IMG/VR virus record: IMGVR_UViG_3300025128_006668 | Span: 1-64,000 of that record | Origin: a virus | Reading direction: 5' to 3' (one strand) | DNA length: 64,000 nucleotides | Shown: positions 1 through 64,000 of the stretch, in pieces | How positions within the stretch are numbered: position 1 is the first letter of the stretch | How the letters are laid out: the number at the start of each line of letters is the position of its first letter | The notes under the pieces: generated by a model | Seen by the model: only the letters and a program-made list of their open reading frames with translations | The model's database searches: none | What the model was told of the DNA's origin: nothing | Program-made: the position numbers and the translations under genes

Positions 1-12
1 CACTCTACTTTT

Positions 13-85
13 GCCCCGTTCGTCTAGTGGACTAGGACATCGGCTTTTCACGCCGAAGACAGGAGTTCAATTCTCCTACGGGGTA
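13..85 (+). tRNA. tRNA-Glu(TTC)
   Basis: Cloverleaf: acceptor GCCCCGT/ACGGGGT, anticodon arm TCGGC-TT TTC AC-GCCGA, T arm AGGAG-TTCAATT-CTCCT; CCA not encoded. Confidence 0.95.
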
Positions 86-87
86 CT

Positions 88-161
<74 letters not shown>

Positions 162-165
162 CTAT

Positions 166-239
166 GGACTTGTAGCTCAGTTGGTTAGAGCAGGGGACTC
201 ATAATCCCTTTGTCGTAGGTTCGAGTCCTACCAAGTCTA
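166..239 (+). tRNA. tRNA with CAT anticodon, probably Ile2 (lysidine) rather than Met
   Basis: Acceptor GGACTTG/CAAGTCT, anticodon arm GGGGA-CT CAT AA-TCCCT resembling bacterial Ile2 tRNAs; no initiator features; the isotype is an inference. Confidence 0.85.
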
Positions 240-269
240 CTTACTAAACTTTTTATAAGGAACTAACGA

Positions 270-422
270 ATGGACACGATAGCAATTATTTTATGGACGA
301 TAACAGGGACATCGGCGGCTTGGGCATTGTACTTAGGTTACAATATTAACAAAGCTATGAAATGTCTAAGCAGAAATTTAGATCAGCTAAAAGACGATTA
401 CTATGAGCATAGCCATGACTAG
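270..422 (+). CDS. small membrane protein (50 aa)
   Basis: Read by hand, not in ORF track; AAGGA upstream, hydrophobic N-terminus MDTIAIILWTITGTSAAWALYLGY. Confidence 0.5.
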   Translation: MDTIAIILWTITGTSAAWALYLGYNINKAMKCLSRNLDQLKDDYYEHSHD

Positions 423-543
423 TTCAGAACGAATGGTCTTTCTGTTTGAGCATAAGCATTTGATAGATCAGGTGACAGACTCATATGTTCTTGGGCTTGT
501 GATTAGCTTTCTTATTTACAGCTTTTTTTGTAAGGATCATTAA

Positions 544-735
544 ATGAAATATGTAGTTAATTTAGTTAGCAAGAGAGGGACAAACAAGGTAAAATATGTT
601 GAGGGGACTGACATCAAAGATGCCCAACAAAAAGCGGAAAGTGAGTATCCAGATTGGGAAGTACTTAGGATCACTACTGACCAAAATCAGTTAGATTATT
701 ATTCTCTTGTAAAGGACTTAAGAAAAGATGGCTAA
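544..735 (+). CDS. hypothetical protein
   Basis: ORF track; AAGGA upstream; co-directional packing. Confidence 0.65.
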   Translation: MKYVVNLVSKRGTNKVKYVEGTDIKDAQQKAESEYPDWEVLRITTDQNQLDYYSLVKDLRKDG

Positions 736-901
736 CTTTTGTTATCAATGTACAGCAGAAATGTTTGGCGAAGAAAATGCAATCAAAAATGATTTTGCTG
801 GATCAGTTCGTAAGAAAGAAAGATACTTCTGTCTGTGTGAAGGTTGTGGCTGGATTACTGTCGATGGAGATGGCATAAGGGTTGAAGAAGATGAAGAGTG
901 A
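728..901 (+). CDS. small Zn-binding phage protein (57 aa)
   Basis: Read by hand: MANFCYQC...LCEGCGWITVDGDG, two CxxC motifs. Confidence 0.65.
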   Translation: MANFCYQCTAEMFGEENAIKNDFAGSVRKKERYFCLCEGCGWITVDGDGIRVEEDEE

Positions 902-1052
902 TGTTCATATACAATGGCTAGTCGGTAAGGAGTGCTATGTCGTCTGGGATGAAGTAGCAATGCCTTTGGGCTATTACGATACAAAAGAGGAAGCAGAGAT
1001 AGCATTTGAAGAGTATTGTCATGAGCTATTCTCTGAAGAGGAAGAAGGTTAA
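891..1052 (+). CDS. small acidic hypothetical protein (53 aa)
   Basis: Read by hand: MKSDVHIQW...GYYDTKEEAE; fills the gap between neighbours. Confidence 0.5.
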   Translation: MKSDVHIQWLVGKECYVVWDEVAMPLGYYDTKEEAEIAFEEYCHELFSEEEEG

Positions 1053-1056
1053 GTAG

Positions 1057-1326
1057 TTGAAATATTTAATTGGATGCTGCAACCGAATTGTTAACACAGA
1101 CAATAAGCCTATATGGTGCATTAAGTGTGGCAAGCATGACATAGATGTTGTTGAATTTACAGAGGATACAATGTTACCATGTCCATTCTGCGGGGGTCAT
1201 CCGCAGGCAGAGGCTATGGAGAGCATAGGTCTTTATTGGTATGAGTGCGATGACTGTGGCGGTGCTAGTGGTTCTGCTGATGATTGGGTCAAAGCTAGAG
1301 CCAAATGGAACACTAGATTAAAGTAG
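1057..1326 (+). CDS. Lar-like (restriction alleviation) Zn-finger protein
   Basis: LPCPFCGG...YECDDCGGAS...WNTR motif typical of the Lar family. Confidence 0.65.
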   Translation: MKYLIGCCNRIVNTDNKPIWCIKCGKHDIDVVEFTEDTMLPCPFCGGHPQAEAMESIGLYWYECDDCGGASGSADDWVKARAKWNTRLK

Positions 1327-1337
1327 TATAATATTTT

Positions 1338-1409
1338 GGGGCGTTAGTTCAACGGATAGAACAGTGGCCTTCTAAGCCTCTAATGTGGGTTCGATTCCTG
1401 CACGCCCTA
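1338..1409 (+). tRNA. tRNA-Arg(TCT)
   Basis: Acceptor GGGGCGT/ACGCCCT, anticodon loop CT TCT AA, T loop TTCGATT; one T-T mismatch in the anticodon stem; TATAAT just upstream. Confidence 0.9.
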
Positions 1410-1448
1410 CTTTTGTCTTACCGTAAGTAAGTCGATACATTTTTAGAG

Positions 1449-1820
1449 ATGAGGATAGTTATGAAAGCAATTATAGCAAGAGTTGAACTCGATGTAAATT
1501 ATAAATGCCCTAACTGCTTTTTACATTTTAGACTTAGCAACAAGAAGGTTCCGCAAAATAAACCTATGAACCTTGATTGCCCTGAGTGTATGCAGAGACT
1601 AACTATCCCTCCTCTTTTTAAATTTAATAAAAAACAAAAAACAGCTAAGAAGAATGATCCCGTAATTAAGTCAGCTAAGATGGCTTTAACCGCTATGGGT
1701 TTCAAGAATAACGAAGCCACTACTCTTGTAGTTAATAACTATAATGAAGGTATATCGGTGGCGGATCTAATAAAAGGAGCATTAAAAGATGTCGAATCCC
1801 CTGCGACCGGACAGACTTGA
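1449..1820 (+). CDS. Zn-ribbon protein fused to a RuvA C-terminal (RuvB-binding) domain
   Basis: CPNC...CPEC followed by SAKMALTAMGFKNNEA...VADLIKGALK, resembling RuvA domain III; overlaps ruvB. Confidence 0.65.
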   Translation: MRIVMKAIIARVELDVNYKCPNCFLHFRLSNKKVPQNKPMNLDCPECMQRLTIPPLFKFNKKQKTAKKNDPVIKSAKMALTAMGFKNNEATTLVVNNYNEGISVADLIKGALKDVESPATGQT

Positions 1821-2712
1821 TAGCCTGATTGGGCAAGAGTCGATAATAACTAACCTTAAAGTTTCGATAGCTTCAACAAGGTCAAGAAGCGCAGTCCTTC
1901 AGCACTGTCTCTTCTACGGAGGTGCTGGACTAGGGAAGACAACCCTCGCAAGAGCATTGGCTAATGAGCTTGGAGTCAAGATAGAGATTGCTAACGGGTC
2001 TGCTATATCTAACAACAAAGATATTCTTCCTTATCTAATGAAAATGGAGAGAGGCTCTATCCTCTTTATTGATGAGATTCATCGAATGAACCGCAAGGTA
2101 CAGGAGTATATGCTTACGGTTATCGAGGACTTTAGATTGGACATTGTTGTTCCAGCTACAAAGAATAGTCAAGGTGAGACCGTGAGCATTGATCTCCCTA
2201 AGTTTACCCTTGTTGGAGCTACAACTGAAATGGGGGACTTAGTACAGCCATTCTTAGATAGGTTTAAGCTCAAGCATTTTATGCGGCCATACAGTGTAGA
2301 CGATCTGTCAGAGCTTCTCTCTCTAAACTGCAAGAAACTTGATGTTAATATGTCAGAAGAAGCAATAAGAATAATAGCTAAAGCTAGTAGAGGAACCCCC
2401 AGAATAGCTAATAATTTTCTTGAGTGGGTAAGAGACTATAAAATAGCTTACAATATAAATGGTTTACAAAAGCAAGAGGTCACGCAAGCACTAGAAATGC
2501 AGGGGATTGACGAGAATGGGCTAAATCCCGTAGACAGAGACTACCTAGCCGTACTCGAAAAGCTACCGAAAGGGTCGGCGGTCGGTGTAAATACATTGTG
2601 TAGCGCATTAAATATTGATAGGCAAACAATAGAGCAAAAGATAGAACCGTTCCTTATTAGGCAGGGATATGTAGCTAAAACCTCAAAAGGTAGAATACTA
2701 ACAAGGCAGTAA
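1789..2712 (+). CDS. ruvB: Holliday junction branch migration ATPase RuvB
   Basis: LRP..L...IGQ, Walker A GGAGLGKTT, FIDEIHR, FTLVGATT, SRGTPRIAN, IEPFL, T.KGR. Confidence 0.95.
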   Translation: MSNPLRPDRLDSLIGQESIITNLKVSIASTRSRSAVLQHCLFYGGAGLGKTTLARALANELGVKIEIANGSAISNNKDILPYLMKMERGSILFIDEIHRMNRKVQEYMLTVIEDFRLDIVVPATKNSQGETVSIDLPKFTLVGATTEMGDLVQPFLDRFKLKHFMRPYSVDDLSELLSLNCKKLDVNMSEEAIRIIAKASRGTPRIANNFLEWVRDYKIAYNINGLQKQEVTQALEMQGIDENGLNPVDRDYLAVLEKLPKGSAVGVNTLCSALNIDRQTIEQKIEPFLIRQGYVAKTSKGRILTRQ

Positions 2713-2717
2713 CAATC

Positions 2718-3980
2718 ATGACCCCACAAGAACTCCATTCAAACTCAACTGTAGTAGACTTACATTGCCACTCCGCTATCAAGGCATCAATCTTCCACCG
2801 TAACATGGGTTCAGCTAAAGAGAAGTTTCTTATGGGACTTTTCAAAAGGAAGTTTTGGCCTTTGTCAAACAGAACAACGTTTCCAAGACTTATTGAGGGC
2901 GGTCTTGATGTTATGCTATCAACAGCCTTCATTCCTGAAGGTGGATGGTATGAAGACATGTCTCTTGCGAAGTGGCTAATTAAGTTAGCTCCTAATGTCC
3001 GAAAAGAGATTTATGAAGCATCCTATTTTGACGCAACGATGAATGTACTAGATGAGATGGAAGACCAAGCGTCTGAGTGGAATAAAGCACCAAAGGTGGG
3101 TGTAAATATATTTGGAGAGCCACTGGCAAATAGAAAAAAAATTGCTGTCTGCAAGTCTGTTTCCGATTTAGACAAGGCGCTTGAGGATGGTAGCTTGGCA
3201 TTGATTCACTCAGTTGAAGGCGCACACTCGTTGCAAGCCAACTCAGCACAACCAAAACCACACGATGTTGACATTAGTCATGAAGAAAAATTAAATACAG
3301 CACTAACTAACCTAGAGCATTTTTATAATAAGGGCGTTGCATATCTAACCCTAGCTCACTTCTATGAGAACGACTGCGCACCTCCAGTATTTCCGTGGCC
3401 TGAATACGCCCTAAGTCATGGAAACTGGGAAAGCCTTCTCTCGAAATGGGATGAAGACAAAGGCTTGACAGATATTGGAGAAGCCGTTGTTGAAAAGATG
3501 TTTGAGCTAGGGATGCTATTAGATATATCACACTGTACACTCAAAGCTAGGCGAAGAATCTATGACATAGCAGATCATCACCATGCTGAAGAGTGTATTT
3601 TTGCCAGTCATGTTGGAGCCTTTGAGGTAAATAGATTAAGCTATAACTTACAAGACTGGGAACTTAAGTGGCTTGCTGATCATGGAGGAGTTGCTGGTAT
3701 AATCTTTATGAACTATTGGATTTCTCCTGTAGACAGTCAGCTTGGATTAAAATATATAGAACAGACAATAGACCATATTATAAATGTAGCGGGATCAGAT
3801 GTGCCAGCTATAGGGACAGACTTTGATGGCTTCACTGATCCTCCAGATGAGATCATACACATGGGTCAGTTACCCAGAATCACATCTCACCTTAAAGCGG
3901 TTGGATGGGATGATCATACTATACGAAAATTTCTTGGAGACAATTCTTTAAGACTAATCCGAAATGGTTGGAAAAAATGA
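2718..3980 (+). CDS. membrane dipeptidase (peptidase M19, amidohydrolase fold)
   Basis: DLHCH, SVEGAH, YLTLAH, GLT..G, LDISH, ASH, IGTDFDG motifs. Confidence 0.85.
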   Translation: MTPQELHSNSTVVDLHCHSAIKASIFHRNMGSAKEKFLMGLFKRKFWPLSNRTTFPRLIEGGLDVMLSTAFIPEGGWYEDMSLAKWLIKLAPNVRKEIYEASYFDATMNVLDEMEDQASEWNKAPKVGVNIFGEPLANRKKIAVCKSVSDLDKALEDGSLALIHSVEGAHSLQANSAQPKPHDVDISHEEKLNTALTNLEHFYNKGVAYLTLAHFYENDCAPPVFPWPEYALSHGNWESLLSKWDEDKGLTDIGEAVVEKMFELGMLLDISHCTLKARRRIYDIADHHHAEECIFASHVGAFEVNRLSYNLQDWELKWLADHGGVAGIIFMNYWISPVDSQLGLKYIEQTIDHIINVAGSDVPAIGTDFDGFTDPPDEIIHMGQLPRITSHLKAVGWDDHTIRKFLGDNSLRLIRNGWKK

Positions 3981-4264
3981 ATAAGCTAAACATACTCTGC
4001 TTGGTTACGCTAGCAGTAGGAATAGGATGCTTAGGATATAGTAATTATAAATTAAATAAAGTAGTTAATTCTTTAAATCAGCATATGCAATATAACGCTA
4101 TGTTAAGTAGTGACAATTCTATGAGGATTGAGATGTTTCTTCAAGCTATGTCTAATGAGTTTGAAGATGAAGTAAAGGCTGTTGTTAGACCAATGCTTAA
4201 AGAACAATTAGAAGATATAAAAGTAGAAATAGAAAAATGGAATACAAGTATAGAGCAAGATTAG
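3968..4264 (+). CDS. membrane-anchored coiled-coil protein
   Basis: N-terminal hydrophobic helix then helical heptads; start probably 3977. Confidence 0.6.
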   Translation: MEKMNKLNILCLVTLAVGIGCLGYSNYKLNKVVNSLNQHMQYNAMLSSDNSMRIEMFLQAMSNEFEDEVKAVVRPMLKEQLEDIKVEIEKWNTSIEQD

Positions 4265-4545
4265 TCAGATGTGTTGATGGAGATACTGCCGATCTTGATG
4301 TCGATTTAGGTTTTTATTTAACTGCTAGAATAAGATGTAGGCTGACAGGTGTTAATACTCCCGAAAGAGGCCAAGCTAATTTCAAAGAAGCAACTAATAT
4401 ACTTGAGGACTTAATAAAACAACAATCAGATGCAAGCGGATATTTTAATATAATAACAGGAAAGACAGGTAAATATGGTAGATGGCTTGTTGTAATAGAT
4501 GGGGTTAACACTGTCTTAGCTAAGAGATGGCCTTATGAAAGATAA
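4237..4545 (+). CDS. thermonuclease (SNase-like) family protein
   Basis: VDGDT, RL.GVNTPE, GKYGRWL motifs. Confidence 0.85.
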   Translation: MEYKYRARLVRCVDGDTADLDVDLGFYLTARIRCRLTGVNTPERGQANFKEATNILEDLIKQQSDASGYFNIITGKTGKYGRWLVVIDGVNTVLAKRWPYER

Positions 4546-4696
4546 GTATGATGGAGAGCTATTTTTAAATCTTCAGAGGTTGTCCATAGAGAAGCCTGAT
4601 CTGGTTGAAGTATTTGTAGATGTCAATGGTGAAATAGAATTTGAAGTAGAACTTAACTTCTTTTTTGATAATTTAGAAAAAATTTTTGGATTTTAG
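4535..4696 (+). CDS. small acidic hypothetical protein (53 aa)
   Basis: Read by hand: MKDKYDGELF...KIFGF; overlaps the previous gene end. Confidence 0.45.
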   Translation: MKDKYDGELFLNLQRLSIEKPDLVEVFVDVNGEIEFEVELNFFFDNLEKIFGF

Positions 4697-4698
4697 AC

Positions 4699-4727
4699 TT
4701 GCAACTAACGAATTGATATGGTATAAT
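4699..4727 (+). promoter_or_regulatory. sigma70-type promoter
   Basis: TTGCAA-17 nt-TATAAT with TG extended -10, intergenic. Confidence 0.75.
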
Positions 4728-4767
4728 CTTTTGTATGGGTTTGCTTTTTTATTAGGACACAGGAGAT

Positions 4768-5202
4768 TTGGGATATATGAAATTAAAAAGAGGACAAAAG
4801 CTTTGTAAGCACTGTGGTGCTGTCAATGCCGCCAGAAGCAGCAGATGTAATACTTGTGAAAAACCATTTATTTCTAAAAATACTCCCATAAAAAATGAGG
4901 TTAAGGACTGGGAAGGTCTTAAAAAAGGAGATTGGTTAAGGGTAATTCAGGGAACCGGCCCATATTTTACATGCAAAAGACAGACAGATGAGGCCAGCGT
5001 TGGTGATAAGATATATATGGGATGCAAGGGCAAGTATGAAGTTATCAGTATTGATCGTAAGGGACTTCTATGTAAGGCCCTAGGCAGGAAAAACTGCGGT
5101 GTGGAATTTGTGTACATGGGAGAGAGAAACTTCTGCGAGTATACTGGTATTACAAAAGAGCCGCACAGGATTGTAAAGTTAAGGACGAGAAAGAGACTTT
5201 AG
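4768..5202 (+). CDS. hypothetical protein with N-terminal Zn ribbon
   Basis: CKHCG.VN..R...CNTC; AGGAG upstream. Confidence 0.7.
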   Translation: MGYMKLKRGQKLCKHCGAVNAARSSRCNTCEKPFISKNTPIKNEVKDWEGLKKGDWLRVIQGTGPYFTCKRQTDEASVGDKIYMGCKGKYEVISIDRKGLLCKALGRKNCGVEFVYMGERNFCEYTGITKEPHRIVKLRTRKRL

Positions 5203-5217
5203 GGGTATAATATAGTA
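5202..5217 (+). promoter_or_regulatory. putative phage promoter motif GGGGTATAATATAGTA
   Basis: Exact 16-mer recurs at 31343-31358; both copies sit at gene boundaries upstream of genes. Confidence 0.55.
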
Positions 5218-5247
5218 AGAAAACCGCACAAATGGAGATAATAATAA

Positions 5248-5883
5248 ATGTCTAGTTTAAATACAACTGCAACAACGAAACATGACTTTTCGTTTCAGCA
5301 GCTAGGAACCGATGCAAATGCTGTTGTCAATAGGCAGGGCACTTTAGGCCAATCGGTAAGCTTCACATCTGGCACCGGATTTCAGCAAATAAATGCAGTG
5401 CTAGACCTTCAGAACATCCCTTTAGTAACAGGGAGTACATACACAATAAACTTTAGTAGATCAGAACAGCCCGCTGTCGATGGTAAGTATATTATACCCT
5501 TCAGTAATATAAAAAGCTTGGCTATATCTAACAATACCACAGGAACAGCATCTGAAATGCAACTGTCCGCTGGTACATCAAACGGTCAAAGCTCTGCGTT
5601 TCAAGAACCGTTTGCATACAAAACAGGCGGCGTAACATTAAAGGGAGAATCTTCTTGGTCTTACACAAGTCCTTATCTAGGAACTACTGTGCCGACAGGC
5701 GGGTTCACATTTACAATAAGAAATACAAGTGTAGAGCATGTGACGGGCGCTGGTGCAACTACAGGATTAGCTCCCACTCCTGTAACTTTCAATCTCATGG
5801 CTGCGGGGGTTAGCGGTTCTCAAGAGCCGGGCGGTACGTTAACAACATTCACTTATGATTATGAGCTAACTTATAGGGTATAG
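5248..5883 (+). CDS. Thr/Ser/Gly-rich protein, probably virion structural
   Basis: Beta-rich, low-charge composition; GGAG RBS; downstream of the repeated promoter motif. Confidence 0.6.
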   Translation: MSSLNTTATTKHDFSFQQLGTDANAVVNRQGTLGQSVSFTSGTGFQQINAVLDLQNIPLVTGSTYTINFSRSEQPAVDGKYIIPFSNIKSLAISNNTTGTASEMQLSAGTSNGQSSAFQEPFAYKTGGVTLKGESSWSYTSPYLGTTVPTGGFTFTIRNTSVEHVTGAGATTGLAPTPVTFNLMAAGVSGSQEPGGTLTTFTYDYELTYRV

Positions 5884-5891
5884 GATATTAA

Positions 5892-6251
5892 ATGACAGAG
5901 GAAAGAGTATATGTCCCTAAAGGATGGGGATATGAGGATTGGATTGTAAACAAAAAAGAATACTGCGGTAAACTACTCTTCTTTAAAAAAGGTAAGAGGT
6001 GCAGTTGGCATTATCATAAGCTAAAAGACGAAACCTTCTATGTTCACAAAGGAGAGCTAGAGGTTAGATTCGGATGGGGTGACGAAAAGTCAAGCCTAAA
6101 CACTACTGTCAAAGTTCTTAAAGCCGGAGACACCTTTCATGTACCGGTAGGCATGAGACATCAAATGACGGGATTGACGGATGTTGAGATGTTTGAGTTT
6201 TCTACCCAACACTTTGATGAGGATTCGATAAGGATTGAGAAAGGAAACTGA
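5892..6251 (+). CDS. cupin domain protein (sugar isomerase-like)
   Basis: KGWGYE, SWHYH..KDETFYV, G...HVPVGMRH. Confidence 0.85.
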   Translation: MTEERVYVPKGWGYEDWIVNKKEYCGKLLFFKKGKRCSWHYHKLKDETFYVHKGELEVRFGWGDEKSSLNTTVKVLKAGDTFHVPVGMRHQMTGLTDVEMFEFSTQHFDEDSIRIEKGN

Positions 6252-6435
6252 CTTGAATAAAAGGCAACCTATAAAGGGTACTAAACAAATATATCAGGAC
6301 GTGGCTGATCTGTATGCTAACAAGAAGTGTAAGATATGCTATGGAAGAGGGCTAATAACAATAACCCCTCCTAAACAACAGAAACAGGTAACATACTGTC
6401 AATGTGTTGAGAGGAATTTGAATAAGTATGGGTAA
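6235..6435 (+). CDS. small Zn-finger protein
   Basis: CKICYGRG...YCQCV. Confidence 0.55.
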   Translation: MRKETDLNKRQPIKGTKQIYQDVADLYANKKCKICYGRGLITITPPKQQKQVTYCQCVERNLNKYG

Positions 6436-7165
6436 CGTAGATCACGCACAGATAATATCAAACATTTTTATTAGTAAGTTCTACAAAGACTTTGGAAAAG
6501 GCAGATACTTTCACCCGTGGATGTACTACCCAGAGTTTTCCGAGTTGACTGCCCTTACAAGATGGGCTACGGAAAATGATAAAGGAACCGGCTCTACTCT
6601 GCTGACCCATTCTAAGCTATACAATCTTATTAAATGTGCAAAGACATGCCTTAGAATTGAAGGCTCTTTCTGGGAGTGTGGAGTTTATGAAGGAGGAAGC
6701 GCCTCGGTTCTGGCTGGAGTATTATCAGATACTAATAAGACTCTTAATTTGTTTGATACTTTTCAAGGTATGCCAGTTTCAGAGCCAGAGAATAACGACT
6801 ATCATCCTTTAGGAAAGTATGCAACTTCTTCTGTTTCAAAATTGAAGTCAATGTTTAAGTATAATTACCCAGATGTTTATGAAAGAATCAATTTAGTAGA
6901 AGGGACTATTCCAGAGACATTTGAATCGTTTGACAGTGAAGAAATAGCGTTCGCACATTTAGATGTAGATCAATATGCCTCAATAAAGAGTTGTTTAGAG
7001 TTCATTTGGCCTCGCATGTCTGTAGGCGGAATAATAGTCTTAGATGACTATGGGGATAAGGATTGTAGAGGAGCATTATCTGCGACAGAGGAATTCTGTA
7101 ACGCTAACGATACACATGTTGTCTATTGCCTAGAAGGTCAGGGTCTCCTAATAAAAAATAGTTGA
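6428..7165 (+). CDS. TylF/MycF-family O-methyltransferase
   Basis: ECGVYEGGS, FDTFQGMP, AHLDVDQY, GGIIVLDDYG. Confidence 0.9.
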   Translation: MGNVDHAQIISNIFISKFYKDFGKGRYFHPWMYYPEFSELTALTRWATENDKGTGSTLLTHSKLYNLIKCAKTCLRIEGSFWECGVYEGGSASVLAGVLSDTNKTLNLFDTFQGMPVSEPENNDYHPLGKYATSSVSKLKSMFKYNYPDVYERINLVEGTIPETFESFDSEEIAFAHLDVDQYASIKSCLEFIWPRMSVGGIIVLDDYGDKDCRGALSATEEFCNANDTHVVYCLEGQGLLIKNS

Positions 7166-8037
7166 TGAAATTCTTAGACCCAAACACAGAAAACGCAGTA
7201 AAGGATAGGCGTAGGATTATGAAAGACATACTTGTTATAGGAGAGACATGCACCGATGAATTCGTCTATGGAATAATAGATAGGATATCTCAAGAGTCCC
7301 CATCTCCTATCTTCTTAAGTAGCGGCAAAAAAATATCGTATCAAGGAATGTGTTCTAATGTTGCTGCAAATATAAGGTCTATCTCTACAAGCTCTAATGT
7401 TTCTGTTGTCACCAACAAAGAGCCTATTATAAAGAGAAGATTCATAGACTCAAGGCATAATGTCATGACTTATAGAGTTGATGAAAACGACTCTACTCCT
7501 AGAATAGATATGAGCAGTCTAATTCCTCACTTGAAGGCAGATGCTGTTATTGTCTCAGACTACGACAAAGGATTCATGAACCATGAGGATCTAGAATATT
7601 TAGTTAAACTTTTTGATTGCCCTAAGTTTATTGATACAAAGAAGATAATATCCAGTAGATGGGCTAACGGGTTTGATTTTATAAAGATAAACTCAGAAGA
7701 GCTGTTTGCAAATTTGGCAAGCCACGGGACAATCGAAAGACTCTTAGATGCTTGTAATGACCTAATAGTCACATCTGGAGCAGAGGGAGCGACTCTATAC
7801 TCTGGAAGCAACAAAAAGACATTCAACGGACACAAGGTAAAAGTTTCTCAAGTCAGCGGTGCTGGCGATACATTTCTATCAGGACTTGCAACGAGATTCA
7901 TGGAAACTAAAGATATAGAAGATGCTATAAGCTTTGCAAACACTTGCTCAGCAATAGCAGTTTCAAAGGAGAACATAAGTGTCGTCAATAGAAGAGAAGT
8001 TGATAACTTTGGACGAGGCTGTTGCTCTATCGGCTAG
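7162..8037 (+). CDS. PfkB-family sugar kinase, HldE/RfaE kinase-like
   Basis: ILVIGE..DEFVYG..RIS.E.P.P, SDYDKG, VSGAGDTF; start may be 7219. Confidence 0.85.
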   Translation: MMKFLDPNTENAVKDRRRIMKDILVIGETCTDEFVYGIIDRISQESPSPIFLSSGKKISYQGMCSNVAANIRSISTSSNVSVVTNKEPIIKRRFIDSRHNVMTYRVDENDSTPRIDMSSLIPHLKADAVIVSDYDKGFMNHEDLEYLVKLFDCPKFIDTKKIISSRWANGFDFIKINSEELFANLASHGTIERLLDACNDLIVTSGAEGATLYSGSNKKTFNGHKVKVSQVSGAGDTFLSGLATRFMETKDIEDAISFANTCSAIAVSKENISVVNRREVDNFGRGCCSIG

Positions 8038-8452
8038 TAGCTCTACAAGAGTCGGTCTAACAAACGGTTGCTTCGATATATTTCATGGAGGACACTGTGA
8101 CTTGCTTGAGTTCTCGCGAGAAAATTGTGATATCCTGTTAGTAGGTTTAAATACTGATAGTATAATTAAGAGAAGGAAGGGAAAAGACAGACCTATAAAC
8201 TGCTTATATGAGAGAATGAAAGTAGTTGCTTCCAATAAGGATGTTGACTTTGTCTTTTCTTTTGACTTTGAAAATGCTTTACACATAGTAGAGAAGATAG
8301 TTCCGGACGCATATTTTCAGGGAGACGAATACAGGGGTCTTCTAAGCGCCGAAGAAGAGATTACTAATGTCATGTATATAGAAAAAAATAAGAGTAGTAG
8401 CAGTAATACTATAGACAGGATACTAAGTGGATACGAAAAAGAAAATAAATAA
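7979..8452 (+). CDS. HldE/RfaE-like nucleotidyltransferase (cytidylyltransferase fold)
   Basis: TNGCFDIFHGGH, VGLNTD, KG.DRPIN..ER. Confidence 0.9.
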   Translation: MSSIEEKLITLDEAVALSASSSTRVGLTNGCFDIFHGGHCDLLEFSRENCDILLVGLNTDSIIKRRKGKDRPINCLYERMKVVASNKDVDFVFSFDFENALHIVEKIVPDAYFQGDEYRGLLSAEEEITNVMYIEKNKSSSSNTIDRILSGYEKENK

Positions 8453-8897
8453 TATCCAGTCAGAATGGATTTCCAATAACAAATCATATGACCAAAGAGA
8501 CAGGGCAAGAAAGTTTTTAGCAGGCTGCGTAAGTATCGCTTCTATGCTGTCCGATGATGATGAGGGTAGAAGGTTGCTTTTTGCAATGCCTGAGTCTGCG
8601 GGGGATATACTATTAGCAACTTCATTGCTCCGCAGCATTAAGGAACAGTATCCAGAATATAATATATATTTTTCGTGCAAGCCGAAGTTCTTTGATCTAT
8701 TAGAAGGAAACCCATATATACATAAGTTAGTGCCTTACCATGAGGTGATAGATAACTTTACTTGGATGGAAGGTGCGGCGTATACGGAGAAGATCTTTGA
8801 TATATCTCTAACGCCATACTTTTTTACACAAAGGTCACCCATGTACATCCATAATGGCAATAGTAATATAGCATACAATATAAGGTACGAACAATAA
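8427..8897 (+). CDS. glycosyltransferase family 9-like, N-terminal half
   Basis: SAGDILLATSLLRSIKEQYP...LLEGNPYI motif. Confidence 0.7.
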   Translation: MDTKKKINNIQSEWISNNKSYDQRDRARKFLAGCVSIASMLSDDDEGRRLLFAMPESAGDILLATSLLRSIKEQYPEYNIYFSCKPKFFDLLEGNPYIHKLVPYHEVIDNFTWMEGAAYTEKIFDISLTPYFFTQRSPMYIHNGNSNIAYNIRYEQ

Positions 8898-9442
8898 TGC
8901 ATATCGTCGAGTGCTATGCTCTTAGCTGCGGGCTAAAAATAGATAAGCCATATATCCCTCAGGAAGAGATTGATCTTCCTTCAGGTAAATACATAACCTT
9001 TCATCCCGATTGCGCAAAAGGAAATACAAGGTCATATATCTATTGGGAAAAAGTATTAGAAAAAATTTCGGATCTAGGATACGAGATAGTAAGAGTAGGT
9101 ACCGATGAACCTCAGCAAGATTTTGAGGGTATAAATATTGAGTATTTTCACTCCCTAAACACAAGGCAATTAACATATCTTATTGATAATGCTTCGTTGC
9201 ACTTAGGCTACGACAGTTTGCCGGTGCACATTGCTTCGGCCTTGGGTAAAAAGATAGTATGTGTATACTCAGTTTACTCTTCTCATAGTTACCCTTTTTG
9301 GTCTAAAAAGGAAGACATTAGACTTCACGAGCCTGACTGGAGTGAACACAGACCTTCCTTTAACTACTTTGAACAAAATCCAATCATAAATACAATAGAC
9401 CATAATGAAATATCGTCTTCAGTAATAGAGCTTTTAACATAG
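8897..9442 (+). CDS. glycosyltransferase family 9-like, C-terminal half
   Basis: LI.NASLHLGYDSLPVHIASALGK motif. Confidence 0.75.
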   Translation: MHIVECYALSCGLKIDKPYIPQEEIDLPSGKYITFHPDCAKGNTRSYIYWEKVLEKISDLGYEIVRVGTDEPQQDFEGINIEYFHSLNTRQLTYLIDNASLHLGYDSLPVHIASALGKKIVCVYSVYSSHSYPFWSKKEDIRLHEPDWSEHRPSFNYFEQNPIINTIDHNEISSSVIELLT

Positions 9443-9779
9443 GGGGGTGAAGAGGATTCGACTGTTAGTTGAAACAATAGTTGCATGTAGTAGTTGAACG
9501 AATGGCTACTATAAAAATCGTTCATACTTTTAAGTGCAGAAAAGAATTTCTCACTAGCCGCTTAGTGCGGCAGGGGTATCACAGCCCTGTAAACCAAATA
9601 GTGATGACGCAGATAAATCTGATAGAGGCTGTACACTTGAGTCATCGTGCATGATGGTAATAATTTACCTGACTCCGATAATCGGATAGCTTTGTCTGCT
9701 GTGCGACTACAACAGACTAAACATGTAGGGATTATTGCAGAGGCTAGTCAGGACGCGGGTTCAACTCCCGCCACCTCCA
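9443..9779 (+). ncRNA. ssrA: tmRNA, tag peptide (A)AEKNFSLAA
   Basis: 5' GGGGGTGAAGAGGATTCGAC and 3' GACGCGGGTTCAACTCCCGCCACCTCCA form an Ala acceptor with G3-U; resume codon GCA at 9536 after TAAGT; tag ends LAA-TAG at 9565. Confidence 0.95.
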
Positions 9780-9789
9780 CTAAAGCTTA

Positions 9790-10491
9790 ATGAAGGCAAT
9801 AAGATCTTTTTACATGAATCTCGACATGGGCGATCTAGTCTATTCGCTACTGTTCTGTAAGATTCTTGGTACAGAGAGGGTGTATGTGGATGGGGGCGAA
9901 GGGACAGTAAAGTTTAATTGGAACTCTGCTGATTTCATCTTGCCTTTACTTCAGAGTCAAAATTATGTAGAGATATTACCGTATGACAATCAAGAATTTG
10001 ATATTGATTATGGAATACATCCAGAAAATATTAGAGTAGAGGCTGGCTACAATCTTGTTAGTTACCACGCATCTAAGTTTGATATAAGTTTTGATGACTA
10101 TGGCGTAAACAAACCTTGGCTTTCTCTAGACACAGTGGATGACTCATATATTAAGTCTAAAAAAGTTCTTATAAACAGGACACACAGGTATAGAGGTAAT
10201 GATACCTTTTACTATGATTTTCTTAAATATTACAAACCAAGCGAACTTGTATTCTGTGGAATAGATGAAGAGTATGACTCGTTTTGTTCTGACTTCAACG
10301 CAAACATTGATTTTTTAAAGACAGAGAACTCTTTAGAGTTAGCAACTTTGATAAACTCAGTTCCTGTTTTTGTTGGAAATCAATCTCTTATATGTGCAAT
10401 CGCTCAAGGTTTAGGAAAAACTTGCTATATAGAGACAGGAAGATTAGCCGCCAACTATCTTTTTAACAGACAGAATATACTATACTTCTAG
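9790..10491 (+). CDS. GT9-like glycosyltransferase
   Basis: MGDLVYSL N-terminus; LELA.LI....FVGNQS...AIAQGLG. Confidence 0.6.
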   Translation: MKAIRSFYMNLDMGDLVYSLLFCKILGTERVYVDGGEGTVKFNWNSADFILPLLQSQNYVEILPYDNQEFDIDYGIHPENIRVEAGYNLVSYHASKFDISFDDYGVNKPWLSLDTVDDSYIKSKKVLINRTHRYRGNDTFYYDFLKYYKPSELVFCGIDEEYDSFCSDFNANIDFLKTENSLELATLINSVPVFVGNQSLICAIAQGLGKTCYIETGRLAANYLFNRQNILYF

Positions 10492-10504
10492 AAGGAAGAT
10501 TAAA

Positions 10505-11407
10505 ATGAAAAGGAAAGTGTTTGGGTGCGGGTCTTTTTTCAATGAGAATGATTTATTTGAGATAAAACTAAATCAACAACAAAGCTTCATAGACACTTTT
10601 ATAGTATTAGAAGTAGGCGAAACCCATACTGGCGACAAAAAAGGTTTTAATTTTGATCAGAAAAGATTTGCAGATTACTCATCAAAAATAATGTATAAGA
10701 CATTTGATAGCTTCGATGAAGAGATCAATAACAATCCTGAATTGCTTGATGGCTTCTCTACTAGAGATAAGTCATCGGAGGGTAGAAATACAAAGGACTG
10801 GATAAGGGAAAGATTCCAAGGTAACTACCAAGTAAAACTCCTCAAGGAAGCCGGCGCAAAACCTACGGACTTAGTACTGATAAGCTCCGCAGATGAGATA
10901 GTTAGTGAAGACGCTTTTAATAGAGCTTTAGAGAGATTTGAGAATACAAGTCAGTTTGAGATAAGATCTCCATCTAGTGGAATTATAGGTATTGGCAGGC
11001 CCATATTTGGGTTTATGCTAGACCTATACGTTTACAAGTTTAATCTCTTTTGCAAAAATGAGGCTACTGCGGTTATTACAGAGTTTGGAACATTACAAAA
11101 TATACTTCCAACAACTATTCAAGGGCTGTCTATGGCTACGCATGACGCAATACCTCAAGGAGGTTGGCACTTTGCTTGGCTAGACAAGTCAGGAGGTCTG
11201 GAAGTTTTGCAAAAACAAAAAAGCTGGGCACACTCCAGAGATAGGGTAAACGGACACAAGACTAAGTACGAGAACAATAATAGAGAGGAAGCCCTAGAAA
11301 GGCTATTCGCAGATTATAAAGTTACTAAGAGAGATATCTCTGCAGATACCCATCCTAGCTATTTAATAAATAATATTGAAAAGTATAAGGCATATATACA
11401 AAAGTGA
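10505..11407 (+). CDS. GT17-family glycosyltransferase
   Basis: FFNE.DL.EI.L, E...THTG..K, W.RE.FQ, S.ADEI, GGWHF. Confidence 0.8.
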   Translation: MKRKVFGCGSFFNENDLFEIKLNQQQSFIDTFIVLEVGETHTGDKKGFNFDQKRFADYSSKIMYKTFDSFDEEINNNPELLDGFSTRDKSSEGRNTKDWIRERFQGNYQVKLLKEAGAKPTDLVLISSADEIVSEDAFNRALERFENTSQFEIRSPSSGIIGIGRPIFGFMLDLYVYKFNLFCKNEATAVITEFGTLQNILPTTIQGLSMATHDAIPQGGWHFAWLDKSGGLEVLQKQKSWAHSRDRVNGHKTKYENNNREEALERLFADYKVTKRDISADTHPSYLINNIEKYKAYIQK

Positions 11408-12417
11408 ACAGAATAGTTTTAGAAGATCTGCAGTCTATAGCAGAACATGCGTTGCCTTGGGAGAATATTTTTGGAAAGACAATCCTTGTTACAGGCTCAA
11501 ATGGATTCCTCGGTAGGCATATAGTAAAAGTATTAGAGTTCTTTAATACTACAAGATCTGCAGATATAGATATTATATGTCTTTCAAAAAGTAATGGAAC
11601 AACGCCGAAAGGAGTCACTTCAATAGTACAAGATGTGTGTTCTCCAATCTCTATAAACAAATGGGTGGATTTTGTATTCCACGCTGCTAGTCCTGCTAAA
11701 CCATCCCTGTATAGTAAAAGACCGGTCGATACTATAAACGCAAATGTTTTAGGAACGATAAATTTGCTTAATGAGTTTCCAGATGCGACCATGCTATATT
11801 TTAGTAGCGGAGGAGTCTATGGATGTATGGATAAAGAAAATATTCCAATATCAGAGACTTGTTATGGTTATGTAGATCCTACTGATTTTAAAGCCTGCTA
11901 CAATGAGAGTAAGAGAATGGCAGAGAACATATGTGCTAGCTATTTTTATCAATTCGCAACACCTACAATTATTGTTAGGCCATCATATGTATACGGGCCT
12001 CTAATGGCAAGCAACGATGAAAGGGCGTGTTCTACATTTGTACACAATGCAATAAGCAGAAAGCCTATAACACTTACATCCGGAGCTAGTGCTACGAGAT
12101 CTTTTTGTTATATAACAGATGCAATAACAGGCTTTTTCTCAGCATTATTTTTTGGTGAATACGGACAAGCCTATAATATAGGAGCCATTGAAGAGACAAG
12201 CATATCTGATCTAGCGAAAGTTGTTTCTGATTGCTTCCCTGCGGGGCAGGTGAAAATAAGCAAGTCTGAAAATAGATCAACTAAAAATACTGTTAATAGA
12301 AGCTGCTTGAGTATTGAAAAAATTAAAAAACTAGGATGGATTCCTAAGATCGGTCTTAAAAAAGGAATAGAAAGAACAATATCTAGCTATAAAAAGGAGC
12401 TATCAAATGGCATATAG
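11404..12417 (+). CDS. NAD-dependent epimerase/dehydratase (UDP-glucuronate decarboxylase-like)
   Basis: TGSNGFLG, HAASPA.P, YNESKR. Confidence 0.9.
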   Translation: MNRIVLEDLQSIAEHALPWENIFGKTILVTGSNGFLGRHIVKVLEFFNTTRSADIDIICLSKSNGTTPKGVTSIVQDVCSPISINKWVDFVFHAASPAKPSLYSKRPVDTINANVLGTINLLNEFPDATMLYFSSGGVYGCMDKENIPISETCYGYVDPTDFKACYNESKRMAENICASYFYQFATPTIIVRPSYVYGPLMASNDERACSTFVHNAISRKPITLTSGASATRSFCYITDAITGFFSALFFGEYGQAYNIGAIEETSISDLAKVVSDCFPAGQVKISKSENRSTKNTVNRSCLSIEKIKKLGWIPKIGLKKGIERTISSYKKELSNGI

Positions 12418-13099
12418 TAGAAAGTATTTAGAGGATTTTCCAGACTTCAAGAGTATATATTTTGTAAACGATGATATGTGGTGGAGTGAGGAAGACTCAA
12501 GAGGTTATGGAGATCAGTTCGAAAGCAACAAAGACCCAATAGGGCCAGTATTGCCTCTACTCAAAGGTAATTCTGTAGCAGTTCAGGCAGGAGCTAACTG
12601 TGGGTGGGTGACAAGAGAAGTGGCAAAGCATTTCTCTGATGTGTATACTTTTGAACCAGATGCCTTAAGCTTCCTCTGTGTTTGTATGAACTTACCACAA
12701 GATAATGTTCATAAGTTTCAAGCCTGTCTTGGCAGTACGCATGAAACGGTCAAGATTAATACAGACTGCCGATCTGACTGGGGATCTGGAGCTGACCATG
12801 TTGAGCCGAATCCCCAAGGTGAAGCAGGATCGGTTCCGACAATTTTGATAGACGATCTGAATCTAAATGCCTGTGATTTTATACAGCTAGATCTAGAGGG
12901 ATATGAATATTTTGCTCTCGAAGGAGCTAAAAATACGATTGCTAAATTCAAGCCTGTGCTACAGATAGAAGTAGCGCACCATGCAAGATACGGCGTATCT
13001 CTGGATCAAATAAAAGAGTTTATGAAACAATACGGCTATGAAAACTTCCGTCCTATAGGGGTTGGTGGAGTTGGCGGTAATGACTGGATTGCTTACTAA
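12407..13099 (+). CDS. FkbM-family methyltransferase
   Basis: QAGANCG, FEPD, IDDLNL..CD.IQLDLEGYE..ALEGA..TI.K.KP. Confidence 0.85.
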   Translation: MAYSRKYLEDFPDFKSIYFVNDDMWWSEEDSRGYGDQFESNKDPIGPVLPLLKGNSVAVQAGANCGWVTREVAKHFSDVYTFEPDALSFLCVCMNLPQDNVHKFQACLGSTHETVKINTDCRSDWGSGADHVEPNPQGEAGSVPTILIDDLNLNACDFIQLDLEGYEYFALEGAKNTIAKFKPVLQIEVAHHARYGVSLDQIKEFMKQYGYENFRPIGVGGVGGNDWIAY

Positions 13100-13850
13100 G
13101 GATACTCAAATGAACTTCTGTGTTTTTAATATATATTCCGAAAATATAAAACAGGTAGCAGAGCTAACAATAGAGCAAAACAAAAGAGCCTATTGTAACA
13201 AGCATGGCTATGACCACATAATTGTAAAAGATAACCAAGAAAAATTTCATACAAATAGAGATTATGGAATCCCTCATTATGGATATGAAAAAATTGGTAT
13301 GGCACTAGAGCTGATATCTTCAGGCAAATACGACTGGATTTTTTGGTGCGGTAGCGATACCATGATAACTAACTTCAATATATCTTTAGACGACCTCATT
13401 GACAATAATTACGAAATGGTAGTAGCAAACGACCTATGGGGAATAAATGCCGACTCAATACTCTTTAGAGCTTCGGATAAATCTGTAGAGTTTCTCACAG
13501 AAGTCTATGAGAGCTTTCCTGACTATGTAGATGATAATGGTATAAACTACGATCATGGTATAAAACTTCCTGATGGTTCTATGAGAGGGTGGGCTGAGCA
13601 GGGTGCGATAACAGACTTACTAAAGCACGGCGAGTGGGCAACCACTGTTAAACGAGTGCCACAAAAAGTAATGAACTCTTATCTTTATCACATGTATCCA
13701 AGCCAGTGGCACTCTAAAGGAGTTGACTGTGATGGAAATGATGGTAGATGGTCTAAGGGAGACTTTCTTCTCCATCTTCCGGGAATGATAGATAGTACAA
13801 GAATAAGAATAATCAACGATGTAATGAAAGAGGTAGTAGGTAATGACTGA
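13062..13850 (+). CDS. GT34 (GMA12/MNN10-like) glycosyltransferase
   Basis: NK.AYC.KHGY, YDWIFW...D..ITN, WAEQGA, W.KGDFLLHLPG; likely ATG start at 13110. Confidence 0.8.
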   Translation: MVELAVMTGLLTKDTQMNFCVFNIYSENIKQVAELTIEQNKRAYCNKHGYDHIIVKDNQEKFHTNRDYGIPHYGYEKIGMALELISSGKYDWIFWCGSDTMITNFNISLDDLIDNNYEMVVANDLWGINADSILFRASDKSVEFLTEVYESFPDYVDDNGINYDHGIKLPDGSMRGWAEQGAITDLLKHGEWATTVKRVPQKVMNSYLYHMYPSQWHSKGVDCDGNDGRWSKGDFLLHLPGMIDSTRIRIINDVMKEVVGND

Positions 13851-14358
13851 TTTTGTGATACTGTGCGCGCTAGAAGATGAGCTCCCTCCAGAAAGCAACC
13901 CTTACCGAGAGGTCACATTCTATACTGGCGTAGGAAAGGTGAACGCAGCATTAGCGGCAGCACATATAATACTATTTAAGAAGCCTAAGTATGTAATCAA
14001 TTTTGGTACGGCGGGCTCCTGCGACAAAGAGCTAGAAGGTCTCGTTGAATGTGGAACTTTTTTTGACAGAGATGAGTCGTCAAACTTTAATTCTCAAGGT
14101 ACAATTATATTAGATGAGGCTCTCGCCACTGTATCAACTGGCGATACCTTTGTCAAGGAGTCTACGGGAGACTGCGATCTTGTTGACATGGAATCATTTG
14201 CTATTGCTGAGGCTTGTAGAAGATATAAGACAAGCTTTAAGTGCTTCAAGTATGTAACTGATTATGTGGATGAGAATTCAGAGGAAGATTGGGCGAACAA
14301 TATATCCGATGGATATGGTTTATTTTTAGAGGAACTTGGTAAGCTATATGAAGAATAA
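13843..14358 (+). CDS. MTA/SAH nucleosidase-like phosphorylase
   Basis: TGVGKVNAA, INFGTAGS, TGD.FV, VDMESFAIA. Confidence 0.85.
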   Translation: MTDFVILCALEDELPPESNPYREVTFYTGVGKVNAALAAAHIILFKKPKYVINFGTAGSCDKELEGLVECGTFFDRDESSNFNSQGTIILDEALATVSTGDTFVKESTGDCDLVDMESFAIAEACRRYKTSFKCFKYVTDYVDENSEEDWANNISDGYGLFLEELGKLYEE

Positions 14359-15496
14359 AAAGGTTTGGTATGCTCCTAATGGTTTTGAAGCCTATGGAGA
14401 AGAGGAAATAAAAGCGGTAGAAGATTGCCTTAGGGATGGTTGGCTTGCAGGATTTGGCGAAAGGTCTATCCAATTCGAACAGCAAGTATCATCTATGTTT
14501 GGAAAGAAGTCTGGAGTCTTTGTAAACTCCGGATCTTCCGCATGTTTATTGGCTATAGCATCTCTAGACCTGCCTAAAGGAAGTGAAATAGTGACACCGG
14601 CGTGCACATTTTCTACTACTGTTGCACCTATGATTCAGCTTGGCTACAAACCGGTCTTCTGCGATATAGATCTCACATCCTATGTCCCTACTGTTGACGC
14701 TGTTATAAATAAAATTACAGATAAAACAAAAGCTATAATGATACCTAATCTGATTGGGAATAAGCCTGACTGGGCTAGCTTGAGGGAAAAGCTATCTGAG
14801 ATCGGAAGAGATGACATCTATTTGATAGAGGACTCCGCAGATACAATAACCTTTACAAAAGAAACTGATGTATCGACAACCAGCTTTTACGCCAGTCATA
14901 TAATAACTGCCGGAGGGACTGGTGGTATGGTTATGTTTAATGATCAATCGCATGTTGATTTATGTCTGCAATACAGAGACTGGGGTAGGATAGGCAATAA
15001 CTCAGAAGAGATTGATGATAGATTCAATTATAGTATAGATGGTATACCCTATGACTTTAAATTCTTATACGGAGTATTAGGATATAATTTTAAATGCTGC
15101 GAGATGAATGCGGCATTCGGCTTAGTGCAACTCAAAAGATTTGACGAACTTCGTAGAATAAGAAGAGAAAATGTAGAAAGGTACCTAGAAAACCTAAAGG
15201 ATGTTTCTGAAGTATTGCTTCCAGATGACAGTATACAACCTAACTGGCTCGCTATTCCTCTTCAGACTGATGATAGATTAGGCTTATTAACTTTCTTAGA
15301 AAACAATAATATTCAGACAAGAGTAACATTTGCGGGCAACATAACTCGCCATCCAGTCTATAGAGATTATTTAGAGGACTTTAAAAATGCAGATATAGTT
15401 ATGAGAAATGGATTCTTGCTCGGGGCGCATCATGGAATGACTATAGAAGATGTAGACTATGTTTGCAATAAAATAAAAGAGTATTTTAGTAACTAG
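14336..15496 (+). CDS. DegT/DnrJ-family PLP enzyme with His in place of the catalytic Lys (ColD/DdhC-like NDP-sugar 3-dehydratase)
   Basis: NSGSSA, IEDSAD, SFYASH (K-to-H), GYNFK; likely start 14348. Confidence 0.85.
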   Translation: MVSYMKNKKVWYAPNGFEAYGEEEIKAVEDCLRDGWLAGFGERSIQFEQQVSSMFGKKSGVFVNSGSSACLLAIASLDLPKGSEIVTPACTFSTTVAPMIQLGYKPVFCDIDLTSYVPTVDAVINKITDKTKAIMIPNLIGNKPDWASLREKLSEIGRDDIYLIEDSADTITFTKETDVSTTSFYASHIITAGGTGGMVMFNDQSHVDLCLQYRDWGRIGNNSEEIDDRFNYSIDGIPYDFKFLYGVLGYNFKCCEMNAAFGLVQLKRFDELRRIRRENVERYLENLKDVSEVLLPDDSIQPNWLAIPLQTDDRLGLLTFLENNNIQTRVTFAGNITRHPVYRDYLEDFKNADIVMRNGFLLGAHHGMTIEDVDYVCNKIKEYFSN

Positions 15497-15507
15497 GATT
15501 TTGATAC

Positions 15508-16449
15508 ATGAAGATAGTATACGTTACAGGATGTTTAGGATTTATAGGATCTTACGTCACCAGAAGATGCCTAGAGCTTGGTTGGTATGTCAGGGGTGTT
15601 GATAGCTGTACGTATGCTTCAAACACTAGGCTGCTAGATGAATTCTTCTCTTACGCTAATTTCTCGTTTGAAAAGAAGGATATAAATGATATTGACTTTC
15701 TCTATGACTGTGATTATGTTATTAATACAGCCGCTGAGACACATGTCGGAAATTCAATAGTTAGTAGCGAAGAGTTTGTGGATTCAAACATACAGGGAGT
15801 CCACCACCTCCTTCAGCTTATAAGAAACTTTAGACAAGAAGGCAAGGATGTGCCGGTACTATTTCATTTCAGCACTGATGAAGTTTACGGAGACATAAAC
15901 AACGGAGAACATACAGAAGATGATCTACTGAAACCATCAAATCCTTATTCGGCAACAAAAGCTTCGGCTGATATGCTTGTTTTAGCATGGTCTAGAACAT
16001 ATGGCATTCCATATGTCATTCTAAGACCAACTAACAACTACGGAGAGGGACAGTATGTAGAGAAACTTATTCCTAAGTGCTGCAAGTACATAGAGCTGGG
16101 CAAAAAGATTCCACTCCACAATAACGGAGAACCTATTAGAAACTGGTTACACGCAGACGATACAGCTGCATCTGTAATTACGATCATAGAGTCGGGAAAA
16201 ACAAATGAGATATACAATGTCTGTGGAGGTTTTGAACAAAAGAATATTGATACAGTCTCTAAAATATTAGAACAGTATGGCAAGACGATAGAGGAAAATG
16301 TAGACCTATCCATTACTCGACCGGGACAAGATGTCAGATACGCACTAAACGACGACAAGTTACGATCTCTAGGCTGGGAGCCTAAAAGAAACTTTGACGA
16401 AGAGATAAAAGACATAGTAGAATATTACAAAGGAAGATTCATATGGTAA
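15508..16449 (+). CDS. rmlB: dTDP-glucose 4,6-dehydratase
   Basis: TGCLGFIGS, AAETHV, STDEVYG, PYSATKAS, NNYG..Q..EKLIP, RPGQDVRY. Confidence 0.85.
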   Translation: MKIVYVTGCLGFIGSYVTRRCLELGWYVRGVDSCTYASNTRLLDEFFSYANFSFEKKDINDIDFLYDCDYVINTAAETHVGNSIVSSEEFVDSNIQGVHHLLQLIRNFRQEGKDVPVLFHFSTDEVYGDINNGEHTEDDLLKPSNPYSATKASADMLVLAWSRTYGIPYVILRPTNNYGEGQYVEKLIPKCCKYIELGKKIPLHNNGEPIRNWLHADDTAASVITIIESGKTNEIYNVCGGFEQKNIDTVSKILEQYGKTIEENVDLSITRPGQDVRYALNDDKLRSLGWEPKRNFDEEIKDIVEYYKGRFIW

Positions 16450-16760
16450 TCTATGTAGACATTGACAACACTATATGCAGCACTTTAGACGTATCGGATT
16501 ACTCATCGAGCAAGCCTATAATGGAAAATATTGCTAAAGTTAACTCGCTTTATGATCAAGGTCACACGATAGTATATTGGACAGCCAGAGGGTCTGTTTC
16601 TGGGAAGGACTTTACAGAACTTACCGAGCAACAGCTCAAACAGTGGGGCGTAAAATACCACGAGGTTAAACTAGGAAAACCCGCATACGACATGTTTGTA
16701 GATGACAAAGCTATAAATTCAGATAACTTCTTTGGCTTTTTTAACAAGGAACTAATATGA
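16443..16760 (+). CDS. small HAD-like phosphatase (capsule biosynthesis type)
   Basis: DIDNTI, WTARG, GKP..D.FVDDKA. Confidence 0.85.
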   Translation: MVIYVDIDNTICSTLDVSDYSSSKPIMENIAKVNSLYDQGHTIVYWTARGSVSGKDFTELTEQQLKQWGVKYHEVKLGKPAYDMFVDDKAINSDNFFGFFNKELI

Positions 16761-18298
16761 GAAAAACAAGTACACTAGTAATATATGAGATGGCTAACAA
16801 TCACATGGGTGATGTGGATCATGCTAAACGTATGATAGATAGATATGCAGATATTTCATGCTTATATGGAGATGTCTTCGACTTCGCGTGGAAGTTTCAA
16901 TTTAGAGACTTAGAAACATTCATCCACAAAGATTATGTCGGCAAGGATGACCATAAATATGTAAAGAGGTTTTCTGAGACAAGGCTTTCTGCTGAGCAAT
17001 TTCAAGAACTAAAAGAGTATGCTGAGAACAGGAACTTCTTGACTATGTGTACGGGCTTTGATGAGCCTTCGGTTGACTTAATAGAATCTATGGGGTTTGA
17101 TATACTTAAGGTAGCTAGTTGCTCTTTTACTGACTGGCCTCTGCTAAATAGAATTGCAAATTCAGATAAGCCAATTATTCTTTCTACTGCAGGATCAACA
17201 TTTGATGACATTGACAGAGTCGTAAGCTTTCTAGAGCATAGAGAAAAGAGCTTCTCATTAATGCATTGCGTTGGAGAATATCCTACCAAGCACTCAAACT
17301 TACAACTAAATCAAATTACGGCGTTAAAAAATAGATATCCGTCTATTGAGGTTGGCTACTCTACACATGAGAGCCCAACGGAGGTAAGAGCAATCCAGCT
17401 GGCTATAGCCAAGGGCGCTACAATAGTCGAAAAGCATGTAGCTTTAGAAACTTCTGAGTATAAACCAAATGCATATTCAGTAACGCCAGAACAAATGGCA
17501 GACTGGCTAGCTTCGGCCTACGCTGCTATTGAAATGTGTGGGGAGACAGAGTTTAGATTAGAGGCGTCAGAAAAAGAATTATCCGACCTTAGACAATTTA
17601 AGAGAGGGGTTTTCCTAAAGAGAGACATCTCTCAAGGAGAAAGCATCTCTCCAGATGATGTTTACTGCGCTTGGCCAAATGAAGATGGTCAACTACTTGC
17701 ATCAGACCTGTCTAAGTACAACGAGTTTGTTTCTACACGTAACCTATCTGCTGACTCGGCTCTACATTCTGACGGTCTTGAGATTAATAACACAAGAGGC
17801 AAGGTCTGGGATATAGTTCAAGAGGTCAAGGAATTTTTGAATAGTTCAAATGTTATATTCCCTAAGCATGCAGATCTAGAGATATCTCACCATTATGGTT
17901 TAGAAAATTTCAAGGACACTGGTATAAGTATGATAACTGTGGTGAACAGAGAATATTGCAAAAAGTTGATTATAGTCTTAGCAAATCAGACTCATCCTGA
18001 GCAATATCACTTAAAGAAAGAAGAAACCTTTGTTGTGTTGCATGGAAAGCTAGAGTTAAAGTTATCAAAATTGAATCATGTGCCTAACAGTTGGGATGAG
18101 ATTGAAACTACAACACACTCAATGACGGCTGGAGATATAATTACTATAGAACCAGAGGTTAGACATGAATTCTTTAGCGAGGAAGGATGTATTTTAGAAG
18201 AGGTTTCCTCTACTCACTATGTAGATGATTCGTATTACACCGACCCTGCTATTGCGGAAAACAAAAACAGAAAGACATTCGTATCGTATTGGAACTAA
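16757..18298 (+). CDS. NeuB-family nonulosonic acid synthase with SAF and C-terminal cupin domains
   Basis: EMANNHMGD, KFQ, KVAS, MHC..EYPT, GYSTHE, EKH; C-terminal REYCKK..HPEQYH.KKEETF cupin. Confidence 0.85.
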   Translation: MRKTSTLVIYEMANNHMGDVDHAKRMIDRYADISCLYGDVFDFAWKFQFRDLETFIHKDYVGKDDHKYVKRFSETRLSAEQFQELKEYAENRNFLTMCTGFDEPSVDLIESMGFDILKVASCSFTDWPLLNRIANSDKPIILSTAGSTFDDIDRVVSFLEHREKSFSLMHCVGEYPTKHSNLQLNQITALKNRYPSIEVGYSTHESPTEVRAIQLAIAKGATIVEKHVALETSEYKPNAYSVTPEQMADWLASAYAAIEMCGETEFRLEASEKELSDLRQFKRGVFLKRDISQGESISPDDVYCAWPNEDGQLLASDLSKYNEFVSTRNLSADSALHSDGLEINNTRGKVWDIVQEVKEFLNSSNVIFPKHADLEISHHYGLENFKDTGISMITVVNREYCKKLIIVLANQTHPEQYHLKKEETFVVLHGKLELKLSKLNHVPNSWDEIETTTHSMTAGDIITIEPEVRHEFFSEEGCILEEVSSTHYVDDSYYTDPAIAENKNRKTFVSYWN

Positions 18299-18299
18299 G

Positions 18300-20111
18300 A
18301 TGAAAGTATCTGATTATATTGCTAGAACAGTATCCGAGTATGCCAAACACCTTTTCCTAATTCCCGGAGGAGGATGTATACATCTAGTCGATTCATTTTC
18401 TAAAACCGACATGGACTTGATTGCAAATCTGCATGAACAGGGTGCTTCAATATGTGCTGAGTCATACGGTCAGTACACAAACCAGCTAGGAGTTGCTCTT
18501 GTGACAACAGGCCCCGGAGCAACCAATGCAGTGACTGGTATTGCTTCAGCTTGGCTAGATTCTATACCTGTACTCTTAATAACTGGTCAGGTACAAAACA
18601 AAGACCGTGTGGGAGATAGAGGTACTAGACAGATAGGTTTTCAGGAGATAAATTCTGTATCAATATACGATGGTATTACAAAATATGCTGTGACAGTTGA
18701 CGATGCCAGTCTTGTTAGGTATCATCTTGAAAAGGCGATCTGGGAAGCCACCAATGGCAGAAAGGGGCCAGTACTAATAGATGTTCCTCTAGACATACAA
18801 GCCGCTGAAATAAACCCTGATGAGCTAGTCGGCTTCAATCCAAAAACCAAGAGTGACATAAGGCCAATTACAGAGTACGCAATGCTTAAGGAAGCAGACG
18901 AATCCATAAAAGCATTGTTTGAGGCCAAACGTCCGATGATACTTGTAGGGAATGGGGTGCGTCTCTCTGGTGCAGAGGAAGAGTTTTTAAAGTTTGCTAA
19001 GTTAGCAGACGTGCCAGTTTTAACAAGCTGGAAAGCACTTGACTTTTTTGACGAGTCTGATTGTCAGTATGTGGGAAGACCGGGAGGAGTAGGTCAGAGG
19101 GGAGCGAACTTCAATCAGCAGAATGCAGACTTCATATTAGTTATTGGAGCAAGACTCGATCATGGACAGCTGGCATATCAACCTCAATACTTTGCCAGAG
19201 AAGCAACAAAATGTATAGTGGATATAGATTATAGCGAGATCAACAAGTTAGGTATACATCTTGAGTATGCGCTTCCTATGGACGCAAAGGAGTATCTACA
19301 AAGAGGTTGCGCGTTGATCGAAAAAGAATCCTTAAGGTCACAGCAAAAAGATTTATGGTCAGAGTTTTGTCGAGGACTGTATGATAAGTATCCTGTTATT
19401 CTTCCGGAACATCTAGAAGATTCAGAGTTCATAAATAACTATGCCTTTATGTCTCATCTCTCAGATCTTTTACCTAGCAACTCATTAGTTATCCCCGGAA
19501 GCTCTGGTGCTTGCAGTGAGGTAACGATGCAGGCTTTTAAGTGCAAGAAAGGCACTCGTGTATACAATAGCGAGGGGCTTGGCTCTATGGGCTTTGGAAT
19601 TCCTTCTGCGATTGGTGGGTGTCTAGCTAGTGACAGAAGGGAAACAATATGCATAGATGGTGACGGCGGCTTTGTCATGAATGTACAAGAGCTAGAGGTT
19701 GTAAAAAGATATAACTTGCCAATTAAATTCTTCATACTGAATAATGATGGATACGGCTCTATCAAAACAACTCAGAACACTCACTTCAATGGCGATCTTG
19801 TGGCAAGCGACCCTTCTAGTGGACTAACCCTCCCTCCAATAGAACTTAATGCTCAAGCATATGGAATACCCTTCGTAAGGATAGAAGACCAAAAAGAACT
19901 AAGGGAAAGAATTCAAGAGGTGCTAGAAACTTCGGGGCCGGTTGTCTGTGAGCTCATGGTTGATCCGAATCATATGACATTACCTAAGGCATCTGTCTAT
20001 AAAAAATCGGACGGAAGCTTTGCGACTAGACCTATGGAAGACCTGTTCCCATTCTTAGAAAGGGAAGAATTTTTATCGAACCTTCTTGTAGAGGAAGTTA
20101 CTTTTGACTAA
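18300..20111 (+). CDS. ThDP-dependent acetolactate synthase-like enzyme (YerE-like)
   Basis: HEQGA, TTGPGATN, ITGQ, GSMGFG.P, DGDGG...N.QEL, LNN.GYGSI; ATG at 18300 preferred over the track start 18225. Confidence 0.85.
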   Translation: MKVSDYIARTVSEYAKHLFLIPGGGCIHLVDSFSKTDMDLIANLHEQGASICAESYGQYTNQLGVALVTTGPGATNAVTGIASAWLDSIPVLLITGQVQNKDRVGDRGTRQIGFQEINSVSIYDGITKYAVTVDDASLVRYHLEKAIWEATNGRKGPVLIDVPLDIQAAEINPDELVGFNPKTKSDIRPITEYAMLKEADESIKALFEAKRPMILVGNGVRLSGAEEEFLKFAKLADVPVLTSWKALDFFDESDCQYVGRPGGVGQRGANFNQQNADFILVIGARLDHGQLAYQPQYFAREATKCIVDIDYSEINKLGIHLEYALPMDAKEYLQRGCALIEKESLRSQQKDLWSEFCRGLYDKYPVILPEHLEDSEFINNYAFMSHLSDLLPSNSLVIPGSSGACSEVTMQAFKCKKGTRVYNSEGLGSMGFGIPSAIGGCLASDRRETICIDGDGGFVMNVQELEVVKRYNLPIKFFILNNDGYGSIKTTQNTHFNGDLVASDPSSGLTLPPIELNAQAYGIPFVRIEDQKELRERIQEVLETSGPVVCELMVDPNHMTLPKASVYKKSDGSFATRPMEDLFPFLEREEFLSNLLVEEVTFD

Positions 20112-20982
20112 GACTGTTTTGTTGACAGGCGGTAATGGTTTCATAGCTAGAAGCCTAAATGAAAGCCTGCTAGAATACAATGTTCTTTGCCTTAGCAAGG
20201 AGCAACTAAATCTTCTAGACGCAGAGTCTGTCCAAAAGTCAATACAAGCCAATTCTGTAGACGTAGTGATTCATTGTGCTACATATGATGCAGCTCCAGA
20301 GTTTTCGACTAAAGACCCGAATAAAGTCTTAGAAAAAAATACAAGGATGTTTCATAATCTGGCAAGGTGCAGTGACAAGTTTGAAAAGATGATTTACTTT
20401 GGTTCCGGTGCGGAATTTAGCAGGCCGCACTGGAAGCCTTACATGTCAGAAGAATACTTCGATAAGCATGTACCTGACGACCAATACGGCTACTCAAAGT
20501 ACCTGATGAACAAGCATACCATAAGTTCCAATAATATATATAATCTCAGAGTCTTTGGTTTGTTTGGATTTTATGATGACTGGAGATATAGGTTCATTCC
20601 GAACGCATGCTGTAAAGCCTTATTAGATATGCCAATCAAGATGAGGCACAATGCAATATTTGATTACACTTATATTGATGACTTGGTCAGAGTCGTAAGG
20701 TGGGCAATAGATGGAAGACCAAAACACAAGGACTACAATGTTTGTACATCAAATCCACAGACCTATCAATATCTAGCATCTAGTATTTTAAAACAAGCTG
20801 GAAAAGATCTAGATGTAATAATTGAAAATAAGTCTCCGGCATACGAGTATAGTGGAGATAACTCAAGGATTATCAAAGAAACAGGTATGTCATTTATGAG
20901 CGTAGAAGAGTCTATCGAAAAGATATACACTCTATATAAAAAAAATAAGAGTATAATTAACAAAGAGCTTTTTGTATACTAG
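20104..20982 (+). CDS. NAD-dependent sugar epimerase/reductase
   Basis: TGGNGFIA, GSGAEF, YGYSK. Confidence 0.85.
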   Translation: MTKTVLLTGGNGFIARSLNESLLEYNVLCLSKEQLNLLDAESVQKSIQANSVDVVIHCATYDAAPEFSTKDPNKVLEKNTRMFHNLARCSDKFEKMIYFGSGAEFSRPHWKPYMSEEYFDKHVPDDQYGYSKYLMNKHTISSNNIYNLRVFGLFGFYDDWRYRFIPNACCKALLDMPIKMRHNAIFDYTYIDDLVRVVRWAIDGRPKHKDYNVCTSNPQTYQYLASSILKQAGKDLDVIIENKSPAYEYSGDNSRIIKETGMSFMSVEESIEKIYTLYKKNKSIINKELFVY

Positions 20983-20993
20983 AGGTTATAATC

Positions 20994-21602
20994 ATGAAAA
21001 ACTTTATAGAAGAGTTAGACACGATCAAAGATTACTACAGGGCGGGAAATCCGAGCCAAGGGCTTCCGGAAGAGCTATTCTTGTTTGTAAGTAGATGCAC
21101 TCCTATTGTGAATGTAGATACGCTTGCTTACGATAAAGAGAAGGGATTCTTACTTTCTTGGAGAGATGATGAATATGCTGGGAAGGGATGGCATGTTCCC
21201 GGAGGTATAGTTAGATTTAAAGAGAAGGTTGAAGACAGATTGCAAAAAACAGTTATTTCTGAACTAAAATGCACTAGAAACTTTACGTTTACAGCCTCTC
21301 CTGTTACAGTTCAGGAAGTCTTCCCAGACCATGAGACTAGAGGTCACTTCGTATCTTTCTTGTATACTGTTAGACTTCCAGAATATTATGAAATAGATAA
21401 TGGTAGCCTTTCTGCTACTGATGCTGGCTTCTTACAATGGCATAAAGAATGCCCAGATAACTTGGTTGAGTGTCAAGATATGTATATCCCTTTTATAGAT
21501 CACCAGTTCTATGATATAAATACACACTTGTCTCCAGATCCTCTACCCTCAGAAAGTCAACAGTCACAACAAGACGAAGAAGACTGCGGCTGTGGTAGCT
21601 AA
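20994..21602 (+). CDS. NUDIX hydrolase, GDP-mannose mannosyl hydrolase-like
   Basis: TPIVNVD, WHVPGG.VRFKE....R......EL, RGHFVS. Confidence 0.8.
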   Translation: MKNFIEELDTIKDYYRAGNPSQGLPEELFLFVSRCTPIVNVDTLAYDKEKGFLLSWRDDEYAGKGWHVPGGIVRFKEKVEDRLQKTVISELKCTRNFTFTASPVTVQEVFPDHETRGHFVSFLYTVRLPEYYEIDNGSLSATDAGFLQWHKECPDNLVECQDMYIPFIDHQFYDINTHLSPDPLPSESQQSQQDEEDCGCGS

Positions 21603-21631
21603 ATAAGCGGCTAAATTGTAAGGATAAAACA

Positions 21632-22312
21632 ATGACGGCAGTGAGAAAGATTACGCCGGACACATACCCTCCGGAGCCAGATGATGTTTTTTCTTTAGAA
21701 CGACAAGATGAATTTGTTTACCATCTACTAGTTAAGCACATGTCTTCCAAAGGTACATTTCTAGACGTAGGGTGTGCGGCACCGGTAGGAGCTAACAATA
21801 CTTATGTATTGGAAAAGTACTTTGGCTGGGATGGGTTTGCTTTTGATATAGGTAATGTAGAAGAAGATAAAAACTGGAGCAAGTTCAGATGCACTCCATT
21901 TTATCAAGTAGATGCAACATCAGATAAGTTCTCTCGGTTATTGCAAGATTTGCTAGATGATAGGGTCGTAGAATATATATCGCTAGACATAGACATGGAT
22001 AATACATCTTTCGCTCTTGATGGGCTAAGAAGGATAATTGATGCCGGAGTAACCTTTAAGTCAATGAGTTTAGAACATGAGTCATTTAAGTACGGCGACA
22101 AGATCGCAACACCAACAAGAAAACTTCTTAGACTTCATGGGTATGAGACTCTCTTTGAGGATGTGTCATTTGAAAATGGAAATCCTTGGGAAGATTGGTG
22201 GATTAAGCCAGATCTGATTCCAATAAAAAATATAATGGACATAAGGAAGGTTGGTGCTACCTTCAATGAGTGCATAGAAGCCTTAATGGAATTTACAAGT
22301 TATGAAATGTAG
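21632..22312 (+). CDS. FkbM-like methyltransferase
   Basis: QD.FV, G.FLDVGCA.P...NNTY.LE..FGW.G, EDWW. Confidence 0.75.
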   Translation: MTAVRKITPDTYPPEPDDVFSLERQDEFVYHLLVKHMSSKGTFLDVGCAAPVGANNTYVLEKYFGWDGFAFDIGNVEEDKNWSKFRCTPFYQVDATSDKFSRLLQDLLDDRVVEYISLDIDMDNTSFALDGLRRIIDAGVTFKSMSLEHESFKYGDKIATPTRKLLRLHGYETLFEDVSFENGNPWEDWWIKPDLIPIKNIMDIRKVGATFNECIEALMEFTSYEM

Positions 22313-23444
22313 AGTATGTTGTGCTCCTCTGTTTGAGCACCCAATTTTTATACTAGAAGATATGCCAAAGGCAGCACAAGGCTTACCTAGCAGCTTAGAC
22401 ATAGCTATGAGAGAGTATCAAGGCATAACCCTTAAAGTATGCCAATGCTCCTCCTGCGGTTTAGTACAGCTAGACAACGAACTCGTACCCTACTACAAAG
22501 ATGTGATAAGGGCAACATCCGTTTCCGAGGAAATGAAATTCTTTAGGCTCGACCAGTTTCACAGGTTCATTTTGGAAAACGAACTATGGTCTAAAAAAGT
22601 TTTAGAGGTTGGATGTGGTAAGGGAGATTACCTCTCTATAATGAAGGAAGCCGGAGCTGATGCGTATGGAATAGAACACTGCCCTACGTCAGCTTTTTGT
22701 TGCAACGATAAGGGTCTTAATGTACAGTCCGGTTATATAGATAAGGCATCTTATAAACTTAATGAAGCTCCATTTGATGCGTTTTTTATAATGAACTTCT
22801 TTGAGCACCTACCAAATCCAAATGCTACATTGGAGTGCCTCAGTAATAATATTACAGAAGAGGCTGTTGGAATAATAGAAGTTCCCAACTTTGACATGAT
22901 GCTGTCTAATAATTTATTTTCAGAGTTCATACCAGATCACATATTTTATTTTACAGAGAAGACGCTTAGGTCAACTGTTGAAAGGGCCGGTTTTGAAGTG
23001 ATCTCGTGCGATAGCATATGGAACGATTATATTCTGTCAGTAACTGTAAAGAAGAAGAAAAAAATAGAGCGCTTAGACTTGTCCGAGTTTTATAAAAAAT
23101 TCTATACCGTTAAGGATGAGATACATTCGTATATAAGCTTATTTAGCGACGGTTCGGTTTCTGTATTTGGCGCTGGCCATCAGGCTTTAACTGTGGTGGC
23201 TATCTGCGACTTAAAACATAGAATTAAATATATAGTAGATGATGCTGTCTTTAAGCAACAAAAGTTTGCTCCATCAACATTTTTACCTATAGTTTCTAGA
23301 AAAAGTTTACATGAAGACCCTGTTGAAGGTATAATAATTATGGGAGCATCATATTCAGATGAAATATGTAAAAGCATTTTAGTAGAGTTCCCAGATTTGA
23401 GTGTAGCTATTTTAAGAGAAAATGGAATAGAGGTTATTAAATAA
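22302..23444 (+). CDS. class I SAM methyltransferase with N-terminal Zn-binding motif (NDP-sugar C-methyltransferase-like)
   Basis: CRVC...CSSCGLVQL, LEVGCGKG, FEH.PNP, IEVPN, FGAGH. Confidence 0.85.
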   Translation: MKCRVCCAPLFEHPIFILEDMPKAAQGLPSSLDIAMREYQGITLKVCQCSSCGLVQLDNELVPYYKDVIRATSVSEEMKFFRLDQFHRFILENELWSKKVLEVGCGKGDYLSIMKEAGADAYGIEHCPTSAFCCNDKGLNVQSGYIDKASYKLNEAPFDAFFIMNFFEHLPNPNATLECLSNNITEEAVGIIEVPNFDMMLSNNLFSEFIPDHIFYFTEKTLRSTVERAGFEVISCDSIWNDYILSVTVKKKKKIERLDLSEFYKKFYTVKDEIHSYISLFSDGSVSVFGAGHQALTVVAICDLKHRIKYIVDDAVFKQQKFAPSTFLPIVSRKSLHEDPVEGIIIMGASYSDEICKSILVEFPDLSVAILRENGIEVIK

Positions 23445-23445
23445 C

Positions 23446-23889
23446 ATGGCAGAGCTATCAATAGATGTTACAGAACAAGGAGATGGTGAGAGGCCAAAGG
23501 TAGGAGACACTGTGATGATGCATTACATACTCTGGGCCAACCAAGGAGTCACTAGTTCAGAATATGACTATGACAAAGAAGAATATGTAGACGAAATCTG
23601 CTACAGTACATATGACGAGTCAATACCTTTATCAGGTCCAGTGCCTATAAAAATAGGTTCTACAACCCCAAAAGATGAGATATATACAAAAGGGCAGTCG
23701 ATTGAAGGAATAGACAAGGCTCTCTTATCCCTTAATGTAGGTGGTAAGGCGACTTTAGATATACCTTACGAGCTGGGATACGGAGAAGAAGGAGCTAGCA
23801 GTTTCCATACCTTTCACGGGTACAGAACGCCTCCTTATCAGTCTATACGGTGTAATATAGAAGTAGTGTCAATAATTGAGGAAGCTTAA
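23446..23889 (+). CDS. FKBP-type peptidyl-prolyl isomerase
   Basis: GDG.RP..GD.V..HY, I.G.D.AL..L.VG....L.IPY.LGYG..G. Confidence 0.85.
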   Translation: MAELSIDVTEQGDGERPKVGDTVMMHYILWANQGVTSSEYDYDKEEYVDEICYSTYDESIPLSGPVPIKIGSTTPKDEIYTKGQSIEGIDKALLSLNVGGKATLDIPYELGYGEEGASSFHTFHGYRTPPYQSIRCNIEVVSIIEEA

Positions 23890-24327
23890 ATGGCTAAGAA
23901 AAAAGAGTTTGAGTCTAATGTAACTGGAGAAAAGTGGTTTAAGCATAACTCCAAAAGATGGTCTACTGTTATTAATCAAGTAGGAACTATCATGGAGGAC
24001 GAGATCCATGACGGTAAGCATGGGGAAAAGATCACGCTAAAAGCTGGCAGCAAGGTAATAATAGACGATATCCGAGGCAGAATTAAGCCTCAGTACAGAG
24101 TCATTGACTCTGATGGTAAGGTTTGGTTCGTGTCAGCTCTAAATGTCGAATTTAGCGAAGAGCAAAGAGAAGCTACAACTGATCATTACCAGTATCGAGG
24201 AGGTGTCAGAGTAGACAAAGGCTCAAGGCATGACGGAACACCATTAAATCCTCGCTATGAGGTAGACACTACAACAGAAGAAGAGTACAAAGCAGCAAGA
24301 AAATCAAGGAGTTCACAGAATGGCTAA
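23890..24327 (+). CDS. hypothetical protein (possible SH3-like fold)
   Basis: ORF track; abuts neighbours. Confidence 0.65.
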   Translation: MAKKKEFESNVTGEKWFKHNSKRWSTVINQVGTIMEDEIHDGKHGEKITLKAGSKVIIDDIRGRIKPQYRVIDSDGKVWFVSALNVEFSEEQREATTDHYQYRGGVRVDKGSRHDGTPLNPRYEVDTTTEEEYKAARKSRSSQNG

Positions 24328-25708
24328 TTCCCATAACCACATGTTTCACAATCCTTTAGAAGGAAATGTTCATGACCCAGCACCCATCTGGTCGGATGAC
24401 GAGCTGAGAGATTTTACTGAACAGTTGGCAAACGGCAAAAAGTTTACCCAAGAAGAGCTTGAAAAAATGAAGCAGGGTAAAGTTATGCAAGCTACAGAGG
24501 TTGGAGACGAAAATCTTAGACAAAACTGGCTAAAGAACTACAAGCCACATGTATATGACAAGATGATGAAGTTCCCTGAGAAGATTGCCAATGGAGAAAG
24601 TATTGCTATCATCCAATTTCAATATGACTATCTGTGTAATTTCGACTGTGAGCACTGTTGCATAGACAAGTTCTATGTCCCTAAAGACTGGGAAAAGGCC
24701 AGTGGGAGACGTAAGTTTGAACTAGAAGATGTGCGCCGTCTCTCAAAAGAATGTGATGAGATGGGTCTAGCAAACTTTGTTATCACTGGTGGAGAGCCGT
24801 TGATTATTAAAGAATATGACCAGCTTGTAGAAGCTATTGATCCATCAAAGTTTTATCTTGTTACTGACTCAAACGGCTGGTTCTTAGACTACGAAAAAGC
24901 AAAACACTTGAAAAAGATTGGGGTTGACAAGGTACAGCTCAGCCTAGACGGTGCATCTGCCGAAGACCACGATACATTTCGCAGGGCTCCCGGATCTTGG
25001 GATCGCGTCATGAGAGCTATTGACGCTTGTAAGGAAGCAGACTTGCATGTCATTCTTTCTACAGTTATCTGGAAAGACAGAATATATACAGAAGAATGGA
25101 AAAAATTCTTAGACTTTGCTGCTTCTAAGAAGGTCGGAACATACGTTGTTTATGCAAAGCCTGTAGGAGCATTTGAGAACGTAACTGATCAAATGATGAC
25201 AGAGACCGAAGGTAAAATTCTTCAGCAGTTTGAAGAAGAGTATGATATCTTTACACATATGACACCATCTTATGGGCGTGACATTGGCTGTATTGCTGTC
25301 AAGCGTATCCTGCCTGTTTCTAGATATGGAGATATTATGCCATGTCCGTACCAGCATATATCTTTAGGTAACTTCTTTGAAGAACCATTAAAAGATATAG
25401 TAGGAAGAGCTCTGAATATGAAATGGTTTGATCCTAGAAAGAACATGCCTTGTATCTGCGGCGTAGACAAAGGGTTCATTCAAAATGTCATTTCTGAATC
25501 ATATGGAGACTCTGAAGTTCCTGTTAGGTATGACAAGGTTTTAAACTCAGACGACTTCCTAGACAAAGGAAATATGGGAGACGTTGAGAAAGACAGTGGC
25601 TCCGGCAAAGAAAATGAGACTTGGAAGAATGCTCCTCTCATCACTGTCAAAGGGGCAAAGATCAGGCCTTTCAATCCAGTTACAGATTCTATCAATAGAG
25701 CTACATAA
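24320..25708 (+). CDS. radical SAM protein with SPASM/twitch-like C-terminus
   Basis: CNFDCEHC, TGGEP, SLDG, GC.A....YGDIMPCPY. Confidence 0.9.
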   Translation: MANSHNHMFHNPLEGNVHDPAPIWSDDELRDFTEQLANGKKFTQEELEKMKQGKVMQATEVGDENLRQNWLKNYKPHVYDKMMKFPEKIANGESIAIIQFQYDYLCNFDCEHCCIDKFYVPKDWEKASGRRKFELEDVRRLSKECDEMGLANFVITGGEPLIIKEYDQLVEAIDPSKFYLVTDSNGWFLDYEKAKHLKKIGVDKVQLSLDGASAEDHDTFRRAPGSWDRVMRAIDACKEADLHVILSTVIWKDRIYTEEWKKFLDFAASKKVGTYVVYAKPVGAFENVTDQMMTETEGKILQQFEEEYDIFTHMTPSYGRDIGCIAVKRILPVSRYGDIMPCPYQHISLGNFFEEPLKDIVGRALNMKWFDPRKNMPCICGVDKGFIQNVISESYGDSEVPVRYDKVLNSDDFLDKGNMGDVEKDSGSGKENETWKNAPLITVKGAKIRPFNPVTDSINRAT

Positions 25709-25717
25709 GGAGTAAGC

Positions 25718-26041
25718 ATGATTTCTTTTACCGAAAAAGCACTTGAGGTTATGGCTGACGCTGTAACAGATGAGTCACAAATGATAAGAGTATCCGTCAC
25801 AGGAGGAGGATGTTCTGGTTTCATGTATGGCGTTACAGTTGAAGACACTCCAAGAGAGGACGATCTTGTAATTGAGTTTGATGGTGTCAATCTTAAAATA
25901 TGTATAGACCCTAAAAGCTCTTTTATGCTAGACAAAACGATAGTAGACTATGAGTCCACTCTCGCCCAGTCGGGATTCAAATTTGTAAACGAAAACGCTA
26001 CTAAAACTTGTGGGTGCGGTCAATCTTTTGGCTGCGGTTAG
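25718..26041 (+). CDS. iscA: A-type Fe-S carrier (IscA/SufA/ErpA, HesB family)
   Basis: GGGCSG..Y, GFKF.N.NA..TCGCGQSF. Confidence 0.9.
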   Translation: MISFTEKALEVMADAVTDESQMIRVSVTGGGCSGFMYGVTVEDTPREDDLVIEFDGVNLKICIDPKSSFMLDKTIVDYESTLAQSGFKFVNENATKTCGCGQSFGCG

Positions 26042-26044
26042 AAA

Positions 26045-27448
26045 ATGTCTTCTACTATAGAGCAGCCCTCTAAAGAAGAATATCAGTATGGCTTTAAAGA
26101 CAACCATGCTAATATAGAAACCTTTGAGAAGGGCTTAACTTCAAAAACTGTAAAAAAAATATCTAGCATCAAGAAAGAGCCCAAGTGGATGCTTGAGCGA
26201 AGACTTGAGGCTTTGGATATATTCCATAGCAAGCCGATGCCTGAATGGGGCGGTAATATGGATGGTATAGACTTTGACAATATTGTATACTATGTCAGAC
26301 CATCAGAGAAGCAAGAGAAGGACTGGGATAGTGTACCCGAAGAGATCAGGGACACATACGATAAGCTAGGGATACCAGAAGCAGAAAAAAAATACTTAGC
26401 TGGCGTCAAAGCGCAGTATGAGAGCGAAGTTATATATGGTAGCTTAGATAAAGACCTGCAGGATATGGGCGTTCTTTTTCTCAGCACAGACGAAGCTCTG
26501 AAGAACCATGAGGAGTTGTTCCACGAATACTTCGGAAAAATCATACCTTCTAGAGATAATAAGTTTGCTGCCCTTAATACCGCCGTATGGTCTGGTGGGA
26601 GCTTTATTTACTTGCCTAAAGGCGTAAGTATAGATTTTCCTCTTCAAGCGTACTTCAGAATCAATCTGGAAAATATGGGACAGTTTGAGAGAACGTTAAT
26701 CATATGCGACGAAGACTCGCAGGCCCATTATGTAGAAGGCTGCACAGCCCCTGTTTATTCCACAGATTCCCTGCACTCGGCAGTTGTTGAAATAATAACA
26801 AAGAAGAACTCTAGATTCAGGTATAGCACAATACAAAACTGGTCTAACAATGTCTACAATCTAGTTACAAAAAGAGCTTATGCCTACGAAAATAGCGTCA
26901 TGGAGTGGATAGACGGAAATTTAGGATCTAAGCTGACGATGAAATATCCTGCTATATATCTAATGGGAGAAGGGGCTCACGGAGAAGTTCTTAGTGTTGC
27001 TTTCGCCTGCAAAGGTCAACATCAAGATGCGGGGGCAAAAGTTGTTCATGTTGCTCCAAATACATCGAGCAATATACTTTCTAAATCAATATCAAAGGAC
27101 GGCGGAAGATCTTCTTATAGAGGTCTTTGTCGAGTAGAGAAAGGCGCAGTAAACAGTAAATCGAATGTAGTATGTGATGCTCTGATACTTGACGAGGAAA
27201 GCAAGAGCGATACATACCCATACATAGAAATAATGGAACAGAGCTCCTCGGTAGGCCATGAGGCTAGCGTATCCAGAATAGGCGAGGAACAGTTATTTTA
27301 CCTAAAATCTAGAGGCTTGACTGAAGAAGAGGCTTCTAGTATGATTGTAGGAGGTTTTGTAGAGCCCTTAACGAAGGTTCTTCCTATGGAGTATAGTGTC
27401 GAACTTAACAAGTTGATACAGCTTCAAATGGAAGGGTCTATAGGCTAA
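26045..27448 (+). CDS. sufB: Fe-S cluster assembly scaffold SufB
   Basis: [56 protein letters not shown]. Confidence 0.95.
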
Positions 27449-27471
27449 GTTTATTAAAGAAAGGTGATACG

Positions 27472-27666
27472 ATGCCATTAAAAAGATGCTCAGAAAATAA
27501 TAAGTCCGGATGGAAATGGGGAGACCAAGGTAAATGTTATACAGGAGAAGACGCTAAGAAAAAAGCGTTGAAGCAAGGAGTTGCTATAGAAGGCCCCAAA
27601 AAATTCAGTGAGATGGCAAAGCAAAAGATCCAAGACATCAAGGAGTCGATTAAAAAGGAGCAGTAG
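27472..27666 (+). CDS. small basic phage protein
   Basis: MPLKRC...GWKWGDQGKCYTG..AKKKA motif; AAGGTG RBS. Confidence 0.7.
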   Translation: MPLKRCSENNKSGWKWGDQGKCYTGEDAKKKALKQGVAIEGPKKFSEMAKQKIQDIKESIKKEQ

Positions 27667-27978
27667 ATGAGTTCTAGCAGTAGAAATATTTTAGGAACAC
27701 TTACAGTACTAATTTTATTTTATTCGTTAACATACAAAGGAGAAAGTGACATGACGACAGAACCCGCAGCAGCAACAGAGGCTGAAGAAAAGGATTGTGG
27801 ATGTCAGCCACAACGCACCAGCGACACTGCCGAGTCTATAGTCTCTAACTTAGACCTAAGAACAAAGACTAAGATGCTCTCTTCGTCACACACCCCAAAG
27901 GACGTTCTTGTTCGCGCTTTACAAATGCAAATTGTAGAAGGCGCATGGCTAGAAAAAGCAAAGCAAGCTGGCTATTAA
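27667..27978 (+). CDS. hypothetical protein
   Basis: ORF track; the true start may be 27751 (AAGGAG RBS). Confidence 0.55.
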   Translation: MSSSSRNILGTLTVLILFYSLTYKGESDMTTEPAAATEAEEKDCGCQPQRTSDTAESIVSNLDLRTKTKMLSSSHTPKDVLVRALQMQIVEGAWLEKAKQAGY

Positions 27979-28019
27979 ATATGTAGAATTTTACATTTTT
28001 ATTTTCTTTCTCGCCATTT

Positions 28020-28283
28020 TTGATTTATAATATATTGGAGGACGATATGTCATATGCACTTTTAACCTCTACCTATTTCCCACTGAAGAAGGGTTGCTCA
28101 TACAGAATACTAGATGAGGGACTTGACTGGGTTAGCATCAAATACAAAGGATCGGGGATTGTAGTCCCAAGATGCTTGATACACCCAGACCCAATGGGAG
28201 AACTTTTTAAAATTACGGATTACATCGAAGAAGAAGAGTGTCTTCTTGATGATTTACTAGTAGAGAGTGTTATCTTTATTTAA
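28020..28283 (+). CDS. hypothetical protein
   Basis: ORF track; GGAGG RBS suggests start 28047. Confidence 0.55.
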   Translation: MIYNILEDDMSYALLTSTYFPLKKGCSYRILDEGLDWVSIKYKGSGIVVPRCLIHPDPMGELFKITDYIEEEECLLDDLLVESVIFI

Positions 28284-28296
28284 CTAAGGAACTACA

Positions 28297-28533
28297 ATGA
28301 AGAACAATGAAACTACAAACTGGGATTTACTTCTTTCCCGCCGCCAAAATCAAGCTACGATGAAGCGTTTTGCTACTGGCCAGTTAACAACGACTGCTGT
28401 GACAAAGCGATTTCAGAATACTGAGTATGCTGGAGAATTCAGACGCTTGATTCGTAACAATGGGACTACCTATGCCAGACGACTAGCTCGAAAGGCTTTG
28501 CGGTACCGAGGAATCCTTCAACCTTCATCTTAA
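28297..28533 (+). CDS. small basic hypothetical protein
   Basis: ORF track; AAGGA RBS. Confidence 0.65.
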   Translation: MKNNETTNWDLLLSRRQNQATMKRFATGQLTTTAVTKRFQNTEYAGEFRRLIRNNGTTYARRLARKALRYRGILQPSS

Positions 28534-28552
28534 AATTAAAAGGAGAACTTAG

Positions 28553-28948
28553 ATGAGCGATATTAATAAAGTTATTATTACAGGACGAGTTACTAGAGAT
28601 AGCGAACTCAGAACAACACCTAACGGCACGGCTGTTTCAGATGTAAGTGTTGTTTCAAACAGAGTATGGAGTAAGGCCGGTGATCGTCAAGAGGAATCTA
28701 CTTTTGTAGATGTAACCCTCTGGGGAAAGCAGGCAGAGTCCCTGACACCCTACCTAACTAAAGGACGACATGTTATGGTAGAAGCACGGCTAAAGCTTAA
28801 CAGCTGGGAAACCGACGAGGGTGTCAAGCGTAACAAGTTGACTCTTGTCGCTGAGAATGTCAACCTTACGCCAAACAATGCCAATCCTAGCCAATCAAAG
28901 CAGGAAACGGTTAGTGCATCCTCTAAGGACGACGATGCCCCGTTCTAA
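28553..28948 (+). CDS. ssb: single-stranded DNA-binding protein
   Basis: NKVII.GR.TRD.ELR.T, F.DVTLWGKQAE, acidic tail DDDAPF. Confidence 0.95.
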   Translation: MSDINKVIITGRVTRDSELRTTPNGTAVSDVSVVSNRVWSKAGDRQEESTFVDVTLWGKQAESLTPYLTKGRHVMVEARLKLNSWETDEGVKRNKLTLVAENVNLTPNNANPSQSKQETVSASSKDDDAPF

Positions 28949-28968
28949 TGCTTAGGTCTTAGGTATCA

Positions 28969-28999
28969 AAAGGGTTGCATATTGCAGCCCTTTATTTTT
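28969..28999 (+). terminator. intrinsic terminator after ssb
   Basis: AAAGGGTTGC-ATATT-GCAGCCCTTT then T-rich run. Confidence 0.65.
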
Positions 29000-29095
29000 G
29001 TAAGGATATAATAATGGAAAGTATTTTGTTTGACCCTCTTTTTTGGTGGTGCGCTATTGAAACAGAATATGAGATAGAGGAAGAAGAGTACTGCT

Positions 29096-30205
29096 ATGAA
29101 GAAAATTAACTTAATGGCTCCCGTAAATAAACTAGGGTATGGAGTCGCCGGAGCAAACATTGCTCATGAGCTCAACAAAATTTGCCAAGTCTCTCTCTTC
29201 CCAATAGGAAATGCGATAGATCCTCCTAGTCAAGGTGTATCGTCGAAACTCCAAGTGATGCTAGATAGGAAGTCAAGCTTTGACAAAGATGCTACGTGTA
29301 TTAAAATCTGGCATGAATTTTCTTTAGCCGAGAGAATAGGTGCTGGAAAGTTCATAGCGTTCCCATTCTTTGAAGTTAATAAGTTTGATAAAGTAAGAAA
29401 GCACCATATAGAGTCTTGTGATAAAGTAGTAGCGTCATGCGGATGGGCAAAGGACATCATTCTTTCTGAGACAGAGCAGAAGAACGTATCTGTTGTACCC
29501 CTAGGAGTAGACACGTCAGTTTTTTCTTTCATAGAAGAAGAGCAATATCCCCAAGAAAAATGTGTGTTCTTTAACTGTGGCAAGTGGGAGAAAAGAAAAG
29601 GTCATGATATACTCCTTGAGCTGTTCAAGCAAGCATTCCCAAACAATAATGATGTTGAGCTCTGGATGATGACTCAGAACCCTCTCTTTGACCAAAGGTC
29701 AAATGATAATTGGAACAACTATTACAAGTCAGATCCAAGAGTTGTCCTTGTAGGGAGAACTGAAACCCAAGAAGAGCTCGCTAAAATTATGAGACATACA
29801 ACTTGTGGTGTCTTTCCAAGTAGAGCAGAGGGATGGAATTTAGAAGCGCTGGAAATGATGGCGCTTGGCAAAGACATAATTATAACAAATTATTCTGCAC
29901 ATACAGAATTCTGCAACAGTGATAACTCACACCTCATAGAACCAATAGGCTTAGAGCCGGCTGTCGATGGAGTGTTTTTCAACGGGGACTTCGATGCAGA
30001 GTGGATGTCTTTAGACGGACTAGAAAAACAAATAATTTCAGAGATGAGATCTGTTTATGAGACATGGAAAAAGTCCAAAGGAATATTAGAGCCTAACTAT
30101 GCCGGAATAGAAACTGCAAACAAGTTTTCTTGGTCAGAGACCGCTAAAAAGTTACTTAAGGAATCATATGAAGATTCCAAGAATCAGGAGACTGTAGATG
30201 TATGA
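29096..30205 (+). CDS. GT4-family glycosyltransferase
   Basis: GKWEKRKGHD, FPSRAEGWNL..LE.MA.G. Confidence 0.9.
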   Translation: MKKINLMAPVNKLGYGVAGANIAHELNKICQVSLFPIGNAIDPPSQGVSSKLQVMLDRKSSFDKDATCIKIWHEFSLAERIGAGKFIAFPFFEVNKFDKVRKHHIESCDKVVASCGWAKDIILSETEQKNVSVVPLGVDTSVFSFIEEEQYPQEKCVFFNCGKWEKRKGHDILLELFKQAFPNNNDVELWMMTQNPLFDQRSNDNWNNYYKSDPRVVLVGRTETQEELAKIMRHTTCGVFPSRAEGWNLEALEMMALGKDIIITNYSAHTEFCNSDNSHLIEPIGLEPAVDGVFFNGDFDAEWMSLDGLEKQIISEMRSVYETWKKSKGILEPNYAGIETANKFSWSETAKKLLKESYEDSKNQETVDV

Positions 30206-30623
30206 CTTCTTTGAGGCGAAGAAACTCCACAAGTCTGCCCATTGGCCGACAAAAGGCCATGTTGATGATGCAGGATGGGATCTATACTCCTTTGAAACAA
30301 TCGCTATACCTGCTGGGGCCACTGTGATTGTTCCTACGGGCATCGCCATGGCAATCCCTAAAGGTTATGCTGGTCTTATATGGGACAGGTCTTCTATGGG
30401 TGTTAAAGGTATACATAGGCATGCAGGAGTTATTGACTGTGGATACAGGGGAGAGATCAGGGTCTGCTTGCACAATGCAACAAAAGAAACCTATCACATT
30501 AAAAAAGGAGATAGGATTGCACAGATGTTAATACAACAAGTCCCAAACTTTATAATGCATACAGTAGAGAATCTTGACTCGACAGATAGAGGTGACGGTG
30601 GATTTGGGAGTACAGGAAAATGA
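30198..30623 (+). CDS. dut: dUTPase (trimeric)
   Basis: DAGWDL, RSS, GVID.GYRGE, GDRIAQ, RGDGGFGSTG. Confidence 0.95.
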   Translation: MYDFFEAKKLHKSAHWPTKGHVDDAGWDLYSFETIAIPAGATVIVPTGIAMAIPKGYAGLIWDRSSMGVKGIHRHAGVIDCGYRGEIRVCLHNATKETYHIKKGDRIAQMLIQQVPNFIMHTVENLDSTDRGDGGFGSTGK

Positions 30624-31156
30624 AACTCGGTGGAATGAGAACCTATCTTGCCGGTGCAATGGATCGTGTAGACGATGGAGGTGTCGGCTGGCGAAATGAA
30701 ATAACTCCGGAGCTGGAGGCCTTGGGTGTCACCGTTCTCAACCCATGCGACAAGCCTATTGAGATCGCAATAGAAGATGACAAGACAAGAAGAGATATAG
30801 AATTCTTAAAAGACACCGAGGACTACTCTTCTATAAGAGAGCGATACAGAGTAATTAGAACATTAGACCTAAGATGTGTTGATGTTTCTGATTTCATTAT
30901 TGCCTCTATAGATATTGATGTTCATGCTTGTGGGACGTATGAGGAAATAGTAGTAGCTAACAGTCAAAAGAAACCTGTCTTAATATGGTGCCAGCAGGGC
31001 AAAAAATATGCTCCAAACTGGCTTTTCTTTATGCTTCCTCATCAGCATATATTCGGTTCTCTTCAGGAACTTACTAATTATCTACACAATGTATCTTCAG
31101 GGATTGATCGTAAACATTATAAGAGATGGTTCTTTTTTGATCAAGAAAGAATGTAA
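30620..31156 (+). CDS. nucleoside 2-deoxyribosyltransferase-like protein
   Basis: YLAGAM, WR, NP, DL..V..SD, GT.EE. Confidence 0.75.
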   Translation: MKLGGMRTYLAGAMDRVDDGGVGWRNEITPELEALGVTVLNPCDKPIEIAIEDDKTRRDIEFLKDTEDYSSIRERYRVIRTLDLRCVDVSDFIIASIDIDVHACGTYEEIVVANSQKKPVLIWCQQGKKYAPNWLFFMLPHQHIFGSLQELTNYLHNVSSGIDRKHYKRWFFFDQERM

Positions 31157-31317
31157 TGTATTCTATATGGGCAATATCTATAACTTCTGTATGCTATACA
31201 GTAACCTCTATAGGATGCATAAAAGACCGTGACTATCCCCATGCTTTAATGTGGTTTGCTTATGCCTTAGCTAATATAGGTCTTCTTTGGTATGAGATAC
31301 AGAAACAAAAACCATAA
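31156..31317 (+). CDS. small membrane protein (53 aa)
   Basis: Read by hand: ...ALMWFAYALANIGLLWY; TAATG coupling to the previous gene. Confidence 0.55.
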   Translation: MYSIWAISITSVCYTVTSIGCIKDRDYPHALMWFAYALANIGLLWYEIQKQKP

Positions 31318-31357
31318 TTCCACTTTTAATACGCTGTTTTGTGGGGTATAATATAGT

Positions 31358-31762
31358 ATGAGGAAGTGTTTTACCATATTGAAATCTTTTTTTTCAAAAG
31401 ATAAAAACGTCGAAGAGCCTGAAGAAGTTTCGGAGCTATACATCAATGATGAAGATGTAGGTTGCGAAATTGTTTTTAGGATAGATACTGCCACTGGAGA
31501 CTTTAATGTAGTAGTAGAACCAAAAGACACATCAGAAGATTCTGCTGCAGTTATTGGTCTATTACTATATTACGTAAACTCTGGTCACATGGAAGATTAC
31601 TTTGTTCAAGCTTTCAATAATTGGAGTGGGCTCAATGCGGAAAGGCAAGCATTCTGCAAAACCCTACTTCAAGAATGGGTAATAAATACCACCACTTACA
31701 AAGACCTAGTCGATCAGGATAAGCTTGCTGTTAACCCTAGGGATGTTTTTAGAGATGGTTAA
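31358..31762 (+). CDS. hypothetical protein
   Basis: ORF track; downstream of the repeated promoter motif. Confidence 0.65.
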   Translation: MRKCFTILKSFFSKDKNVEEPEEVSELYINDEDVGCEIVFRIDTATGDFNVVVEPKDTSEDSAAVIGLLLYYVNSGHMEDYFVQAFNNWSGLNAERQAFCKTLLQEWVINTTTYKDLVDQDKLAVNPRDVFRDG

Positions 31763-32225
31763 TGTTACAAAGAGAGACAGCGTTATGAGCGAGTATAATA
31801 AGTTCCCAGAGTCTGCAGAGGTCTATTGGGAAAAGTGGGTAGATGTTTATGAACAGGAAATGGATGCTCTTGAAGAAGAAATTTTAAGACAAGAGCTTCT
31901 GCAACAAGAGCTTGAAGAATTGGACGACGGATATGCCGGCTATGGAGATGAGCCAGAATTGGCCCCGTTCAGTAAGATCAAAACAATACTTACTCCTTTT
32001 GGGGTTCTTCCTCTAACTGAGCAAAGTCTTGCAAGCACGCATTTTAAATTTTGGGTAGGTCACACAAACTTTAAGATACTTAAAAAGCACGTCTTAATGA
32101 TAGAAAATGTAATGGGCGTAGAGACTGTAGATGTCATGACACCATATAGGTTTAGAATATCTGTGGCAAAACTTTTTAAAGATAGAGATGTTATGTCCTT
32201 GGTGAGGACGACTCTAATAAACTAA
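31725..32225 (+). CDS. hypothetical phage protein
   Basis: WEKW, TPFG, FWVGHTNF, GVE......YRFRI. Confidence 0.7.
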   Translation: MLLTLGMFLEMVNVTKRDSVMSEYNKFPESAEVYWEKWVDVYEQEMDALEEEILRQELLQQELEELDDGYAGYGDEPELAPFSKIKTILTPFGVLPLTEQSLASTHFKFWVGHTNFKILKKHVLMIENVMGVETVDVMTPYRFRISVAKLFKDRDVMSLVRTTLIN

Positions 32226-32924
32226 ATGGTAAATGATAAAAAAAATAGCTCAGGAAACGACATATTAGATGAGTTGCACAGCTACAGCGTCTTGCCTAGT
32301 ACTAGAGAGCTACTGCTTCACAGCACTATGGAGTCCGAAGACAATGGTATAGATTTTAGAGTAGCTACGAAATTCATAAAGAACCTAAGGTTACTTGAAT
32401 CAGATTCTAATAAGCCAATTATTCTACACCTTCTTTCTACTGGTGGTAGCTGGAATGATGGCATGGCTATATACGATGCAATAAAAGACAGCAGCTGTGA
32501 GTTCGTAGTAATAACTCATGGGATAGCTGCATCTATGGGAAGTTTAATCCCTCAGGCTGTTCATAGGAAGGGCCTTAGGATTACTATGCCAAACTGCGAA
32601 TGGATGGTTCACGAAGGCTTCAGTGAGATCTATGGTACTTACAGACAAGTCATATCTAGTGCTCAGTGGGATGCTGTTGTAAGAAAAAAGTGCTATGAGC
32701 TATATGCTGATGTCTGCCATAGCACAGGTGAATTTTTTCATAAGAAAAGTAATTCTCAGGTTAAGAATTATATAAAAAGAAAACTAGAAGCAAAGGAAGA
32801 CTGGTGGCTTTCAGCTGAAGACTCAGTTCGTTTTGGGTTATGTGATTATGTTGCTGGGGATGAAAAAGTAGGGAATATACAAAATATAGTATCAAATGTT
32901 TCTAGAATTCTGCAACTACAATAA
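32226..32924 (+). CDS. clpP: ClpP-family protease
   Basis: STGGS...GMAIYD, AASMGS (Ser), MVHE (His), DWWLSAE (Asp), GL.D. Confidence 0.85.
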   Translation: MVNDKKNSSGNDILDELHSYSVLPSTRELLLHSTMESEDNGIDFRVATKFIKNLRLLESDSNKPIILHLLSTGGSWNDGMAIYDAIKDSSCEFVVITHGIAASMGSLIPQAVHRKGLRITMPNCEWMVHEGFSEIYGTYRQVISSAQWDAVVRKKCYELYADVCHSTGEFFHKKSNSQVKNYIKRKLEAKEDWWLSAEDSVRFGLCDYVAGDEKVGNIQNIVSNVSRILQLQ

Positions 32925-33528
32925 GACATACTCAGATACCCATAAAGAGCAAATAGCTGAGGTTTTTTCTGCTATAGATGCTAACTTTGACGGGATTGCC
33001 GTAAGCCTAAATATACTTAGGCAAATATCTGACCTTTTAAGAGATATTCCAATCTCTATCTCGACCACTACGGACTTTCCTCAGGGAAGAGCTGATAAGA
33101 AGCTCAGGATGCACGAGACTATCATAGGGTTAAAGTCTGGAGCAAATAAGATAGACCTTGTAGCCAATCCATTTCTAATAGATGACGCAAGGTTCTATGA
33201 CTTCTGCAAAGATATAAAGTCTCACAAAAGAGCCTGTGATGACTATGGAGCTGATTTAAGAGTTATAATAAACCACAACTTATATTCGCTTAGAAAAAAT
33301 ATATCAATCGCCAGAATGGTTGAAGATGCAGGAGCATTGTTCATTATACCCGCAGCAGGGTTTCATAACGATGATATATATGACAATATACTCACCTGCA
33401 ATGCTATAGAATCACACACAAGTATAAAAACAGTGTGCAATGGCTATATATGGCTAGAAAAACAGTATTTAGCCGCCATAAACGCAGATATTTTTGGACT
33501 AAGGTTATATAATCTACACAGATTTTAG
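32896..33528 (+). CDS. DeoC-like aldolase, apparently lacking the catalytic lysines
   Basis: DFPQG and GANKIDLV match DeoC; LRVIIN and FIIPAAG replace LKVIIE and FIKTSTG. Confidence 0.65.
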   Translation: MFLEFCNYNKTYSDTHKEQIAEVFSAIDANFDGIAVSLNILRQISDLLRDIPISISTTTDFPQGRADKKLRMHETIIGLKSGANKIDLVANPFLIDDARFYDFCKDIKSHKRACDDYGADLRVIINHNLYSLRKNISIARMVEDAGALFIIPAAGFHNDDIYDNILTCNAIESHTSIKTVCNGYIWLEKQYLAAINADIFGLRLYNLHRF

Positions 33529-33616
33529 CTTTTAGTGTACTTATAATTTAGGGTAGGATTTTATATTATAGGATTATCAGGATTATAAGCATTCTTTTTA
33601 TTAAGAAAGAAAACAA

Positions 33617-34210
33617 ATGCCTAGTTCAAATTATTTTCAAACATCAGATGGCTCCTCCACAGGAGTTTGGCAAAACGGACTTGTATATAACTCCGATAAT
33701 GACGGAGGACGTATAACTAATGCAGGGACAGTATCTAGTATTCGCTTCACAAACATTGATGCGACTACTGATGAGCCTGTGACTATTGTGTCTGGAGTAA
33801 ATGTCAAAGATGCTGGTGTAGGAACGTTCAACAAAAACAACACGACCATTATGAGAGCAACGACAGCTCTTGCAGGTCAATCAACCACAGCAATTAGCTC
33901 TGCTTCGAACAGTGAAGGTGGAAGAGATTCCATTCATCAGCTAGACGTTATGAGAGTGAGACTATACAAAACAGCCGTTAGAGCAGGCTTCTGGAATGAG
34001 TATACAGGAGCATGGTCTTCAACACCTGAAGTTGTTGTGTCTGGTGCTTGGGATACAATCGCTGGAGACGACGACTCAGCGAATCTAAAAGGTCTCAAAA
34101 CAGATGTTGCTGCGAACCCAACAAACTTGCAGCCCGGTTTGCTATCATTCACTGCCGGCTCTGGAAACCAAGCCAGTACGCAAGGTTACGGGGCTAGATA
34201 CCTCTGGTAA
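33617..34210 (+). CDS. probable virion protein, family member 1
   Basis: Shares FQTSDGSSTG, GG.ITNAG and AG.G.FN motifs with 34246 and 47946. Confidence 0.65.
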   Translation: MPSSNYFQTSDGSSTGVWQNGLVYNSDNDGGRITNAGTVSSIRFTNIDATTDEPVTIVSGVNVKDAGVGTFNKNNTTIMRATTALAGQSTTAISSASNSEGGRDSIHQLDVMRVRLYKTAVRAGFWNEYTGAWSSTPEVVVSGAWDTIAGDDDSANLKGLKTDVAANPTNLQPGLLSFTAGSGNQASTQGYGARYLW

Positions 34211-34245
34211 ACAATACTTAACTTTTTATTTAAAGAGGTACTATC

Positions 34246-35361
34246 ATGGCATATCAAAATGCAGACGGTACTTTAACAGGAACAAATGCTGCCGATCCGC
34301 AATTTGGCGTCTACAAAGGCGCCATCTCTGCGGGGCAGAACTCTTCTGTTGATGGAACCGTATTCGATTTTAAAGCCGTCGTTACAGACCCCGACTTACC
34401 GTTAGTCGTATCGGGTTTGAATAACGAGGCGGCTGGCGCAGGAACTTACAATAAAGAAATTGGCGGTTCAGTAGCAAACCTAGGGGACAACGACAGTGTT
34501 TTTGATGCTGTTTCTCCCGGAGCAGACTCATCTAATGACGACGTGTCCGAAATTAAAGCTATTAGCGTTAGAAATTATAAAACTTTAGTCAGGGCTGGAG
34601 TTCTTAACAGTTATTCAGCAGCCCCAACAGCTTCATTTACTGGAATTAACTCTGGGATTTATGACCAGAATGTAGCAGGAGATGTTTCAACTAACATTAC
34701 TGCGATTGACTCAGCGACTCTAAACAATGTCTTTTATGATGTCACATACGTTTATGGAGGAATAACAACTCAGTTTGTTGCTCAAGACATACAAGTAGGT
34801 GGAATGAGTCCCGGAAGCAACACTAGATGTAGTTGCACTAGCGCTCCTACATACAACGATGCGATTAACCCATTTTCTGCCTGCGGTAGTGGTTTAATCA
34901 CAAATCCTAACAGGTGGGTAAGCTGCACTACCAAAGGAAATGTTGATGGTAAGTTCTACTTTGCCTGTGTTGAAAAGGTTGCTTGGTGTGCTAGAGGCGA
35001 TGCTACTAATCCTGCTTCTTCAGGCTATGTTGTTATAACTGATGTAGACAACTACTCTACTACGGCTGGATTTAGATCAAGCGGACCTAATAGTGGACAG
35101 TTTCGGTGCGATTGGGTTTATAACATTGTCCCAATTAACCCAACGGGAAATTGCGATGACGGTGTTGGTGGCGTCGTAGCCCCTACGCTGTGTTCAGATG
35201 CCCCTATGTCCATGCATCGGGCCTATGAAGACCAGCTTGAGAATGTAAGTTCTTTTGGTCCAGAAGGTCATGCAATTTGCGGTACTTGGATTGGAAAAGA
35301 CAGTCTTTGTCAGTATGATCCTAGATCACATGGAACAACTTGTTCTTGGGCATGGCAATAA
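34246..35361 (+). CDS. probable virion protein, family member 2, with Cys-rich C-terminus
   Basis: Shared N-terminal module then a Cys-rich region. Confidence 0.65.
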   Translation: MAYQNADGTLTGTNAADPQFGVYKGAISAGQNSSVDGTVFDFKAVVTDPDLPLVVSGLNNEAAGAGTYNKEIGGSVANLGDNDSVFDAVSPGADSSNDDVSEIKAISVRNYKTLVRAGVLNSYSAAPTASFTGINSGIYDQNVAGDVSTNITAIDSATLNNVFYDVTYVYGGITTQFVAQDIQVGGMSPGSNTRCSCTSAPTYNDAINPFSACGSGLITNPNRWVSCTTKGNVDGKFYFACVEKVAWCARGDATNPASSGYVVITDVDNYSTTAGFRSSGPNSGQFRCDWVYNIVPINPTGNCDDGVGGVVAPTLCSDAPMSMHRAYEDQLENVSSFGPEGHAICGTWIGKDSLCQYDPRSHGTTCSWAWQ

Positions 35362-35705
35362 TAATGAAGAGTTTATTAATCGCAGTATTACCCCCGTTCT
35401 TAGTCGCTGCCGGAGACACAATCACCGGCTTCGACTGGGGGACTATTTCCGCCACAGGTTTACTTGGCTGGTACTTGTGGTATACAACTAAGATAGTTTT
35501 TCCTAGCCATCAAAAACAGGTCTCTGAAATGCAAGACAGTTTCAACGATCAGTTTGTTAACCAAAGAGATCACTATGAAAAAATATTGACCGAGATACAA
35601 AACCGTCAAGACAAGAGACACTCTATAGATGTTCAAAAAATGGACAAAATGGTAGAGACTCTTGAAAAAATGAGTGAGAATCTTGAGCCAATAGAGAACT
35701 CATAG
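35340..35705 (+). CDS. membrane protein with coiled-coil tail (holin-like)
   Basis: TM segment GLLGWYLWY then coiled coil; likely start 35364. Confidence 0.6.
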   Translation: MFLGMAIIMKSLLIAVLPPFLVAAGDTITGFDWGTISATGLLGWYLWYTTKIVFPSHQKQVSEMQDSFNDQFVNQRDHYEKILTEIQNRQDKRHSIDVQKMDKMVETLEKMSENLEPIENS

Positions 35706-35754
35706 TATAATTATTGTAAGAAGACTTTTAATTTCTTAATAAGGAGAATCATAG

Positions 35755-35928
35755 ATGGTAGACAAGCTTAAAGTGCTGGTCAAGTCACGTAGATTTTGGA
35801 CTGCCGTAGGTAGTGTTATTGTAGTGATCCTGCATGATACTCTTGGTATTCCTGAGGATACGGCAAACACTATTGCCGCCATCGGCGTCAGTTGGATTGT
35901 CGGAGACTCTCTAAGACCTACAGAATAA
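35755..35928 (+). CDS. small two-TM holin-like protein (57 aa)
   Basis: Read by hand: MVDKLKVLVKSRRFWTAV...SWIVGDSLRPTE; AAGGAG RBS. Confidence 0.65.
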   Translation: MVDKLKVLVKSRRFWTAVGSVIVVILHDTLGIPEDTANTIAAIGVSWIVGDSLRPTE

Positions 35929-35945
35929 AATGGATTTTATTTTAG

Positions 35946-35975
35946 AAAAGGGGCGATTTTTCGTCCCTTTTTTTT
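35946..35975 (+). terminator. intrinsic terminator
   Basis: AAAAGGGGCGA-TTTT-TCGTCCCTTTT with T run. Confidence 0.8.
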
Positions 35976-36026
35976 ATGCATGACGTTTAATATATTGGAT
36001 ATATCTAACCTTATAAGGAGAAAAAA

Positions 36027-36518
36027 ATGAAAAAGCTTATCTTATTTATGTCAATGTTTGCTTTTACTGTGCCGTCAGCGTTTGCAGAGCCACCGCAAAG
36101 AAAAGTAATCCAAGCACCTCAAAAACCTCAAGTTGTTCGCAGTCAGCCAAGACAGTTCACGAGACCGACACCTCAGAGACCACAAAGGCCACAACCGCCG
36201 AATACGGCAAAGCCTGCACCAGAAGCGAAACCGTTGCCAAAAGGATTCGGAGTGCCTATCCAGCGCCCTCAAGGATTTGGTAAACAGGACTGGCAAAGGC
36301 CTCAGCCTAAACCTGAAGTCCAGCGACCAAAAGTTGAGACTAGACATAGCTTTGGCTGGTATAATTACTATCGTCCAGTGAACCCCCACTTTAGGTACTA
36401 CAGGGTTCCGTCCTATTACCCTCCTGTGATTGTTCAACCTCCCGTTGTAATTCAGCCGCAACCATTTCCTGTTTATCCGGGTCCGTTTCACGGATTCTTT
36501 TTTCAGTTCAGATTTTAA
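36027..36518 (+). CDS. secreted Pro/Gln/Tyr-rich low-complexity protein
   Basis: Signal peptide ending AFA, PQ-rich body, aromatic C-terminus GFFFQFRF. Confidence 0.7.
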   Translation: MKKLILFMSMFAFTVPSAFAEPPQRKVIQAPQKPQVVRSQPRQFTRPTPQRPQRPQPPNTAKPAPEAKPLPKGFGVPIQRPQGFGKQDWQRPQPKPEVQRPKVETRHSFGWYNYYRPVNPHFRYYRVPSYYPPVIVQPPVVIQPQPFPVYPGPFHGFFFQFRF

Positions 36519-36557
36519 GAGGCAAAAAAAATATTTTTTATTTAGCACATTGTTTCA

Positions 36558-36568
36558 GGGTGTATAAT
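36558..36568 (+). promoter_or_regulatory. putative promoter (extended -10) GGGTGTATAAT
   Basis: TATAAT preceded by a GGGTG run at the start of a ~290 nt intergenic region. Confidence 0.6.
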
Positions 36569-36574
36569 ATGATA

Positions 36575-36779
36575 AGCTAGGAGAAACAAGAGCGAGGCTG
36601 TTCAAGAAACACGTCCGCTAAAGCAGCACATCTCCAGCCTTTCAAGCGATTAGCGTTGGTCGCACCTTATTTTATACTAACTTTTTAACAAAACCACGAC
36701 CAAGCTATGTGTCTTACTTAATGTGTTGCTTTTTTAAAAATCACAACTCGCTACCTTAGACAGGTGGCGAGTTTTTTTT
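36575..36779 (+). ncRNA. putative structured RNA or attenuator upstream of nrdA
   Basis: Several 6-12 bp helices plus a terminal intrinsic terminator (see findings). Confidence 0.6.
36745..36779 (+). terminator. intrinsic terminator
   Basis: AACTCGCTACCT-TAGAC-AGGTGGCGAGTT followed by T run. Confidence 0.85.
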
Positions 36780-36810
36780 CTGCATCTTAGGATAATCTAT
36801 ACAATGAGGA

Positions 36811-39249
36811 ATGCCAATGTCTAAAAGAGTCAAGAAACGTAACGGAAGATTAGAAGATCTGAATCTTGATAAGATTAACAAGTGTGCTGAAATTGCTTGT
36901 AGAGATTTAGAAGACGTTTCGGTAAGCGAAGTAGTCCTTGATGCTAGTATACAGCTGTATGACAAAATAAGTACTAAAGAGATAGACAAGGCTCTCATTA
37001 TGTCGGCTCGGTCTAAGATAGAAAAAGAGCCTAACTATGGGTATGTTGCTGCAAGACTTCTTTTGCATAACTTGTACAAAGAAGTATTTGGAGAAGCTTT
37101 TGACACAGAGGATTTTCAGGTTAAATATAAGAAACATTTTTCTTCTAATATAAAAAGGATGGTTAAAGAAGATAGACTTAGTAAAAAGTTATTATCATAT
37201 GATCTTGATTTTTTGGCAGAAAACATAAAGCCGGATAGGGACAAGCTATTTAAATACCTAGGGATTCAAACTCTATATGACAGATATTTTGTTCATCTGA
37301 AAGGCAGAAGAATGGAGAGTCCTCAAGCCTTCTACATGAGAGTTGCCATGGGGTTGTGCCTTAATGAGGAGAATAAAGAAGAGAAAGCACTTGAAATATA
37401 TGACATGATGTCAGAGTTCAGATATTCTCCTTCTACTCCCACATTATTTAACAGCGGCACCAACAGGTCTCAACTTTCTTCATGTTATTTAAGTACTGTG
37501 CATGACTCAATAGACGGCATCTTCGGCACTATACACGGACAGGCAAGGTTATCTAAATATGCTGGAGGGTTAGGGGTTGATTGGTCTTCAATCAGAGCAT
37601 CTGGCTCTTACATAAAAGGCACGAATGGGAACTCTTCTGGTCTTGTTCCTTGGCTTAAAATATTCAATGATACTCTTGTAGCTGTGAACCAAGGAGGCAA
37701 ACGTAAGGGTGCTGGCTGTGCCTACCTAGAGGTCTGGCACTATGATATAGAAGACTTCTTAGAGCTTAGGAAAAACACTGGAGACGATAGAAGAAGATGT
37801 CATGACATGAATACTGCTTTGTGGACATGTGATGAGTTTATACAAAGGGTAAAAGACGAAAGAGATTGGTATTTATTTGATCCGGCAGAGTGTTCTAGTT
37901 TGCATGAGCTATATGGTGAACAATTTTCAGAAGCATATAATAAATATATTGAGCTTGCTGATCAGGGAGAAATTAAAGTATTCAGAAAAATGCCGGCAAA
38001 AGACCTTTGGAAAAAATGTCTTAAGGCACTGTTTGAAACGGGTCATCCTTGGATTACTTTCAAAGATCCTTCTAATATCAGATATAGCAACAAGCACGTC
38101 GGAGTTGTCCATTCATCTAACTTATGCACCGAAATACTCCTACATACAAAGCCGAGTGTTTATAACGAAGGAGAGCTATCTGAACTTGGAGAAACCGCTG
38201 TCTGTAATCTAGCTAGTATAAACCTTTCAAATCATGTCAAGGTCAGAACTATAGACTGGAAAAAACTTCAAAAAACAGTAGAGGTAGCTGTCAAAGGTTT
38301 AGACAATGTTATTGATCTTAATTTTTATCCTACCGACGAGGCTAGAGAATCGAACCTAAAGAATAGGCCTGTAGGATTAGGGGTCATGGGAACGCACGAT
38401 GTACTACACAAGCTAGGTATTGACTACGATAGTCCAGAAGCCGTGTCCCTATGTGATAGAGTACAAGAATTTATCTCACTTCATGCCATTAAGACATCTG
38501 CTATGATCGCTAAGGAGAAGGGTACGTACCCGACCTTCGGTGGTTCAGAATGGGATAAAGGAAATTTTCCTATCGACACGTATTGTGAGATGAAAAATCA
38601 GAGAGTCAAAACGCCTTGTGTGCTAGAGGACTATACTCTTTATGAGACACTAGACGAGTGGAAGTCAGTAAGAGATTTAGTATCTGAATATGGTATGAGA
38701 AATAGTAATGTGATGGCTATAGCTCCAACAGCTACTATATCTTACATACAAGGTTGTTCGCAGTCTATTGAGCCAGACTACTCTGTACTTTATGTTTACT
38801 CCACCCTTAGTGGTGAATTCACTATGGTCAATGAGCACTTCGTGAAATTAGCTAAAAAGAATGGCCTATGGTCACAGGCTTTGGTCGATGCTCTAAAGAG
38901 TGTAGATGGAGACGTGACTGCGCTTGTAGACTTGCCGGACGCATTTAAAAATGAATTTAAAAATGCATTTGATGTTAGTTATGAAACACTTATTAAGGCA
39001 GCAGCAGCAAGGCAAAAGTGGATTGATATGGGGCAGTCTCTAAACCTGTATAACAAGCATGAGAGTCTAAAATATCTTAATGATATGTATATGCTTGCGT
39101 GGGAAGAAGGGCTAAAAACAACTTATTATCTAAGAAGCAAGGCTGCAACCAGACTAGAGAAGTCTACAATATCTGAAAAAAGTCAAGGTATAATTAATCA
39201 GCCAAAGGCATGTTCTGTTTTAGACCCAGACTGTGAGAGTTGCCAATGA
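36811..39249 (+). CDS. nrdA: class Ia ribonucleotide reductase alpha subunit with ATP cone
   Basis: VKKRNG ATP cone, TPTLFN, SSCY, SNLCTEI, APTATIS, KTTYYLRS, C-terminal CESCQ. Confidence 0.97.
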   Translation: MPMSKRVKKRNGRLEDLNLDKINKCAEIACRDLEDVSVSEVVLDASIQLYDKISTKEIDKALIMSARSKIEKEPNYGYVAARLLLHNLYKEVFGEAFDTEDFQVKYKKHFSSNIKRMVKEDRLSKKLLSYDLDFLAENIKPDRDKLFKYLGIQTLYDRYFVHLKGRRMESPQAFYMRVAMGLCLNEENKEEKALEIYDMMSEFRYSPSTPTLFNSGTNRSQLSSCYLSTVHDSIDGIFGTIHGQARLSKYAGGLGVDWSSIRASGSYIKGTNGNSSGLVPWLKIFNDTLVAVNQGGKRKGAGCAYLEVWHYDIEDFLELRKNTGDDRRRCHDMNTALWTCDEFIQRVKDERDWYLFDPAECSSLHELYGEQFSEAYNKYIELADQGEIKVFRKMPAKDLWKKCLKALFETGHPWITFKDPSNIRYSNKHVGVVHSSNLCTEILLHTKPSVYNEGELSELGETAVCNLASINLSNHVKVRTIDWKKLQKTVEVAVKGLDNVIDLNFYPTDEARESNLKNRPVGLGVMGTHDVLHKLGIDYDSPEAVSLCDRVQEFISLHAIKTSAMIAKEKGTYPTFGGSEWDKGNFPIDTYCEMKNQRVKTPCVLEDYTLYETLDEWKSVRDLVSEYGMRNSNVMAIAPTATISYIQGCSQSIEPDYSVLYVYSTLSGEFTMVNEHFVKLAKKNGLWSQALVDALKSVDGDVTALVDLPDAFKNEFKNAFDVSYETLIKAAAARQKWIDMGQSLNLYNKHESLKYLNDMYMLAWEEGLKTTYYLRSKAATRLEKSTISEKSQGIINQPKACSVLDPDCESCQ

Positions 39250-39369
39250 GATTTGAAGAATATAGACAGTCACAAACCTCACCTCTTAAGTATAGATTAG
39301 AGCTGAGAGAGACAGAGCTGGAAAAAGTAAAAGATTTAATTATGCAGATCATAGAAAGAATTAAGCAAG

Positions 39370-40377
39370 ATGAAAAAGAGCAAGGAAATAATATCTGATA
39401 AAGTTGCAGTAGTTAATCAAATACTTCCCCACACAAACAAATGGGCATGGGATCTGTTTATCGACGGTGCAGCTAATAACTGGATGCCAACTGAAATCTC
39501 AATGGCCAAGGATATTGAGCAATGGAAGTCTAACCTGCTATCGGAAGACGAAAAGCTAGTCGTAAAAAGGTGTCTTGGTTTTTTTGCTGGTTCAGAGTCT
39601 TTAGTAGCAAACAACTTATTGCTTAGTATCTTTAAGTATGTCACCGACCCTGAGTGTCGCCAATATATACTAAGGCAAGCATATGAGGAAAGTTTACATA
39701 ATCTCACAGTTGTCTATGTATGTGACTCTCTAAACTTAAAAATAGGAGAGGTCTACCAAGCCTACAATTCTATACCTAGTATTAAAGCTAAGGATGACTT
39801 TTTAATGAACATCACAAGTGACATTAATAGGCCAGACTTTAATATCAATACAATAGAAGGTAAGAGAGAATTTCTTAGAAATATTATTACATACTATGTG
39901 ATCTGTGAGGGAATCTTTTTCTTCTCTGGTTTTGCTATGCTTCTTTCTTTTAATAGACAAAATAAACTTCCGGGAATTGGTGAGCAGATCCAATACACTC
40001 TTAGAGATGAGAGTTTACACATAAAATTTGGAACTACTCTAATAAACAGACTTAGGGAAGATAGCCCAAAGATATGGACAAAGACGTTTGAAAAAGAAAC
40101 GCTTGAGCACATAGACACAGCAATAGAGCTAGAGCTAGCTTACGCTAGAGAAGTTCTTCCCACAGGGATATTAGGGCTAAATTCAGACATGTTTATTGAT
40201 TATGTACAATATATAGCGAACAGAAGGTTAGAAAACCTTAATCTACCAAGTCCTTATGAAGACACAAAAAACCCGTTCCCTTGGATGAGCGAGATAATCG
40301 ACCTAGAAAAGTGCAAAAACTTTTTTGAAACAAGGGTTACTGAATACTCAGTTGGGACACTAGTAGACGACTTTTAG
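39370..40377 (+). CDS. nrdB: ribonucleotide reductase beta subunit
   Basis: W.PTEI, EE.LH, EG.FF.SGF, RDESLH, NFFE.RV.EY. Confidence 0.95.
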   Translation: MKKSKEIISDKVAVVNQILPHTNKWAWDLFIDGAANNWMPTEISMAKDIEQWKSNLLSEDEKLVVKRCLGFFAGSESLVANNLLLSIFKYVTDPECRQYILRQAYEESLHNLTVVYVCDSLNLKIGEVYQAYNSIPSIKAKDDFLMNITSDINRPDFNINTIEGKREFLRNIITYYVICEGIFFFSGFAMLLSFNRQNKLPGIGEQIQYTLRDESLHIKFGTTLINRLREDSPKIWTKTFEKETLEHIDTAIELELAYAREVLPTGILGLNSDMFIDYVQYIANRRLENLNLPSPYEDTKNPFPWMSEIIDLEKCKNFFETRVTEYSVGTLVDDF

Positions 40378-40417
40378 TGTATATTTATGTAGACTTTCAC
40401 ATTTTTCGGAGTTTGCT

Positions 40418-41674
40418 ATGATTGATTTTATATTTGACAGAAGGAATTTTTTAAGAATAGGTTCTATTGGAGCAGGCATGTCGGCAGTGGGACTGTCTGA
40501 CTTTGCTCTAGGATCGCAGGATTTTACTAGTTATAAAGATAAAACCGTAGTCTGGGTATGGCTAGGAGGTGGCCCAACGCAATTTGAAACCTTCCACGCC
40601 CCTAACGACACTGTCCCTTCAGAATGGCAGCCTGTAAATGGCGCTATACATGACGCCAAGACCAACATCACTTTAGGCGCAGACTGGGTAGAACTTGCAA
40701 AACATACTTCAAAGTTAAGTATAGTCAATTCTTTCAGTCATAAAGACTCGTCTCACAGACAGGGGACGCACTTTATGATGACAGGACATTACAATCCCGA
40801 AAGAAGTACAACATCTATTGCTAAATACCCCTCTTTTGGGTCTATAGTCTCAGCCATTTATGGTGCAAATCACTCTAGTAATGGAGTGCCTACTTATGTT
40901 AAGCAAGGTAAGATTGAAGGAGATGAGGGCGCTTGGTTGGGTGGAGCATTTAAACCATTTGATCCTTCCAATAAAGATAACCTCACACCAAGAGTTGAAC
41001 TCGATAGGTTCTCAACAAGAAAAGAACTACTCGCAGGATTAGATGCTGCAAGAGTTTCCAGCAAAGGAGCTGAGTCAGTACAGTTTTACAAAGGTCAGGC
41101 TTATGATGTTATCCTAGGTTCCGCTAAAGAGGCTTTTGCTGTAGAAAAAGAAAGCGAAGCAACGAAAGCTCTTTATGGGTCTACAAAAGCTAAGGATATT
41201 GGCGAACAGCTTATCTTGGCTCGAAGACTTGCAGAAAATGGAACACGATTCATAACCCTTCATTATGGTGGATGGGATATGCATAGCAATATATCTAAGG
41301 CAATGCAAGGAAAAGTCCCTCCTTTGGATAAGGCTCTAGCAGGCTTCTTGCAAGATATACAAGACAGAGGGATGAGTGAGAAGGTTCTTCTGGTTGTAAC
41401 CGGAGAGTTTGGTAGAACTAAGTTTAATGCAAATGCAGGTAGAGACCATTGGCCTGCAATTACCCCTATGCTTATGGCAGGTGGAGAATATGAGTCCGGA
41501 AGAACGATTGGTGCTGCTGACAGATCCTATAATCCAATTGAAAAACCTGTAGGGCCTCTCGATTTACAGGCAACTTTATTTGACCACTTTGGTATTGACA
41601 CAGCAATTCAGCGTGTTGATAATGGCGGTCGTCCAAGATATTTACTAGAAGGTGAAGCTAAGGTAATTTTATAA
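40418..41674 (+). CDS. DUF1501 domain protein (copy 1)
   Basis: RRNFL, WLGGGP.Q.ETF, ARRL.E.G.RF, GWDMH, GEFGRT, GRDHWP. Confidence 0.9.
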   Translation: MIDFIFDRRNFLRIGSIGAGMSAVGLSDFALGSQDFTSYKDKTVVWVWLGGGPTQFETFHAPNDTVPSEWQPVNGAIHDAKTNITLGADWVELAKHTSKLSIVNSFSHKDSSHRQGTHFMMTGHYNPERSTTSIAKYPSFGSIVSAIYGANHSSNGVPTYVKQGKIEGDEGAWLGGAFKPFDPSNKDNLTPRVELDRFSTRKELLAGLDAARVSSKGAESVQFYKGQAYDVILGSAKEAFAVEKESEATKALYGSTKAKDIGEQLILARRLAENGTRFITLHYGGWDMHSNISKAMQGKVPPLDKALAGFLQDIQDRGMSEKVLLVVTGEFGRTKFNANAGRDHWPAITPMLMAGGEYESGRTIGAADRSYNPIEKPVGPLDLQATLFDHFGIDTAIQRVDNGGRPRYLLEGEAKVIL

Positions 41675-43092
41675 TGAAAGATAATAAGTATTTACAAGCT
41701 GTAGGAGATCACTTAAACGAGGAAGGGTTTACAGAGGAGCTTACTGAGGCTAACTTTGTTATCCCTGAGGAATCTGACTACATTGACTTTGGAGAAGAAA
41801 CCGAAGAGTGGGACGTTGCCGCAAACCGTCCCGGCTTGTGGGAGAATATAAGAAGGAAGAAGCTTAGAGAGGGCAAGAATTATAAACCTGCTAAGACGGA
41901 GAAAGAAGGGCGTCCAAGCCAAAAGGAGCTCAAAAAAGCTCAGAGCGCACCTAGAGACCCTAGAAGAACTCCTGCTCCTAAAAAAGACCAAAAGAAAGGC
42001 TCTAAAAAGAATAAGCCCGATAGCGCTAAGAAGCCAAACAAAAGTATCAAGTTCAGCAAAGAGGTAACACAGCAGCTGTCTAATAAAGTCAAAGAACATA
42101 ATGCTAAAGACAAAGGTTCTAAGGCAACGCTCGGAGCGCTAAAAGCAGTTTATAGAAGAGGCGCTGGCGCTTACTCAACTAGCCATGCGCCAAAGATGAG
42201 TCGTCATGGATGGGCCATAGCAAGAGTCAATGCTTTCTTGTACCTATTAAGAAATGGAAGGCCTAAAAACTCTGGCTACAAACAAGACAATGACCTTCTC
42301 CCAAAAGGACATCCTAGAAAAAGCTCTGCCGGTATGAAAAAGAAGTACTCAATGGGCGAAGGCAATGAGGATGTGTTCACGAACCCCGGAGAAGCAATGA
42401 AAAGAGCCAAAGAGCTCGGGCTAGACGACATTCATACACATAAGACTGATGACGGTAAGACTATCTATATGCCGGGTAAAAATCACGAAGAGTATATGAA
42501 GACTGTAACCACAAAAGGGCCCAATTATAAAAAGGTATATGCTGGTTATAAATATCAAGATCCCAAGACAGGTGAAATGTACACCTTCAGAAGAAGAGGC
42601 GTTTACAGAAAAGATGGTCGAATACTAATTCCTGTAAGAGGATCTAAGGCTCATAAGGCAGGACCAATGGAAGACCATGTGTTCACAAGCAAAGAAGCCG
42701 CCATGAAGTTTGCGAAAAAGTTCGACGACTTGAGTGACAATGTCCATACTAAAAAGACCGGAGACGGAACTGTTCTTTATATTCCCGGAAAGAATGAAGA
42801 AGAGTTTAGAAAATGGTACAAGTCGCATAAAGGGGAAGATGCTAAAGGGGCTGAGTATCAAGGTAGAAAAGTTACTCTCAATAAACCGTTTAGAACACCA
42901 GACGGGCCAAAGAAAAGATCTGTCTATGTTAAGAATGAAAAAGGTAATGTAGTTAAGGTCAACTTTGGTGATCCTAATATGAAAATCAAAAAGAACATAC
43001 CGGAGAGAAGGAAGAGTTTTAGAGCTAGACACAACTGTGATAACCCCGGTCCAAAATGGAAGGCAAGATACTGGTCTTGTAAGGCATGGTAA
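41674..43092 (+). CDS. modular Lys/Arg-rich phage protein with two internal repeats
   Basis: Modules LKAVYRRG.GAY...W..ARVN; two EDxFT..EA...A...HT....G...Y.PGKN.EE repeats; SFRARHNC...ARYWSC. Confidence 0.8.
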   Translation: MKDNKYLQAVGDHLNEEGFTEELTEANFVIPEESDYIDFGEETEEWDVAANRPGLWENIRRKKLREGKNYKPAKTEKEGRPSQKELKKAQSAPRDPRRTPAPKKDQKKGSKKNKPDSAKKPNKSIKFSKEVTQQLSNKVKEHNAKDKGSKATLGALKAVYRRGAGAYSTSHAPKMSRHGWAIARVNAFLYLLRNGRPKNSGYKQDNDLLPKGHPRKSSAGMKKKYSMGEGNEDVFTNPGEAMKRAKELGLDDIHTHKTDDGKTIYMPGKNHEEYMKTVTTKGPNYKKVYAGYKYQDPKTGEMYTFRRRGVYRKDGRILIPVRGSKAHKAGPMEDHVFTSKEAAMKFAKKFDDLSDNVHTKKTGDGTVLYIPGKNEEEFRKWYKSHKGEDAKGAEYQGRKVTLNKPFRTPDGPKKRSVYVKNEKGNVVKVNFGDPNMKIKKNIPERRKSFRARHNCDNPGPKWKARYWSCKAW

Positions 43093-43276
43093 GAATATGA
43101 ATAAAAATGAATTCCTAAAAGCAGTGGATGATTATCTCACAAAAGATGTGCGTAAAGAACAAAAGAAAAAGAAGAAGCACACTGTATATAAGCCTCCAAG
43201 CTGGAAAAAAGACAACCCCGGAAAATACCAAGTATTAGAAGCTCCAGAGCCAGATGAAGATCAAGGCCCTAGTTAA
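43037..43276 (+). CDS. small basic hypothetical protein
   Basis: ORF track; likely start 43097. Confidence 0.5.
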   Translation: MITPVQNGRQDTGLVRHGKNMNKNEFLKAVDDYLTKDVRKEQKKKKKHTVYKPPSWKKDNPGKYQVLEAPEPDEDQGPS

Positions 43277-43288
43277 AGGAAAATTGAA

Positions 43289-44596
43289 ATGAAATGTAGA
43301 GGAAACAATATTGCTCGCCGTTCTTTTATACATGTCGGAATGGCAGGAGGAATAGGATTAGGTTTATCAGATTTTTTTAGAATCAGAAAAGCCCAAGCAG
43401 ACCAAAAGTTTTACGAGAGCGTAGAGGGGCCAGCAAAGTCTGTTATCTATATTTATCTGCCCGGCGGTTCTGCGCATCAGGAAACATTTGATCCTAAACC
43501 GCTGTCTCCGTTAGAGTATAGAGGCCCAATGGCTAGCATTGAGACAAATGTTCCCGGAATCAGACTTAATGAGATGATGAAAAACACTGCTAAGCTAATG
43601 GATAAGATTTCCATCATTCGCAGTATGACACATGGAGAGGCAGCGCATGAACGAGGCACACATAATATGTTTACTGGCTATAGACCTAGTCCAGCACTCC
43701 AATATCCTTCCATTGGTTCAGTGGTTGCACATGAGTTTGGCCCACGTCATAACTTACCACCTTACGTCTGTATCCCCAATCAGCCTAATGAGTTCGCAGG
43801 TACTGGATATCTAAGTAGCTCATTCTCAGGCTTTAGTCTAGGTTCTGACCCTGCGAGTGACGGGTTTCAAGTTAGAGACTTGAAGCTTCCTAATGGTGTT
43901 AATGATGGTCGCTTTGGAACACGTCGCAAAATGCTGGGTGCTGTCAATGACTATTTTGCAACTAAAGAAAAATCAGACTCTCTGGATGCCGTAGATTCTT
44001 TTTATGATCGTGCTTACAGCTTGATTAGCAGCGAAAAAGCCAGAGATGCTTTTGATATAAACAAAGAGGATGCTGTAACTAGAGACAGGTATGGTAGAAA
44101 TACCGCTGGAGCCAGAATGCTTTTGGCTCGTCGGTTAGTCGAAGCAGGGACGAGGTTTGTAACGCTAACTTATGGTGGCTGGGATATGCATGATAATATC
44201 GAAGCCGGAATACGAAGACAAGTCCCAGCTCTAGACCAAGGACTAGCGGCATTGATAGAAGACTTAGACCAAAGAGGTCTTCTTGAATCAACCTTGGTAT
44301 GTGTGGCTTCTGAGTTTGGCAGAACCCCAAAAATAAACGCCAATTCAGGAAGAGACCACTGGCCTAAAGTGTTTAGCACCCTAATGGCAGGAGGTGGAAT
44401 CAAGGGCGGTTTAGTATATGGAAAATCCGATGCGACCGCTAGTGAGCCAGAAGAAAATGCTGTAGGAGTGGAAGACTGGGCATCTACGATTTATAATAGG
44501 ATAGGGATCGTCCCCGATAAAGAGCTTATGGCTCCCGGAGATAGACCTATTGAAATTGTAGATGGTGGTAAAGTTATTCAAGATTTAATTATTTAG
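43289..44596 (+). CDS. DUF1501 domain protein (copy 2)
   Basis: RRSFI, LPGG.AHQETFDPKP, ARRLVEAG.RFV, GWDMH, EFGRTP, GRDHWP. Confidence 0.92.
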   Translation: MKCRGNNIARRSFIHVGMAGGIGLGLSDFFRIRKAQADQKFYESVEGPAKSVIYIYLPGGSAHQETFDPKPLSPLEYRGPMASIETNVPGIRLNEMMKNTAKLMDKISIIRSMTHGEAAHERGTHNMFTGYRPSPALQYPSIGSVVAHEFGPRHNLPPYVCIPNQPNEFAGTGYLSSSFSGFSLGSDPASDGFQVRDLKLPNGVNDGRFGTRRKMLGAVNDYFATKEKSDSLDAVDSFYDRAYSLISSEKARDAFDINKEDAVTRDRYGRNTAGARMLLARRLVEAGTRFVTLTYGGWDMHDNIEAGIRRQVPALDQGLAALIEDLDQRGLLESTLVCVASEFGRTPKINANSGRDHWPKVFSTLMAGGGIKGGLVYGKSDATASEPEENAVGVEDWASTIYNRIGIVPDKELMAPGDRPIEIVDGGKVIQDLII

Positions 44597-44609
44597 TCTG
44601 GAGATAGAT

Positions 44610-44807
44610 ATGAAAAAAAGAATTCCAATTATAGCTATTATTATAGTAGTTGCGATATGTATCGCAAACAAAGATGAAATTAAACAAATGTTTAACAAAG
44701 GAGAAGATAAAGTGGTAAATTGTTCAATCTGTGTAGAAGAATGCCCATGCGTAGAAGCTGAATGCGTCTGCAAGGCAACTTGCAAATGTGATAATTGTGT
44801 TAGCTAA
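44610..44807 (+). CDS. small membrane-anchored protein with metallothionein-like Cys cluster
   Basis: TM helix then CSICVEECPCVEAECVCKATCKCDNC; GGAG RBS. Confidence 0.65.
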   Translation: MKKRIPIIAIIIVVAICIANKDEIKQMFNKGEDKVVNCSICVEECPCVEAECVCKATCKCDNCVS

Positions 44808-44824
44808 TTAACTAGAGGTGCAAA

Positions 44825-46108
44825 ATGTTAAGTTTATCAAGAAGAAGTTTTCTGTCAGTAGGAGGTTTAGGCCTTCTTACTATGCCGCAGGTATTACGCG
44901 CTCAAAATAATAATGGGACATCCCACAAGGCTGTGATTAACATCTTCCTTGGTGGTGGCCCTCCGCATCAAGATATGTGGGATATAAAGACAGAAGCTCC
45001 ATCGGAGATTCGAGGACCATTTAAGCCGATCCCGACCAATGTGGCGGGAGTGCACATCGGGGAATGTTTCCCTGAAATTGCTTCAATGTTTGATAAATTT
45101 ACAGCTATTCGTTCTGTAGTAGGATCTGATGGATCACATGATGGATACCAGTGCGTTACTGGATGGAGTCGTAAAGACATGGTGTCCGGATCTAGCTATC
45201 CAGCTATTGGGGCGTGCGCCTCTAAAATATTAGGCCCTGTTGACCCTGCTGTACCGGTTGCAGTAGGGTTAGCGGAGGCTACTCAGCATATGCCTTGGTC
45301 AGAAGCAGGAGGAGCTGGTTATCTTGGAGATACCCATAAGCCTTTCAAGCCAAATGGCCAAATGATGAAAGACCTTAAACTCAATATGGAAGTAGAAAGG
45401 TTTAAGAATAGAAAAGCCCTTCTTAATGGTTTTGCAAATATCAATAAGCAGATAGACAAGGCTGTTAATGTTGATACGTTTACTGAAGAGGCGTTTGGAG
45501 TTCTTACTTCAAGCTCTTTAGTTGATGCTTTAGACTTGTCAAAAGAAGACGCAAAGATTAGAGAAATGTATGGAGATGGTAAGCCGTTTAAATTCCAATA
45601 CGACGGAGCGCCCACAGTTAATGAGCATGTGCTTATGGCTCGCCGCTTAGTATCTGCTGGGGCACGCTCTGTCACACTATCATACGGAAGGTGGGATAGC
45701 CACGGATCTAACTTTGATCTAGTCAGAGATCATGGAGCCAAGCTAGACCAATGCGTATCGGCTCTTGTTAAAGATCTTGATCAACGAGGTATGCTTGACG
45801 ACACACTTGTTGTAGTATGGGGAGAATTTGGCAGAACCCCTAAGATCAACCCAAAGGGTGGTCGTGACCACTGGCCGCAAGTTTCTGCAGCACTACTAGC
45901 AGGAGGAGGATTCAATCACGGGCAAACCATCGGAGAAACCAATAGGCTTGGGGAAGTTCCAGAGTCCAGACCTGTGCACATACAGGAAATCTGTGCAACA
46001 ATGTATAGAGGTCTAGGTATCGACACGATGTCCACAACTTTATTAGACAATACTGGAAGACCTCAATATCTTCTAGATCACAGAGAGCCTCTAAAGGAGT
46101 TAATTTAA
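44825..46108 (+). CDS. DUF1501 domain protein (copy 3)
   Basis: RRSFL, LGGGPPHQDMWDIK, ARRLV.AG, WDSH, GEFGRTP, GRDHWP. Confidence 0.92.
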   Translation: MLSLSRRSFLSVGGLGLLTMPQVLRAQNNNGTSHKAVINIFLGGGPPHQDMWDIKTEAPSEIRGPFKPIPTNVAGVHIGECFPEIASMFDKFTAIRSVVGSDGSHDGYQCVTGWSRKDMVSGSSYPAIGACASKILGPVDPAVPVAVGLAEATQHMPWSEAGGAGYLGDTHKPFKPNGQMMKDLKLNMEVERFKNRKALLNGFANINKQIDKAVNVDTFTEEAFGVLTSSSLVDALDLSKEDAKIREMYGDGKPFKFQYDGAPTVNEHVLMARRLVSAGARSVTLSYGRWDSHGSNFDLVRDHGAKLDQCVSALVKDLDQRGMLDDTLVVVWGEFGRTPKINPKGGRDHWPQVSAALLAGGGFNHGQTIGETNRLGEVPESRPVHIQEICATMYRGLGIDTMSTTLLDNTGRPQYLLDHREPLKELI

Positions 46109-46392
46109 TGGTTAAACTAAATGATTGGGTTCAAAGAACTAAGTTTCCCCTTGAAGGAAACGCAGCATTTGACTGACATGAGTACTCTATCGCACAGGTT
46201 GTGCGTATTGATGAAGAGTGTGTGGAAGTAGACTTTGCATGTAGCTGTATGACTTTTGATGGAAGCAGCAAAAAGCTTTGGGCTCATGGAGAATATCTTC
46301 CTCTTGATGATGAGTCTTATGCGAAACATAAAAAGGCACATGACGCCTGTTGTCTTTTTGGAGAAGAACTGGAAGTAGATTATGCAACGTAG
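46108..46392 (+). CDS. 94-aa protein with in-frame TGA at codon 23 (candidate selenoprotein; alternatively a pseudogene)
   Basis: AAGGAG RBS, TAATG coupling; TGA 46174-46176 is in frame with track ORF 46201..46392; SECIS-like hairpin follows. Confidence 0.6.
46177..46213 (+). promoter_or_regulatory. candidate bacterial SECIS element
   Basis: CGCACA-GGT-TGTGCG hairpin with the apical loop 20 nt after TGA; lower pairs CAT/ATG and AGTA/TATT. Confidence 0.5.
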
Positions 46393-47599
46393 AAATTTTT
46401 TGAAACATTTATCAGTATTCCCTACCTTATCTTTAATAGAATCTCTTAGAGCTAATGAAGAGGAGCTAAAGAAGAATGGTAAGTCAGCTATCTTATTATG
46501 GATGGGCGGTGGTCCTTCAACAATGGATATTTGGGACTTGAAACCGGGTGCTCCTACAGGAGGCCCATTCAAACCTATCGGTACATCTGGAGATGTTCAG
46601 ATCTGCGAACATATGCCCCTCATGGCAAAGCAGATGCATAATGCTGCGATTATTAGAAGTATGAGTACGAGAGAAGCGGATCATATGCGTGGAAGATATT
46701 ACATGCATACGGGCTATGTTCCCAACCCAAGCATGACTCATCCTAGTTATGGATCTGTCATATCGCATCAGCTCCAAAGACCAGAAGTTTCTATCCCTAA
46801 ATTTATCTCCGTTGGAGGAGGCAGTATGGGAGCTGGTTTTTTGGGCGCTAAATATTCGCCGTTCGTTGTTAACAGCGATGGTAGAATAAGAAACCTAAAT
46901 ATGAAAGTAGACCAAAGATTCTACCAAAGAGCATATGCCTTGGACGCTATAGAAACAAGCTTTATAAATCAAAGAAGAGGTTCTGCTGCAAAAGAACATC
47001 AAGCTATACTGAAAGAAGCTTTTGGAGTACTCACAAGTTCCCAGATGGATGCTCTCAAGGTAGCTGGTGAGCCAGAGAATGTAAAAGAGAGATATGGAGA
47101 TAATGGTTTTGGTAAAGGATGCTTAATGGCTAGGCGACTAGTCGAAGCAGGAGTTCCATTTATTGAAGTCAATCTTGGGGGATGGGATAATCACCAGAAC
47201 ATTCATCCTATGTTAAGAGATACTAAGTTGCCTATGCTTGACCAAGGCATGAGTGCGTTGTTTGAAGATTTAGAACAAAGAGGGATAATTGATGACACTG
47301 TAGTTATTTGGATGGGAGAGTTTAGCAGAACTCCCCGTATCAACCAGAACGCTGGACGTGACCATTGGGCGCGTAGCTGGAGCGTTGTTGTTGGAGGAGG
47401 CGGAATGAACGGAGGCATATCTATTGGAGAAACAAGCTCCGATGGGACTAGAGTTGAGACAGAACCACATACATCGCAAGATGTTATGGCATCTGTGTGT
47501 AAAGCCTTAGGCATTTCGCTTGGCACAACATTTACTAGTAATAACGGCAGACCTATGAAAATTGCCAATTCTGGTAAGATTATTAAAGAATTATTCTAA
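46382..47599 (+). CDS. DUF1501 domain protein (copy 4)
   Basis: RRNFL, WMGGGPS.MD.WDLKP, ARRLVEAGV.F, GWDNH, GEFSRTP, GRDHW. Confidence 0.92.
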   Translation: MQRRNFLKHLSVFPTLSLIESLRANEEELKKNGKSAILLWMGGGPSTMDIWDLKPGAPTGGPFKPIGTSGDVQICEHMPLMAKQMHNAAIIRSMSTREADHMRGRYYMHTGYVPNPSMTHPSYGSVISHQLQRPEVSIPKFISVGGGSMGAGFLGAKYSPFVVNSDGRIRNLNMKVDQRFYQRAYALDAIETSFINQRRGSAAKEHQAILKEAFGVLTSSQMDALKVAGEPENVKERYGDNGFGKGCLMARRLVEAGVPFIEVNLGGWDNHQNIHPMLRDTKLPMLDQGMSALFEDLEQRGIIDDTVVIWMGEFSRTPRINQNAGRDHWARSWSVVVGGGGMNGGISIGETSSDGTRVETEPHTSQDVMASVCKALGISLGTTFTSNNGRPMKIANSGKIIKELF

Positions 47600-47895
47600 T
47601 GAAATTTTATCGAAACGCAGTCTATGTTCTTGCAACCCTTTGTTTCTTTAATATGTTACAAAGTGCTTATGTCTACAAAAAACTTGTACAAATAGAAGAG
47701 AAGCAAAATAAAATAGAGGTTAAAATACCCATTTCAGAGGATCTGAAGGAATTGCCCTTACATACTAGACTTAGAGACTCCCAGATAATGCAGGCAATCC
47801 TTATGACGCATCACCAATTAGGGGTACATGATCCGGGCTCTCAGCCTATGTGCCCTATGTGTCAACAACAGGGATTAAAAACAGTATCAGATTAA
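47599..47895 (+). CDS. membrane-anchored protein with C-terminal His/CxxC motif
   Basis: N-terminal TM; HHQLGVH...CPMC. Confidence 0.6.
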   Translation: MKFYRNAVYVLATLCFFNMLQSAYVYKKLVQIEEKQNKIEVKIPISEDLKELPLHTRLRDSQIMQAILMTHHQLGVHDPGSQPMCPMCQQQGLKTVSD

Positions 47896-47945
47896 GCTTT
47901 TTGGGGTATTTACTCTTAGATCTACAATTTTCCTAGGAGTAAAAA

Positions 47946-50900
47946 ATGGCATTTCAAACATCTGATGGCTCATCTACGGGCCTCTTTTCACCAGACGGGT
48001 CGCCTGCAGGTTCAAATCAAAATGCAGGGGTCTCACAAGGTATCAATACAGACTTAGGTGATGGCGCAGTAGAAGGTGCATCTTCAGTCAAGGGCGTTAA
48101 CAACGACAGCGCAGGAGCAGGGTCATACAACAATTCTGATGGTGGTAGTATAACGAATGCCGGAGAAGGCAATACTAAGATAGATAGAGTAGATCCGGGT
48201 AGTGATAGCCAAAGTTCTCCAGAAAATTTTGTAGAAACTATAAGTGTATCAAAAAGAAACACATATTTTAGAGATGGGATGCCATTCTACAACAGTTATT
48301 TGGGTGAGTTTGCGCAAACCCCAGAAACAAAAAACCAAGGTGTCTTTGATCAAGACTCCCAAACAGATGTCTCAGACGGAATTAGAAGTAATAATGTAGA
48401 CGCTACCGCAGGTGATACGGTAAGTAATCAAATAACTAGTTCCTTTGGTGCTGGTGCCGAGACAAAGACATATTTTGTAAATGCAAATACAGCCTATGCA
48501 GAAAATTACAACGTCGATAATAAAAATGACAAGAATAGTGAATTCGTAAGCGACCCATGTAATAGCTGCTTTGGGGAGAGAGATAACGGTATGGGGCCGG
48601 TTCAAACCGGTAGCCACCCTTGCGTGACTGTTGAAACGGAATGCCTGTCCTGTCTAGAAGGATTAGGAGCTAAGCAAACAAATGTATTACTTCCTGTGTT
48701 TCAGGGCACAGTTGGAGTTCGAGGTGTAAATGAGGCCGGCCTAAATGACGGAACTGTTGATCTAAAGACAGGCTATTGGGCATTAAATCCAAACACGACC
48801 GTATCAGCTGCAGGCTACGAAGAAGGTCAAGATGTTGAAAATGGGGACATCTTTAGAGGTCAGACAAATGGCCAGTGCGACCCGACAAGATCAGGCCCTA
48901 GAGGACCAGTCAATGTAGCAAAAAGGCAGTTTAGAGGAGGAGTGGATGCCGGAGCCGATGAGTGTCAAGCTGGAGCAACCCATATGGTTAAAGGTATCGC
49001 TACTGCCCCGTCTCAAAACACTCTACCAGTATCAGACAGAAACAAGAGAGTTGCTAGTTTAGCATCTGTTGTAGGTAACTGTACGTTCAGCTATACTCTT
49101 CGATATCTAGGAGAAACTTGGAATGCTAACCAGCATGGAAATAAAGTTTTCTGTATCGACGGAATAGGCGAATCTGGAATCCAGATAACTGCTTATGAAA
49201 AGCGGCTCAAGGACGACGGTACTCCCGCCGGGGAAGAGGGAGGTAGTAACAGAAGTGGCCCAATGAGCGAGAGAGGTAACAACTGTGCAAATAGCGGATA
49301 CTACGATCTCTATGCTTGTGGTTTTGGAACAGGTGCTGCCGACATACTTGGAAATGTCGATGGAGGAGGAGAGGTTTATGGCCCACTTGTGCGAGTCGGC
49401 ACATTAAACAAAGGTGAATTCCAAGATCCCTGTACCTGCCAATACAGATACCTAAGAGGATCTAAATACTCAGACTTAGTTGATCTCGCATACGGAGGAG
49501 CGATAGGTAATATACAAGACGAGTTCCTTCCTGTATTTGCTACCGGAGCATGTAGCGATCCTAATATCTTATCGAATAATTGGCACATGGGTCACCTTCC
49601 AGCGGAGGGCAGTCCTGTTACAAGTCATGGAGATGATCTAGTCAGCTGTGGATCTGACATCTTTGTACTATCTTCAGGTGCTGGTGGAACAGGAGTCTAC
49701 TGGTCGGATGAAAAATGCGATTGGATGATTCCTCTCCAAGTAGGAAGCACTGTGGAACCATATGACCCTACAGGTGTTTGCATGCTGGTATCTGGAGAGA
49801 TGGATGGTGTCTTTGGGCAACCTTTAGGTGGAGAAATGGCCTTTGATCCAGTTAATGGATTTACTGAAAACTCAAGAAGTGGAGCATGCGGCTCTGGCCC
49901 AGTCCTGTGGCATGAAGAAACAAAGCTTTATAAGACTACTAAGTTTGTAAATAGTCCATATTGTTGTAACGCTCCTTATCCGGTTGGTAATTGTGATGCT
50001 GAGGGTAACATTCCTGACTTCTGGGCTTACGATATTGTTAAAATTGATGATTTCAGCTCTGCTGCTGAAAGATCGGTTGGTTGCGTAGCCGGTAAATTCC
50101 CAAGTGGAACTCAAGGTATTATCAATGAAGTTGTATTTGCGCGCAGCGATTCTGTCGGTTTTACTGCAACAGTGTACCCGTGGGTGGCAACGATGGAAAA
50201 ACCAATGCCTCATTTTACTGGTGGAACTCTTGGCCCTAATGGAACTAGTATATTCTATCCACCGGGACTAAATAACACAGAGTTCGGTCTTCCATCCTGC
50301 GATTCTTGGGACGATGCCGGACAGACTTGCCAATGGCTAGCGGGTGTTGACTTATACAGCTGCTTTGCAAACTCAGGAACTGGTTGTCACTCTGAGTTAT
50401 TTGGAGAAAGCCAAGTATATCTAGGATATGCATATGTCCCTGTAGATGACATCACAAAGATAAGTAGGCCTACATGGAGAAGTAATGGCTGCTTTATTAC
50501 TGACCTTGCTCAACGCACCGACGGGCCTGTAACAATTGGCACAACTTGTCCACGAGATAACTGCGGATTGTATTACGGAGCTGAGAGTGCAGTTAAGGCC
50601 TGTGACGATAGTGAGTGTGATACATACTTTAGAAATCCTCCTTTTGCACTCGGTGAATTTGTCAAGGCTAAAGCAACAACAGGTGTAGACAACATCCTAT
50701 ATAACGCGGCTGTTTTTATAGCAGAGCTTAGTGAAGAGATAGGAGACGCCGAACAATGGGCGAAGGATAATCCTTATATATGGCAGGTTTCGAGTTACGT
50801 GTTCAACCATTCTCCGGGTAATCCAGCCGCTGAGTCAGGAGTTGACTGTTTCTACCAGTATACTTTAATTGGATCAACTTGCTGGGTTAGCGGAGACGGA

Positions 50901-51344
50901 GTCGGCATTCACGGTACAGACTGGCGTGAAGGAATCCCGACTGCTCCAGAGCATGCTGTGGGTACTTTTGTCGTTACCAATCCTGTCGACCAGATCCACG
51001 ATGCCGCCTCGGGCGCCCCTAGTGTTCAAAACTGTGCTAATACTTTTTGTGAGGAAGTATTCACGAGTGGCCTTAGATTCTGCAATGGAACGGGAACAGT
51101 GGTTGAAGCAAACGACCTTGTCAAGTACCCCGCTGGCACACTTATAGATCCTTCTGCTGGGGATTGCTCATGGTTAATAACGCATCAACCTGCATTCTAC
51201 GGAAGCCGTGCAAGCGGTAGCGATTGCGGATGGCAAATTAAGATTAGGGATTATTCTCAGGCCTTCCCTCAAGGTCCGACTATAACTCTCAGAGGCGAAG
51301 GAACAACTCTACCTAGCGGTATTTCCGGCTGCGACCCATGCTAA
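47946..51344 (+). CDS. large Cys/Gly-rich probable virion (fibre or decoration) protein, family member 3
   Basis: MAFQTSDGSSTG N-terminal module shared with 33617 and 34246; ~950 aa Cys-rich extension. Confidence 0.7.
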   Translation: MAFQTSDGSSTGLFSPDGSPAGSNQNAGVSQGINTDLGDGAVEGASSVKGVNNDSAGAGSYNNSDGGSITNAGEGNTKIDRVDPGSDSQSSPENFVETISVSKRNTYFRDGMPFYNSYLGEFAQTPETKNQGVFDQDSQTDVSDGIRSNNVDATAGDTVSNQITSSFGAGAETKTYFVNANTAYAENYNVDNKNDKNSEFVSDPCNSCFGERDNGMGPVQTGSHPCVTVETECLSCLEGLGAKQTNVLLPVFQGTVGVRGVNEAGLNDGTVDLKTGYWALNPNTTVSAAGYEEGQDVENGDIFRGQTNGQCDPTRSGPRGPVNVAKRQFRGGVDAGADECQAGATHMVKGIATAPSQNTLPVSDRNKRVASLASVVGNCTFSYTLRYLGETWNANQHGNKVFCIDGIGESGIQITAYEKRLKDDGTPAGEEGGSNRSGPMSERGNNCANSGYYDLYACGFGTGAADILGNVDGGGEVYGPLVRVGTLNKGEFQDPCTCQYRYLRGSKYSDLVDLAYGGAIGNIQDEFLPVFATGACSDPNILSNNWHMGHLPAEGSPVTSHGDDLVSCGSDIFVLSSGAGGTGVYWSDEKCDWMIPLQVGSTVEPYDPTGVCMLVSGEMDGVFGQPLGGEMAFDPVNGFTENSRSGACGSGPVLWHEETKLYKTTKFVNSPYCCNAPYPVGNCDAEGNIPDFWAYDIVKIDDFSSAAERSVGCVAGKFPSGTQGIINEVVFARSDSVGFTATVYPWVATMEKPMPHFTGGTLGPNGTSIFYPPGLNNTEFGLPSCDSWDDAGQTCQWLAGVDLYSCFANSGTGCHSELFGESQVYLGYAYVPVDDITKISRPTWRSNGCFITDLAQRTDGPVTIGTTCPRDNCGLYYGAESAVKACDDSECDTYFRNPPFALGEFVKAKATTGVDNILYNAAVFIAELSEEIGDAEQWAKDNPYIWQVSSYVFNHSPGNPAAESGVDCFYQYTLIGSTCWVSGDGVGIHGTDWREGIPTAPEHAVGTFVVTNPVDQIHDAASGAPSVQNCANTFCEEVFTSGLRFCNGTGTVVEANDLVKYPAGTLIDPSAGDCSWLITHQPAFYGSRASGSDCGWQIKIRDYSQAFPQGPTITLRGEGTTLPSGISGCDPC

Positions 51345-51413
51345 TTCGTTAGTTTTTAATTTAATTATGCCCTTGCGCGATAGTGCGTAGGGGCAGCTAC
51401 TCAAGGAATCAAT

Positions 51414-52088
51414 GTGGCAAGAAGAAGAAAAAAAGAAAACCAAGAAACTCATAGACAGAGAAGAAAAACTCTTAAAGCAAAAACTGAAAATCAAGAAATC
51501 TATATAGAAGCGATGGAAGACTCTTCTGTCACTTTCTGCTCTGGGCCTGCTGGCTCAGGAAAAACAAGCGTTGCTGTTGGTTTAGCTTGTGAATATTTAG
51601 CACAAGAAAAAGTAAAAAAGATTGTTATAACAAGACCTGTTGTTCAATCAGGTAGAGGGCTAGGACATCTGCCGGGAACATTAATAGAAAAAATTAATCC
51701 ATATCTTGTTCCTATTTTAGAAGAAATGAACATGTATCTTCTGAAAAGCAATGTAGAATTGTATAGAGATCAGGAAATAATAGAGCTTTGTCCGCTAGAA
51801 TATATGAGAGGGCGAAACTTCCATAATTGTTTCATGATTTTAGATGAAGCTCAAAATGCTACCTTTGAACAGATAAAAATGTTTGTAACTAGATTAGGAA
51901 GGAATTCCAAAGCTGTTATAAACGGAGACTTAAAACAGTCAGACTTAGGTTTTGAAGGTGGAGGCTTACTGACTTGCATGGATGAGCTTGATGGAGTAGA
52001 AGGTGTGTCGATATGCGAACTTGACTACTCGGATATTATTAGGAGTGATGTTGTAGCTAGAATACTAAGAAGGCTACACGGAGTTTAG
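51414..52088 (+). CDS. phoH: PhoH-family ATPase
   Basis: GPAGSGKT, ITRP.V, LG.LPG, PLEYMRGR.F, LDEAQN, GD..QSD. Confidence 0.95.
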   Translation: MARRRKKENQETHRQRRKTLKAKTENQEIYIEAMEDSSVTFCSGPAGSGKTSVAVGLACEYLAQEKVKKIVITRPVVQSGRGLGHLPGTLIEKINPYLVPILEEMNMYLLKSNVELYRDQEIIELCPLEYMRGRNFHNCFMILDEAQNATFEQIKMFVTRLGRNSKAVINGDLKQSDLGFEGGGLLTCMDELDGVEGVSICELDYSDIIRSDVVARILRRLHGV

Positions 52089-52102
52089 ACTTAGGACTAA
52101 AG

Positions 52103-52450
52103 ATGCCAGAATACAGCTATATGTGCGACAGCTGTCAGCACAAATGGAGTGTCTACTGCTCTATTAAAGAGTACAAAGAAAAGGTTCCATGTCCAGAATG
52201 TGCAAATGTGGAATCAGTCTACCGGGACTACGAAGAGGATAATATCTATGGCGCTTATAGCTACTCTGTATCTGAGGCTAAAACCTTAGGGCACTATGCT
52301 GACAAACAGAGTAAGAAATATGGTAAAGCTAAAGTAGAAGATATGATCAGAGGCCAGAAAACAAAGAAGACCCAAGGTGGTGGAGATCTGCCGACAGGTA
52401 TGAGTAGAATAGATAAACCAAAAGAAAAAACGGCTTGGATTAAGGAATAA
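52103..52450 (+). CDS. FmdB-family Zn-ribbon protein
   Basis: MPEYSY.C..C.H...CPEC. Confidence 0.8.
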   Translation: MPEYSYMCDSCQHKWSVYCSIKEYKEKVPCPECANVESVYRDYEEDNIYGAYSYSVSEAKTLGHYADKQSKKYGKAKVEDMIRGQKTKKTQGGGDLPTGMSRIDKPKEKTAWIKE

Positions 52451-52452
52451 TA

Positions 52453-52836
52453 ATGACTATACATAGAATGGATGAAGCTGGAGATCCTAATGGAGATTCA
52501 ACAGATGTCGAGGTATATACTGTACCATCAGCAGAGGACTTCAGGGACAATGAAGGATTTCCTAGGCTAAGTGACGATAAGGCGGCAAGCTCTCACGCTT
52601 ATGCTAAAAAAGTTACTTTTGATACAGGTAATATTAGATTCTATGCTAAAACAGGAAAGCACGGAAAGTTCTTTAACCCTGTAGGGCTTTACTCAGAGGG
52701 TAATATGTCTAGAAGAATGAAAGGAATTTCAGAATGGATCTTTAGACCCGTCAGCGAAAAGGCCTTTCATCACTATATTAATTTTTTGAAAACAAACAAT
52801 ACAGCTTGGCTTAGTAATGCAGAAAGGGAAGTATAA
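52453..52836 (+). CDS. hypothetical phage protein
   Basis: ORF track; AAGGA RBS. Confidence 0.7.
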   Translation: MTIHRMDEAGDPNGDSTDVEVYTVPSAEDFRDNEGFPRLSDDKAASSHAYAKKVTFDTGNIRFYAKTGKHGKFFNPVGLYSEGNMSRRMKGISEWIFRPVSEKAFHHYINFLKTNNTAWLSNAEREV

Positions 52837-53147
52837 TGGGTAAACTATCTAAAGCAAAAAACCTTACTAATGTAGAAAAATTTTCTATCGACGGAATGGA
52901 ACAGAATGGAATGAGTGTCGCTGACATTGCCAAGGCGATTGATAGAAGCATCGAAAAGGTATCGGAGTATATCGACACCAGAGATGTTAGTATCAAGGCA
53001 AGGGATCTAATCAACAACAGGACTCTTAGCGGAAAAGAAGGTGTGGCTATTATGACAGAAGCAGCATCTCAAAAATCTGATGAGTCTAACAAGGAAGTAG
53101 CGACACCTGAAACAACAGGAAAGTCAGACTATATCCATTACGGCTAA
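52836..53147 (+). CDS. helix-turn-helix protein
   Basis: GMSVADIAKAIDRS...V. Confidence 0.65.
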   Translation: MGKLSKAKNLTNVEKFSIDGMEQNGMSVADIAKAIDRSIEKVSEYIDTRDVSIKARDLINNRTLSGKEGVAIMTEAASQKSDESNKEVATPETTGKSDYIHYG

Positions 53148-53157
53148 AGGACAAGCC

Positions 53158-53592
53158 ATGGCAAATAGTAGGACGGAGAAGAGCCCATATCCTTCCAGAT
53201 ATTCTCCGGGAGGATGGGTCTCTGGCTCTCAGTATATAACAGAGCTGATCTGCGAAAAAAAGGCTCGCAGAGAAAATAAGGATCTTCCTAGAAAGTTCTG
53301 GGAGGACAAGGACTGGGAAAAATATTTTAAATACCAGATAACTCTTGCAAGCCAACTTATTAAAAAGTTTGGTGAAGAAGCAGTCATAGCAGCACTAAAG
53401 GACAACAGGTGCTGGTCTACGTACTCTTTAAGGTCTCCCTTTCTAGTTCCTGTAATTGAGGAAAAGAAAAAGGAAATATCTGACAACCGGCCAGAAGCCG
53501 AGTATAATATTAAAGACGAAGAAGAAGTTACTCATAGAAGTAGCAATAACAAGAAGTCAATAATTTCTAAGTTAAGGGATTTAGATGAATAA
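53158..53592 (+). CDS. hypothetical phage protein
   Basis: ORF track; directly upstream of recA. Confidence 0.7.
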   Translation: MANSRTEKSPYPSRYSPGGWVSGSQYITELICEKKARRENKDLPRKFWEDKDWEKYFKYQITLASQLIKKFGEEAVIAALKDNRCWSTYSLRSPFLVPVIEEKKKEISDNRPEAEYNIKDEEEVTHRSSNNKKSIISKLRDLDE

Positions 53593-54562
53593 AGACATTA
53601 TCAAAGAATATGGTAATGTCCTTCACGATCCCGCCTCAATAACAGAAAGACCTTTAGAAGTCTTGTCTGTAGGCCCAAAGCTAGACATAGCTCTCGGAGG
53701 AGGCGTGCCTGAAGGTTCATTATTTATTATGACTGGCCCAGAGAAGGTCGGCAAGACAGTAACAGCTCTGACTTTCTGTGCCAATGCGCAGAAGCATTAT
53801 GAGAGGAAGATTTACTACGCGAACATAGAGGGAAGACTTAAGAAAAGAGACTTAGAAGGAATAACAGACCTTACATTAGACTCAGAAAAGATGCAAATTA
53901 TTGGCTCAACAGAAGGAAACATTCTGTCTGCCGAAAAGTATCTGAGCATTATTGACAACATTGTTCATACTCAGCCGGGATCTCTAGCTATTGTGGACTC
54001 ATTTTCTGCATTGTCAAGCGAATCTGAACTTACAGGAAACCTAGAAGATGTTCAAGTTATGAGCGTGCAAAAAGTTCTGGCTAAGTTCTGTAGAAGGATT
54101 TCTAACGTACTGCCCATCAATAGAGTCACTGTTGTTGGAATTACCCACCTGATGGCTAATATGAATAGGTTTGGGAGGGGGAAGACTAAAGTCGAAAAGT
54201 CAGGAAGCGCATTAAAATATCAGGTTGATGTAAAGCTTCATGCGAGCCACTCAACGGCTTTGATGCAAGGAGATACTCAGATAGGCCAGACTGTGCACTG
54301 GCAGATTACGACCTCAGCTATCGGGCCTCCGGGGCAGAAGGTAGAGAGCCATATTAGATATGGTAAAGGCATTTGGAAAGAAATGGAACTGACAGACTTG
54401 CTTATCGACTTCGGGCTCATCAGCAAAGCTGGAGCTTGGCTAAAGCTCCCTAATGGAGAAAAGATTCAAGGTAAAGTCAACTTGGCCAAATACTTAGAAG
54501 AGAACCCTGAGCAGTATGAGACATTTAGAAAAGAAGTGTTTGAAATGGTTGGTATGGAATGA
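53585..54562 (+). CDS. recA: RecA/UvsX-like recombinase
   Basis: LDIALGGG.P.G, GPEKVGKT, IVDS, SG.ALKY, I.YGKGI, K.GAW. Confidence 0.9.
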   Translation: MNKDIIKEYGNVLHDPASITERPLEVLSVGPKLDIALGGGVPEGSLFIMTGPEKVGKTVTALTFCANAQKHYERKIYYANIEGRLKKRDLEGITDLTLDSEKMQIIGSTEGNILSAEKYLSIIDNIVHTQPGSLAIVDSFSALSSESELTGNLEDVQVMSVQKVLAKFCRRISNVLPINRVTVVGITHLMANMNRFGRGKTKVEKSGSALKYQVDVKLHASHSTALMQGDTQIGQTVHWQITTSAIGPPGQKVESHIRYGKGIWKEMELTDLLIDFGLISKAGAWLKLPNGEKIQGKVNLAKYLEENPEQYETFRKEVFEMVGME

Positions 54563-54957
54563 TGGATACAAAGTGCTCCCAAGCCTACGAATGCAAGATA
54601 TTCATAGGTTCAAAAAACGAATACTTAAAACAATATTTCGATAGAAGCATATTGCTAGAATATATACAAGGCTTTCAGGACAACTACCATAAACTTATAC
54701 CAGTGCGAGTAACAGGGACGGAATTTGTATGTGGGAGCAAGTATCAGGAGTCAGGTTGGGAAATAGCTGTTATAAACTACCCTAAGCTAGACCTTTGCAT
54801 AGAAGAAATCGAATATTTCTGCGAACAACTAACGGAGTATCTTACAGACCGTCTAAGGCAAAAGAGAGTCACCCTCATGACTCCAAGCATTAGCACTATG
54901 TATTACACTCCGTTATGCTTTCCACAGTCGGCAAGTAGTAAGGCTGCCTCGCCTTAA
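54559..54957 (+). CDS. hypothetical phage protein; 3' end overlaps RNA motif copy A
   Basis: E.GWEI..INYP...L...L.Q.RVT motif; ATGA overlap with recA. Confidence 0.7.
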   Translation: MMDTKCSQAYECKIFIGSKNEYLKQYFDRSILLEYIQGFQDNYHKLIPVRVTGTEFVCGSKYQESGWEIAVINYPKLDLCIEEIEYFCEQLTEYLTDRLRQKRVTLMTPSISTMYYTPLCFPQSASSKAASP

Positions 54958-54986
54958 CTAAGGCTGTGCGACAACTTAATGAGGTA
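54917..54986 (+). ncRNA. pseudoknotted RNA motif, copy A
   Basis: CTTTC, P1 CACAGTC/GGCTGTG, inner stem TAAGGC/GCCTTA, loop TGCCTC pairing with tail GAGGTA. Confidence 0.7.
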
Positions 54987-54991
54987 CTTAG

Positions 54992-55408
54992 ATGAAGATA
55001 CGTGATCTGAATAATGATATTCACAAATGGAATCTGCAGGGGTATGTTGTTCGTGCAAATGAACAGCGTCCCCGATCTAAGTTACATCTTGCCGCAAGAA
55101 ACATATTGATAGAAATGTTTCCCACTGTTCAGATATTAGAAGAGGTTCTAATTCCAATAACTCGCAACGAAAGAGGTTATCTGGATTTTTACATCAATAC
55201 GCTTAAGCTTGCTGTAGAGGTTCATGGGCAGCAGCACTATAAATTCAATTCACTATTCCATACATCTGCCCAAGATTTTGCAAATCAACGAAAAAAAGAC
55301 CGGCGAAAGCAGGAGTGGTGTGAGTATAATAATATAACGTATCTTGAGTTACCTTATAATGAAGGCATTGAGGAATGGAAAACGCGAATAGTCCAAAGGA
55401 ACGACTAG
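54992..55408 (+). CDS. PD-(D/E)XK endonuclease (DUF559/Vsr-like)
   Basis: LDFYI....LAVEVHG.QHY, D.RK.EWC..NNI...E..Y. Confidence 0.8.
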   Translation: MKIRDLNNDIHKWNLQGYVVRANEQRPRSKLHLAARNILIEMFPTVQILEEVLIPITRNERGYLDFYINTLKLAVEVHGQQHYKFNSLFHTSAQDFANQRKKDRRKQEWCEYNNITYLELPYNEGIEEWKTRIVQRND

Positions 55409-55863
55409 AGCAAGTAGATAAAGTCTTAGACGAATATGAGTCAGGGCTTGGACTTGTGGGCTACGCCGGAGACTTTCACGACCAGACTGTGAAGTCATAC
55501 ATGAAAATGGAGAGAGTGCAAATGGAAAAGCTTACGGTAGAGGAATGCGCTGAAGCAGCACTTCTACTGGGTGGGTTTTCATTCTATCTTCAAAGGTCTT
55601 ACAATAGAGAAATTGCTAGAGTTAATTGGGCCTCCTCCAACTTAAAAAAAATGATAGCCGGAAGAGAGCGCCAGTACAATGGATCATGGGACAGTCAATA
55701 CTACCAAGCGGTAAAAGACGACAGCTATGCGATTAAGCTAGAAAGCATAAAGACATACGCTCAACAAAGGGCTGATAGGCTTACCTACCTAGCAAGCTCC
55801 ATCAAAAATCTAAGTGACCTATATATAAACTTACAGAGAGCAAAGATAAATAAACATGGTTGA
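55375..55863 (+). CDS. helical protein, possibly a UvsY-like recombination mediator
   Basis: All-helical coiled-coil character and position in the recA module; the family assignment is a guess. Confidence 0.55.
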   Translation: MENANSPKERLEQVDKVLDEYESGLGLVGYAGDFHDQTVKSYMKMERVQMEKLTVEECAEAALLLGGFSFYLQRSYNREIARVNWASSNLKKMIAGRERQYNGSWDSQYYQAVKDDSYAIKLESIKTYAQQRADRLTYLASSIKNLSDLYINLQRAKINKHG

Positions 55864-56239
55864 TAAAAAAGAATTACTCAAACTTCTTTCTGAGCTTTCT
55901 CCTGAGGAACTTGAGTCCATAATGCCTAAGAAAAAACGTAGGCGGGGCAAGGGTAAGAGAAAAAAGAACCGATCTGCGAATAAGCCCAGTGCTTCTGAAG
56001 AGAATAAATTTGACGACATGCTGTCTAGCATACGATTTACAGATGAGGAGAAAAGAGAGCTTGAAGAAGCTACTAAGGTAGATGATGAGGCTGATCAAAC
56101 GAAATCAGTCTCTGCTCGTCCTGCTGCCTCTACGGTAGAAGTTACTTGCTGCGCCTGTAATAAAAAGTTTATCGTATCGCCATCTGTGGTATTTTCTGTA
56201 GACAGATGGAAATGTAACGCTTGTATAACAGGGAGATAA
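55856..56239 (+). CDS. protein with basic tract and C-terminal Zn ribbon
   Basis: KKKRRRGKGKRKK; CCAC...CNAC. Confidence 0.65.
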   Translation: MVDKKELLKLLSELSPEELESIMPKKKRRRGKGKRKKNRSANKPSASEENKFDDMLSSIRFTDEEKRELEEATKVDDEADQTKSVSARPAASTVEVTCCACNKKFIVSPSVVFSVDRWKCNACITGR

Positions 56240-56240
56240 T

Positions 56241-57686
56241 ATGCTTAACGATCTACCAGCAGAAAGAGCTGTCCTAGCAGGAATATACCGATATGGGGCA
56301 GAGACATATTATGATGTCGCAGACATAATAGATGAGTCCTCTTTTACAGACGATTCAAATGCTGTAATATTTTCCTGTATGAAGCGTGTCCTAGAAACAG
56401 ATGACACTGTCTCCCTAGATATCCCTACGATGCTTTCCGCAGCAAAGGAAATGGGTTTAGAGACTTTCTTCAACACTCAGGAAGTGCAGCACTTATCTTC
56501 TATTACTAAGTATCCAGTCTTAGCAACTAACGTCAGGAAGTTTGCTGCTAAGGTCAAGAAGCTTGAGATAGCAAGGATGATGTATGACCAGCTTGAGCTA
56601 ACAAAAGAGAAGTATCTCGAAATAAAAGGAGACGAGCCCATAGCAAAAATACTTGGGCTAGCTGAAGACTCAATTATGGAAGTCACAGGTATGGTCTCAG
56701 GAACAGATGAAGCTCCAACGCAGATGTTTGACAACATTGTTGAATATTTAGAAGAGCTCTCTGAGGAGCCTGTTGATCAGATAGGGATCTCTACTGGATT
56801 CCCAAGGTATGACTTTGCTATCGGAGGAGGTCTTAGACGCGGCACGGTCAATGTGATTGGAGCTCGACCTAAAACCGGTAAGACATTGCTAGCAGACAAC
56901 ATGGGGGTACATATAGCTAAGCAAGGTGTTCCTGTGCTGAATCTTGATACTGAAATGAGGAAAGAAGACCATCAGCACAGACTGATGGCTATGCTAACAG
57001 ACGTTCCTATCAGCGAGATAGAAACAGGTGCTTTTTCTCGAAGTCCTATAGCTAAGAGGAAGGTAGAACAAGCTGCGAAAGAAATAACAGATATACCGTA
57101 TTACTACAAATCTATTGGAGGCTGCTCATTTGAAGAGCAACTATCAATCGTAAGAAGATGGCTGAACAGAGTTGTAGGTCTTAACGACAAGGGAAAGGCT
57201 AACGACTGTGTGATTATATATGATTATCTGAAGCTTATGGACTCCGCTGAGATTAAAGGAGATATGAAAGAATTTCAGGTTCTTGGCTTTATGATGACAG
57301 CTCTCCATAATCTATCATTAAAATATGAGATACCTATACTTTCCTTTGTACAATTAAACAGAGACGGCATAAACAAGGAGTCAACAGATACTGCCTCTGG
57401 CTCAGATAGAATCATATGGCTGTGTTCTAACTTTACGATATATAAGAGTAAGTCAGATGAAGAAGTAGCTAAGGACGGTCTTGAGAACGGAAATAGGAAG
57501 CTTGTCCCCGTAATCGCTAGACATGGACAAGGACTTGAAGACAGAGATTATATTAACATAATGCTTAAAGGAAACTGCGGTAAGATAACAGAAGGCAAAA
57601 CTGCTTTTGAACTTGATAGTGCCGTAAGTGCTGTAGAAGAAGGTGATTTCTTTGATGAACCAGAAGACGACATCCCGTTCAAGTAG
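56241..57686 (+). CDS. dnaB: replicative DNA helicase
   Basis: AERAVL, GISTG, ARPKTGKT, DTEM, IYDYLKL, QLNR. Confidence 0.92.
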   Translation: MLNDLPAERAVLAGIYRYGAETYYDVADIIDESSFTDDSNAVIFSCMKRVLETDDTVSLDIPTMLSAAKEMGLETFFNTQEVQHLSSITKYPVLATNVRKFAAKVKKLEIARMMYDQLELTKEKYLEIKGDEPIAKILGLAEDSIMEVTGMVSGTDEAPTQMFDNIVEYLEELSEEPVDQIGISTGFPRYDFAIGGGLRRGTVNVIGARPKTGKTLLADNMGVHIAKQGVPVLNLDTEMRKEDHQHRLMAMLTDVPISEIETGAFSRSPIAKRKVEQAAKEITDIPYYYKSIGGCSFEEQLSIVRRWLNRVVGLNDKGKANDCVIIYDYLKLMDSAEIKGDMKEFQVLGFMMTALHNLSLKYEIPILSFVQLNRDGINKESTDTASGSDRIIWLCSNFTIYKSKSDEEVAKDGLENGNRKLVPVIARHGQGLEDRDYINIMLKGNCGKITEGKTAFELDSAVSAVEEGDFFDEPEDDIPFK

Positions 57687-58812
57687 TGGATATGATTATT
57701 CTAAGATTAATGCTCTTTGCAAATATGCAATGCAATATCTAGATGAGATATACTCGTACTTTGGAATATCCGCTGCCTACAAAAATGAGGTGCTGGTTAA
57801 GTCTGTTTGCCCTATTCATGGTGGAGACAATGATACCGCCCTTAACATGTACTACAATGGGGATTATAAAATACACTACAAGTGCAGAACCCACCAGTGC
57901 GAAGAGATTTTTGGGAACGGATTCATAGGCTTTATAAAGGGCTGTATATCTAGAACTAAATATGGCTGGGAAAAAGAAGGCGACAAGGAGGCGACATTTA
58001 AAGAAGCTGTAAATTTTTTAACAGGCTTCCTAAATCAAGACCTAAGCAAGTTTGAATCCTCTAGTAAGAGTGTAGAGAAGATGAAGTTTGGAGCTATGGT
58101 CAATGCCATTTCTTCAGATGCCCCAAAAAAGAGTGGGATTACTAGAGAGCTGTACCGATCTAGGGTTCAAGTGCCTTGTGAGTATTATGTCAAGAGAGGG
58201 TTCTCGTCACAAGTGCTCGACGAGTATGATGTTGGCTATTGTGATAATCCAAATAAACCTATGTTCGGAAGAGCAGTGGTTCCTATATATGACAACAACC
58301 ATGAGTTTATCGTAGGATGCACAGGTAGGAGCGTGTTTGAGAAGTGTCCAAAGTGTTCAGGCTATCATGATCCTACTAAAAAATGTCATCATTCTCCGAA
58401 ATGGCTTCACAGCAAAGGATTTCAGAAGCAAAAATGGCTGTATAATTATTGGACAGCTAAGGAGCATATATCCAAAACGGGCGTTGCGATTCTAGTTGAA
58501 TCTCCCGGAAATGTTTGGAGACTTGCTGAAGCTGGCATAAGGAATGTAGTTGCGATTTTTGGAACAGCATTTAACAACGACCAAAAGAACTTACTAGATG
58601 AATCTGGAGCGCTGTCTCTGATATGCCTTATGGATAACGATGAGGCTGGCAAGAAGGCAGCAAAGAAGATTGAAGAGCAATGCTCTAGGCTCTATAGAAT
58701 ATATTTCCCTAGCTTTGATGCTTCGGATATTGCAGAACTTAATGTTGACAAGGTTACGTCTGACATTAAACCTTTTATTGAAAACGCCATGAATATTTAT
58801 AAGGAGATCTAA
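57643..58812 (+). CDS. dnaG: DNA primase (CHC2 Zn finger plus TOPRIM)
   Basis: CPIHGGDN...CRTHQC, R.V.PI, GR, LVESPG, DND.AG. Confidence 0.88.
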   Translation: MISLMNQKTTSRSSSGYDYSKINALCKYAMQYLDEIYSYFGISAAYKNEVLVKSVCPIHGGDNDTALNMYYNGDYKIHYKCRTHQCEEIFGNGFIGFIKGCISRTKYGWEKEGDKEATFKEAVNFLTGFLNQDLSKFESSSKSVEKMKFGAMVNAISSDAPKKSGITRELYRSRVQVPCEYYVKRGFSSQVLDEYDVGYCDNPNKPMFGRAVVPIYDNNHEFIVGCTGRSVFEKCPKCSGYHDPTKKCHHSPKWLHSKGFQKQKWLYNYWTAKEHISKTGVAILVESPGNVWRLAEAGIRNVVAIFGTAFNNDQKNLLDESGALSLICLMDNDEAGKKAAKKIEEQCSRLYRIYFPSFDASDIAELNVDKVTSDIKPFIENAMNIYKEI

Positions 58813-59061
58813 ATGACTTACAGAGAAAGTGCTATTGAGTTTCTATGGAGAAGCGCACTAACTGACCAATCAAAAGCACTCGCATCGCTACAGCTTCTGC
58901 TGGATCACGGTACAGGTATCGGAGACCATTCAACAGAAGACCTGCACTCAAATCTTGAGGATGCGTTATCTACGCTTGCTGACGCTGAGGATAGACTTGA
59001 GACTTTAAATAAATACTTCCGTCCGCCAGAGGGCGAAGAGCAACAGTCAGAGGAGGTATAA
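58813..59061 (+). CDS. hypothetical phage protein
   Basis: GIGDHST motif, helical; AAGGAG RBS. Confidence 0.7.
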   Translation: MTYRESAIEFLWRSALTDQSKALASLQLLLDHGTGIGDHSTEDLHSNLEDALSTLADAEDRLETLNKYFRPPEGEEQQSEEV

Positions 59062-59063
59062 CT

Positions 59064-59837
59064 ATGACTCAAATTCTAGGCTTTGCCGGCAAAAAACAAA
59101 GCGGCAAAAATACTTTATGTAACTATATAGTAGCTATGAAGCTGGCTGAGCTTGGAATATGCTCTGAGTCTAGACTGTCAACTTCCGGAGACATAGAGAT
59201 TACAGATGTATTCGGGGAGAAAAAGAAAGGTGTAGAGTGGATTCCGTTTTCTCAGGAAAACATGAATGTAGAACTACTAAGGACAGAGCATCTGGATAAG
59301 TATGTGAAAATTTATGGCCTTGCAGATACACTCAAGGATATGTGTGTTAATATTTTAGGGCTCTCTCACGATCAAGCATACGGTACAGATGAGGATAAAA
59401 ACTCAAACTCTACCATCAAATGGGAGGATATTCCTACTTGGGAAAACAGCAGCCTAAATAAAAACAGGGGCTTTATGACCGCTAGGGAAGTGCTCCAGTA
59501 TGTGGGTACGGATATATTTAGAAAGCTAGATCCAGACGTGTGGATAAAAAGTCTATTGAGAAAAATAGAAAAAGACTCTCCTGAGCTTGCTCTTATATGC
59601 GATGTTAGATTTGAGAATGAAGTCTTGCACCTTAAAGATGCTGGGGCTACTGTAATTGGTCTCACAAAAGATAAGTTCAAGGGTCAGGATGTACACTCTA
59701 GTGAAGCGTTAGTGCAGGATGCTCTTGATAATTGCTCCTTCCTTATTCAGAACGAAGATATGACAATACAGCAGCAGTGCCTCAAGCTTTATGAGATACT
59801 ATCTGACAGAACCAATCTCCTTCCGAAGGTCTTATAA
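59064..59837 (+). CDS. deoxynucleoside monophosphate kinase
   Basis: GKKQSGKN, AD.LK, T.REVLQ..GTD, DVRF.NE, H.SE. Confidence 0.88.
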   Translation: MTQILGFAGKKQSGKNTLCNYIVAMKLAELGICSESRLSTSGDIEITDVFGEKKKGVEWIPFSQENMNVELLRTEHLDKYVKIYGLADTLKDMCVNILGLSHDQAYGTDEDKNSNSTIKWEDIPTWENSSLNKNRGFMTAREVLQYVGTDIFRKLDPDVWIKSLLRKIEKDSPELALICDVRFENEVLHLKDAGATVIGLTKDKFKGQDVHSSEALVQDALDNCSFLIQNEDMTIQQQCLKLYEILSDRTNLLPKVL

Positions 59838-60875
59838 ATGTCAATACCTATAGTCTACTTTAGAAGTAGCTCTTTCAACTCACACAGAATGTGTCCTATG
59901 CAATATTACATGGAATATACTCTTGGTTGGAGAGGGTCATCTGGAAAGAAAGCTGACAAAGGAACTATTGTTCATAAGGTTCTTGAGTTGTGCGCACTTG
60001 CAAAGAAAGCCTTGCAAGATGGTCATGAAATTTTTAAAGATAATGAGATTGGTGAGATAGAAACTGCTAACTATGATACAGAATATCTAGATGAAATTAT
60101 TGATAGGGTATACGAATATTATACATCTAGAACTACACATCATGACTGGAAGCCATTAGACCTAAAGCATTGCCGAAAATGGGTTTGGAAAATATTCAAT
60201 GACGACGACGGATTCTTTGATCCTAAGAACAGAACAGTTGTAGAAGCAGAACCACACTTTGACTTTGAAGTAGATGAAGAATGGGCAGAATATAGTTATA
60301 CCTTAGATGATGGTACCGTCTTGGAGGGGAAGCTAGCGCTAAAGGGAACAATAGACCTTATAACAGATGTGGGAGACGGAGTCTATGAGATAATAGACTG
60401 GAAGACTGGCCGCAGACTTGACTGGGCTACAGGAAAAGAAAAGACGATGGCAAAGTTGCAGAAAGATCCACAGCTAAGGATGTATCATCTAGCATGCAAA
60501 AAGCTTTACCCAGATGTAGAAACATTTTTAGTAACTATCCACTTCATGAATGACGGCGGTCCTTTTACACTCCATTTTCAAGATAGCGATATACCTGAGA
60601 CATTAGAGATGATAAGGGCAAAATTTGAGACAATTAAAGACACTAACTTTCCTCAACAAATAAAGTCATGGAAATGCAGCAAGCTTTGTTCTGCGGGAAA
60701 AACCACATACGAAGGAACAGATGTCAAAGTCATGGGCAACATGTTTGGAGCTCCGCTAACAAAGTGCCAGCAGACAGAAGCTATGATAAAAGAGAACGGA
60801 ATAGAGTGGGTGACAAGTAACTGTATGTCCCCAGAACATGAAATAGGTAAGTATAAAGCTCCCGGAGAAGTATGA
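59838..60875 (+). CDS. Cas4/AddB-like PD-(D/E)XK exonuclease
   Basis: N-terminal CP, GT.VH, GTIDL, IIDWKTG, QL.MY, C-terminal C...C...C. Confidence 0.85.
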   Translation: MSIPIVYFRSSSFNSHRMCPMQYYMEYTLGWRGSSGKKADKGTIVHKVLELCALAKKALQDGHEIFKDNEIGEIETANYDTEYLDEIIDRVYEYYTSRTTHHDWKPLDLKHCRKWVWKIFNDDDGFFDPKNRTVVEAEPHFDFEVDEEWAEYSYTLDDGTVLEGKLALKGTIDLITDVGDGVYEIIDWKTGRRLDWATGKEKTMAKLQKDPQLRMYHLACKKLYPDVETFLVTIHFMNDGGPFTLHFQDSDIPETLEMIRAKFETIKDTNFPQQIKSWKCSKLCSAGKTTYEGTDVKVMGNMFGAPLTKCQQTEAMIKENGIEWVTSNCMSPEHEIGKYKAPGEV

Positions 60876-62221
60876 TGTACGCAACAGAGATTAGTCGAGG
60901 AAGGAAGCTGCTAATACCTAAAAGCAACATACAGGCAGAACAGTTTATTCAGAAGGAAGCAGCGTTCTTTATGTCCTGTGTTAATGCTTATATAAGGGAG
61001 CTACTAGAGTGGATAAACATATCTGACTTTGAAGTTACTGGCATAACTGATCATGGAGAAGTGTACCTAAGAGAAGAAGATAACGGTTTCTTTGTTGGGC
61101 CAAACGGAGGGTTCTTCGCACCAATAACAAAGAGAAAGAATGGAGAGCCGTTTGCGAAACCAAAGTGGAGTGATACACAGCTAAAGGCGATGTTTTGTAA
61201 TGTATTTAATGAGACGCATACTCATGATTCTTGCGCGTCTTGGAAATTAAATATTATTGCTAACGGTGCTAATAAGATAAAGTCCTCTATAAAGCGATTC
61301 AAAAAGAGGGGCGACTCATATGCTGATTATATCAAAGACATGAAACCGCCTGTTATAACCAACCCTACTATCTGCCACAAAAAGGCTTTAGCAAAGATTA
61401 AAGATGATGCCTTAGTAATAAGAGGGGCTAACAAACAGGAGGTCAAGATAAAAGACTTTTTTATACCCTACAAAAAGTATACAAAAGTTCATAAGAAGAC
61501 ATTTGGAGGAAACTTAGTTTTATCGAAAAAGAAAAATAGTAAGCATAACGAATACACTATAATGATCAAGTGCAAAAAGCATTTCTATTCTCCTTTAGGA
61601 TGGATAGGTATGGACATAAACAAATACAACCCTGAGTGGCTTGCCATAGCGGAAGATGCCAAAGATGGTTTCTACAACATACTTCCTAAGCCTGATAATA
61701 TTGATAAGATAGAAAAGATTAGAGATGACATAGACAAGATGATCGACAACAAGGAAAGATCATCAGGATCGACTAAGAGAAGAGCAAGATTAAGAAAAGC
61801 AAAAGATAGGGCTGTATCAGCGTATAGAAGAGAAATCAAAAAGTTTTTACTCCCGATGTTAGACTTCGTACAGTTATGTCGATTTGGACTTTGCTTAGAC
61901 GGTGTTGCTACAAAAGGAAGAAGCTTTGGTCAGCAAGAAATAAATTCTATACTTGAGAAAGAATGTATAAAGAGAAACATTCCCTTTGCTATGACAAATC
62001 CTAGAATGACTACTAGGTCTTGTTATTATTGCGAAGAGAATAATCCTAGGCCTAAAACCTCTGGGCCAGATGCGGGAGTCTACATTTGTGGAAACCCTCT
62101 TTGTCCTAAGTTTGAGTCTAGGGAAATTCCCCATGTAAATGCCGCTAGAAACATAGCAAGGCAGGGTAAGAAACGCTTTCTAGAGTCGGCGGTAGAAGAG
62201 GGTATAGCTAGCCCTGCTTAA
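60872..62221 (+). CDS. tnpB: TnpB/Cas12f-like RNA-guided protein with altered RuvC site
   Basis: RuvC-I IGMDIN, RuvC-II LCLDGV, NPRMTTRSCYYC...CGNPLC Zn finger, RuvC-III PHVNAARNI. Confidence 0.8.
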   Translation: MMYATEISRGRKLLIPKSNIQAEQFIQKEAAFFMSCVNAYIRELLEWINISDFEVTGITDHGEVYLREEDNGFFVGPNGGFFAPITKRKNGEPFAKPKWSDTQLKAMFCNVFNETHTHDSCASWKLNIIANGANKIKSSIKRFKKRGDSYADYIKDMKPPVITNPTICHKKALAKIKDDALVIRGANKQEVKIKDFFIPYKKYTKVHKKTFGGNLVLSKKKNSKHNEYTIMIKCKKHFYSPLGWIGMDINKYNPEWLAIAEDAKDGFYNILPKPDNIDKIEKIRDDIDKMIDNKERSSGSTKRRARLRKAKDRAVSAYRREIKKFLLPMLDFVQLCRFGLCLDGVATKGRSFGQQEINSILEKECIKRNIPFAMTNPRMTTRSCYYCEENNPRPKTSGPDAGVYICGNPLCPKFESREIPHVNAARNIARQGKKRFLESAVEEGIASPA

Positions 62222-62246
62222 GGCTCTACGATAACATAAATAGCTA
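62175..62246 (+). ncRNA. pseudoknotted RNA motif, copy B (overlaps the tnpB stop)
   Basis: CTTTC, P1 TAGAGTC/GGCTCTA, inner stem AGGGT/GCCCT, loop TAGCTA pairing with tail TAGCTA. Confidence 0.75.
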
Positions 62247-62250
62247 CTAG

Positions 62251-62325
62251 CCTTTCTACTGTCGGGCATATAGTTAAGTGGGCGACCAGCTTAAACTGAG
62301 GCAGTACGTAATTCTTATTGGTCGC
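62251..62325 (+). ncRNA. pseudoknotted RNA motif, copy C
   Basis: CTTTC, P1 TACTGTC/GGCAGTA, inner stem TTAAG/CTTAA, loop GCGACCA pairing with tail TGGTCGC. Confidence 0.75.
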
Positions 62326-62342
62326 TTTTAAAAGGATGTATA

Positions 62343-62888
62343 ATGATAAAGCTAGACTTCACAGAAGAGATGGTGAAAAGTGCTAGAGAAAAAGCACAAT
62401 CTCTCGGGGCCATAAATAACTCTATACTCAAGGGCGGTGGAAATGTTGCCGGATACCTTGGAGAGGAGGCTCTTGCTCCGTTTATCGGCGCTGAAATAGT
62501 CAGTAACAATAGAGGTCTAGATAAGTACAATCATGACCTACTCCTACAAGATGGTCACAGAATAGAGGTTAAAACAAAAAGGAGGACTGTCGCGCCAAAA
62601 CCTTACTACGACGTATCTGTTGCCAAAACAAGCAAGCACCAACAGCCAGACATATATGCTTTTATTAGTATAGAATTTCAAAGGGCTAGCTCAGGGCATC
62701 CTAAACAATATTTCGGACTAAAGAACATCTGGCTATGTGGATTTATGGGCGCACACGACTACTGGGATATGGCAAAACTGTGGAAAAGTGGACAAATTGA
62801 CAAAAGAAATAACTTCAAAACTCATGTTGACATGTATAATTTAGAGATAGCGGATTTACACAAAGACTTGTCAGGAATACTTGTATGA
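62343..62888 (+). CDS. PD-(D/E)XK nuclease-like protein
   Basis: G.LGE, HD.......IEVKTK, D.Y.F. Confidence 0.75.
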   Translation: MIKLDFTEEMVKSAREKAQSLGAINNSILKGGGNVAGYLGEEALAPFIGAEIVSNNRGLDKYNHDLLLQDGHRIEVKTKRRTVAPKPYYDVSVAKTSKHQQPDIYAFISIEFQRASSGHPKQYFGLKNIWLCGFMGAHDYWDMAKLWKSGQIDKRNNFKTHVDMYNLEIADLHKDLSGILV

Positions 62889-64000
62889 AATACGTACCTT
62901 TACACGTGCATAGCGAATACTCATTACTAGACGGATTATCTAAAACATCAGATATTTACAGTCGTCTAGAACAAATAGAAACAGATGCATGTGCCCTAAC
63001 CGATCATGGAAGCGTCAGTGGCGCTGTTGATTTTCATAAGACTATATCCAAGGGATACAAACCTATTCTTGGGTGTGAGCTTTATCTTTCCACGCAGAGT
63101 GCAAAAATAAAAGAGCCCGACAATTCTAAGCTTATGCATCAAGTTGTTCTTGCTAAAGACCTAGAAGGATGGAAAAAGCTTCTAGCTCTTGTTTCTCAAA
63201 GTAATCGACCAGATAATTTCTACTACAAACCTAGAATAGGTCTCGATGAGTTCTTGCAGAGCTGCGCATCTGATTACTCCTTAGTATCATTCAGTGGTCA
63301 TTTGGGATCTAGACTTGGGAATTTATGCTTGAACAATGCTGACTGGAGAAGAGATGCCGCAAGAGAGGCAGAGAGGATGCAGGAGTCTTTTGGCAAGGGA
63401 AACTTTTTTATAGAGATCCAGCTTATAGACTCGCTAATAAATAAAGAAGCAAAAGAAGTTGCAGAGAAGTTAAGAGAGATAGCTAATATAACTAGGATAC
63501 CTACTGTTGCCACCCCCGATGCACACTATTGCAGAAGAGAAGATGCTCATGACCAAAGGGTCCTTTTGTGTACTGCCCTTAGGAAAAGCATAGGTGAGAT
63601 ACAGAGGGAAATAAAGCAGGGCAAGTCAGCAGCTATGGAAACCTTCTTTAAGTCTGACAACTACCATATTCCTACATATGAAGAAATGAAAGAGCACCAT
63701 ACAGATGAAGAGTTAGATAATACTCTAGCTATAGCCGATATGTGTTCTAGCTATGAAATATTAGGGCCTCCTAACCCTCCTGAATTTAAATGCCCTGACG
63801 GAATGTCTCCTAATGATTATCTCCGGGCCTTATGCAGAGATGGTTGGCGCACAAAAATGGCTCATGTAACAAAAGGTGATGAGCTTTTCTTAGGCTATGG
63901 GCAGCGGGTAGATAAAGAGATAGATATTTTTACTGAGACCAATCTCTCTAGCTACTTCTTGATAGTGCGAGATATCGTCGAAGAAGCTACAAAAAGGGGA
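62885..64000 (+). CDS. dnaE: DNA polymerase III alpha subunit, truncated by the window end
   Basis: Read by hand: LHVHSEYSLLDG, ALTDHG, KPILGCELY, FYYKPRI, DAHY; runs off the window. Confidence 0.93.
   Translation, partial: MKYVPLHVHSEYSLLDGLSKTSDIYSRLEQIETDACALTDHGSVSGAVDFHKTISKGYKPILGCELYLSTQSAKIKEPDNSKLMHQVVLAKDLEGWKKLLALVSQSNRPDNFYYKPRIGLDEFLQSCASDYSLVSFSGHLGSRLGNLCLNNADWRRDAAREAERMQESFGKGNFFIEIQLIDSLINKEAKEVAEKLREIANITRIPTVATPDAHYCRREDAHDQRVLLCTALRKSIGEIQREIKQGKSAAMETFFKSDNYHIPTYEEMKEHHTDEELDNTLAIADMCSSYEILGPPNPPEFKCPDGMSPNDYLRALCRDGWRTKMAHVTKGDELFLGYGQRVDKEIDIFTETNLSSYFLIVRDIVEEATKRG

Follow-up and report, generated by a model that had tools for sequence, protein, structure and literature searches.

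The paradigm of a bacterial SelB-dependent selenoprotein gene is fdhF of E. coli, in which the bSECIS element lies within the coding region. Genes of this kind carry an in-frame UGA followed by a small stem-loop inside the coding sequence, and their decoding depends on selA, selB, selC and selD. The bSECIS model given in the excerpted text of a recent review specifies an upper stem of 4-16 bp, a loop of 3-9 nt with G in the first two loop positions, a distance of 16-37 nt from the UGA, and a minimum free energy (MFE) of -7.5 kcal/mol or lower (PMC13188914).

In the excerpted text of PMC8310308, virus selenoproteins are documented only for two poxviruses, molluscum contagiosum virus and fowlpox virus, both of which encode selenoprotein glutathione peroxidases. 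Viral sequences were scarce or absent among the selenoprotein families of a GOS survey (PMC9402790), words that begin with phage, virus or viral do not occur in a 2026 review of prokaryotic selenoproteomes (PMC13188914), and a paper on huge phages only speculated on the matter from tRNA-Sec annotations (PMC10747093). A literature search for a phage selenoprotein, with supplements holding possible family lists outside its scope, found no report.

Extension of phage genes beyond a stop codon is nonetheless familiar. The A1 protein of the RNA phage Q-beta is a UGA read-through product, and stop-recoded phages (code 4 or 15; PMC9523058) also extend genes past a stop codon, which in them is reassigned in many genes. 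Neither Q-beta read-through nor recoding needs a SelB-type hairpin, unlike the case proposed here, in which a single TGA would be read through.

The gene considered below occupies positions 46108-46392 of the window (the whole stretch of 64,000 nucleotides that was analysed). It belongs to an island of DUF1501 genes in a 125-kb record of a marine phage, and its carrier is a marine giant phage. As the initial annotation had proposed, the gene quite probably encodes a 94-residue phage selenoprotein decoded by the SelABC machinery of the host. At the level of sequence, the points established are conservation of the UGA, translation in one frame on both sides of it, selection on the hairpin, identity of the hairpin to that of host selD, and the occurrence of Sec machinery in genomes of the candidate hosts. 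Like the poxvirus glutathione peroxidases, the candidate would be a virus-encoded selenoprotein that uses host Sec machinery; unlike these proteins of eukaryotic viruses, which have a eukaryotic-type SECIS and recognizable cellular GPx ancestry (excerpted text of PMC8310308), it belongs to a bacteriophage, has a SECIS of the bacterial type and is not known to have any relative in cells. It departs from bacterial bSECIS genes in being carried by a phage that relies on host machinery, and in that the searches made returned neither a Cys-containing nor a cellular homologue.

A gene interrupted by UGA in a DUF1501 island

The features of the locus are as follows.

40418..41674, plus strand: fourth, divergent DUF1501-like paralogue of the island; in related loci, tblastn matches it to the regions of the other paralogues at about 30-36%
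43289..44596, plus strand: DUF1501 paralogue, the basis of the host assignment; Pfam E = 3e-117
44610..44807, plus strand: small Cys-rich ORF of 65 aa with a hydrophobic N-terminus, in the DUF1501 island; conserved in related loci
44825..46108, plus strand: upstream DUF1501 gene; Pfam PF07394, E = 2.1e-83; its stop codon shares a base with the ATG of the small gene
46094..46099, plus strand: Shine-Dalgarno sequence AAGGAG, 8 nt 5' of the ATG; relatives have purine-rich equivalents before their ATG
46108..46392, plus strand: candidate selenoprotein gene; 94 codons followed by TAG, codon 23 being read as U
46174..46176, plus strand: in-frame TGA, the proposed Sec codon (codon 23)
46191..46205, plus strand: SECIS-like apical hairpin; loop GGT (46197-46199) closed by a stem of 46191-46196 and 46200-46205
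46382..47599, plus strand: downstream DUF1501 gene; Pfam PF07394, E = 2.7e-104; its ATG lies within the 3' end of the small gene
47599..47895, plus strand: small ORF of 98 aa with a hydrophobic N-terminus and a CPMC motif, in the DUF1501 island; conserved in related loci

The arrangement first described from the letters alone is present in each of its parts. The ATG at 46108 overlaps the TAA (46106-46108) of the upstream DUF1501 gene and is preceded by the AAGGAG ribosome-binding site, and the frame fills the gap to the next DUF1501 gene, whose ATG (46382) is overlapped by the end of the frame at its TAG (46390-46392). The sole break is the TGA at codon 23, in the context AAFD*HEYS. The hairpin CGCACA-GGT-TGTGCG is also where it had been placed, and 20 nt separate its loop from the TGA. 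TGA is a true stop elsewhere, as had been said of nrdA (36811-39249): it terminates that gene and 13 others among 71 plus-strand ORFs of the window (14/71), a set chosen from 93 ORFs by leaving out 19 on the minus strand, 2 nested and 1 open-ended. In the 125-kb record no other gap bridged by TGA was found, save an in-frame pair at 107762 on the minus strand, and a search for a second phage selenoprotein gene found the hairpin motif only once. The two small ORFs at 44610..44807 and 47599..47895 matched no family in a Pfam search, and blastn of positions 44000-48000 against the phage collection gave no match.

Conservation of the UGA and of the hairpin

Codon 23 is TGA in all 45 DNA copies of the gene, namely those of the window, of 42 related loci and of two distant relatives (L044 and L045). 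The most distant full-length relative, P0016, is represented by protein only and stands outside this count, a viral scan having found no DNA for it. Of the suggestion that homologues should carry Cys or TGA at this codon, the TGA half thus held and the Cys half did not (0/45). The 30 distinct copies of the main clade (those with 88 codons) are 64-99.6% identical to one another in pairwise nucleotide comparisons; in all 30 of them Trp codons 7 and 58 are TGG, and the GAC just before the TGA is invariant.

The initial annotation had named Trp (TGG) at this site as the outcome that would overturn it, and five database proteins (P0002, P0003, P0012, P0013 and P0016) do have W here, yet the DNA has TGA without exception. 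P0003 is identical to the product of locus L035 except for the W where that locus has TGA, and P0002 reads its terminal TGA as W too, so the W of the database is an artefact of gene calling under code 4 rather than a sign of TGG. Those W residues are what would favour the idea that the break is an artefact, whether a sequencing error, a decaying gene or a general change of the code to TGA = Trp (NCBI code 4). This idea is extremely improbable: 45 independent assemblies agree on the TGA, the contigs behind the W proteins have TGA in their DNA and were called under code 4, the Trp codons of the gene are TGG, and TGA ends ORFs elsewhere in the window. Because gene callers either cut the small gene to 63 residues or adopt code 4 and write Trp, such cases lie hidden in protein databases.

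The sequence on both sides of the UGA is under coding selection in the same frame, as in bSECIS genes whose UGA is conserved among orthologues. Codons 1-22 and 33-88 are conserved as protein, and the variation in codons 1-22 is mostly synonymous. Between them, in codons 24-31, all seven variable sites are synonymous third positions, and in-frame ATG, GTG and TTG are absent. This stretch bears on a two-cistron arrangement, in which a 22-codon leader ORF would be followed by a 63-residue protein started at a GTG (46201) in the 3' arm of the hairpin, the start being masked until a terminating ribosome melts the hairpin (termination-reinitiation coupling). That GTG (codon 32) is indeed invariant and lies within the hairpin, and gene callers predict products of 60-63 aa from it (P0004-P0008). 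However, the variation between UGA and GTG is purely synonymous, the changes just after the UGA in distant relatives are conservative (HEY, HDF, YPW), a predicted beta-strand at residues 28-34 spans the GTG, and the identity to the host selD SECIS would go unexplained. Two cistrons are therefore very unlikely.

Another possibility is programmed read-through of the UGA without selenium, in which a fraction of ribosomes would decode it with a near-cognate tRNA (for example tRNA-Trp) or with a suppressor tRNA whose gene lies in the half of the phage genome that is not on record. Two products would result, a peptide of 22 residues and a protein of 94, and the role of the hairpin would be confined to modulating termination. 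The UGA is followed by C in 44 of the 45 copies, and UGA-C is a weak termination context in E. coli; the absence of a Cys homologue also fits, and the record covers only about half of the phage genome. On the other hand L044 has UGA-U, the TGA never alternates with TGG in the 45 copies even though the gene uses TGG at both of its genuine Trp codons, a search of six phage records turned up no suppressor tRNA, and the match of 17-18 nt between the hairpin and the host selD SECIS is left without a reason. Taken together these points make selenium-independent read-through improbable, and the selenoprotein reading is retained in what follows.

The hairpin is conserved beyond coding need. Third-position diversity is 0.071 over codons 27-32 versus 0.399 over 28 other codons for invariant residues, a drop with a permutation p of 8e-5 and a Mann-Whitney p of 3.7e-4. 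In an alignment of 32 distinct rows, 99.0% of cells are paired. The closing C-G pair has become U-A on both sides in three of these rows, and likewise in L044 and L045; the other changes in the 32 rows are one G-U and two single mismatches. A change of A-U to G-U in the stem is seen in L018 and L045. The question raised at the outset, whether the hairpin is conserved among relatives, is thus answered by a structure that is kept, with synonymous change suppressed and one compensatory pair, although the covariation is limited, coming essentially from this one stem pair.

The element agrees with the bSECIS model as given in the excerpted text of PMC13188914, having a 3-nt loop (GGU), a 6-bp stem and a spacing of 20 nt, so that its loop opens with G residues and falls 16-37 nt from the UGA, as in bacterial bSECIS genes. 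The 15-nt hairpin alone has an MFE of -6.3 kcal/mol; the value is -7.5 kcal/mol when 28 nt are folded and -11.5 kcal/mol with the 54 nt that follow the UGA. As a single sequence the fold is not beyond chance (71 nt, -16 kcal/mol, z = -0.16 against shuffles); the comparative evidence from the aligned copies is far beyond it. A search of positions 46000-46500 against Rfam gave four weak matches at E <= 10, with no SECIS family among them, and bacterial SECIS elements are described in the excerpted text of a preprint as poorly represented in Rfam (bioRxiv 10.64898/2026.04.03.716425). A lower stem suggested by RNAalifold (columns 24-29 with 61-66) was rejected, with seven C-A mismatches in one pair and unconvincing covariation.

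Candidate hosts and the hairpin of their selD genes

The DUF1501 paralogue at 43289..44596 is 83-84% identical to proteins of six marine MAGs classified as Pirellulaceae, Rhodopirellula or Planctomycetaceae, and one of these matches sits on a 2.24-Mb contig. Because this one gene family and the hairpin itself are shared, a marine planctomycete of the Pirellulaceae is the most likely host. Five Pirellulaceae-type genomes picked by the 83-84% DUF1501 identity were searched for Sec machinery. All five have a tRNA-Sec above the Rfam cut-off, and four of five have selB, four of five selA, and four of five a selD with one in-frame TGA; several thioredoxin-fold genes in these genomes also have an in-frame TGA. 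The expectation that the host should possess selA, selB and selC is thereby borne out for the proposed lineage, which also has a Sec-containing selD. A Redoxin-family match with TGA (L169) was rejected as a host selenoprotein when several TGAs were found in its frame. In the phage fragments, which are 20-52% complete, there was no tRNA-Sec (six fragments), no selA or selD (five) and no selB (two).

The phage SECIS resembles the candidate hosts' own. In all four host selD genes (4/4), GCACAGGTNGTGC is present 3' of the UGA, and the runs identical between the phage hairpin and these four SECIS hairpins are 13-18 nt long, the longest being 17 nt for the window and 18 nt for L004 and L035. The Sec form of selD in the Pirellulaceae MAGs G006, G007, G008 and G010 and the phage gene share the apical hairpin (C/U)GCACAGGU(U/A/C)GUGC(G/A) and the encoded peptide IAQVV(R), and the same variants, a C-G or U-A closing pair and GGUU or GGUA, occur in both. 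The proteins are unrelated outside 9 residues: only these align by BLASTP between the phage protein and host SelD (E = 0.24). The spacing differs as well, since in selD the UGA-to-loop distance is 32 nt with a second conserved hairpin between, versus 20 nt in the phage. The SECIS hairpins of other host genes show stems of 6-8 bp, with G-containing loops 20-25 nt after the UGA. When the host genomes were searched for the motif, with a reversed pattern as control (2 matches), three further matches (L153, L157, L159) had no in-frame TGA nearby and were set aside as chance.

The same identity could be read in another way, with the hairpin as a decoy that titrates host SelB, or as a regulatory element tying the DUF1501 island to selenium, while most ribosomes stop at the UGA. 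The hairpin does have the sequence of the host selD SECIS, and the small gene is translationally coupled to the DUF1501 genes on both sides, but the 71 codons after the UGA are under clear protein-level selection (invariant C45, C47, H78 and C82), which a decoy would not need. This alternative is accordingly judged highly improbable.

For the selenoprotein reading, the following course of events can be proposed. Host ribosomes would initiate at the ATG, which is coupled to the DUF1501 gene before it. Host SelB with Sec-tRNA(Sec) would bind to the hairpin CGCACA-GGU-UGUGCG, which lies 20 nt 3' of UGA-23; selenocysteine would be inserted at UGA-23, and translation would then run to the TAG. The hairpin, having the same sequence as in host selD mRNA, would have been captured from the host or have converged on it. 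A broader reading is put forward tentatively, as somewhat closer to doubtful than to probable: this would be the first phage selenoprotein family, lacking cellular or Cys relatives, with a host-matching SECIS that was taken from or converged on host selD and follows its host-strain variants, and with expression of the DUF1501 island tied to host selenium status.

If the selenoprotein reading is right, a phage gene recruits host SelB by means of a copied host SECIS, and phages exploit the 21st amino acid. The SECIS could then also provide a sequence-level marker for host prediction of uncultured phages, because SECIS elements are lineage-specific.

The protein family and its possible role

Nearly all selenoproteins have Cys homologues, according to the excerpted text of PMC13188914; this usual but not obligatory property was not found in the phage family. 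Apart from repeat-protein false positives, a profile search of 1.84 billion representatives returned just small relatives of phage type, in which the W comes from code-4 calls. The false positives (P0019, P0020, P0022, P0024 and P0025) are MBG, Kelch or Rax2 repeat proteins with low-complexity matches. No cellular homologue was present among the genome contigs searched, and 201 genomes of the host family gave two partial matches at chance level (E of about 0.007-0.008 per genome). Unlike CxxU or UxxC redox motifs, the predicted Sec lies in a D-U-H context, and if the reading holds the family would be new among selenoproteins, unusual in its D-U-H site and lacking a Cys form.

On the small protein itself, Pfam gave only a sub-threshold match to Hao_C (E = 0.045), and no PDB entry was matched by Foldseek at E <= 0.001. 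The AlphaFold model (pLDDT 73.7) is an SH3-like beta-barrel with a C-terminal helix. The best Z in a wide VIA-align comparison was 6.0, to generic SH3-like barrels (PWWP, PsaE, KOW, NdhS), and no function is drawn from the fold because this value is below the tool's meaningful level.

The invariant columns of a 13-sequence family alignment are C45, C47, M48, W58, E62, Y63, H78 and C82. The product looks, on weak grounds, like a small cytoplasmic SH3-like protein with a putative CxC...HxxxC metal site and the DUH motif. It may conceivably serve as a redox or metal-handling partner of the Tat-exported DUF1501 enzymes, with which it is always co-encoded.

Layout of the small gene in the phage record

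The initial annotation had described a small gene that fills the gap between two DUF1501 genes and is broken by a single TGA. The coupled ATG, the AAGGAG ribosome-binding site, the gap-filling frame, the lone TGA and the hairpin that follows it were all confirmed in the sequence:

46108, plus strand: ATG start of the small gene, overlapping the TAA stop of the DUF1501 gene at 44825-46108
8 nt upstream of the ATG at 46108, plus strand: AAGGAG
46174-46176, plus strand: in-frame TGA at codon 23, the sole interruption of the frame
46191-46205, plus strand: hairpin CGCACA-GGT-TGTGCG, with a TGA-to-loop gap of 20 nt
46390-46392, plus strand: TAG stop of the small gene, whose frame runs past the start codon (ATG at 46382) of the following DUF1501 gene

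TGA is a true stop elsewhere, as had also been claimed, since it terminates 14 of 71 plus-strand ORFs in the window, nrdA included (the 71 were drawn from 93 ORFs by setting aside 19 on the minus strand, 2 that are nested and 1 that is open-ended).

The window, in which gene orientation is plus strand, is the opening 64 kb of a virus record that is 125,401 bases long and has a CheckV completeness of 52%. The whole record carries four tRNAs and one tmRNA, and neither a tRNA-Sec nor a UGA suppressor tRNA was found in it. The tmRNA (9443-9780, tag peptide AEKNFSLAA) adjoins a tRNA cluster with Glu, Asp and Met at 13-240 and Arg at 1338-1410. Beyond the window, on the minus strand at G000:C1:106146-107949, a 61-aa ORF ending in TGA lies directly in frame with the next ORF of 537 aa; these could be neighboring genes or a further case of read-through.

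Conservation of codon 23 and translation through it

Relatives of the small gene were collected from IMG/VR (6 + 2 loci) and from marine metagenomes (34 loci). Codon 23 is TGA in 43/43 sequences (the window and 42 related loci, some of which are one contig present in two collections), and it is also TGA in the distant relatives L044 and L045, whose products match the window protein at 45% and 55% identity, giving 45/45 DNA copies overall. The 30 distinct sequences that cover 88 codons share 64-99.6% pairwise nucleotide identity (mean 79%), and in all 30 the gene's genuine tryptophans, at codons 7 and 58, are encoded by TGG. By this comparison the TGA at codon 23 is conserved and not an error.

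The possibility of an artefact, or of translation by code 4, draws on the tryptophan found at position 23 of the full-length database proteins P0002, P0003, P0012, P0013 and P0016. The uniform TGA of the DNA copies and the use of TGA as a stop in the window argue against it. The product of locus L035 differs from P0003 solely by W for TGA, and P0002 differs from loci L005 and L027 by one D/E change besides the W; P0002 also runs beyond the terminal TGA of those two loci as "LVLWKEESF", so that the terminal TGA was likewise read as W. These comparisons indicate that gene callers translated the short contigs by code 4, and the database W is, on the matched DNA, a gene-calling artefact. The selenoprotein proposal thus withstands the test of a Trp codon at this site, the DNA being TGA despite the W in the proteins. 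No DNA encoding P0016 was found in a scan of viral sequences. In other calls the gene begins at a GTG and yields a product of only 60-63 residues (P0004-P0008). In public protein collections, code-4 calls and shortened calls hide selenoprotein candidates.

That GTG, at codon 32, is the first in-frame start codon after the TGA, and the shortened calls could be taken to favor two separate cistrons with the GTG as the second start. However, between TGA and GTG the 30 distinct copies differ at seven sites, each of them a synonymous third position, and an AlphaFold model (14 sequences, pLDDT 73.7) predicts a beta-strand at residues 28-34, spanning the supposed start; both argue against two cistrons. 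Distant relatives alter the same stretch conservatively (HEY, HDF, YPW), and codons 1-22 also show coding-sequence behavior. From the pattern of substitution, ribosomes must read through the TGA of codon 23.

The hairpin, selD of the likely host and the proposed decoding of UGA

In the window sequence alone the hairpin is unremarkable (z = -0.16 for a 71-nt fold versus shuffles), and none of the Rfam SECIS families matches the region. The phage record contains this motif a single time. The bSECIS model, in the accessible portion of PMC13188914, allows 3-9 nt in the loop and 4-16 bp in the stem, with a G in the first two loop positions, a spacing of 16-37 nt and an MFE <= -7.5. The phage hairpin falls within that model (loop GGU, stem 6 bp, spacing 20 nt). 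The 54 nt that follow the UGA fold with an MFE of -11.5 kcal/mol, the hairpin by itself with -6.3 kcal/mol.

The alignment is more telling: third-position diversity is 0.071 at codons 27-32 (encoding SIAQVV), compared with 0.399 for 28 further codons whose residue is invariant and degenerate (p = 8e-5 by permutation, 3.7e-4 by Mann-Whitney). Standard pairs occupy 99.0% of stem pair cells in 32 distinct rows. The closing C-G becomes U-A, with both sides altered, in 3 of the 32, as it does in L044 and L045; it is C-A in L021. One stem A-U becomes G-U in L018 (also in L045), and the loop-closing A-U is lost in L002. The covariation rests on one pair, and in these alignments the synonymous-site suppression is the stronger signal; together they indicate that the hairpin, whose conservation the initial annotation had called for, is under selection of its own.

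For the DUF1501 protein at 43289-44596, representative genomes contain 402 confirmed relatives. The top six (83-84% identity) belong to marine MAGs of Pirellulaceae, Rhodopirellula or Planctomycetaceae, one of them on a 2.24-Mb contig, and because of this a marine Pirellulaceae-type lineage is the likely host. The Sec machinery that the initial annotation had assigned to the host is present in five MAGs of this type (G006-G010): tRNA-Sec in 5/5 (63.6-66.7 bits, cut-off 47), selB over cut-off in 4/5, selA over cut-off in 4/5 and adjoining selB, and selD in 4/5 with one in-frame TGA in each. Among searchable phage records, each 20-52% complete, tRNA-Sec is absent from all six scanned for it, selA and selD from all five, and selB from both. 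Of 98 Redoxin-family matches in the five MAGs, 14 contain one in-frame TGA, and 13 of these fall into five clean contexts, PGUT, GGUTAQC, DTUPVC, IGUVFC and LTUPPF; the other, L169, proved to have more than one TGA in its frame and was left out. PGUT presumably corresponds to the peroxidatic Cys motif of BCP-type peroxiredoxins. In several thioredoxin-fold genes of these MAGs (L160-L173) the in-frame TGA falls within a Cys-type motif, and a hairpin lies 20-25 nt beyond it.

All four host selD genes encode ...CAG-U-AGKLPQxA(I/V)AQVV... and have GCACAGGT(T/A/C)GTGC after the UGA. The longest identical run is 17 nt (ATC...GCG) between the window and selD of G008, 18 nt between phage locus L004 and G008, 18 nt between L035 and G010, and 13 nt, a GGTA variant, between L002 and G007; phage hairpin variants are therefore matched exactly among host variants. 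Elsewhere the phage protein and host SelD are unrelated (BLASTP covers 9 residues, E = 0.24). The 13-mer pattern occurs seven times in the five host genomes, four times at selD, versus two for a reversed control; the remaining three were discarded, with no in-frame TGA nearby. Host SECIS loops start 20, 21, 21, 25 and, in selD, 32 nt after the UGA (dot-bracket reading), a range that includes the 20-nt spacing of the phage gene. Host selD differs in its 32-nt spacing and in a second covarying hairpin in between. Its sites (L149-L152 and L154, in G006, G007, G008 and G010) have two conserved hairpins after the UGA: the first (GCUUCC/GGAAGC or AUUGCC/GGCAAU) has undergone compensatory changes and its loop does not open with a G, and the second is the one common to the phage gene.

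The invariant TGA, the selection on the hairpin, the host Sec genes and the identity to the selD hairpin all support the original proposal of a selenoprotein decoded with host SelABC. The best explanation, which we consider quite probable, is SelB-dependent Sec insertion into the phage protein via a SECIS common to host selD; host SelB would insert Sec at UGA-23 of the phage mRNA using the selD-like element. Selenium-independent read-through of the UGA and a decoy for SelB are further rivals, but neither of them accounts for both the selD identity and the frame-0 selection, and the same holds for two cistrons and for artefact or code 4.

Precedents, the protein and its neighborhood

No report of a phage-encoded selenoprotein was found in the literature searched, where viral selenoproteins are spoken of only in papers on eukaryotic viruses. 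Poxvirus GPx is the only viral selenoprotein gene named in the accessible part of PMC8310308, and PMC13188914 contains no word starting phage, virus or viral. Few or no viral sequences fall within the GOS selenoprotein families in the sections available of PMC9402790, and possible Sec use in huge phages was inferred only from tRNA-Sec annotations in those of PMC10747093. The mechanism belongs to a known kind; the novelty lies in its carrier, in the sharing of the SECIS and in the protein family.

No Pfam family fits the small protein. A profile search of 1.84 billion representatives gave 16 hits; the long ones were rejected as repeat proteins, and those accepted as genuine are small members of this family. 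No cellular homologue was found in the genome contig collection, and 201 host-family genomes gave only two partial matches (E about 0.007-0.008), as chance predicts. The predicted fold combines an SH3-like barrel with a helix, for which structural comparison was not informative (best Z 6.0). Invariant columns in a 13-sequence alignment are C45, C47, M48, W58, E62, Y63, H78 and C82, with TGA at codon 23 of the DNA throughout, which we read as a putative CxC...HxxxC metal site and a separate D-U-H site.

By tblastn, the small gene lies inside a DUF1501 island in 42/44 related loci; L024 and L044 have no DUF1501 match within the surrounding DNA examined, and L006 and L038 have weak partial matches only. 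One guess is that the small protein is a redox or metal partner of Tat-exported DUF1501 enzymes. At 40418-47895 of the window, four divergent DUF1501 paralogues are interleaved with small Cys-rich or membrane ORFs, and the 83-84% identity of one paralogue to Pirellulaceae MAG proteins suggests recent exchange with the host. Fe-S/sulfur-related auxiliary genes lie at 16757-18298, 24320-25708 and 26045-27448; the set includes a SufB-like protein, which shares 64% identity with SufB as listed for Staphylococcus and Listeria phage records, together with a radical-SAM protein and one whose C-terminus resembles cysteine dioxygenase. Beyond the window, on the minus strand at G000:C1:80999-97873, two giant ORFs, 2713 and 2369 residues long, occupy a presumed structural region.

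Follow-up and report, generated by a model that had tools for sequence, protein, structure and literature searches.

Immediately upstream of a small nuclease-domain gene (ORF138), a phage genome carries a short RNA module (module C) that is a real member of a family of modules otherwise linked to a TnpB-like gene. Comparisons among related phages establish, at the level of sequence, the family itself, its double-pseudoknot fold and its association with TnpB-like genes, as well as the insertion of module C in front of ORF138 and the complementarity of its loop to the Shine-Dalgarno (SD) sequence of that gene. The explanation that we rank first, and to which we attach an even chance, sees in module C an orphaned scaffold of the TnpB-associated (omega-RNA-like) kind, kept as a leader that masks the ribosome-binding site (RBS).

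The window (i.e., the whole stretch of DNA that was analysed) is the first 64 kb of an IMG/VR record of 125,401 nt, which is estimated to be about half complete. Near-identical DNA is present in marine, sponge and aquatic metagenome runs from 13 studies, and searches of the INPHARED phages returned neither a DNA match to positions 53585-57686 nor a protein match for the TnpB-like gene. Module C is surrounded by the replication and recombination module of the phage, encoded on the + strand:

53585-54562, + strand: RecA/UvsX-like recombinase gene (Pfam RecA, E 6.8e-25)
54559-54957, + strand: ORF132, whose final 13 codons enter module C and whose TAA stop (54955-54957) lies in the 3' strand of helix P2
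54916-54986, + strand: module C, a stand-alone type I double-pseudoknot RNA module of 71 nt, with a covariance-model match and orthologues in four other records
54992-55408, + strand: ORF138 (138 aa), a small Vsr/DUF559-like nuclease-domain protein found in many marine phages
between ORF138 and the exonuclease gene in gene order, + strand: DnaB-like helicase gene
59838-60875, + strand: PD-(D/E)XK exonuclease gene (Pfam PDDEXK_1, E 9.8e-21), whose stop overlaps the TnpB-like start
60872-62221, + strand: TnpB-like gene, 449 aa (Pfam TNB domain at E 7.6e-4, below the cutoff; fold match)
62174-62246, + strand: module A, overlapping the last 15 codons of the TnpB-like gene, whose TAA (62219-62221) falls just before the P1 3' strand
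62250-62325, + strand: module B, beginning 4 nt past the tail of A, its own tail ending 17 nt before the ORF181 ATG
62343-62888, + strand: ORF181, with a PD-(D/E)XK restriction-endonuclease-like fold (weak evidence)
after ORF181 in gene order, + strand: DNA polymerase III alpha gene

For ORF181, the best Foldseek match has an E-value of 2e-3, the top rows are all restriction endonucleases, and residues D65, E75 and K77 are invariant.

An earlier note on this DNA had described a stand-alone copy with the architecture of the two tnpB-linked copies, lying 7.2 kb upstream of them with no tnpB adjacent, and both the coordinates and a covariance-model match confirm that description. The conserved CTTTC begins at 54918 in module C and at 62176 and 62252 in modules A and B, which places copy A 7,258 nt downstream. 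When a covariance model built from only five orthologues of copy B (62252) was run over the whole window, on both strands and with filters off, it recovered module C (54916-54989) at 36.2 bits (E 1.4e-7) and module A (62175-62249) at E 3.7e-5, the next match having an E of 0.94. Modules of this family span about 71-76 nt, and the three copies have conserved letters in common: CUUUC at the start, GUCGG at the close of the first strand, and a return strand preceded by UAAGGC or UGAGGC and followed by CG; their helix sequences are wholly different. A search of the whole 125-kb record by exact pattern and helix descriptor (the latter gives 0.55 chance matches per shuffled genome and was used only together with the conserved letters) detected these three copies only, all on the + strand. 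One exact-pattern match at 85123 on the - strand, from which the partner strands are absent, was taken as chance. Across IMG/VR, the exact pattern occurs in 14 stretches, eight of which have a fully complementary P1, the other six being chance occurrences (one or two of four pairs). Modules A, B and C recur in the same order and spacing in five records (the window, a 92%-identical contig, and the records G001, G002 and G003), and the TnpB-like proteins of these records are down to 45-47% identical. Scanned at the gathering score, the whole window contains Rfam matches to tRNAs and a tmRNA only; at E-values up to 10, the two module regions yielded nothing relevant, with no omega-RNA, ribozyme or xrRNA family match.

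The fold of the module is built from four helices, given here for copy C:

54916-54918 with 54931-54933, + strand: P0, 3 bp; 45/45 cells paired in 15 copies
54923-54929 with 54962-54968, + strand: P1, 7 bp; 98/98 cells paired, 5/7 pairs changing on both sides
54940-54944 with 54951-54955, loop 54945-54950, + strand: P2 hairpin; 68/70 cells paired, 5/5 pairs changing on both sides
54981-54986 with loop 54945-54950, + strand: pseudoknot, its 3' strand GAGGTA being the SD sequence of ORF138; 81/84 cells paired, all 6 pairs changing on both sides

P0 lies over the 5' strand of P1, the P2 hairpin is enclosed within P1, and the 3' tail pairs with the loop of P2. Across P1, P2 and the pseudoknot, standard pairs occupy 247 of 252 cells, and both sides have changed in 16 of 18 pairs, among 14 copies (three paralogues in four to five lineages). 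None of 2000 column shuffles reached this value (mean 168, maximum 185); given hand-set alignment registers and related sequences, we take 247/252 as strong support and attach no probability to it. The orthologues of copy B, taken alone, are 96.7% paired, versus 24-44% with slid partners. The 5' strand of P0 consists of two bases plus the initial C of CUUUC, and its partners are the second to fourth bases behind the P1 5' strand; P0 occurs as G-C, C-G, A-U, G.U and U-A, covaries at two of its three pairs, and is complete in all 45 cells as against 11-24 of 45 in slid controls. The loop that P0 closes contains UUUC, the P1 5' strand and one G, and with P0 as a fourth helix the module is a double pseudoknot. 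The conserved unpaired positions are UUUC, the G after P1, and the UAA before and the CG after the P1 3' strand. The nested single-strand fold of 54900-55000 is no more stable than shuffled sequences (z -0.62), and the minimum-energy fold includes an alternative helix, also nested, in which ORF132 coding sequence pairs with the SD region. The signal of the module lies in covariation and not in energy. Judged by this covariation, the structure is under selection and the double-pseudoknot fold has been kept.

The gene behind module C is itself widespread. At E 1e-3 or better there are 254 homologues of ORF138, and 566 IMG/VR stretches match it; the 120 homologues listed are 108-157 aa in length (nearly all 138 aa) and 59-100% identical. 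It had been called DUF559-like, an assignment that is weakly supported: in its favor are matches to PHROG families named for homing, HNH or intron nucleases (best 3.3e-15), the source name 'very-short-patch-repair endonuclease' on two homologues, and a look-alike cluster in the ESM-Atlas with DUF559 on 18% of its members, but ORF138 has no match in Pfam or NCBIfam. A PDB sequence search with the ORF138 profile returned only spurious repeat proteins, and the family has an invariant D..EVHGxQH block. In most of 78 upstream regions judged by eye (78 of 80 loci, two whose match began past residue 1 being left out), the ORF138 ATG lies at or overlaps the preceding stop, with no leader. The number of homologues, their conserved length and this usual fusion to the upstream stop rule out ORF138 as a sporadic or free-standing homing gene.

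Module C is evidently an insertion at the ORF132/ORF138 junction, because the record G018, which combines a TnpB-like gene of clade I with a single type I module, encodes an ORF132 homologue that ends in ..SIMYEEENNFE and overlaps the ORF138 start directly, without a module. The same empty junction occurs at loci L063, L064 and L070; the module is present in five records and missing from the same position in G018 and these three loci. Relatives of ORF132 that directly precede ORF138 without a module end in ..SIMYEEE..*. In sister phages, this junction is occupied by a whole cassette, consisting of a TnpB-like gene flanked by modules of a second type (type II). Among contigs assembled from four DNA runs, none joins the flanks of this junction cleanly without the module; a single joint of low identity runs from 54480 to 55271. 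That the upstream ORF reads in frame into the motif and stops inside it, as had been proposed, holds for the window, where ORF132 ends at 54957, but not for G001, from which ORF132 is missing and in which the stop of the RecA-like gene is followed by 9 nt and then by the module up to the ORF138 start, with no ORF entering it. Such read-through is, on this comparison, incidental and not a conserved feature.

If module C were a functionless relic, i.e., the decaying solo end of a lost TnpB-like cassette, one would expect to find it alone at a junction where sister phages carry the full cassette, and its absence from G018, where the gene order shows no visible harm, would also be understandable. 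However, all four helices have been kept, with compensatory changes, over four lineages whose TnpB-like proteins are 45-47% identical, and module C supplies the only SD sequence of ORF138. We consider decay to be a very improbable explanation.

The positions of the modules tie the family firmly to the TnpB-like cassette. Every TnpB-like gene in two protein clades carries modules on its 3' end, each clade having its own module type, and those of type I overlap that end in all lineages found. Type II modules form the leader of ORF138 at twelve loci (ORF138 80-83% identical), and in all twelve the leader closely follows the end of a TnpB-like ORF (truncated by the contig end in one case), with further modules preceding that ORF; the three records of this type that could be searched all match the TnpB-like profile (E 1e-49 to 1e-55). 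The order at locus L128 is RecA, the ORF132 homologue, two tandem type II modules, the TnpB-like gene (418 aa), two tandem modules and ORF138, and at this one locus, parsed by eye, the first downstream module overlaps the 3' end of the TnpB-like gene. Type II modules have four helices in the type I topology; 97.7% of their cells are paired, both sides have changed in 14 of 26 pairs, and none of 500 shuffles was as good. Covariance model R1 does not find type II modules, those of G006 included, and the kinship of the two types therefore rests on their shared topology and not on a model match. The TnpB-like profile matched none of nine related records lacking type I or type II leaders (45-192 kb, 30-100% complete), a co-occurrence drawn from few related lineages and incomplete records. 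The cassette of the TnpB-like gene with modules A and B is likewise an insertion, since the exonuclease stop overlaps the ORF181 start in 13 of the 18 relatives read. No such module lies behind the distant TnpB-like genes L012, L017 and L018, and no transposase appeared in the few ORFs scanned or the loci read. Behind another distant TnpB-like gene, L011, we noted by eye a different structure with a similar loop-tail pairing.

A possible explanation for modules that sit exactly at gene boundaries, in tandem and, in type II phages, on both sides of the TnpB-like gene, is that they are elements of RNA punctuation or stability, acting as knots that stop exonucleases or as sites of cutting by a ribozyme or an RNase. 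The message of the inserted gene would then be separated from the neighboring messages, or would protect them, and module C would stabilise or delimit the message of ORF138. In having a short 5' helix that reaches into the region enclosed by P1, together with a loop-tail helix, the modules may share the topology of exoribonuclease-resistant RNAs; conservation of their unpaired nucleotides would also suit this explanation. However, neither a ribozyme nor an xrRNA match was obtained from Rfam even at E-values up to 10 (in small regions), and this hypothesis leaves the complementarity between the loop of C and the SD sequence unexplained. We regard it as improbable, though less so than simple decay.

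An association with TnpB-like genes raises the question of whether the modules serve as guide RNAs, which depends in part on the protein. A search of 5.8 billion proteins yielded seven homologues of the TnpB-like protein, and the loci of its relatives were fetched by profile scans of IMG/VR and metagenomes. Its AlphaFold model (pLDDT 75) matches chains of Cas12f, ISDra2 TnpB, ISFba1 TnpB and Fanzor2 at E-values of 1e-12 to 1e-9, although with TM-scores of only 0.30-0.37, and the predicted structure has the Cas12f/TnpB fold. In the profile alignment to Cas12f, a His occupies the position of the Asp in the ..ADxNAA.. motif of Cas12f, which we take to be the third RuvC catalytic residue (RuvC-III). 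This His is present in all twelve type II proteins as well, the Asp being kept in two distant homologues, and the column read as the second catalytic position contains an invariant Asp and not Glu. The protein has the fold but not the D-E-D triad of RuvC nucleases, and the replacement of the RuvC-III Asp by His makes DNA cleavage doubtful.

Module C could nevertheless be a trans-acting guide RNA loaded by the TnpB-like protein, in which case the 16-20 nt after its tail, i.e., the start of ORF138, would be the guide. The resulting complex would bind or cut co-infecting relatives that have an empty ORF132/ORF138 junction, thereby spreading the module together with nearby markers, or it would repress the gene. 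Modules B and C both have gene starts behind their tails that are candidate guides, and the would-be guide of C differs from the empty G018 site at three of 20 positions. The presence or absence of C among relatives at one junction, the occupation of this same junction by an entire TnpB-like cassette in sister phages, and the insertion of the TnpB-like gene with A and B exactly at a stop/start overlap (empty in 13 of 18 relatives) would all be in keeping with such a mechanism, as would the omega-RNA-like placing of a pseudoknot strand at the scaffold's 3' end. Several observations run against it. Module B starts 1-4 nt after A, and type II modules overlap tail-to-head, so that a guide would not fit behind A or between type II modules; the modules are short and also occur upstream of the TnpB-like gene, which a simple guide RNA would not explain; and cleavage is placed in doubt by the His at RuvC-III, in the clade of the window and in 12 of 12 type II proteins alike. 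Moreover, the empty sites show by eye no conserved motif before the ATG, the 125-kb record contains no second target at one mismatch or fewer, and the promoter signal does not exceed chance. A scan for sigma-70-type promoters, whose consensus may not be that of the phage, returned 25 sites versus 21.4 expected, none of them at the modules, and a scan for terminators found neither an excess nor a site at the modules. We therefore view a guide function as unlikely, yet as a more serious contender than punctuation.

Comparisons with known RNA-guided systems are divided in the same way. In the TnpB omega-RNA, according to the portions of PMC10097598 and of a review (PMC13565253) that deal with its architecture, the RNA is located at the 3' end of the gene and a pseudoknot strand forms the 3' terminus of the scaffold; in the ISDra2 omega-RNA this strand comprises nucleotides -6 to -2, directly before the guide (PMC10097598, same portions). 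As in the omega-RNA/reRNA of IS200/IS605 and IS607 elements, copy A and the type II modules are encoded on or behind the 3' end of a TnpB-fold gene (copy C is 7.2 kb away), and as in the ISDra2 omega-RNA (PDB 8h1j), the 3' end of the module scaffold forms a pseudoknot with an upstream part. Stand-alone copies, and an RNA type that changes with the protein clade, are features shared with OMEGA systems. The modules differ from the 116-nt ISDra2 omega-RNA in their length of 71-76 nt and their four-helix double pseudoknot, and from TnpB omega-RNAs generally in being arranged in tandem without a guide-sized spacer, in occurring also upstream of the gene, in matching no omega-RNA family of Rfam, and in having a partner protein with His for the third RuvC Asp. 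Unlike IS200/IS605 elements, the cassette is placed at stop/start overlaps within the replication modules of phages, and the loci read contain no transposase. PATE-like elements, which consist of an omega-RNA only, resemble module C in being a scaffold without a nuclease gene that is present or absent between relatives, but those elements have TnpA-type hairpins as transposon ends and many dispersed copies, whereas each record here has one stand-alone copy, and the few ORFs scanned include no transposase. In the literature searched (full text, with supplementary omega-RNA catalogues outside its scope), we found no phage TnpB-like genes with tandem pseudoknot modules or with orphan leader copies.

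A single TnpB-like protein with an altered RuvC site might use several short scaffolds at different junctions, the orphan C adding the start of ORF138 as a target; by cutting, nicking or blocking co-infecting relatives that lack the module, it would convert them (an RNA-guided form of 'intronless homing', or marker exclusion), and the scaffold would double as a translational gate. We rate this combined scheme as just as unlikely as the guide function by itself.

Retention of an orphan scaffold as an RBS-masking leader is ranked first because the loop of module C is complementary to the SD sequence in every lineage of C and in no other copy, and because the insertion broke a stop/start fusion, with the result that the module now provides the only SD sequence. 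The GAGGTA tail occupies 54981-54986 and is followed by five nucleotides (CTTAG) and the ORF138 ATG at 54992, letters that bear out the prior identification of this tail as the SD sequence 5 nt before the nuclease start. The GAGG of the SD pairs with CCUC of the loop in four of four lineages of C, and the flanking pairs covary: one of the outer pairs is G.U, A-U or U-A across lineages (with a G/A mismatch in G002 and G003), and the other is U-A, U.G or C-G. A strain polymorphism at 54982 (A>G, in three of four DNA runs) turns A-U into G.U, such that pairing is kept. Elsewhere in the module, the orthologues of C alone show replacement of A-U by G-C in P1 and of C-G by U-A in P2.

Pairing between loop and SD is unique to copy C and absent in A and B. 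Copy A has no gene start behind it, and in copy B, whose tail ends 17 nt before the start codon, the SD is unpaired; considering B and the type II leaders together, the unpaired SD lies 2-11 nt after the tail. RBS masking is thus not the basic function of the family. The earlier note had offered a translational switch for the nuclease or a trans-acting scaffold for the TnpB-like protein, and both ideas retain some force, in that the SD pairing is kept in all four lineages and the modules track TnpB-like genes, but masking cannot be their general job.

Under the masking model, module C, inserted where ORF132 and ORF138 are otherwise fused stop-to-start and retained by selection, supplies the SD sequence of ORF138 and at the same time would bury it in its last helix. 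With the SD buried in the knot, translation of ORF138 in vivo would require that the knot be opened. In the lineage of the window, the likely opener would be the ribosome that finishes ORF132 inside the module; since no ORF enters the module in G001, this mode of unmasking cannot be general. Opening could plausibly be modulated, as a second input, by binding of the TnpB-like protein.

Sequestration of the RBS by RNA structure has a precedent among phage nucleases: in the sections of PMC2988022 that concern T-even endonuclease genes, I-TevI, I-TevII, I-TevIII, segB and mobE are described as being controlled in this way. As in those leaders, so far as these sections describe them, the structure of module C pairs the SD sequence of a phage nuclease gene within a replication and recombination operon. 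Relative to the same descriptions, it differs in that its SD serves as the 3' strand of a pseudoknot, within a module that is conserved and present in several copies, and not as one arm of a simple hairpin, and in that the same module occurs also where no RBS is masked. A late promoter inside the structure, which in the T-even leaders yields a shorter, translatable transcript, is not known for module C, where the scan showed no sigma-70-type site (a consensus that may not be that of this phage). ORF138 is a widely conserved gene of 138 aa, unlike the mobile homing endonucleases of T-even phages as they are portrayed there.

Known TnpB systems are transposon nucleases that have one long guide-RNA scaffold behind the gene. 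Here, a divergent protein with a predicted TnpB fold, from widespread marine phages, comes with short, modular, tandem RNAs that form double pseudoknots; its cassette lands exactly on the stop/start overlaps of replication and recombination genes, and one module, on its own, appears to have been retained to lead a conserved nuclease gene. Both types of module represent a compact and strongly covarying RNA fold that matches no Rfam family. Should the modules be guide scaffolds, few known ones would be smaller, and orphan guides would allow targeting of multiple loci in the competition between phages. If they are not, they would constitute a new class of RNA, borne by the cassette, through which gene expression at the site of insertion is repaired or controlled.

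The minimum-energy nested fold pairs positions 54904-54916 of the window with positions 54977-54986, and joins the stretch of ORF132 coding sequence immediately 5' of module C (the stand-alone type I copy in the leader of the nuclease-like gene ORF138) to the Shine-Dalgarno region of ORF138. On this modelled fold, the nested helix would compete with the pseudoknot of module C. The ORF132 coding sequence that contributes to the helix is not conserved in the related virus record G001.

In the related record G018, the clade I TnpB-like gene is accompanied by a single type I module (L145 2424-2499), as opposed to the tandem of modules A and B in the window; this module is contained entirely within the 3' end of the TnpB-like gene, and only 4 nt separate its end (L145 2499) from the start of ORF181. 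In record G006, from a related phage, the junction of the ORF132 homologue with ORF138 holds an inserted 418-aa TnpB-like gene, which is flanked on both sides by type II double-pseudoknot modules paired in tandem (L128 1100-1282 and 2440-2637), the tail of one module overlapping the head of the next.

Near residue 421, the TnpB-like protein of the window (60872-62221) has His where the ADxNAA motif of Cas12f has Asp, and this His is constant in the clade of the window protein as well as in the type II clade. In the column taken here to be the second catalytic position of RuvC, the TnpB-like proteins have an invariant Asp; the usual residue at this position is Glu. A different structured stretch (L011 4766-4930) is found downstream (3') of a TnpB-like gene that is only distantly related (33% identity). 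By eye, its outer stem is long, the loop of its inner hairpin is able to pair with the 3' tail, and a U run follows.

Rfam searches placed other RNA genes in the window:

9443-9782, + strand: full-length tmRNA (122 bits, E = 3.7e-47)
13-239 and 1338-1409: four tRNAs of the same virus record

Three paralogous stretches (repeat families D1 and D6, 61-84% identity) lie in tandem at about 44124-47409, spaced by about 1.5 kb, and are probably three consecutive paralogous genes.

Another, distinct hairpin leader lies within the 100 nt 5' of the ORF138 homologue in G011 (L059 and L072), a record in which no TnpB-like match was found. Structured leaders of ORF138 do not all accompany a TnpB-like gene.

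Follow-up and report, generated by a model that had tools for sequence, protein, structure and literature searches.

A TnpB/Cas12f-superfamily gene with an altered RuvC site and predicted pseudoknot RNAs: a candidate laterally exchanged cassette of large phages

Introduction

Next to the replication genes of a large uncultivated phage (IMG/VR virus record IMGVR_UViG_3300025128_006668) lies a TnpB/Cas12f-like gene with a non-canonical RuvC triad and structured RNA repeats at its 3' end, which raises the question of whether its product is a fixed, nuclease-dead regulator, as an earlier note on this DNA had proposed, or a movable RNA-dependent enzyme. The window, i.e., the whole stretch that was analysed, comprises 64,000 nt (positions 1-64,000 of the record), and the entire record spans about 125.8 kb at a completeness of 52% (CheckV).

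The locus is compact and all of its features lie on the + strand. A 345-aa PD-(D/E)XK (RecB/Cas4-superfamily) exonuclease gene (59838..60875) is followed by the gene of a 449-aa TnpB/Cas12f-superfamily protein (60872..62221), the TGA of the former and the ATG of the latter sharing an ATGA overlap that can be read directly in the sequence, as the earlier note had described. Because the upstream gene matches PF12705 in Pfam (E 9.8e-21) and exonuclease families in PHROG (phrog_69, E 5.7e-23), the label "Cas4-like" given to it in that note is fair at the superfamily level and goes too far beyond it. Comparison with an empty site delimits a 1471-bp cassette (60872..62342), consisting of the TnpB-like ORF, two RNA units and a new ribosome-binding site, and flanked by ATGAT at both ends. 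On its 3' side lies a 181-aa gene (62343..62888) with no match in Pfam or PHROG, whose homologue in a related phage (G001) directly follows the exonuclease gene. The neighbours of the TnpB-like gene in the window are the exonuclease, the 181-aa protein without known family and Pol III alpha, with no sigma or HTH protein among them according to Pfam.

Fold and family membership

The 449-aa protein is a genuine member of the TnpB/Cas12f superfamily. Translation of 60872-62221 returned the ORF with the motifs GMDIN, LCLDG and HVNAARNI on which the earlier note had based this assignment, and structural comparison bore it out: an AF2 model (pLDDT 75.3; input alignment of 7 sequences) gave 61 Foldseek matches in the PDB at E<=0.001, led by Cas12f (9nzr_B, E 1.5e-12) and TnpB (8h1j, E 3.7e-10), and all of the matches listed are Cas12, TnpB, Fanzor or CasX. 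TM-scores against the solved structures reach only 0.25-0.35, for a model built from a seven-sequence alignment. Furthermore, a profile of 60 family members aligned with OsCas12f (9nzq_A, E 4.5e-20) over profile positions 19-387, which is near full length, and the WED/REC/TNB architecture for DNA handling is kept in both the Foldseek and the profile alignments. The likeness to TnpB/omega-RNA systems and to miniature Cas12f extends to fold, domain order and the zinc finger (TNB) that separates RuvC-II from RuvC-III, the four cysteines of which (Cys384, Cys387, Cys406 and Cys411; 62021..62104) are all invariant in the 60 rows of alignment A4.

At the level of Pfam, PF07282 scores 20 bits in the 449-aa protein, under the cut-off of 26.3, and exceeds the cut-off in all 32 relatives scanned; unlike in OrfB_IS605 TnpB, the core domain PF01385 is above its cut-off in none of these 32. 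The protein belongs to a large clade that is almost confined to phage contigs. A profile search of a protein library (A1) retrieved 936 proteins at E<=0.001, including 89 at <=1e-30, and the narrower subfamily pattern (A5) was found at 23 loci in viral contigs and at one locus in 185,579 prokaryote genomes, in a Flavobacteriales MAG (contig of 3.4 kb).

The RuvC active site

The triad read as Asp-Asp-His in the earlier note is upheld by profile alignment to OsCas12f. Asp248 of the RuvC-I motif GMDIN (codon 61613..61615) maps onto the Asp of LGVDMG, Asp343 of LCLDG at the RuvC-II position (61898..61900) onto the Glu of IQMEDL, and His421 of HVNAARNI at the RuvC-III position (codon CAT, 62132..62134) onto the Asp of NADFNASQNI; in TnpB and Cas12 proteins the latter two positions hold Glu and Asp. 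Unlike those proteins, the window protein thus lacks the canonical Asp-Glu-Asp triad, and its family as a whole presents Asp-Asp-(His/Asp/Gln). The RuvC-I and RuvC-II positions are Asp/Asp in 147/147 aligned family rows, and the RuvC-III position holds His in 63, Asp in 62, Gln in 20, Ala in 1 and Gly in 1, having changed at least 18 times on the family tree. The xNAAxNI motif of RuvC-III is present and the C-terminus complete. These rows indicate that the altered site is a trait of the whole family and not private decay.

Known proteins offer points of reference for such a site. In active Argonautes the last catalytic position is either Asp or His. Branches of TnpB relatives with a conserved RuvC-III Asp-to-His change are argued to retain nuclease activity by Altae-Tran 2023 (PMC10691335). 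One of these branches, RIIIr-4, shares the Asp-to-His change seen here at H421 and, in the same study, is said to be specifically represented in viruses and taken by its authors to be active; it is described there as having no C4 zinc finger, unlike the window protein's family with its four invariant cysteines, and within the window protein's clade His, Asp and Gln alternate. Judged by description, the clade could be one of the six RuvC-III-altered branches of that study, or could lie outside them.

The second point of reference is Cas12m2 (type V-M), whose non-canonical but conserved site likewise has Asp in place of the RuvC-II Glu and a single His among its three residues. As reported in PMC10442227, its His-Asp-Asp site binds one Mg2+ and leaves DNA uncut, the Asp at the Glu position being too distant for a second metal. 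In the window protein the His stands at RuvC-III and not at RuvC-I, the length is 449 aa as opposed to 596 aa, and no CRISPR array lies beside the gene within 59000-64000. The Cas12m2-type Asp-for-Glu change is universal in the family, an observation that counts against catalysis, as does Gln at RuvC-III in 20/147 rows with regard to catalysis in the strict sense.

Pseudoknot RNA units

The structured RNA repeats that the earlier note had placed after the gene were recovered by comparative alignment as two tandem units, B1 (62171..62246) and B2 (62247..62332), to which a solo unit A (54913..54994) can be added. B1 overlaps the final 51 nt of the TnpB-like ORF, and its helix a pairs 62181-62187 with 62222-62228, the 3' strand beginning directly after the stop codon; it was recovered by RNA model R1, from whose training set it had been left out, at 13.6 bits (E 0.25), and its helices show compensatory changes. 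In B2, which is defined by conservation and pair counts, helix a (62255-62261 with 62300-62306) and helix b (62282-62288 with 62319-62325) interleave to give a pseudoknot, followed by a U-tract. B2 is about 90% identical in nucleotide sequence to loci whose proteins are only 45-47% identical, and the spacer downstream of the TnpB-like gene is likewise nearly invariant between such loci.

Unit A, which scores 67 bits with model R1 and 75 bits with R2 and belongs to both training sets, has the same arrangement (helix a, 54923-54929 with 54962-54968; helix b, 54945-54951 with 54980-54986). It covers the 3' end of a 132-aa gene and reaches the ATG of a 138-aa gene, and its b' strand includes the GAGG ribosome-binding site. 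The same solo unit occupies the same place in L002, L003, L005 and L006, and in other related phages this site is the seat of their own family member. In its sequence variant, unit A agrees with B1 and B2.

Comparative analysis indicates that the two tandem units and the solo copy form an interleaved (H-type) pseudoknot backed by compensatory changes. Across the units, 93.3% of cells are paired, in a count on the very sequences from which the structure was derived; changes on both sides occur in 11/16 pairs, none of 500 shuffles was equally good, and slid controls reached 27-45%. Ten further units, drawn independently from other loci (A8), gave 86.5% paired cells and changes on both sides in 9/15 pairs, and G.U pairs occur on the + strand only. 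The pseudoknot becomes visible only by alignment with related phages: a single-sequence fold of 62150-62345 was no better than shuffles (z -0.41), and a repeat search of 59000-64000 returned nothing notable and no repeat array.

Other family members have 1-7 such units beside the gene, on either side of it and in some cases between tRNA genes, with terminal units followed by a U-tract. Units are about 70-85 nt long throughout the family, with no spacer-like inserts. As with TnpB omega-RNA, a structured pseudoknot RNA starts inside the ORF's 3' end and runs downstream; unlike omega-RNA, it consists of short repeated units whose position relative to the gene varies, and the flank-derived guide of 16-20 nt was not found after the units here. 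Where units lie between tRNA genes, 1-6 nt remain outside the fold, so that a canonical external guide of 16-20 nt does not fit. The sequence after the units showed no guide-target match beyond chance (15-17/20) in the window's own genome (G000) or in the complete 173.8-kb genome G002, and no scaffold-guide boundary is recognisable in them.

The units keep close company with the gene. The own record holds three units in 125.8 kb, two of them at the 3' end of the TnpB-like gene; in G002, three of five lie <=310 nt from its single family member; and 27 of the 32 matches of model R3 fall <1 kb from a family gene, all 32 on that gene's strand. The unit sequence variant follows the resident protein, the solo unit at site A matching the resident's own units. 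From this position and these matching variants we infer that the protein binds the units.

Lateral exchange and selection

The presumption that the gene is domesticated and sits inside a replication operon, which the earlier note had made and which implies a fixed, vertically inherited gene, is not supported by a comparison of synteny. In G001 (L062) the site is empty, the stop codon of the exonuclease gene and the ATG of the 181-aa homologue overlapping each other, although the flanks of this phage are 69-85% identical to those in the window (exonuclease 85%, helicase 77%) and thus as similar as those of other carriers; its own single family member, with 27% identity, lies 6 kb upstream at another intergenic site. 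Presence and absence at a precise intergenic site are thereby seen among close relatives, in one empty-site genome. Throughout the family, at least four different gene contexts occur, each of the six records searched holds one family member, and protein identity between members is 27-47% where flanks are 69-88% identical. These comparisons indicate that the history of the cassette is uncoupled from that of its flanks, and that related phages each carry one member at differing intergenic sites. Relative to L002, dS is 0.27 for the TnpB-like gene and 0.51-1.01 for the flanks, a low value that may reflect ordinary recombination, since the identity profile is mosaic.

The cassette is under purifying selection, with a dN/dS of 0.14 for the TnpB-like gene against a 92%-identical relative and intact frames of 449-450 aa in 9/9 full-length loci of the clade. 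The earlier note's statement that no transposase is present agrees with searches of the 125-kb record (52% complete), in which the Y1 transposase PF01797 and the serine recombinase PF00239 gave 0 matches each and control genomes were positive. In lacking a detectable TnpA and occurring as one family copy per genome (six records), the gene differs from the TnpB genes of IS200/IS605 and IS607.

Interpretation of the cassette

The explanation tentatively preferred here, to which we give a chance approaching even, is that of an RNA-dependent RuvC cassette which is under selection and exchanged laterally, and in which the units serve as scaffold and the metal site is functional. The protein would bind the unit RNAs as its own scaffold and would then work as a RuvC enzyme that depends on RNA and has a catalytic Asp-Asp-His site. 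The gene travels with its own RNA, the first unit of which overlaps the ORF at its 3' end in the manner of omega-RNA. Gene and units together make up a 1.47-kb cassette with a precise insertion point, the exonuclease gene on one side and the 181-aa gene on the other, and the whole would be an accessory element exchanged between phage genomes. A movable RNA-dependent enzyme is preferred to a fixed regulator because the site is unusual, the gene has RNAs of its own, and close relatives carry it in differing places.

In lifestyle, such a cassette may be comparable to those homing endonuclease genes that stand free in large phage genomes, such as seg and mob of T4, more than to a fixed transcription factor. 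The resemblance lies in an intergenic nuclease-type gene that some phages have and others lack at one exact position amid conserved genes, in placement in DNA-metabolism or tRNA regions and in a history uncoupled from the flanks; the protein family is another and an RNA partner is present, and the likeness is one of position and history alone.

A bolder form of the same idea, which we regard as doubtful, would make this a new class of RNA-dependent nuclease, with pseudoknot RNAs of about 70 nt, a rewired RuvC site, no canonical external guide and a role in cassette spread or exclusion. Targets might then be recognised through sequence inside the pseudoknot, namely its 3' tail of 19-21 nt. In some phages the units lie between tRNA genes, so that they would be freed by RNase P and RNase Z of the host, much as in the tRNA-guide-RNA arrays built by engineering, of which this would be a natural version; as a cassette, the nuclease would pass between co-infecting phages or shut out competitors.

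Alternative explanations

A nuclease-dead or attenuated RNA-guided DNA binder of the TldR, Cas12m or dCas12f-sigma type, regulating phage or host transcription, is a possible but rather unlikely alternative, in which the units would be guide-RNA scaffolds and the solo and gene-end units would mark regulated sites. It draws on TnpB/Cas12f descent with no transposase and a pseudoknotted scaffold-type RNA, as in TldR and dCas12f-sigmaE; on the single copy per genome in 6/6 records; on Gln at RuvC-III in some rows; and on unit A, whose end falls on the ribosome-binding site of the gene that opens the replication block. TldR, furthermore, uses a 97-nt pseudoknotted scaffold with a guide of just 9 nt, and the combination of Asp for Glu with one His resembles the site through which Cas12m2, in the account cited above, holds the non-target strand by one Mg2+. 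Three distant family loci have regulatory neighbours, L008 and L033 being flanked by HTH_8 and Sigma70_r4/GerE proteins and L060 being followed by a Sigma70_r2 protein, in a manner that recalls dCas12f-sigmaE as presented in PMC13472631. However, these neighbours are confined to those three loci and are not matched by any in the window. In TldR and dCas12f proteins, catalytic residues or the segment of RuvC-III have been lost, whereas both Asp residues never drift in this family and no C-terminal truncation is seen; unlike in TldR and dCas12f-sigmaE, neither a guide-promoter match nor any other guide target was found for the units; and the position of the gene is polymorphic between equally related phages, one of which has an empty site B. 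On these grounds the nuclease-dead regulator proposed in the earlier note is not favoured. The results speak neither for nor against an anti-defence role, which the same note had also raised.

It is improbable that the protein acts on RNA instead, binding and/or cutting transcripts at the units through RuvC, for example by maturing or stabilising RNAs from the tRNA and replication regions. By means of RuvC, TnpB makes omega-RNA out of its own mRNA, the units overlap the 3' ends of ORFs and extend to the next start codon, and they leave no room for an external guide. They also abut tRNA genes on both sides (3/3 units in L040, 3/5 in G002 and 2/5 in L039), and a further unit in G002 stands directly ahead of the 5' end of the tmRNA. 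The majority of tRNA genes in these genomes are nevertheless free of units, including tRNA-Asp and tRNA-Arg of G002, and none occurs at the four tRNAs or the tmRNA of the window. The complete DNA-handling architecture of the protein also speaks against this reading.

Slightly less probable still are autonomous RNAs that accompany the gene without being bound by its product, for example either minimal HDV-like "theta" self-cleaving ribozymes or structured terminators. The helices interleave in the order a, b, a', b', which corresponds to P1, P2, P1', P2' of HDV-like ribozymes; P3 and P1.1 would be putative, since their positions do not vary, but a short conserved UCUU...GAG stands at the place expected of P3, and C-A-A-A precedes the last strand at the place of the J4/2 catalytic C, without exception in the 10 units of A8. 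According to PMC10879173, theta ribozymes lie in sense orientation at tRNA 3' ends in Bacteroidota phages; the units likewise are sense, interleaved double-helix structures of about 70 nt that abut tRNA 3' ends, their hosts are probably Bacteroidota phages too, and the only non-viral locus of the family is the Flavobacteriales one. The U-tracts after terminal units would suit terminators. Against this, the opening base of helix a is C or U, opposite G or A, and not the G1 of an HDV-like cleavage site, window-type units have no CAAA, and an Rfam search returned no match at E<=10 for 62120-62360 and, for L040, tRNAs only, plus sub-threshold chance rows. Moreover, the units are concentrated around the TnpB-like gene and not around tRNAs in general, and their sequence variant follows the resident protein.

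Least credible by far is a decaying, sporadic IS remnant without function, the outcome that the earlier note had named as fatal to its own proposal: the missing transposase, the sub-threshold Pfam match and the non-canonical triad would fit it, but the intact frames, the low dN/dS, the two Asp and four zinc-finger Cys residues that are invariant across the family and the conservation of the RNA with compensatory changes all point to a maintained gene.

Ancestry and genomic setting

The 449-aa gene and the RNA units around it are best read, though tentatively, as a selected, single-copy and laterally exchanged cassette in which an RNA-dependent RuvC enzyme would act together with pseudoknotted partner RNAs of a new family. 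The open reading frame lies on the plus strand at 60872-62221, its translation carries the motifs GMDIN, LCLDG and HVNAARNI, and its ATG shares ATGA with the TGA of an upstream 345-aa gene, which bears out the translational coupling to a nuclease gene described in an earlier note. The upstream gene encodes a PD-(D/E)XK nuclease (PF12705, E 9.8e-21; PHROG exonuclease families), and the gene order runs DnaB-type helicase, primase, 82-aa gene, dNMP kinase, exonuclease, 449-aa gene, 181-aa gene and Pol III alpha. The window is the initial 64 kb of a 125,401-bp virus record with a CheckV completeness of 52%; all its long open reading frames lie on the same strand, its helicase does not exceed about 30% identity to that of any deposited phage, and it holds four tRNA genes (Glu, Asp, Met, Arg) and one tmRNA gene with the tag AEKNFSLAA (window 13-240, 1338-1410 and 9443-9782). 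Transposases of the Y1 and serine types were looked for in the record and are absent, as the earlier note had claimed.

By sequence, the 449-aa protein has no PHROGs family and no meaningful PDB match, and PF07282 (Cas12f1-like TNB domain) reaches 20 bits on it against a cut-off of 26.3, that is, sub-threshold. Its proposed TnpB/Cas12f ancestry was nevertheless confirmed by two independent routes, a structure search and a family profile. An AlphaFold2 model (7-row alignment, pLDDT 75.3, pTM 0.58) compared with the PDB by Foldseek gave 61 matches at E<=0.001, those shown all being Cas12, TnpB, Fanzor or CasX, with Cas12f 9nzr_B (1.5e-12), AsCas12f 8j12 (1.0e-11) and TnpB 8h1j (3.7e-10) at the top; the TM-scores are just 0.25-0.35, as expected where the protein is flexible and multi-domain and the alignment shallow, and the geometry of the model is therefore not relied on. 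The profile of 60 family members matched 33 distinct PDB sequences at E<=0.01, all Cas12, TnpB or Fanzor, and aligns to OsCas12f (9nzq_A) over positions 19-387 (E 4.5e-20). This alignment sets D248 on the RuvC-I Asp, D343 on the RuvC-II Glu and H421 on the RuvC-III Asp, so that the rewired residues (Asp for Glu, His for Asp) had been assigned correctly.

Family and RuvC site

An initial word-indexed search yielded 7 relatives, whose alignment was then used for an exhaustive HMMER search that returned 936 representatives (E<=0.001), of which 199 reach 1e-10 or better and 89 reach 1e-30 or better; related-locus searches limited to P0005 and P0008 added nothing of use. The family has 146 or more representative clusters (50% identity), its proteins are compact (390-490 aa), and PF07282 exceeds its cut-off in all 32 relatives scanned, PF01385 in none. 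Among 50,697 deposited phage records, tblastn of the 449-aa protein and two relatives found no full-length member, the sole matches being TNB domains of ordinary TnpBs, while a subfamily pattern found 23 loci in viral contigs and, across 185,579 prokaryote genomes, a single one, which lies on a 3.4-kb contig from a Flavobacteriales MAG. The clade is a large TnpB/Cas12f offshoot confined almost wholly to phages, and no description of it was found in the openly accessible main texts covered.

The RuvC triad was followed in an alignment of the query with 146 proteins no shorter than 300 aa, 7 of 153 having been left out as fragments. The RuvC-I residue is Asp in 147/147 rows, and the RuvC-II position is likewise Asp in every row and Glu in none, whereas the RuvC-III residue varies: His (63 rows), Asp (62), Gln (20), Ala (1) and Gly (1). 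This third residue changed at least 18 times on a FastTree phylogeny of the same rows, and the well-supported branches alone require 10 (His), 7 (Asp) and 8 (Gln) changes. All four zinc-finger Cys are invariant in 60/60 rows, and dN/dS against the 92%-identical copy in a related locus (L002) is 0.14. Together, these values indicate a selected protein with a constrained, though non-canonical, metal site, and they rule out a decaying remnant.

In RNase H-fold enzymes, Argonautes among them, the last catalytic position may be Asp or His without loss of activity. Six large TnpB branches are reported to have an altered RuvC-III; the largest of them, RIIIr-4, carries an Asp-to-His change, is "specifically represented in viruses", has in its authors' view retained activity and is said to be without the C4 zinc finger (Altae-Tran et al., 2023; PMC10691335). 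The 449-aa protein shares the Asp-to-His change, but its clade keeps the zinc finger, for which reason it is not filed under RIIIr-4; this placement follows the description, and the supplementary tree of that paper may contain the clade.

The main alternative is a DNA binder of the Cas12m or TldR kind, which we consider unlikely yet deserving of serious attention. Cas12m2 is reported to have a His-Asp-Asp site and to bind DNA without cutting, its Asp at the Glu position being too distant to hold the second Mg2+ (PMC10442227), and in our clade the universal Asp-for-Glu change, together with the Gln variants, argues for caution on catalysis. TldR and dCas12f are reported to have lost catalytic residues or the entire RuvC-III segment, whereas the Asp pair of the window clade never varies. 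This invariance argues for a working metal site, and to call the protein probably nuclease-dead goes too far, even though sequence alone cannot decide between a cutter and a binder.

Pseudoknotted RNA units

A single-sequence fold of 62150-62345 was unremarkable (z -0.41), and a repeat search around the gene gave nothing notable. The same gene order, however, recurs in five viral and several metagenome loci; the protein in these is merely 45-47% identical, yet the 121-nt spacer 3' of the open reading frame is nearly invariant, and RNAalifold finds helices with compensatory changes that straddle the stop codon. A first covariance model, which has its second helix (b) one column out of register and was taken as a sequence model only, also matched the stretch immediately upstream with 13.6 bits, so that the locus holds two tandem units on the plus strand, B1 (62171-62246) and, in the conserved spacer, B2 (62247-62332). 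The structured RNA repeats that the earlier note had placed after the gene are thereby substantiated. A solo unit, A (54913-54994, plus strand), was noticed on comparing another site. Two genes upstream of it is a RecA-family recombinase gene (53585-54562; PF00154, E 6.8e-25), and the 138-aa gene beside it (54992-55408), like the 181-aa gene that follows B2 (62343-62888), has no Pfam or PHROG family; by eye, both proteins contain short motifs that we take to be reminiscent of PD-(D/E)XK or Vsr-like endonucleases.

Nine units of the window type align cleanly and form two interleaved helices in the strand order a, b, a', b'. With a structure derived from the same sequences as the counts, 93.3% of cells are paired and 11/16 pairs are changed on both sides, against 27-45% paired in slid controls and 0/500 shuffles reaching the observed values. 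Ten units of other variants, from other family loci, have the same topology (86.5% paired; 9/15 pairs changed on both sides), with slid controls at 42-51% and 0/500 shuffles for four of five measures. G.U pairs on the plus strand assign the structure to the sense transcript. Rfam gave no match, and the units are a new structured RNA family. An exact 15-mer scan of viral contigs returned 19 loci, of which 5 were real and already known, and a metagenome scan added no further RNA lineage.

The variable parts of the units are just the cores of both helices and a linker of 6-10 nt, with no guide-like insert. The 3' tail after strand a' measures 19-21 nt and could serve as an internal guide, though half of it pairs with strand b. 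Exact 11-mers of 62160-62345 gave matches at chance level only, as did 20-mers taken after every unit in the window's own record and in a related complete genome, G002 (15-17/20). One 15-mer at the 3' end of the open reading frame (62184-62198) matches the record exactly at 96073-96087 on the minus strand; the latter lies in an unrelated coding stretch, both encode the same four residues (SAVE), and the match is taken as chance.

Linkage to the gene and layout among tRNAs

The units belong with the family gene. In the window's own record (about 125.8 kb), the best model matches no units other than A, B1 and B2, all three in its training set, and two of them lie at the 3' end of the 449-aa gene. 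Across 414 kb of family loci, a further covariance model (R3) gave 32 matches, every one on the gene strand; they lie upstream as well as downstream of family genes, 27/32 within 1 kb of one, and the count is a weak control since these loci extend no further than about 5 kb to each side of the gene. G002 (100% complete, 173.8 kb) has one family member and five units, of which three are no more than 310 nt from the gene and two lie some 8 kb away from it, to either side. Four related loci (L002, L003, L005 and L006) have solo unit A at the corresponding position, and in sequence variant it agrees with the units of the resident protein; phages with another protein type carry another unit variant at this site. 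Arrays of three to seven units surround the family gene in L039 (6259-6451) and L041 (4041-4767, 6194-6535), some abutting directly and some spaced by 50-300 nt of unique sequence.

Several phages have units packed between tRNA genes at a distance of just 0-6 nt, which leaves no room for an external guide of 16-20 nt. The order is tRNA-Met, unit, tRNA-Arg, unit, gene, unit, tRNA-Leu in L040, and unit, tRNA-Ile, unit, gene, unit, tRNA-Leu in G002, where one further unit immediately precedes the tmRNA 5' end; the arrangement in L039 and L055 is comparable. None of the four tRNA genes or the tmRNA gene of the window adjoins a unit. Ordinary tRNA processing would release the tRNA-flanked units as separate RNAs some 70 nt long. 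No description of tRNA-interleaved units beside a TnpB-like gene was found in the openly accessible main texts covered. In the region of L076 corresponding to about 53.3 kb of G002, a unit (13544-13611) sits directly before an apparent tmRNA 5' end, and the permuted tmRNA called there by ARAGORN (13393-13822) contains it.

An RNA-processing role of the protein appears improbable. Slightly less probable again are autonomous units, HDV-like in their interleaved topology but missing the defining G1.

Proposed exchange of the cassette and its implications

Although nine full-length loci have the gene at this same position, it is not a stable core gene. In a related phage genome, G001, which is as close to the window as gene-carrying relatives are (exonuclease 85%, helicase 77%, primase 72% and 181-aa protein 69% identical), the site is empty: the stop codon of the exonuclease gene and the ATG of the 181-aa gene overlap, and nothing lies between the two genes. 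This empty site defines a 1471-bp insert in the window (60872-62342, plus strand) with ATGAT at each side, which supplies its own ribosome-binding site for the downstream 181-aa gene. The sole family member of G001, 27% identical to the window protein and with units on both sides, lies about 6 kb upstream between homologues of the window genes 54559-54957 and 54992-55408, exactly at the site of solo unit A. To call the gene "domesticated", as had been done, accordingly goes too far. A family profile search found one member in each of six records. Against L002, dS is 0.27 for the gene and 0.51-1.01 for its flanks; the identity profile is mosaic, which makes the low dS a weak sign of recent exchange.

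To our knowledge, TnpB descendants outside transposons form four groups, namely CRISPR effectors, CAST components, TldR repressors and dCas12f activators. An RNA-dependent enzyme with a constrained, non-canonical metal site and an RNA partner unusual in form and layout would add an outcome different from these. If the site is active, the clade would reveal which RuvC substitutions are tolerated and offer compact enzymes with small RNAs; if inactive, it would provide a phage-encoded, RNA-guided regulator of replication genes; and either way, the empty and occupied sites constitute a ready natural test substrate.

Neighbours of other members include RuvB, UvdE, SSB, Pol III alpha, tRNA genes and HTH_8 and sigma-like genes. 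Distant members (28-33% identical) in L008 (3746-9284) and L033 (4909-6998) have HTH_8 and Sigma70_r4/GerE neighbours, and one in L060 (6140-6586) is followed by a small Sigma70_r2 protein, arrangements that resemble the dCas12f-sigmaE pairing of Bacteroidota. Pol III alpha is represented by several open reading frames (630, 225 and 545 aa) in the related phages L003, L005 and L006 (8001-12309), and in L060 (2070-4076) it has a weak intein-splicing match (PF14890, 26 bits, below cut-off); inteins or intervening genes may be present there.
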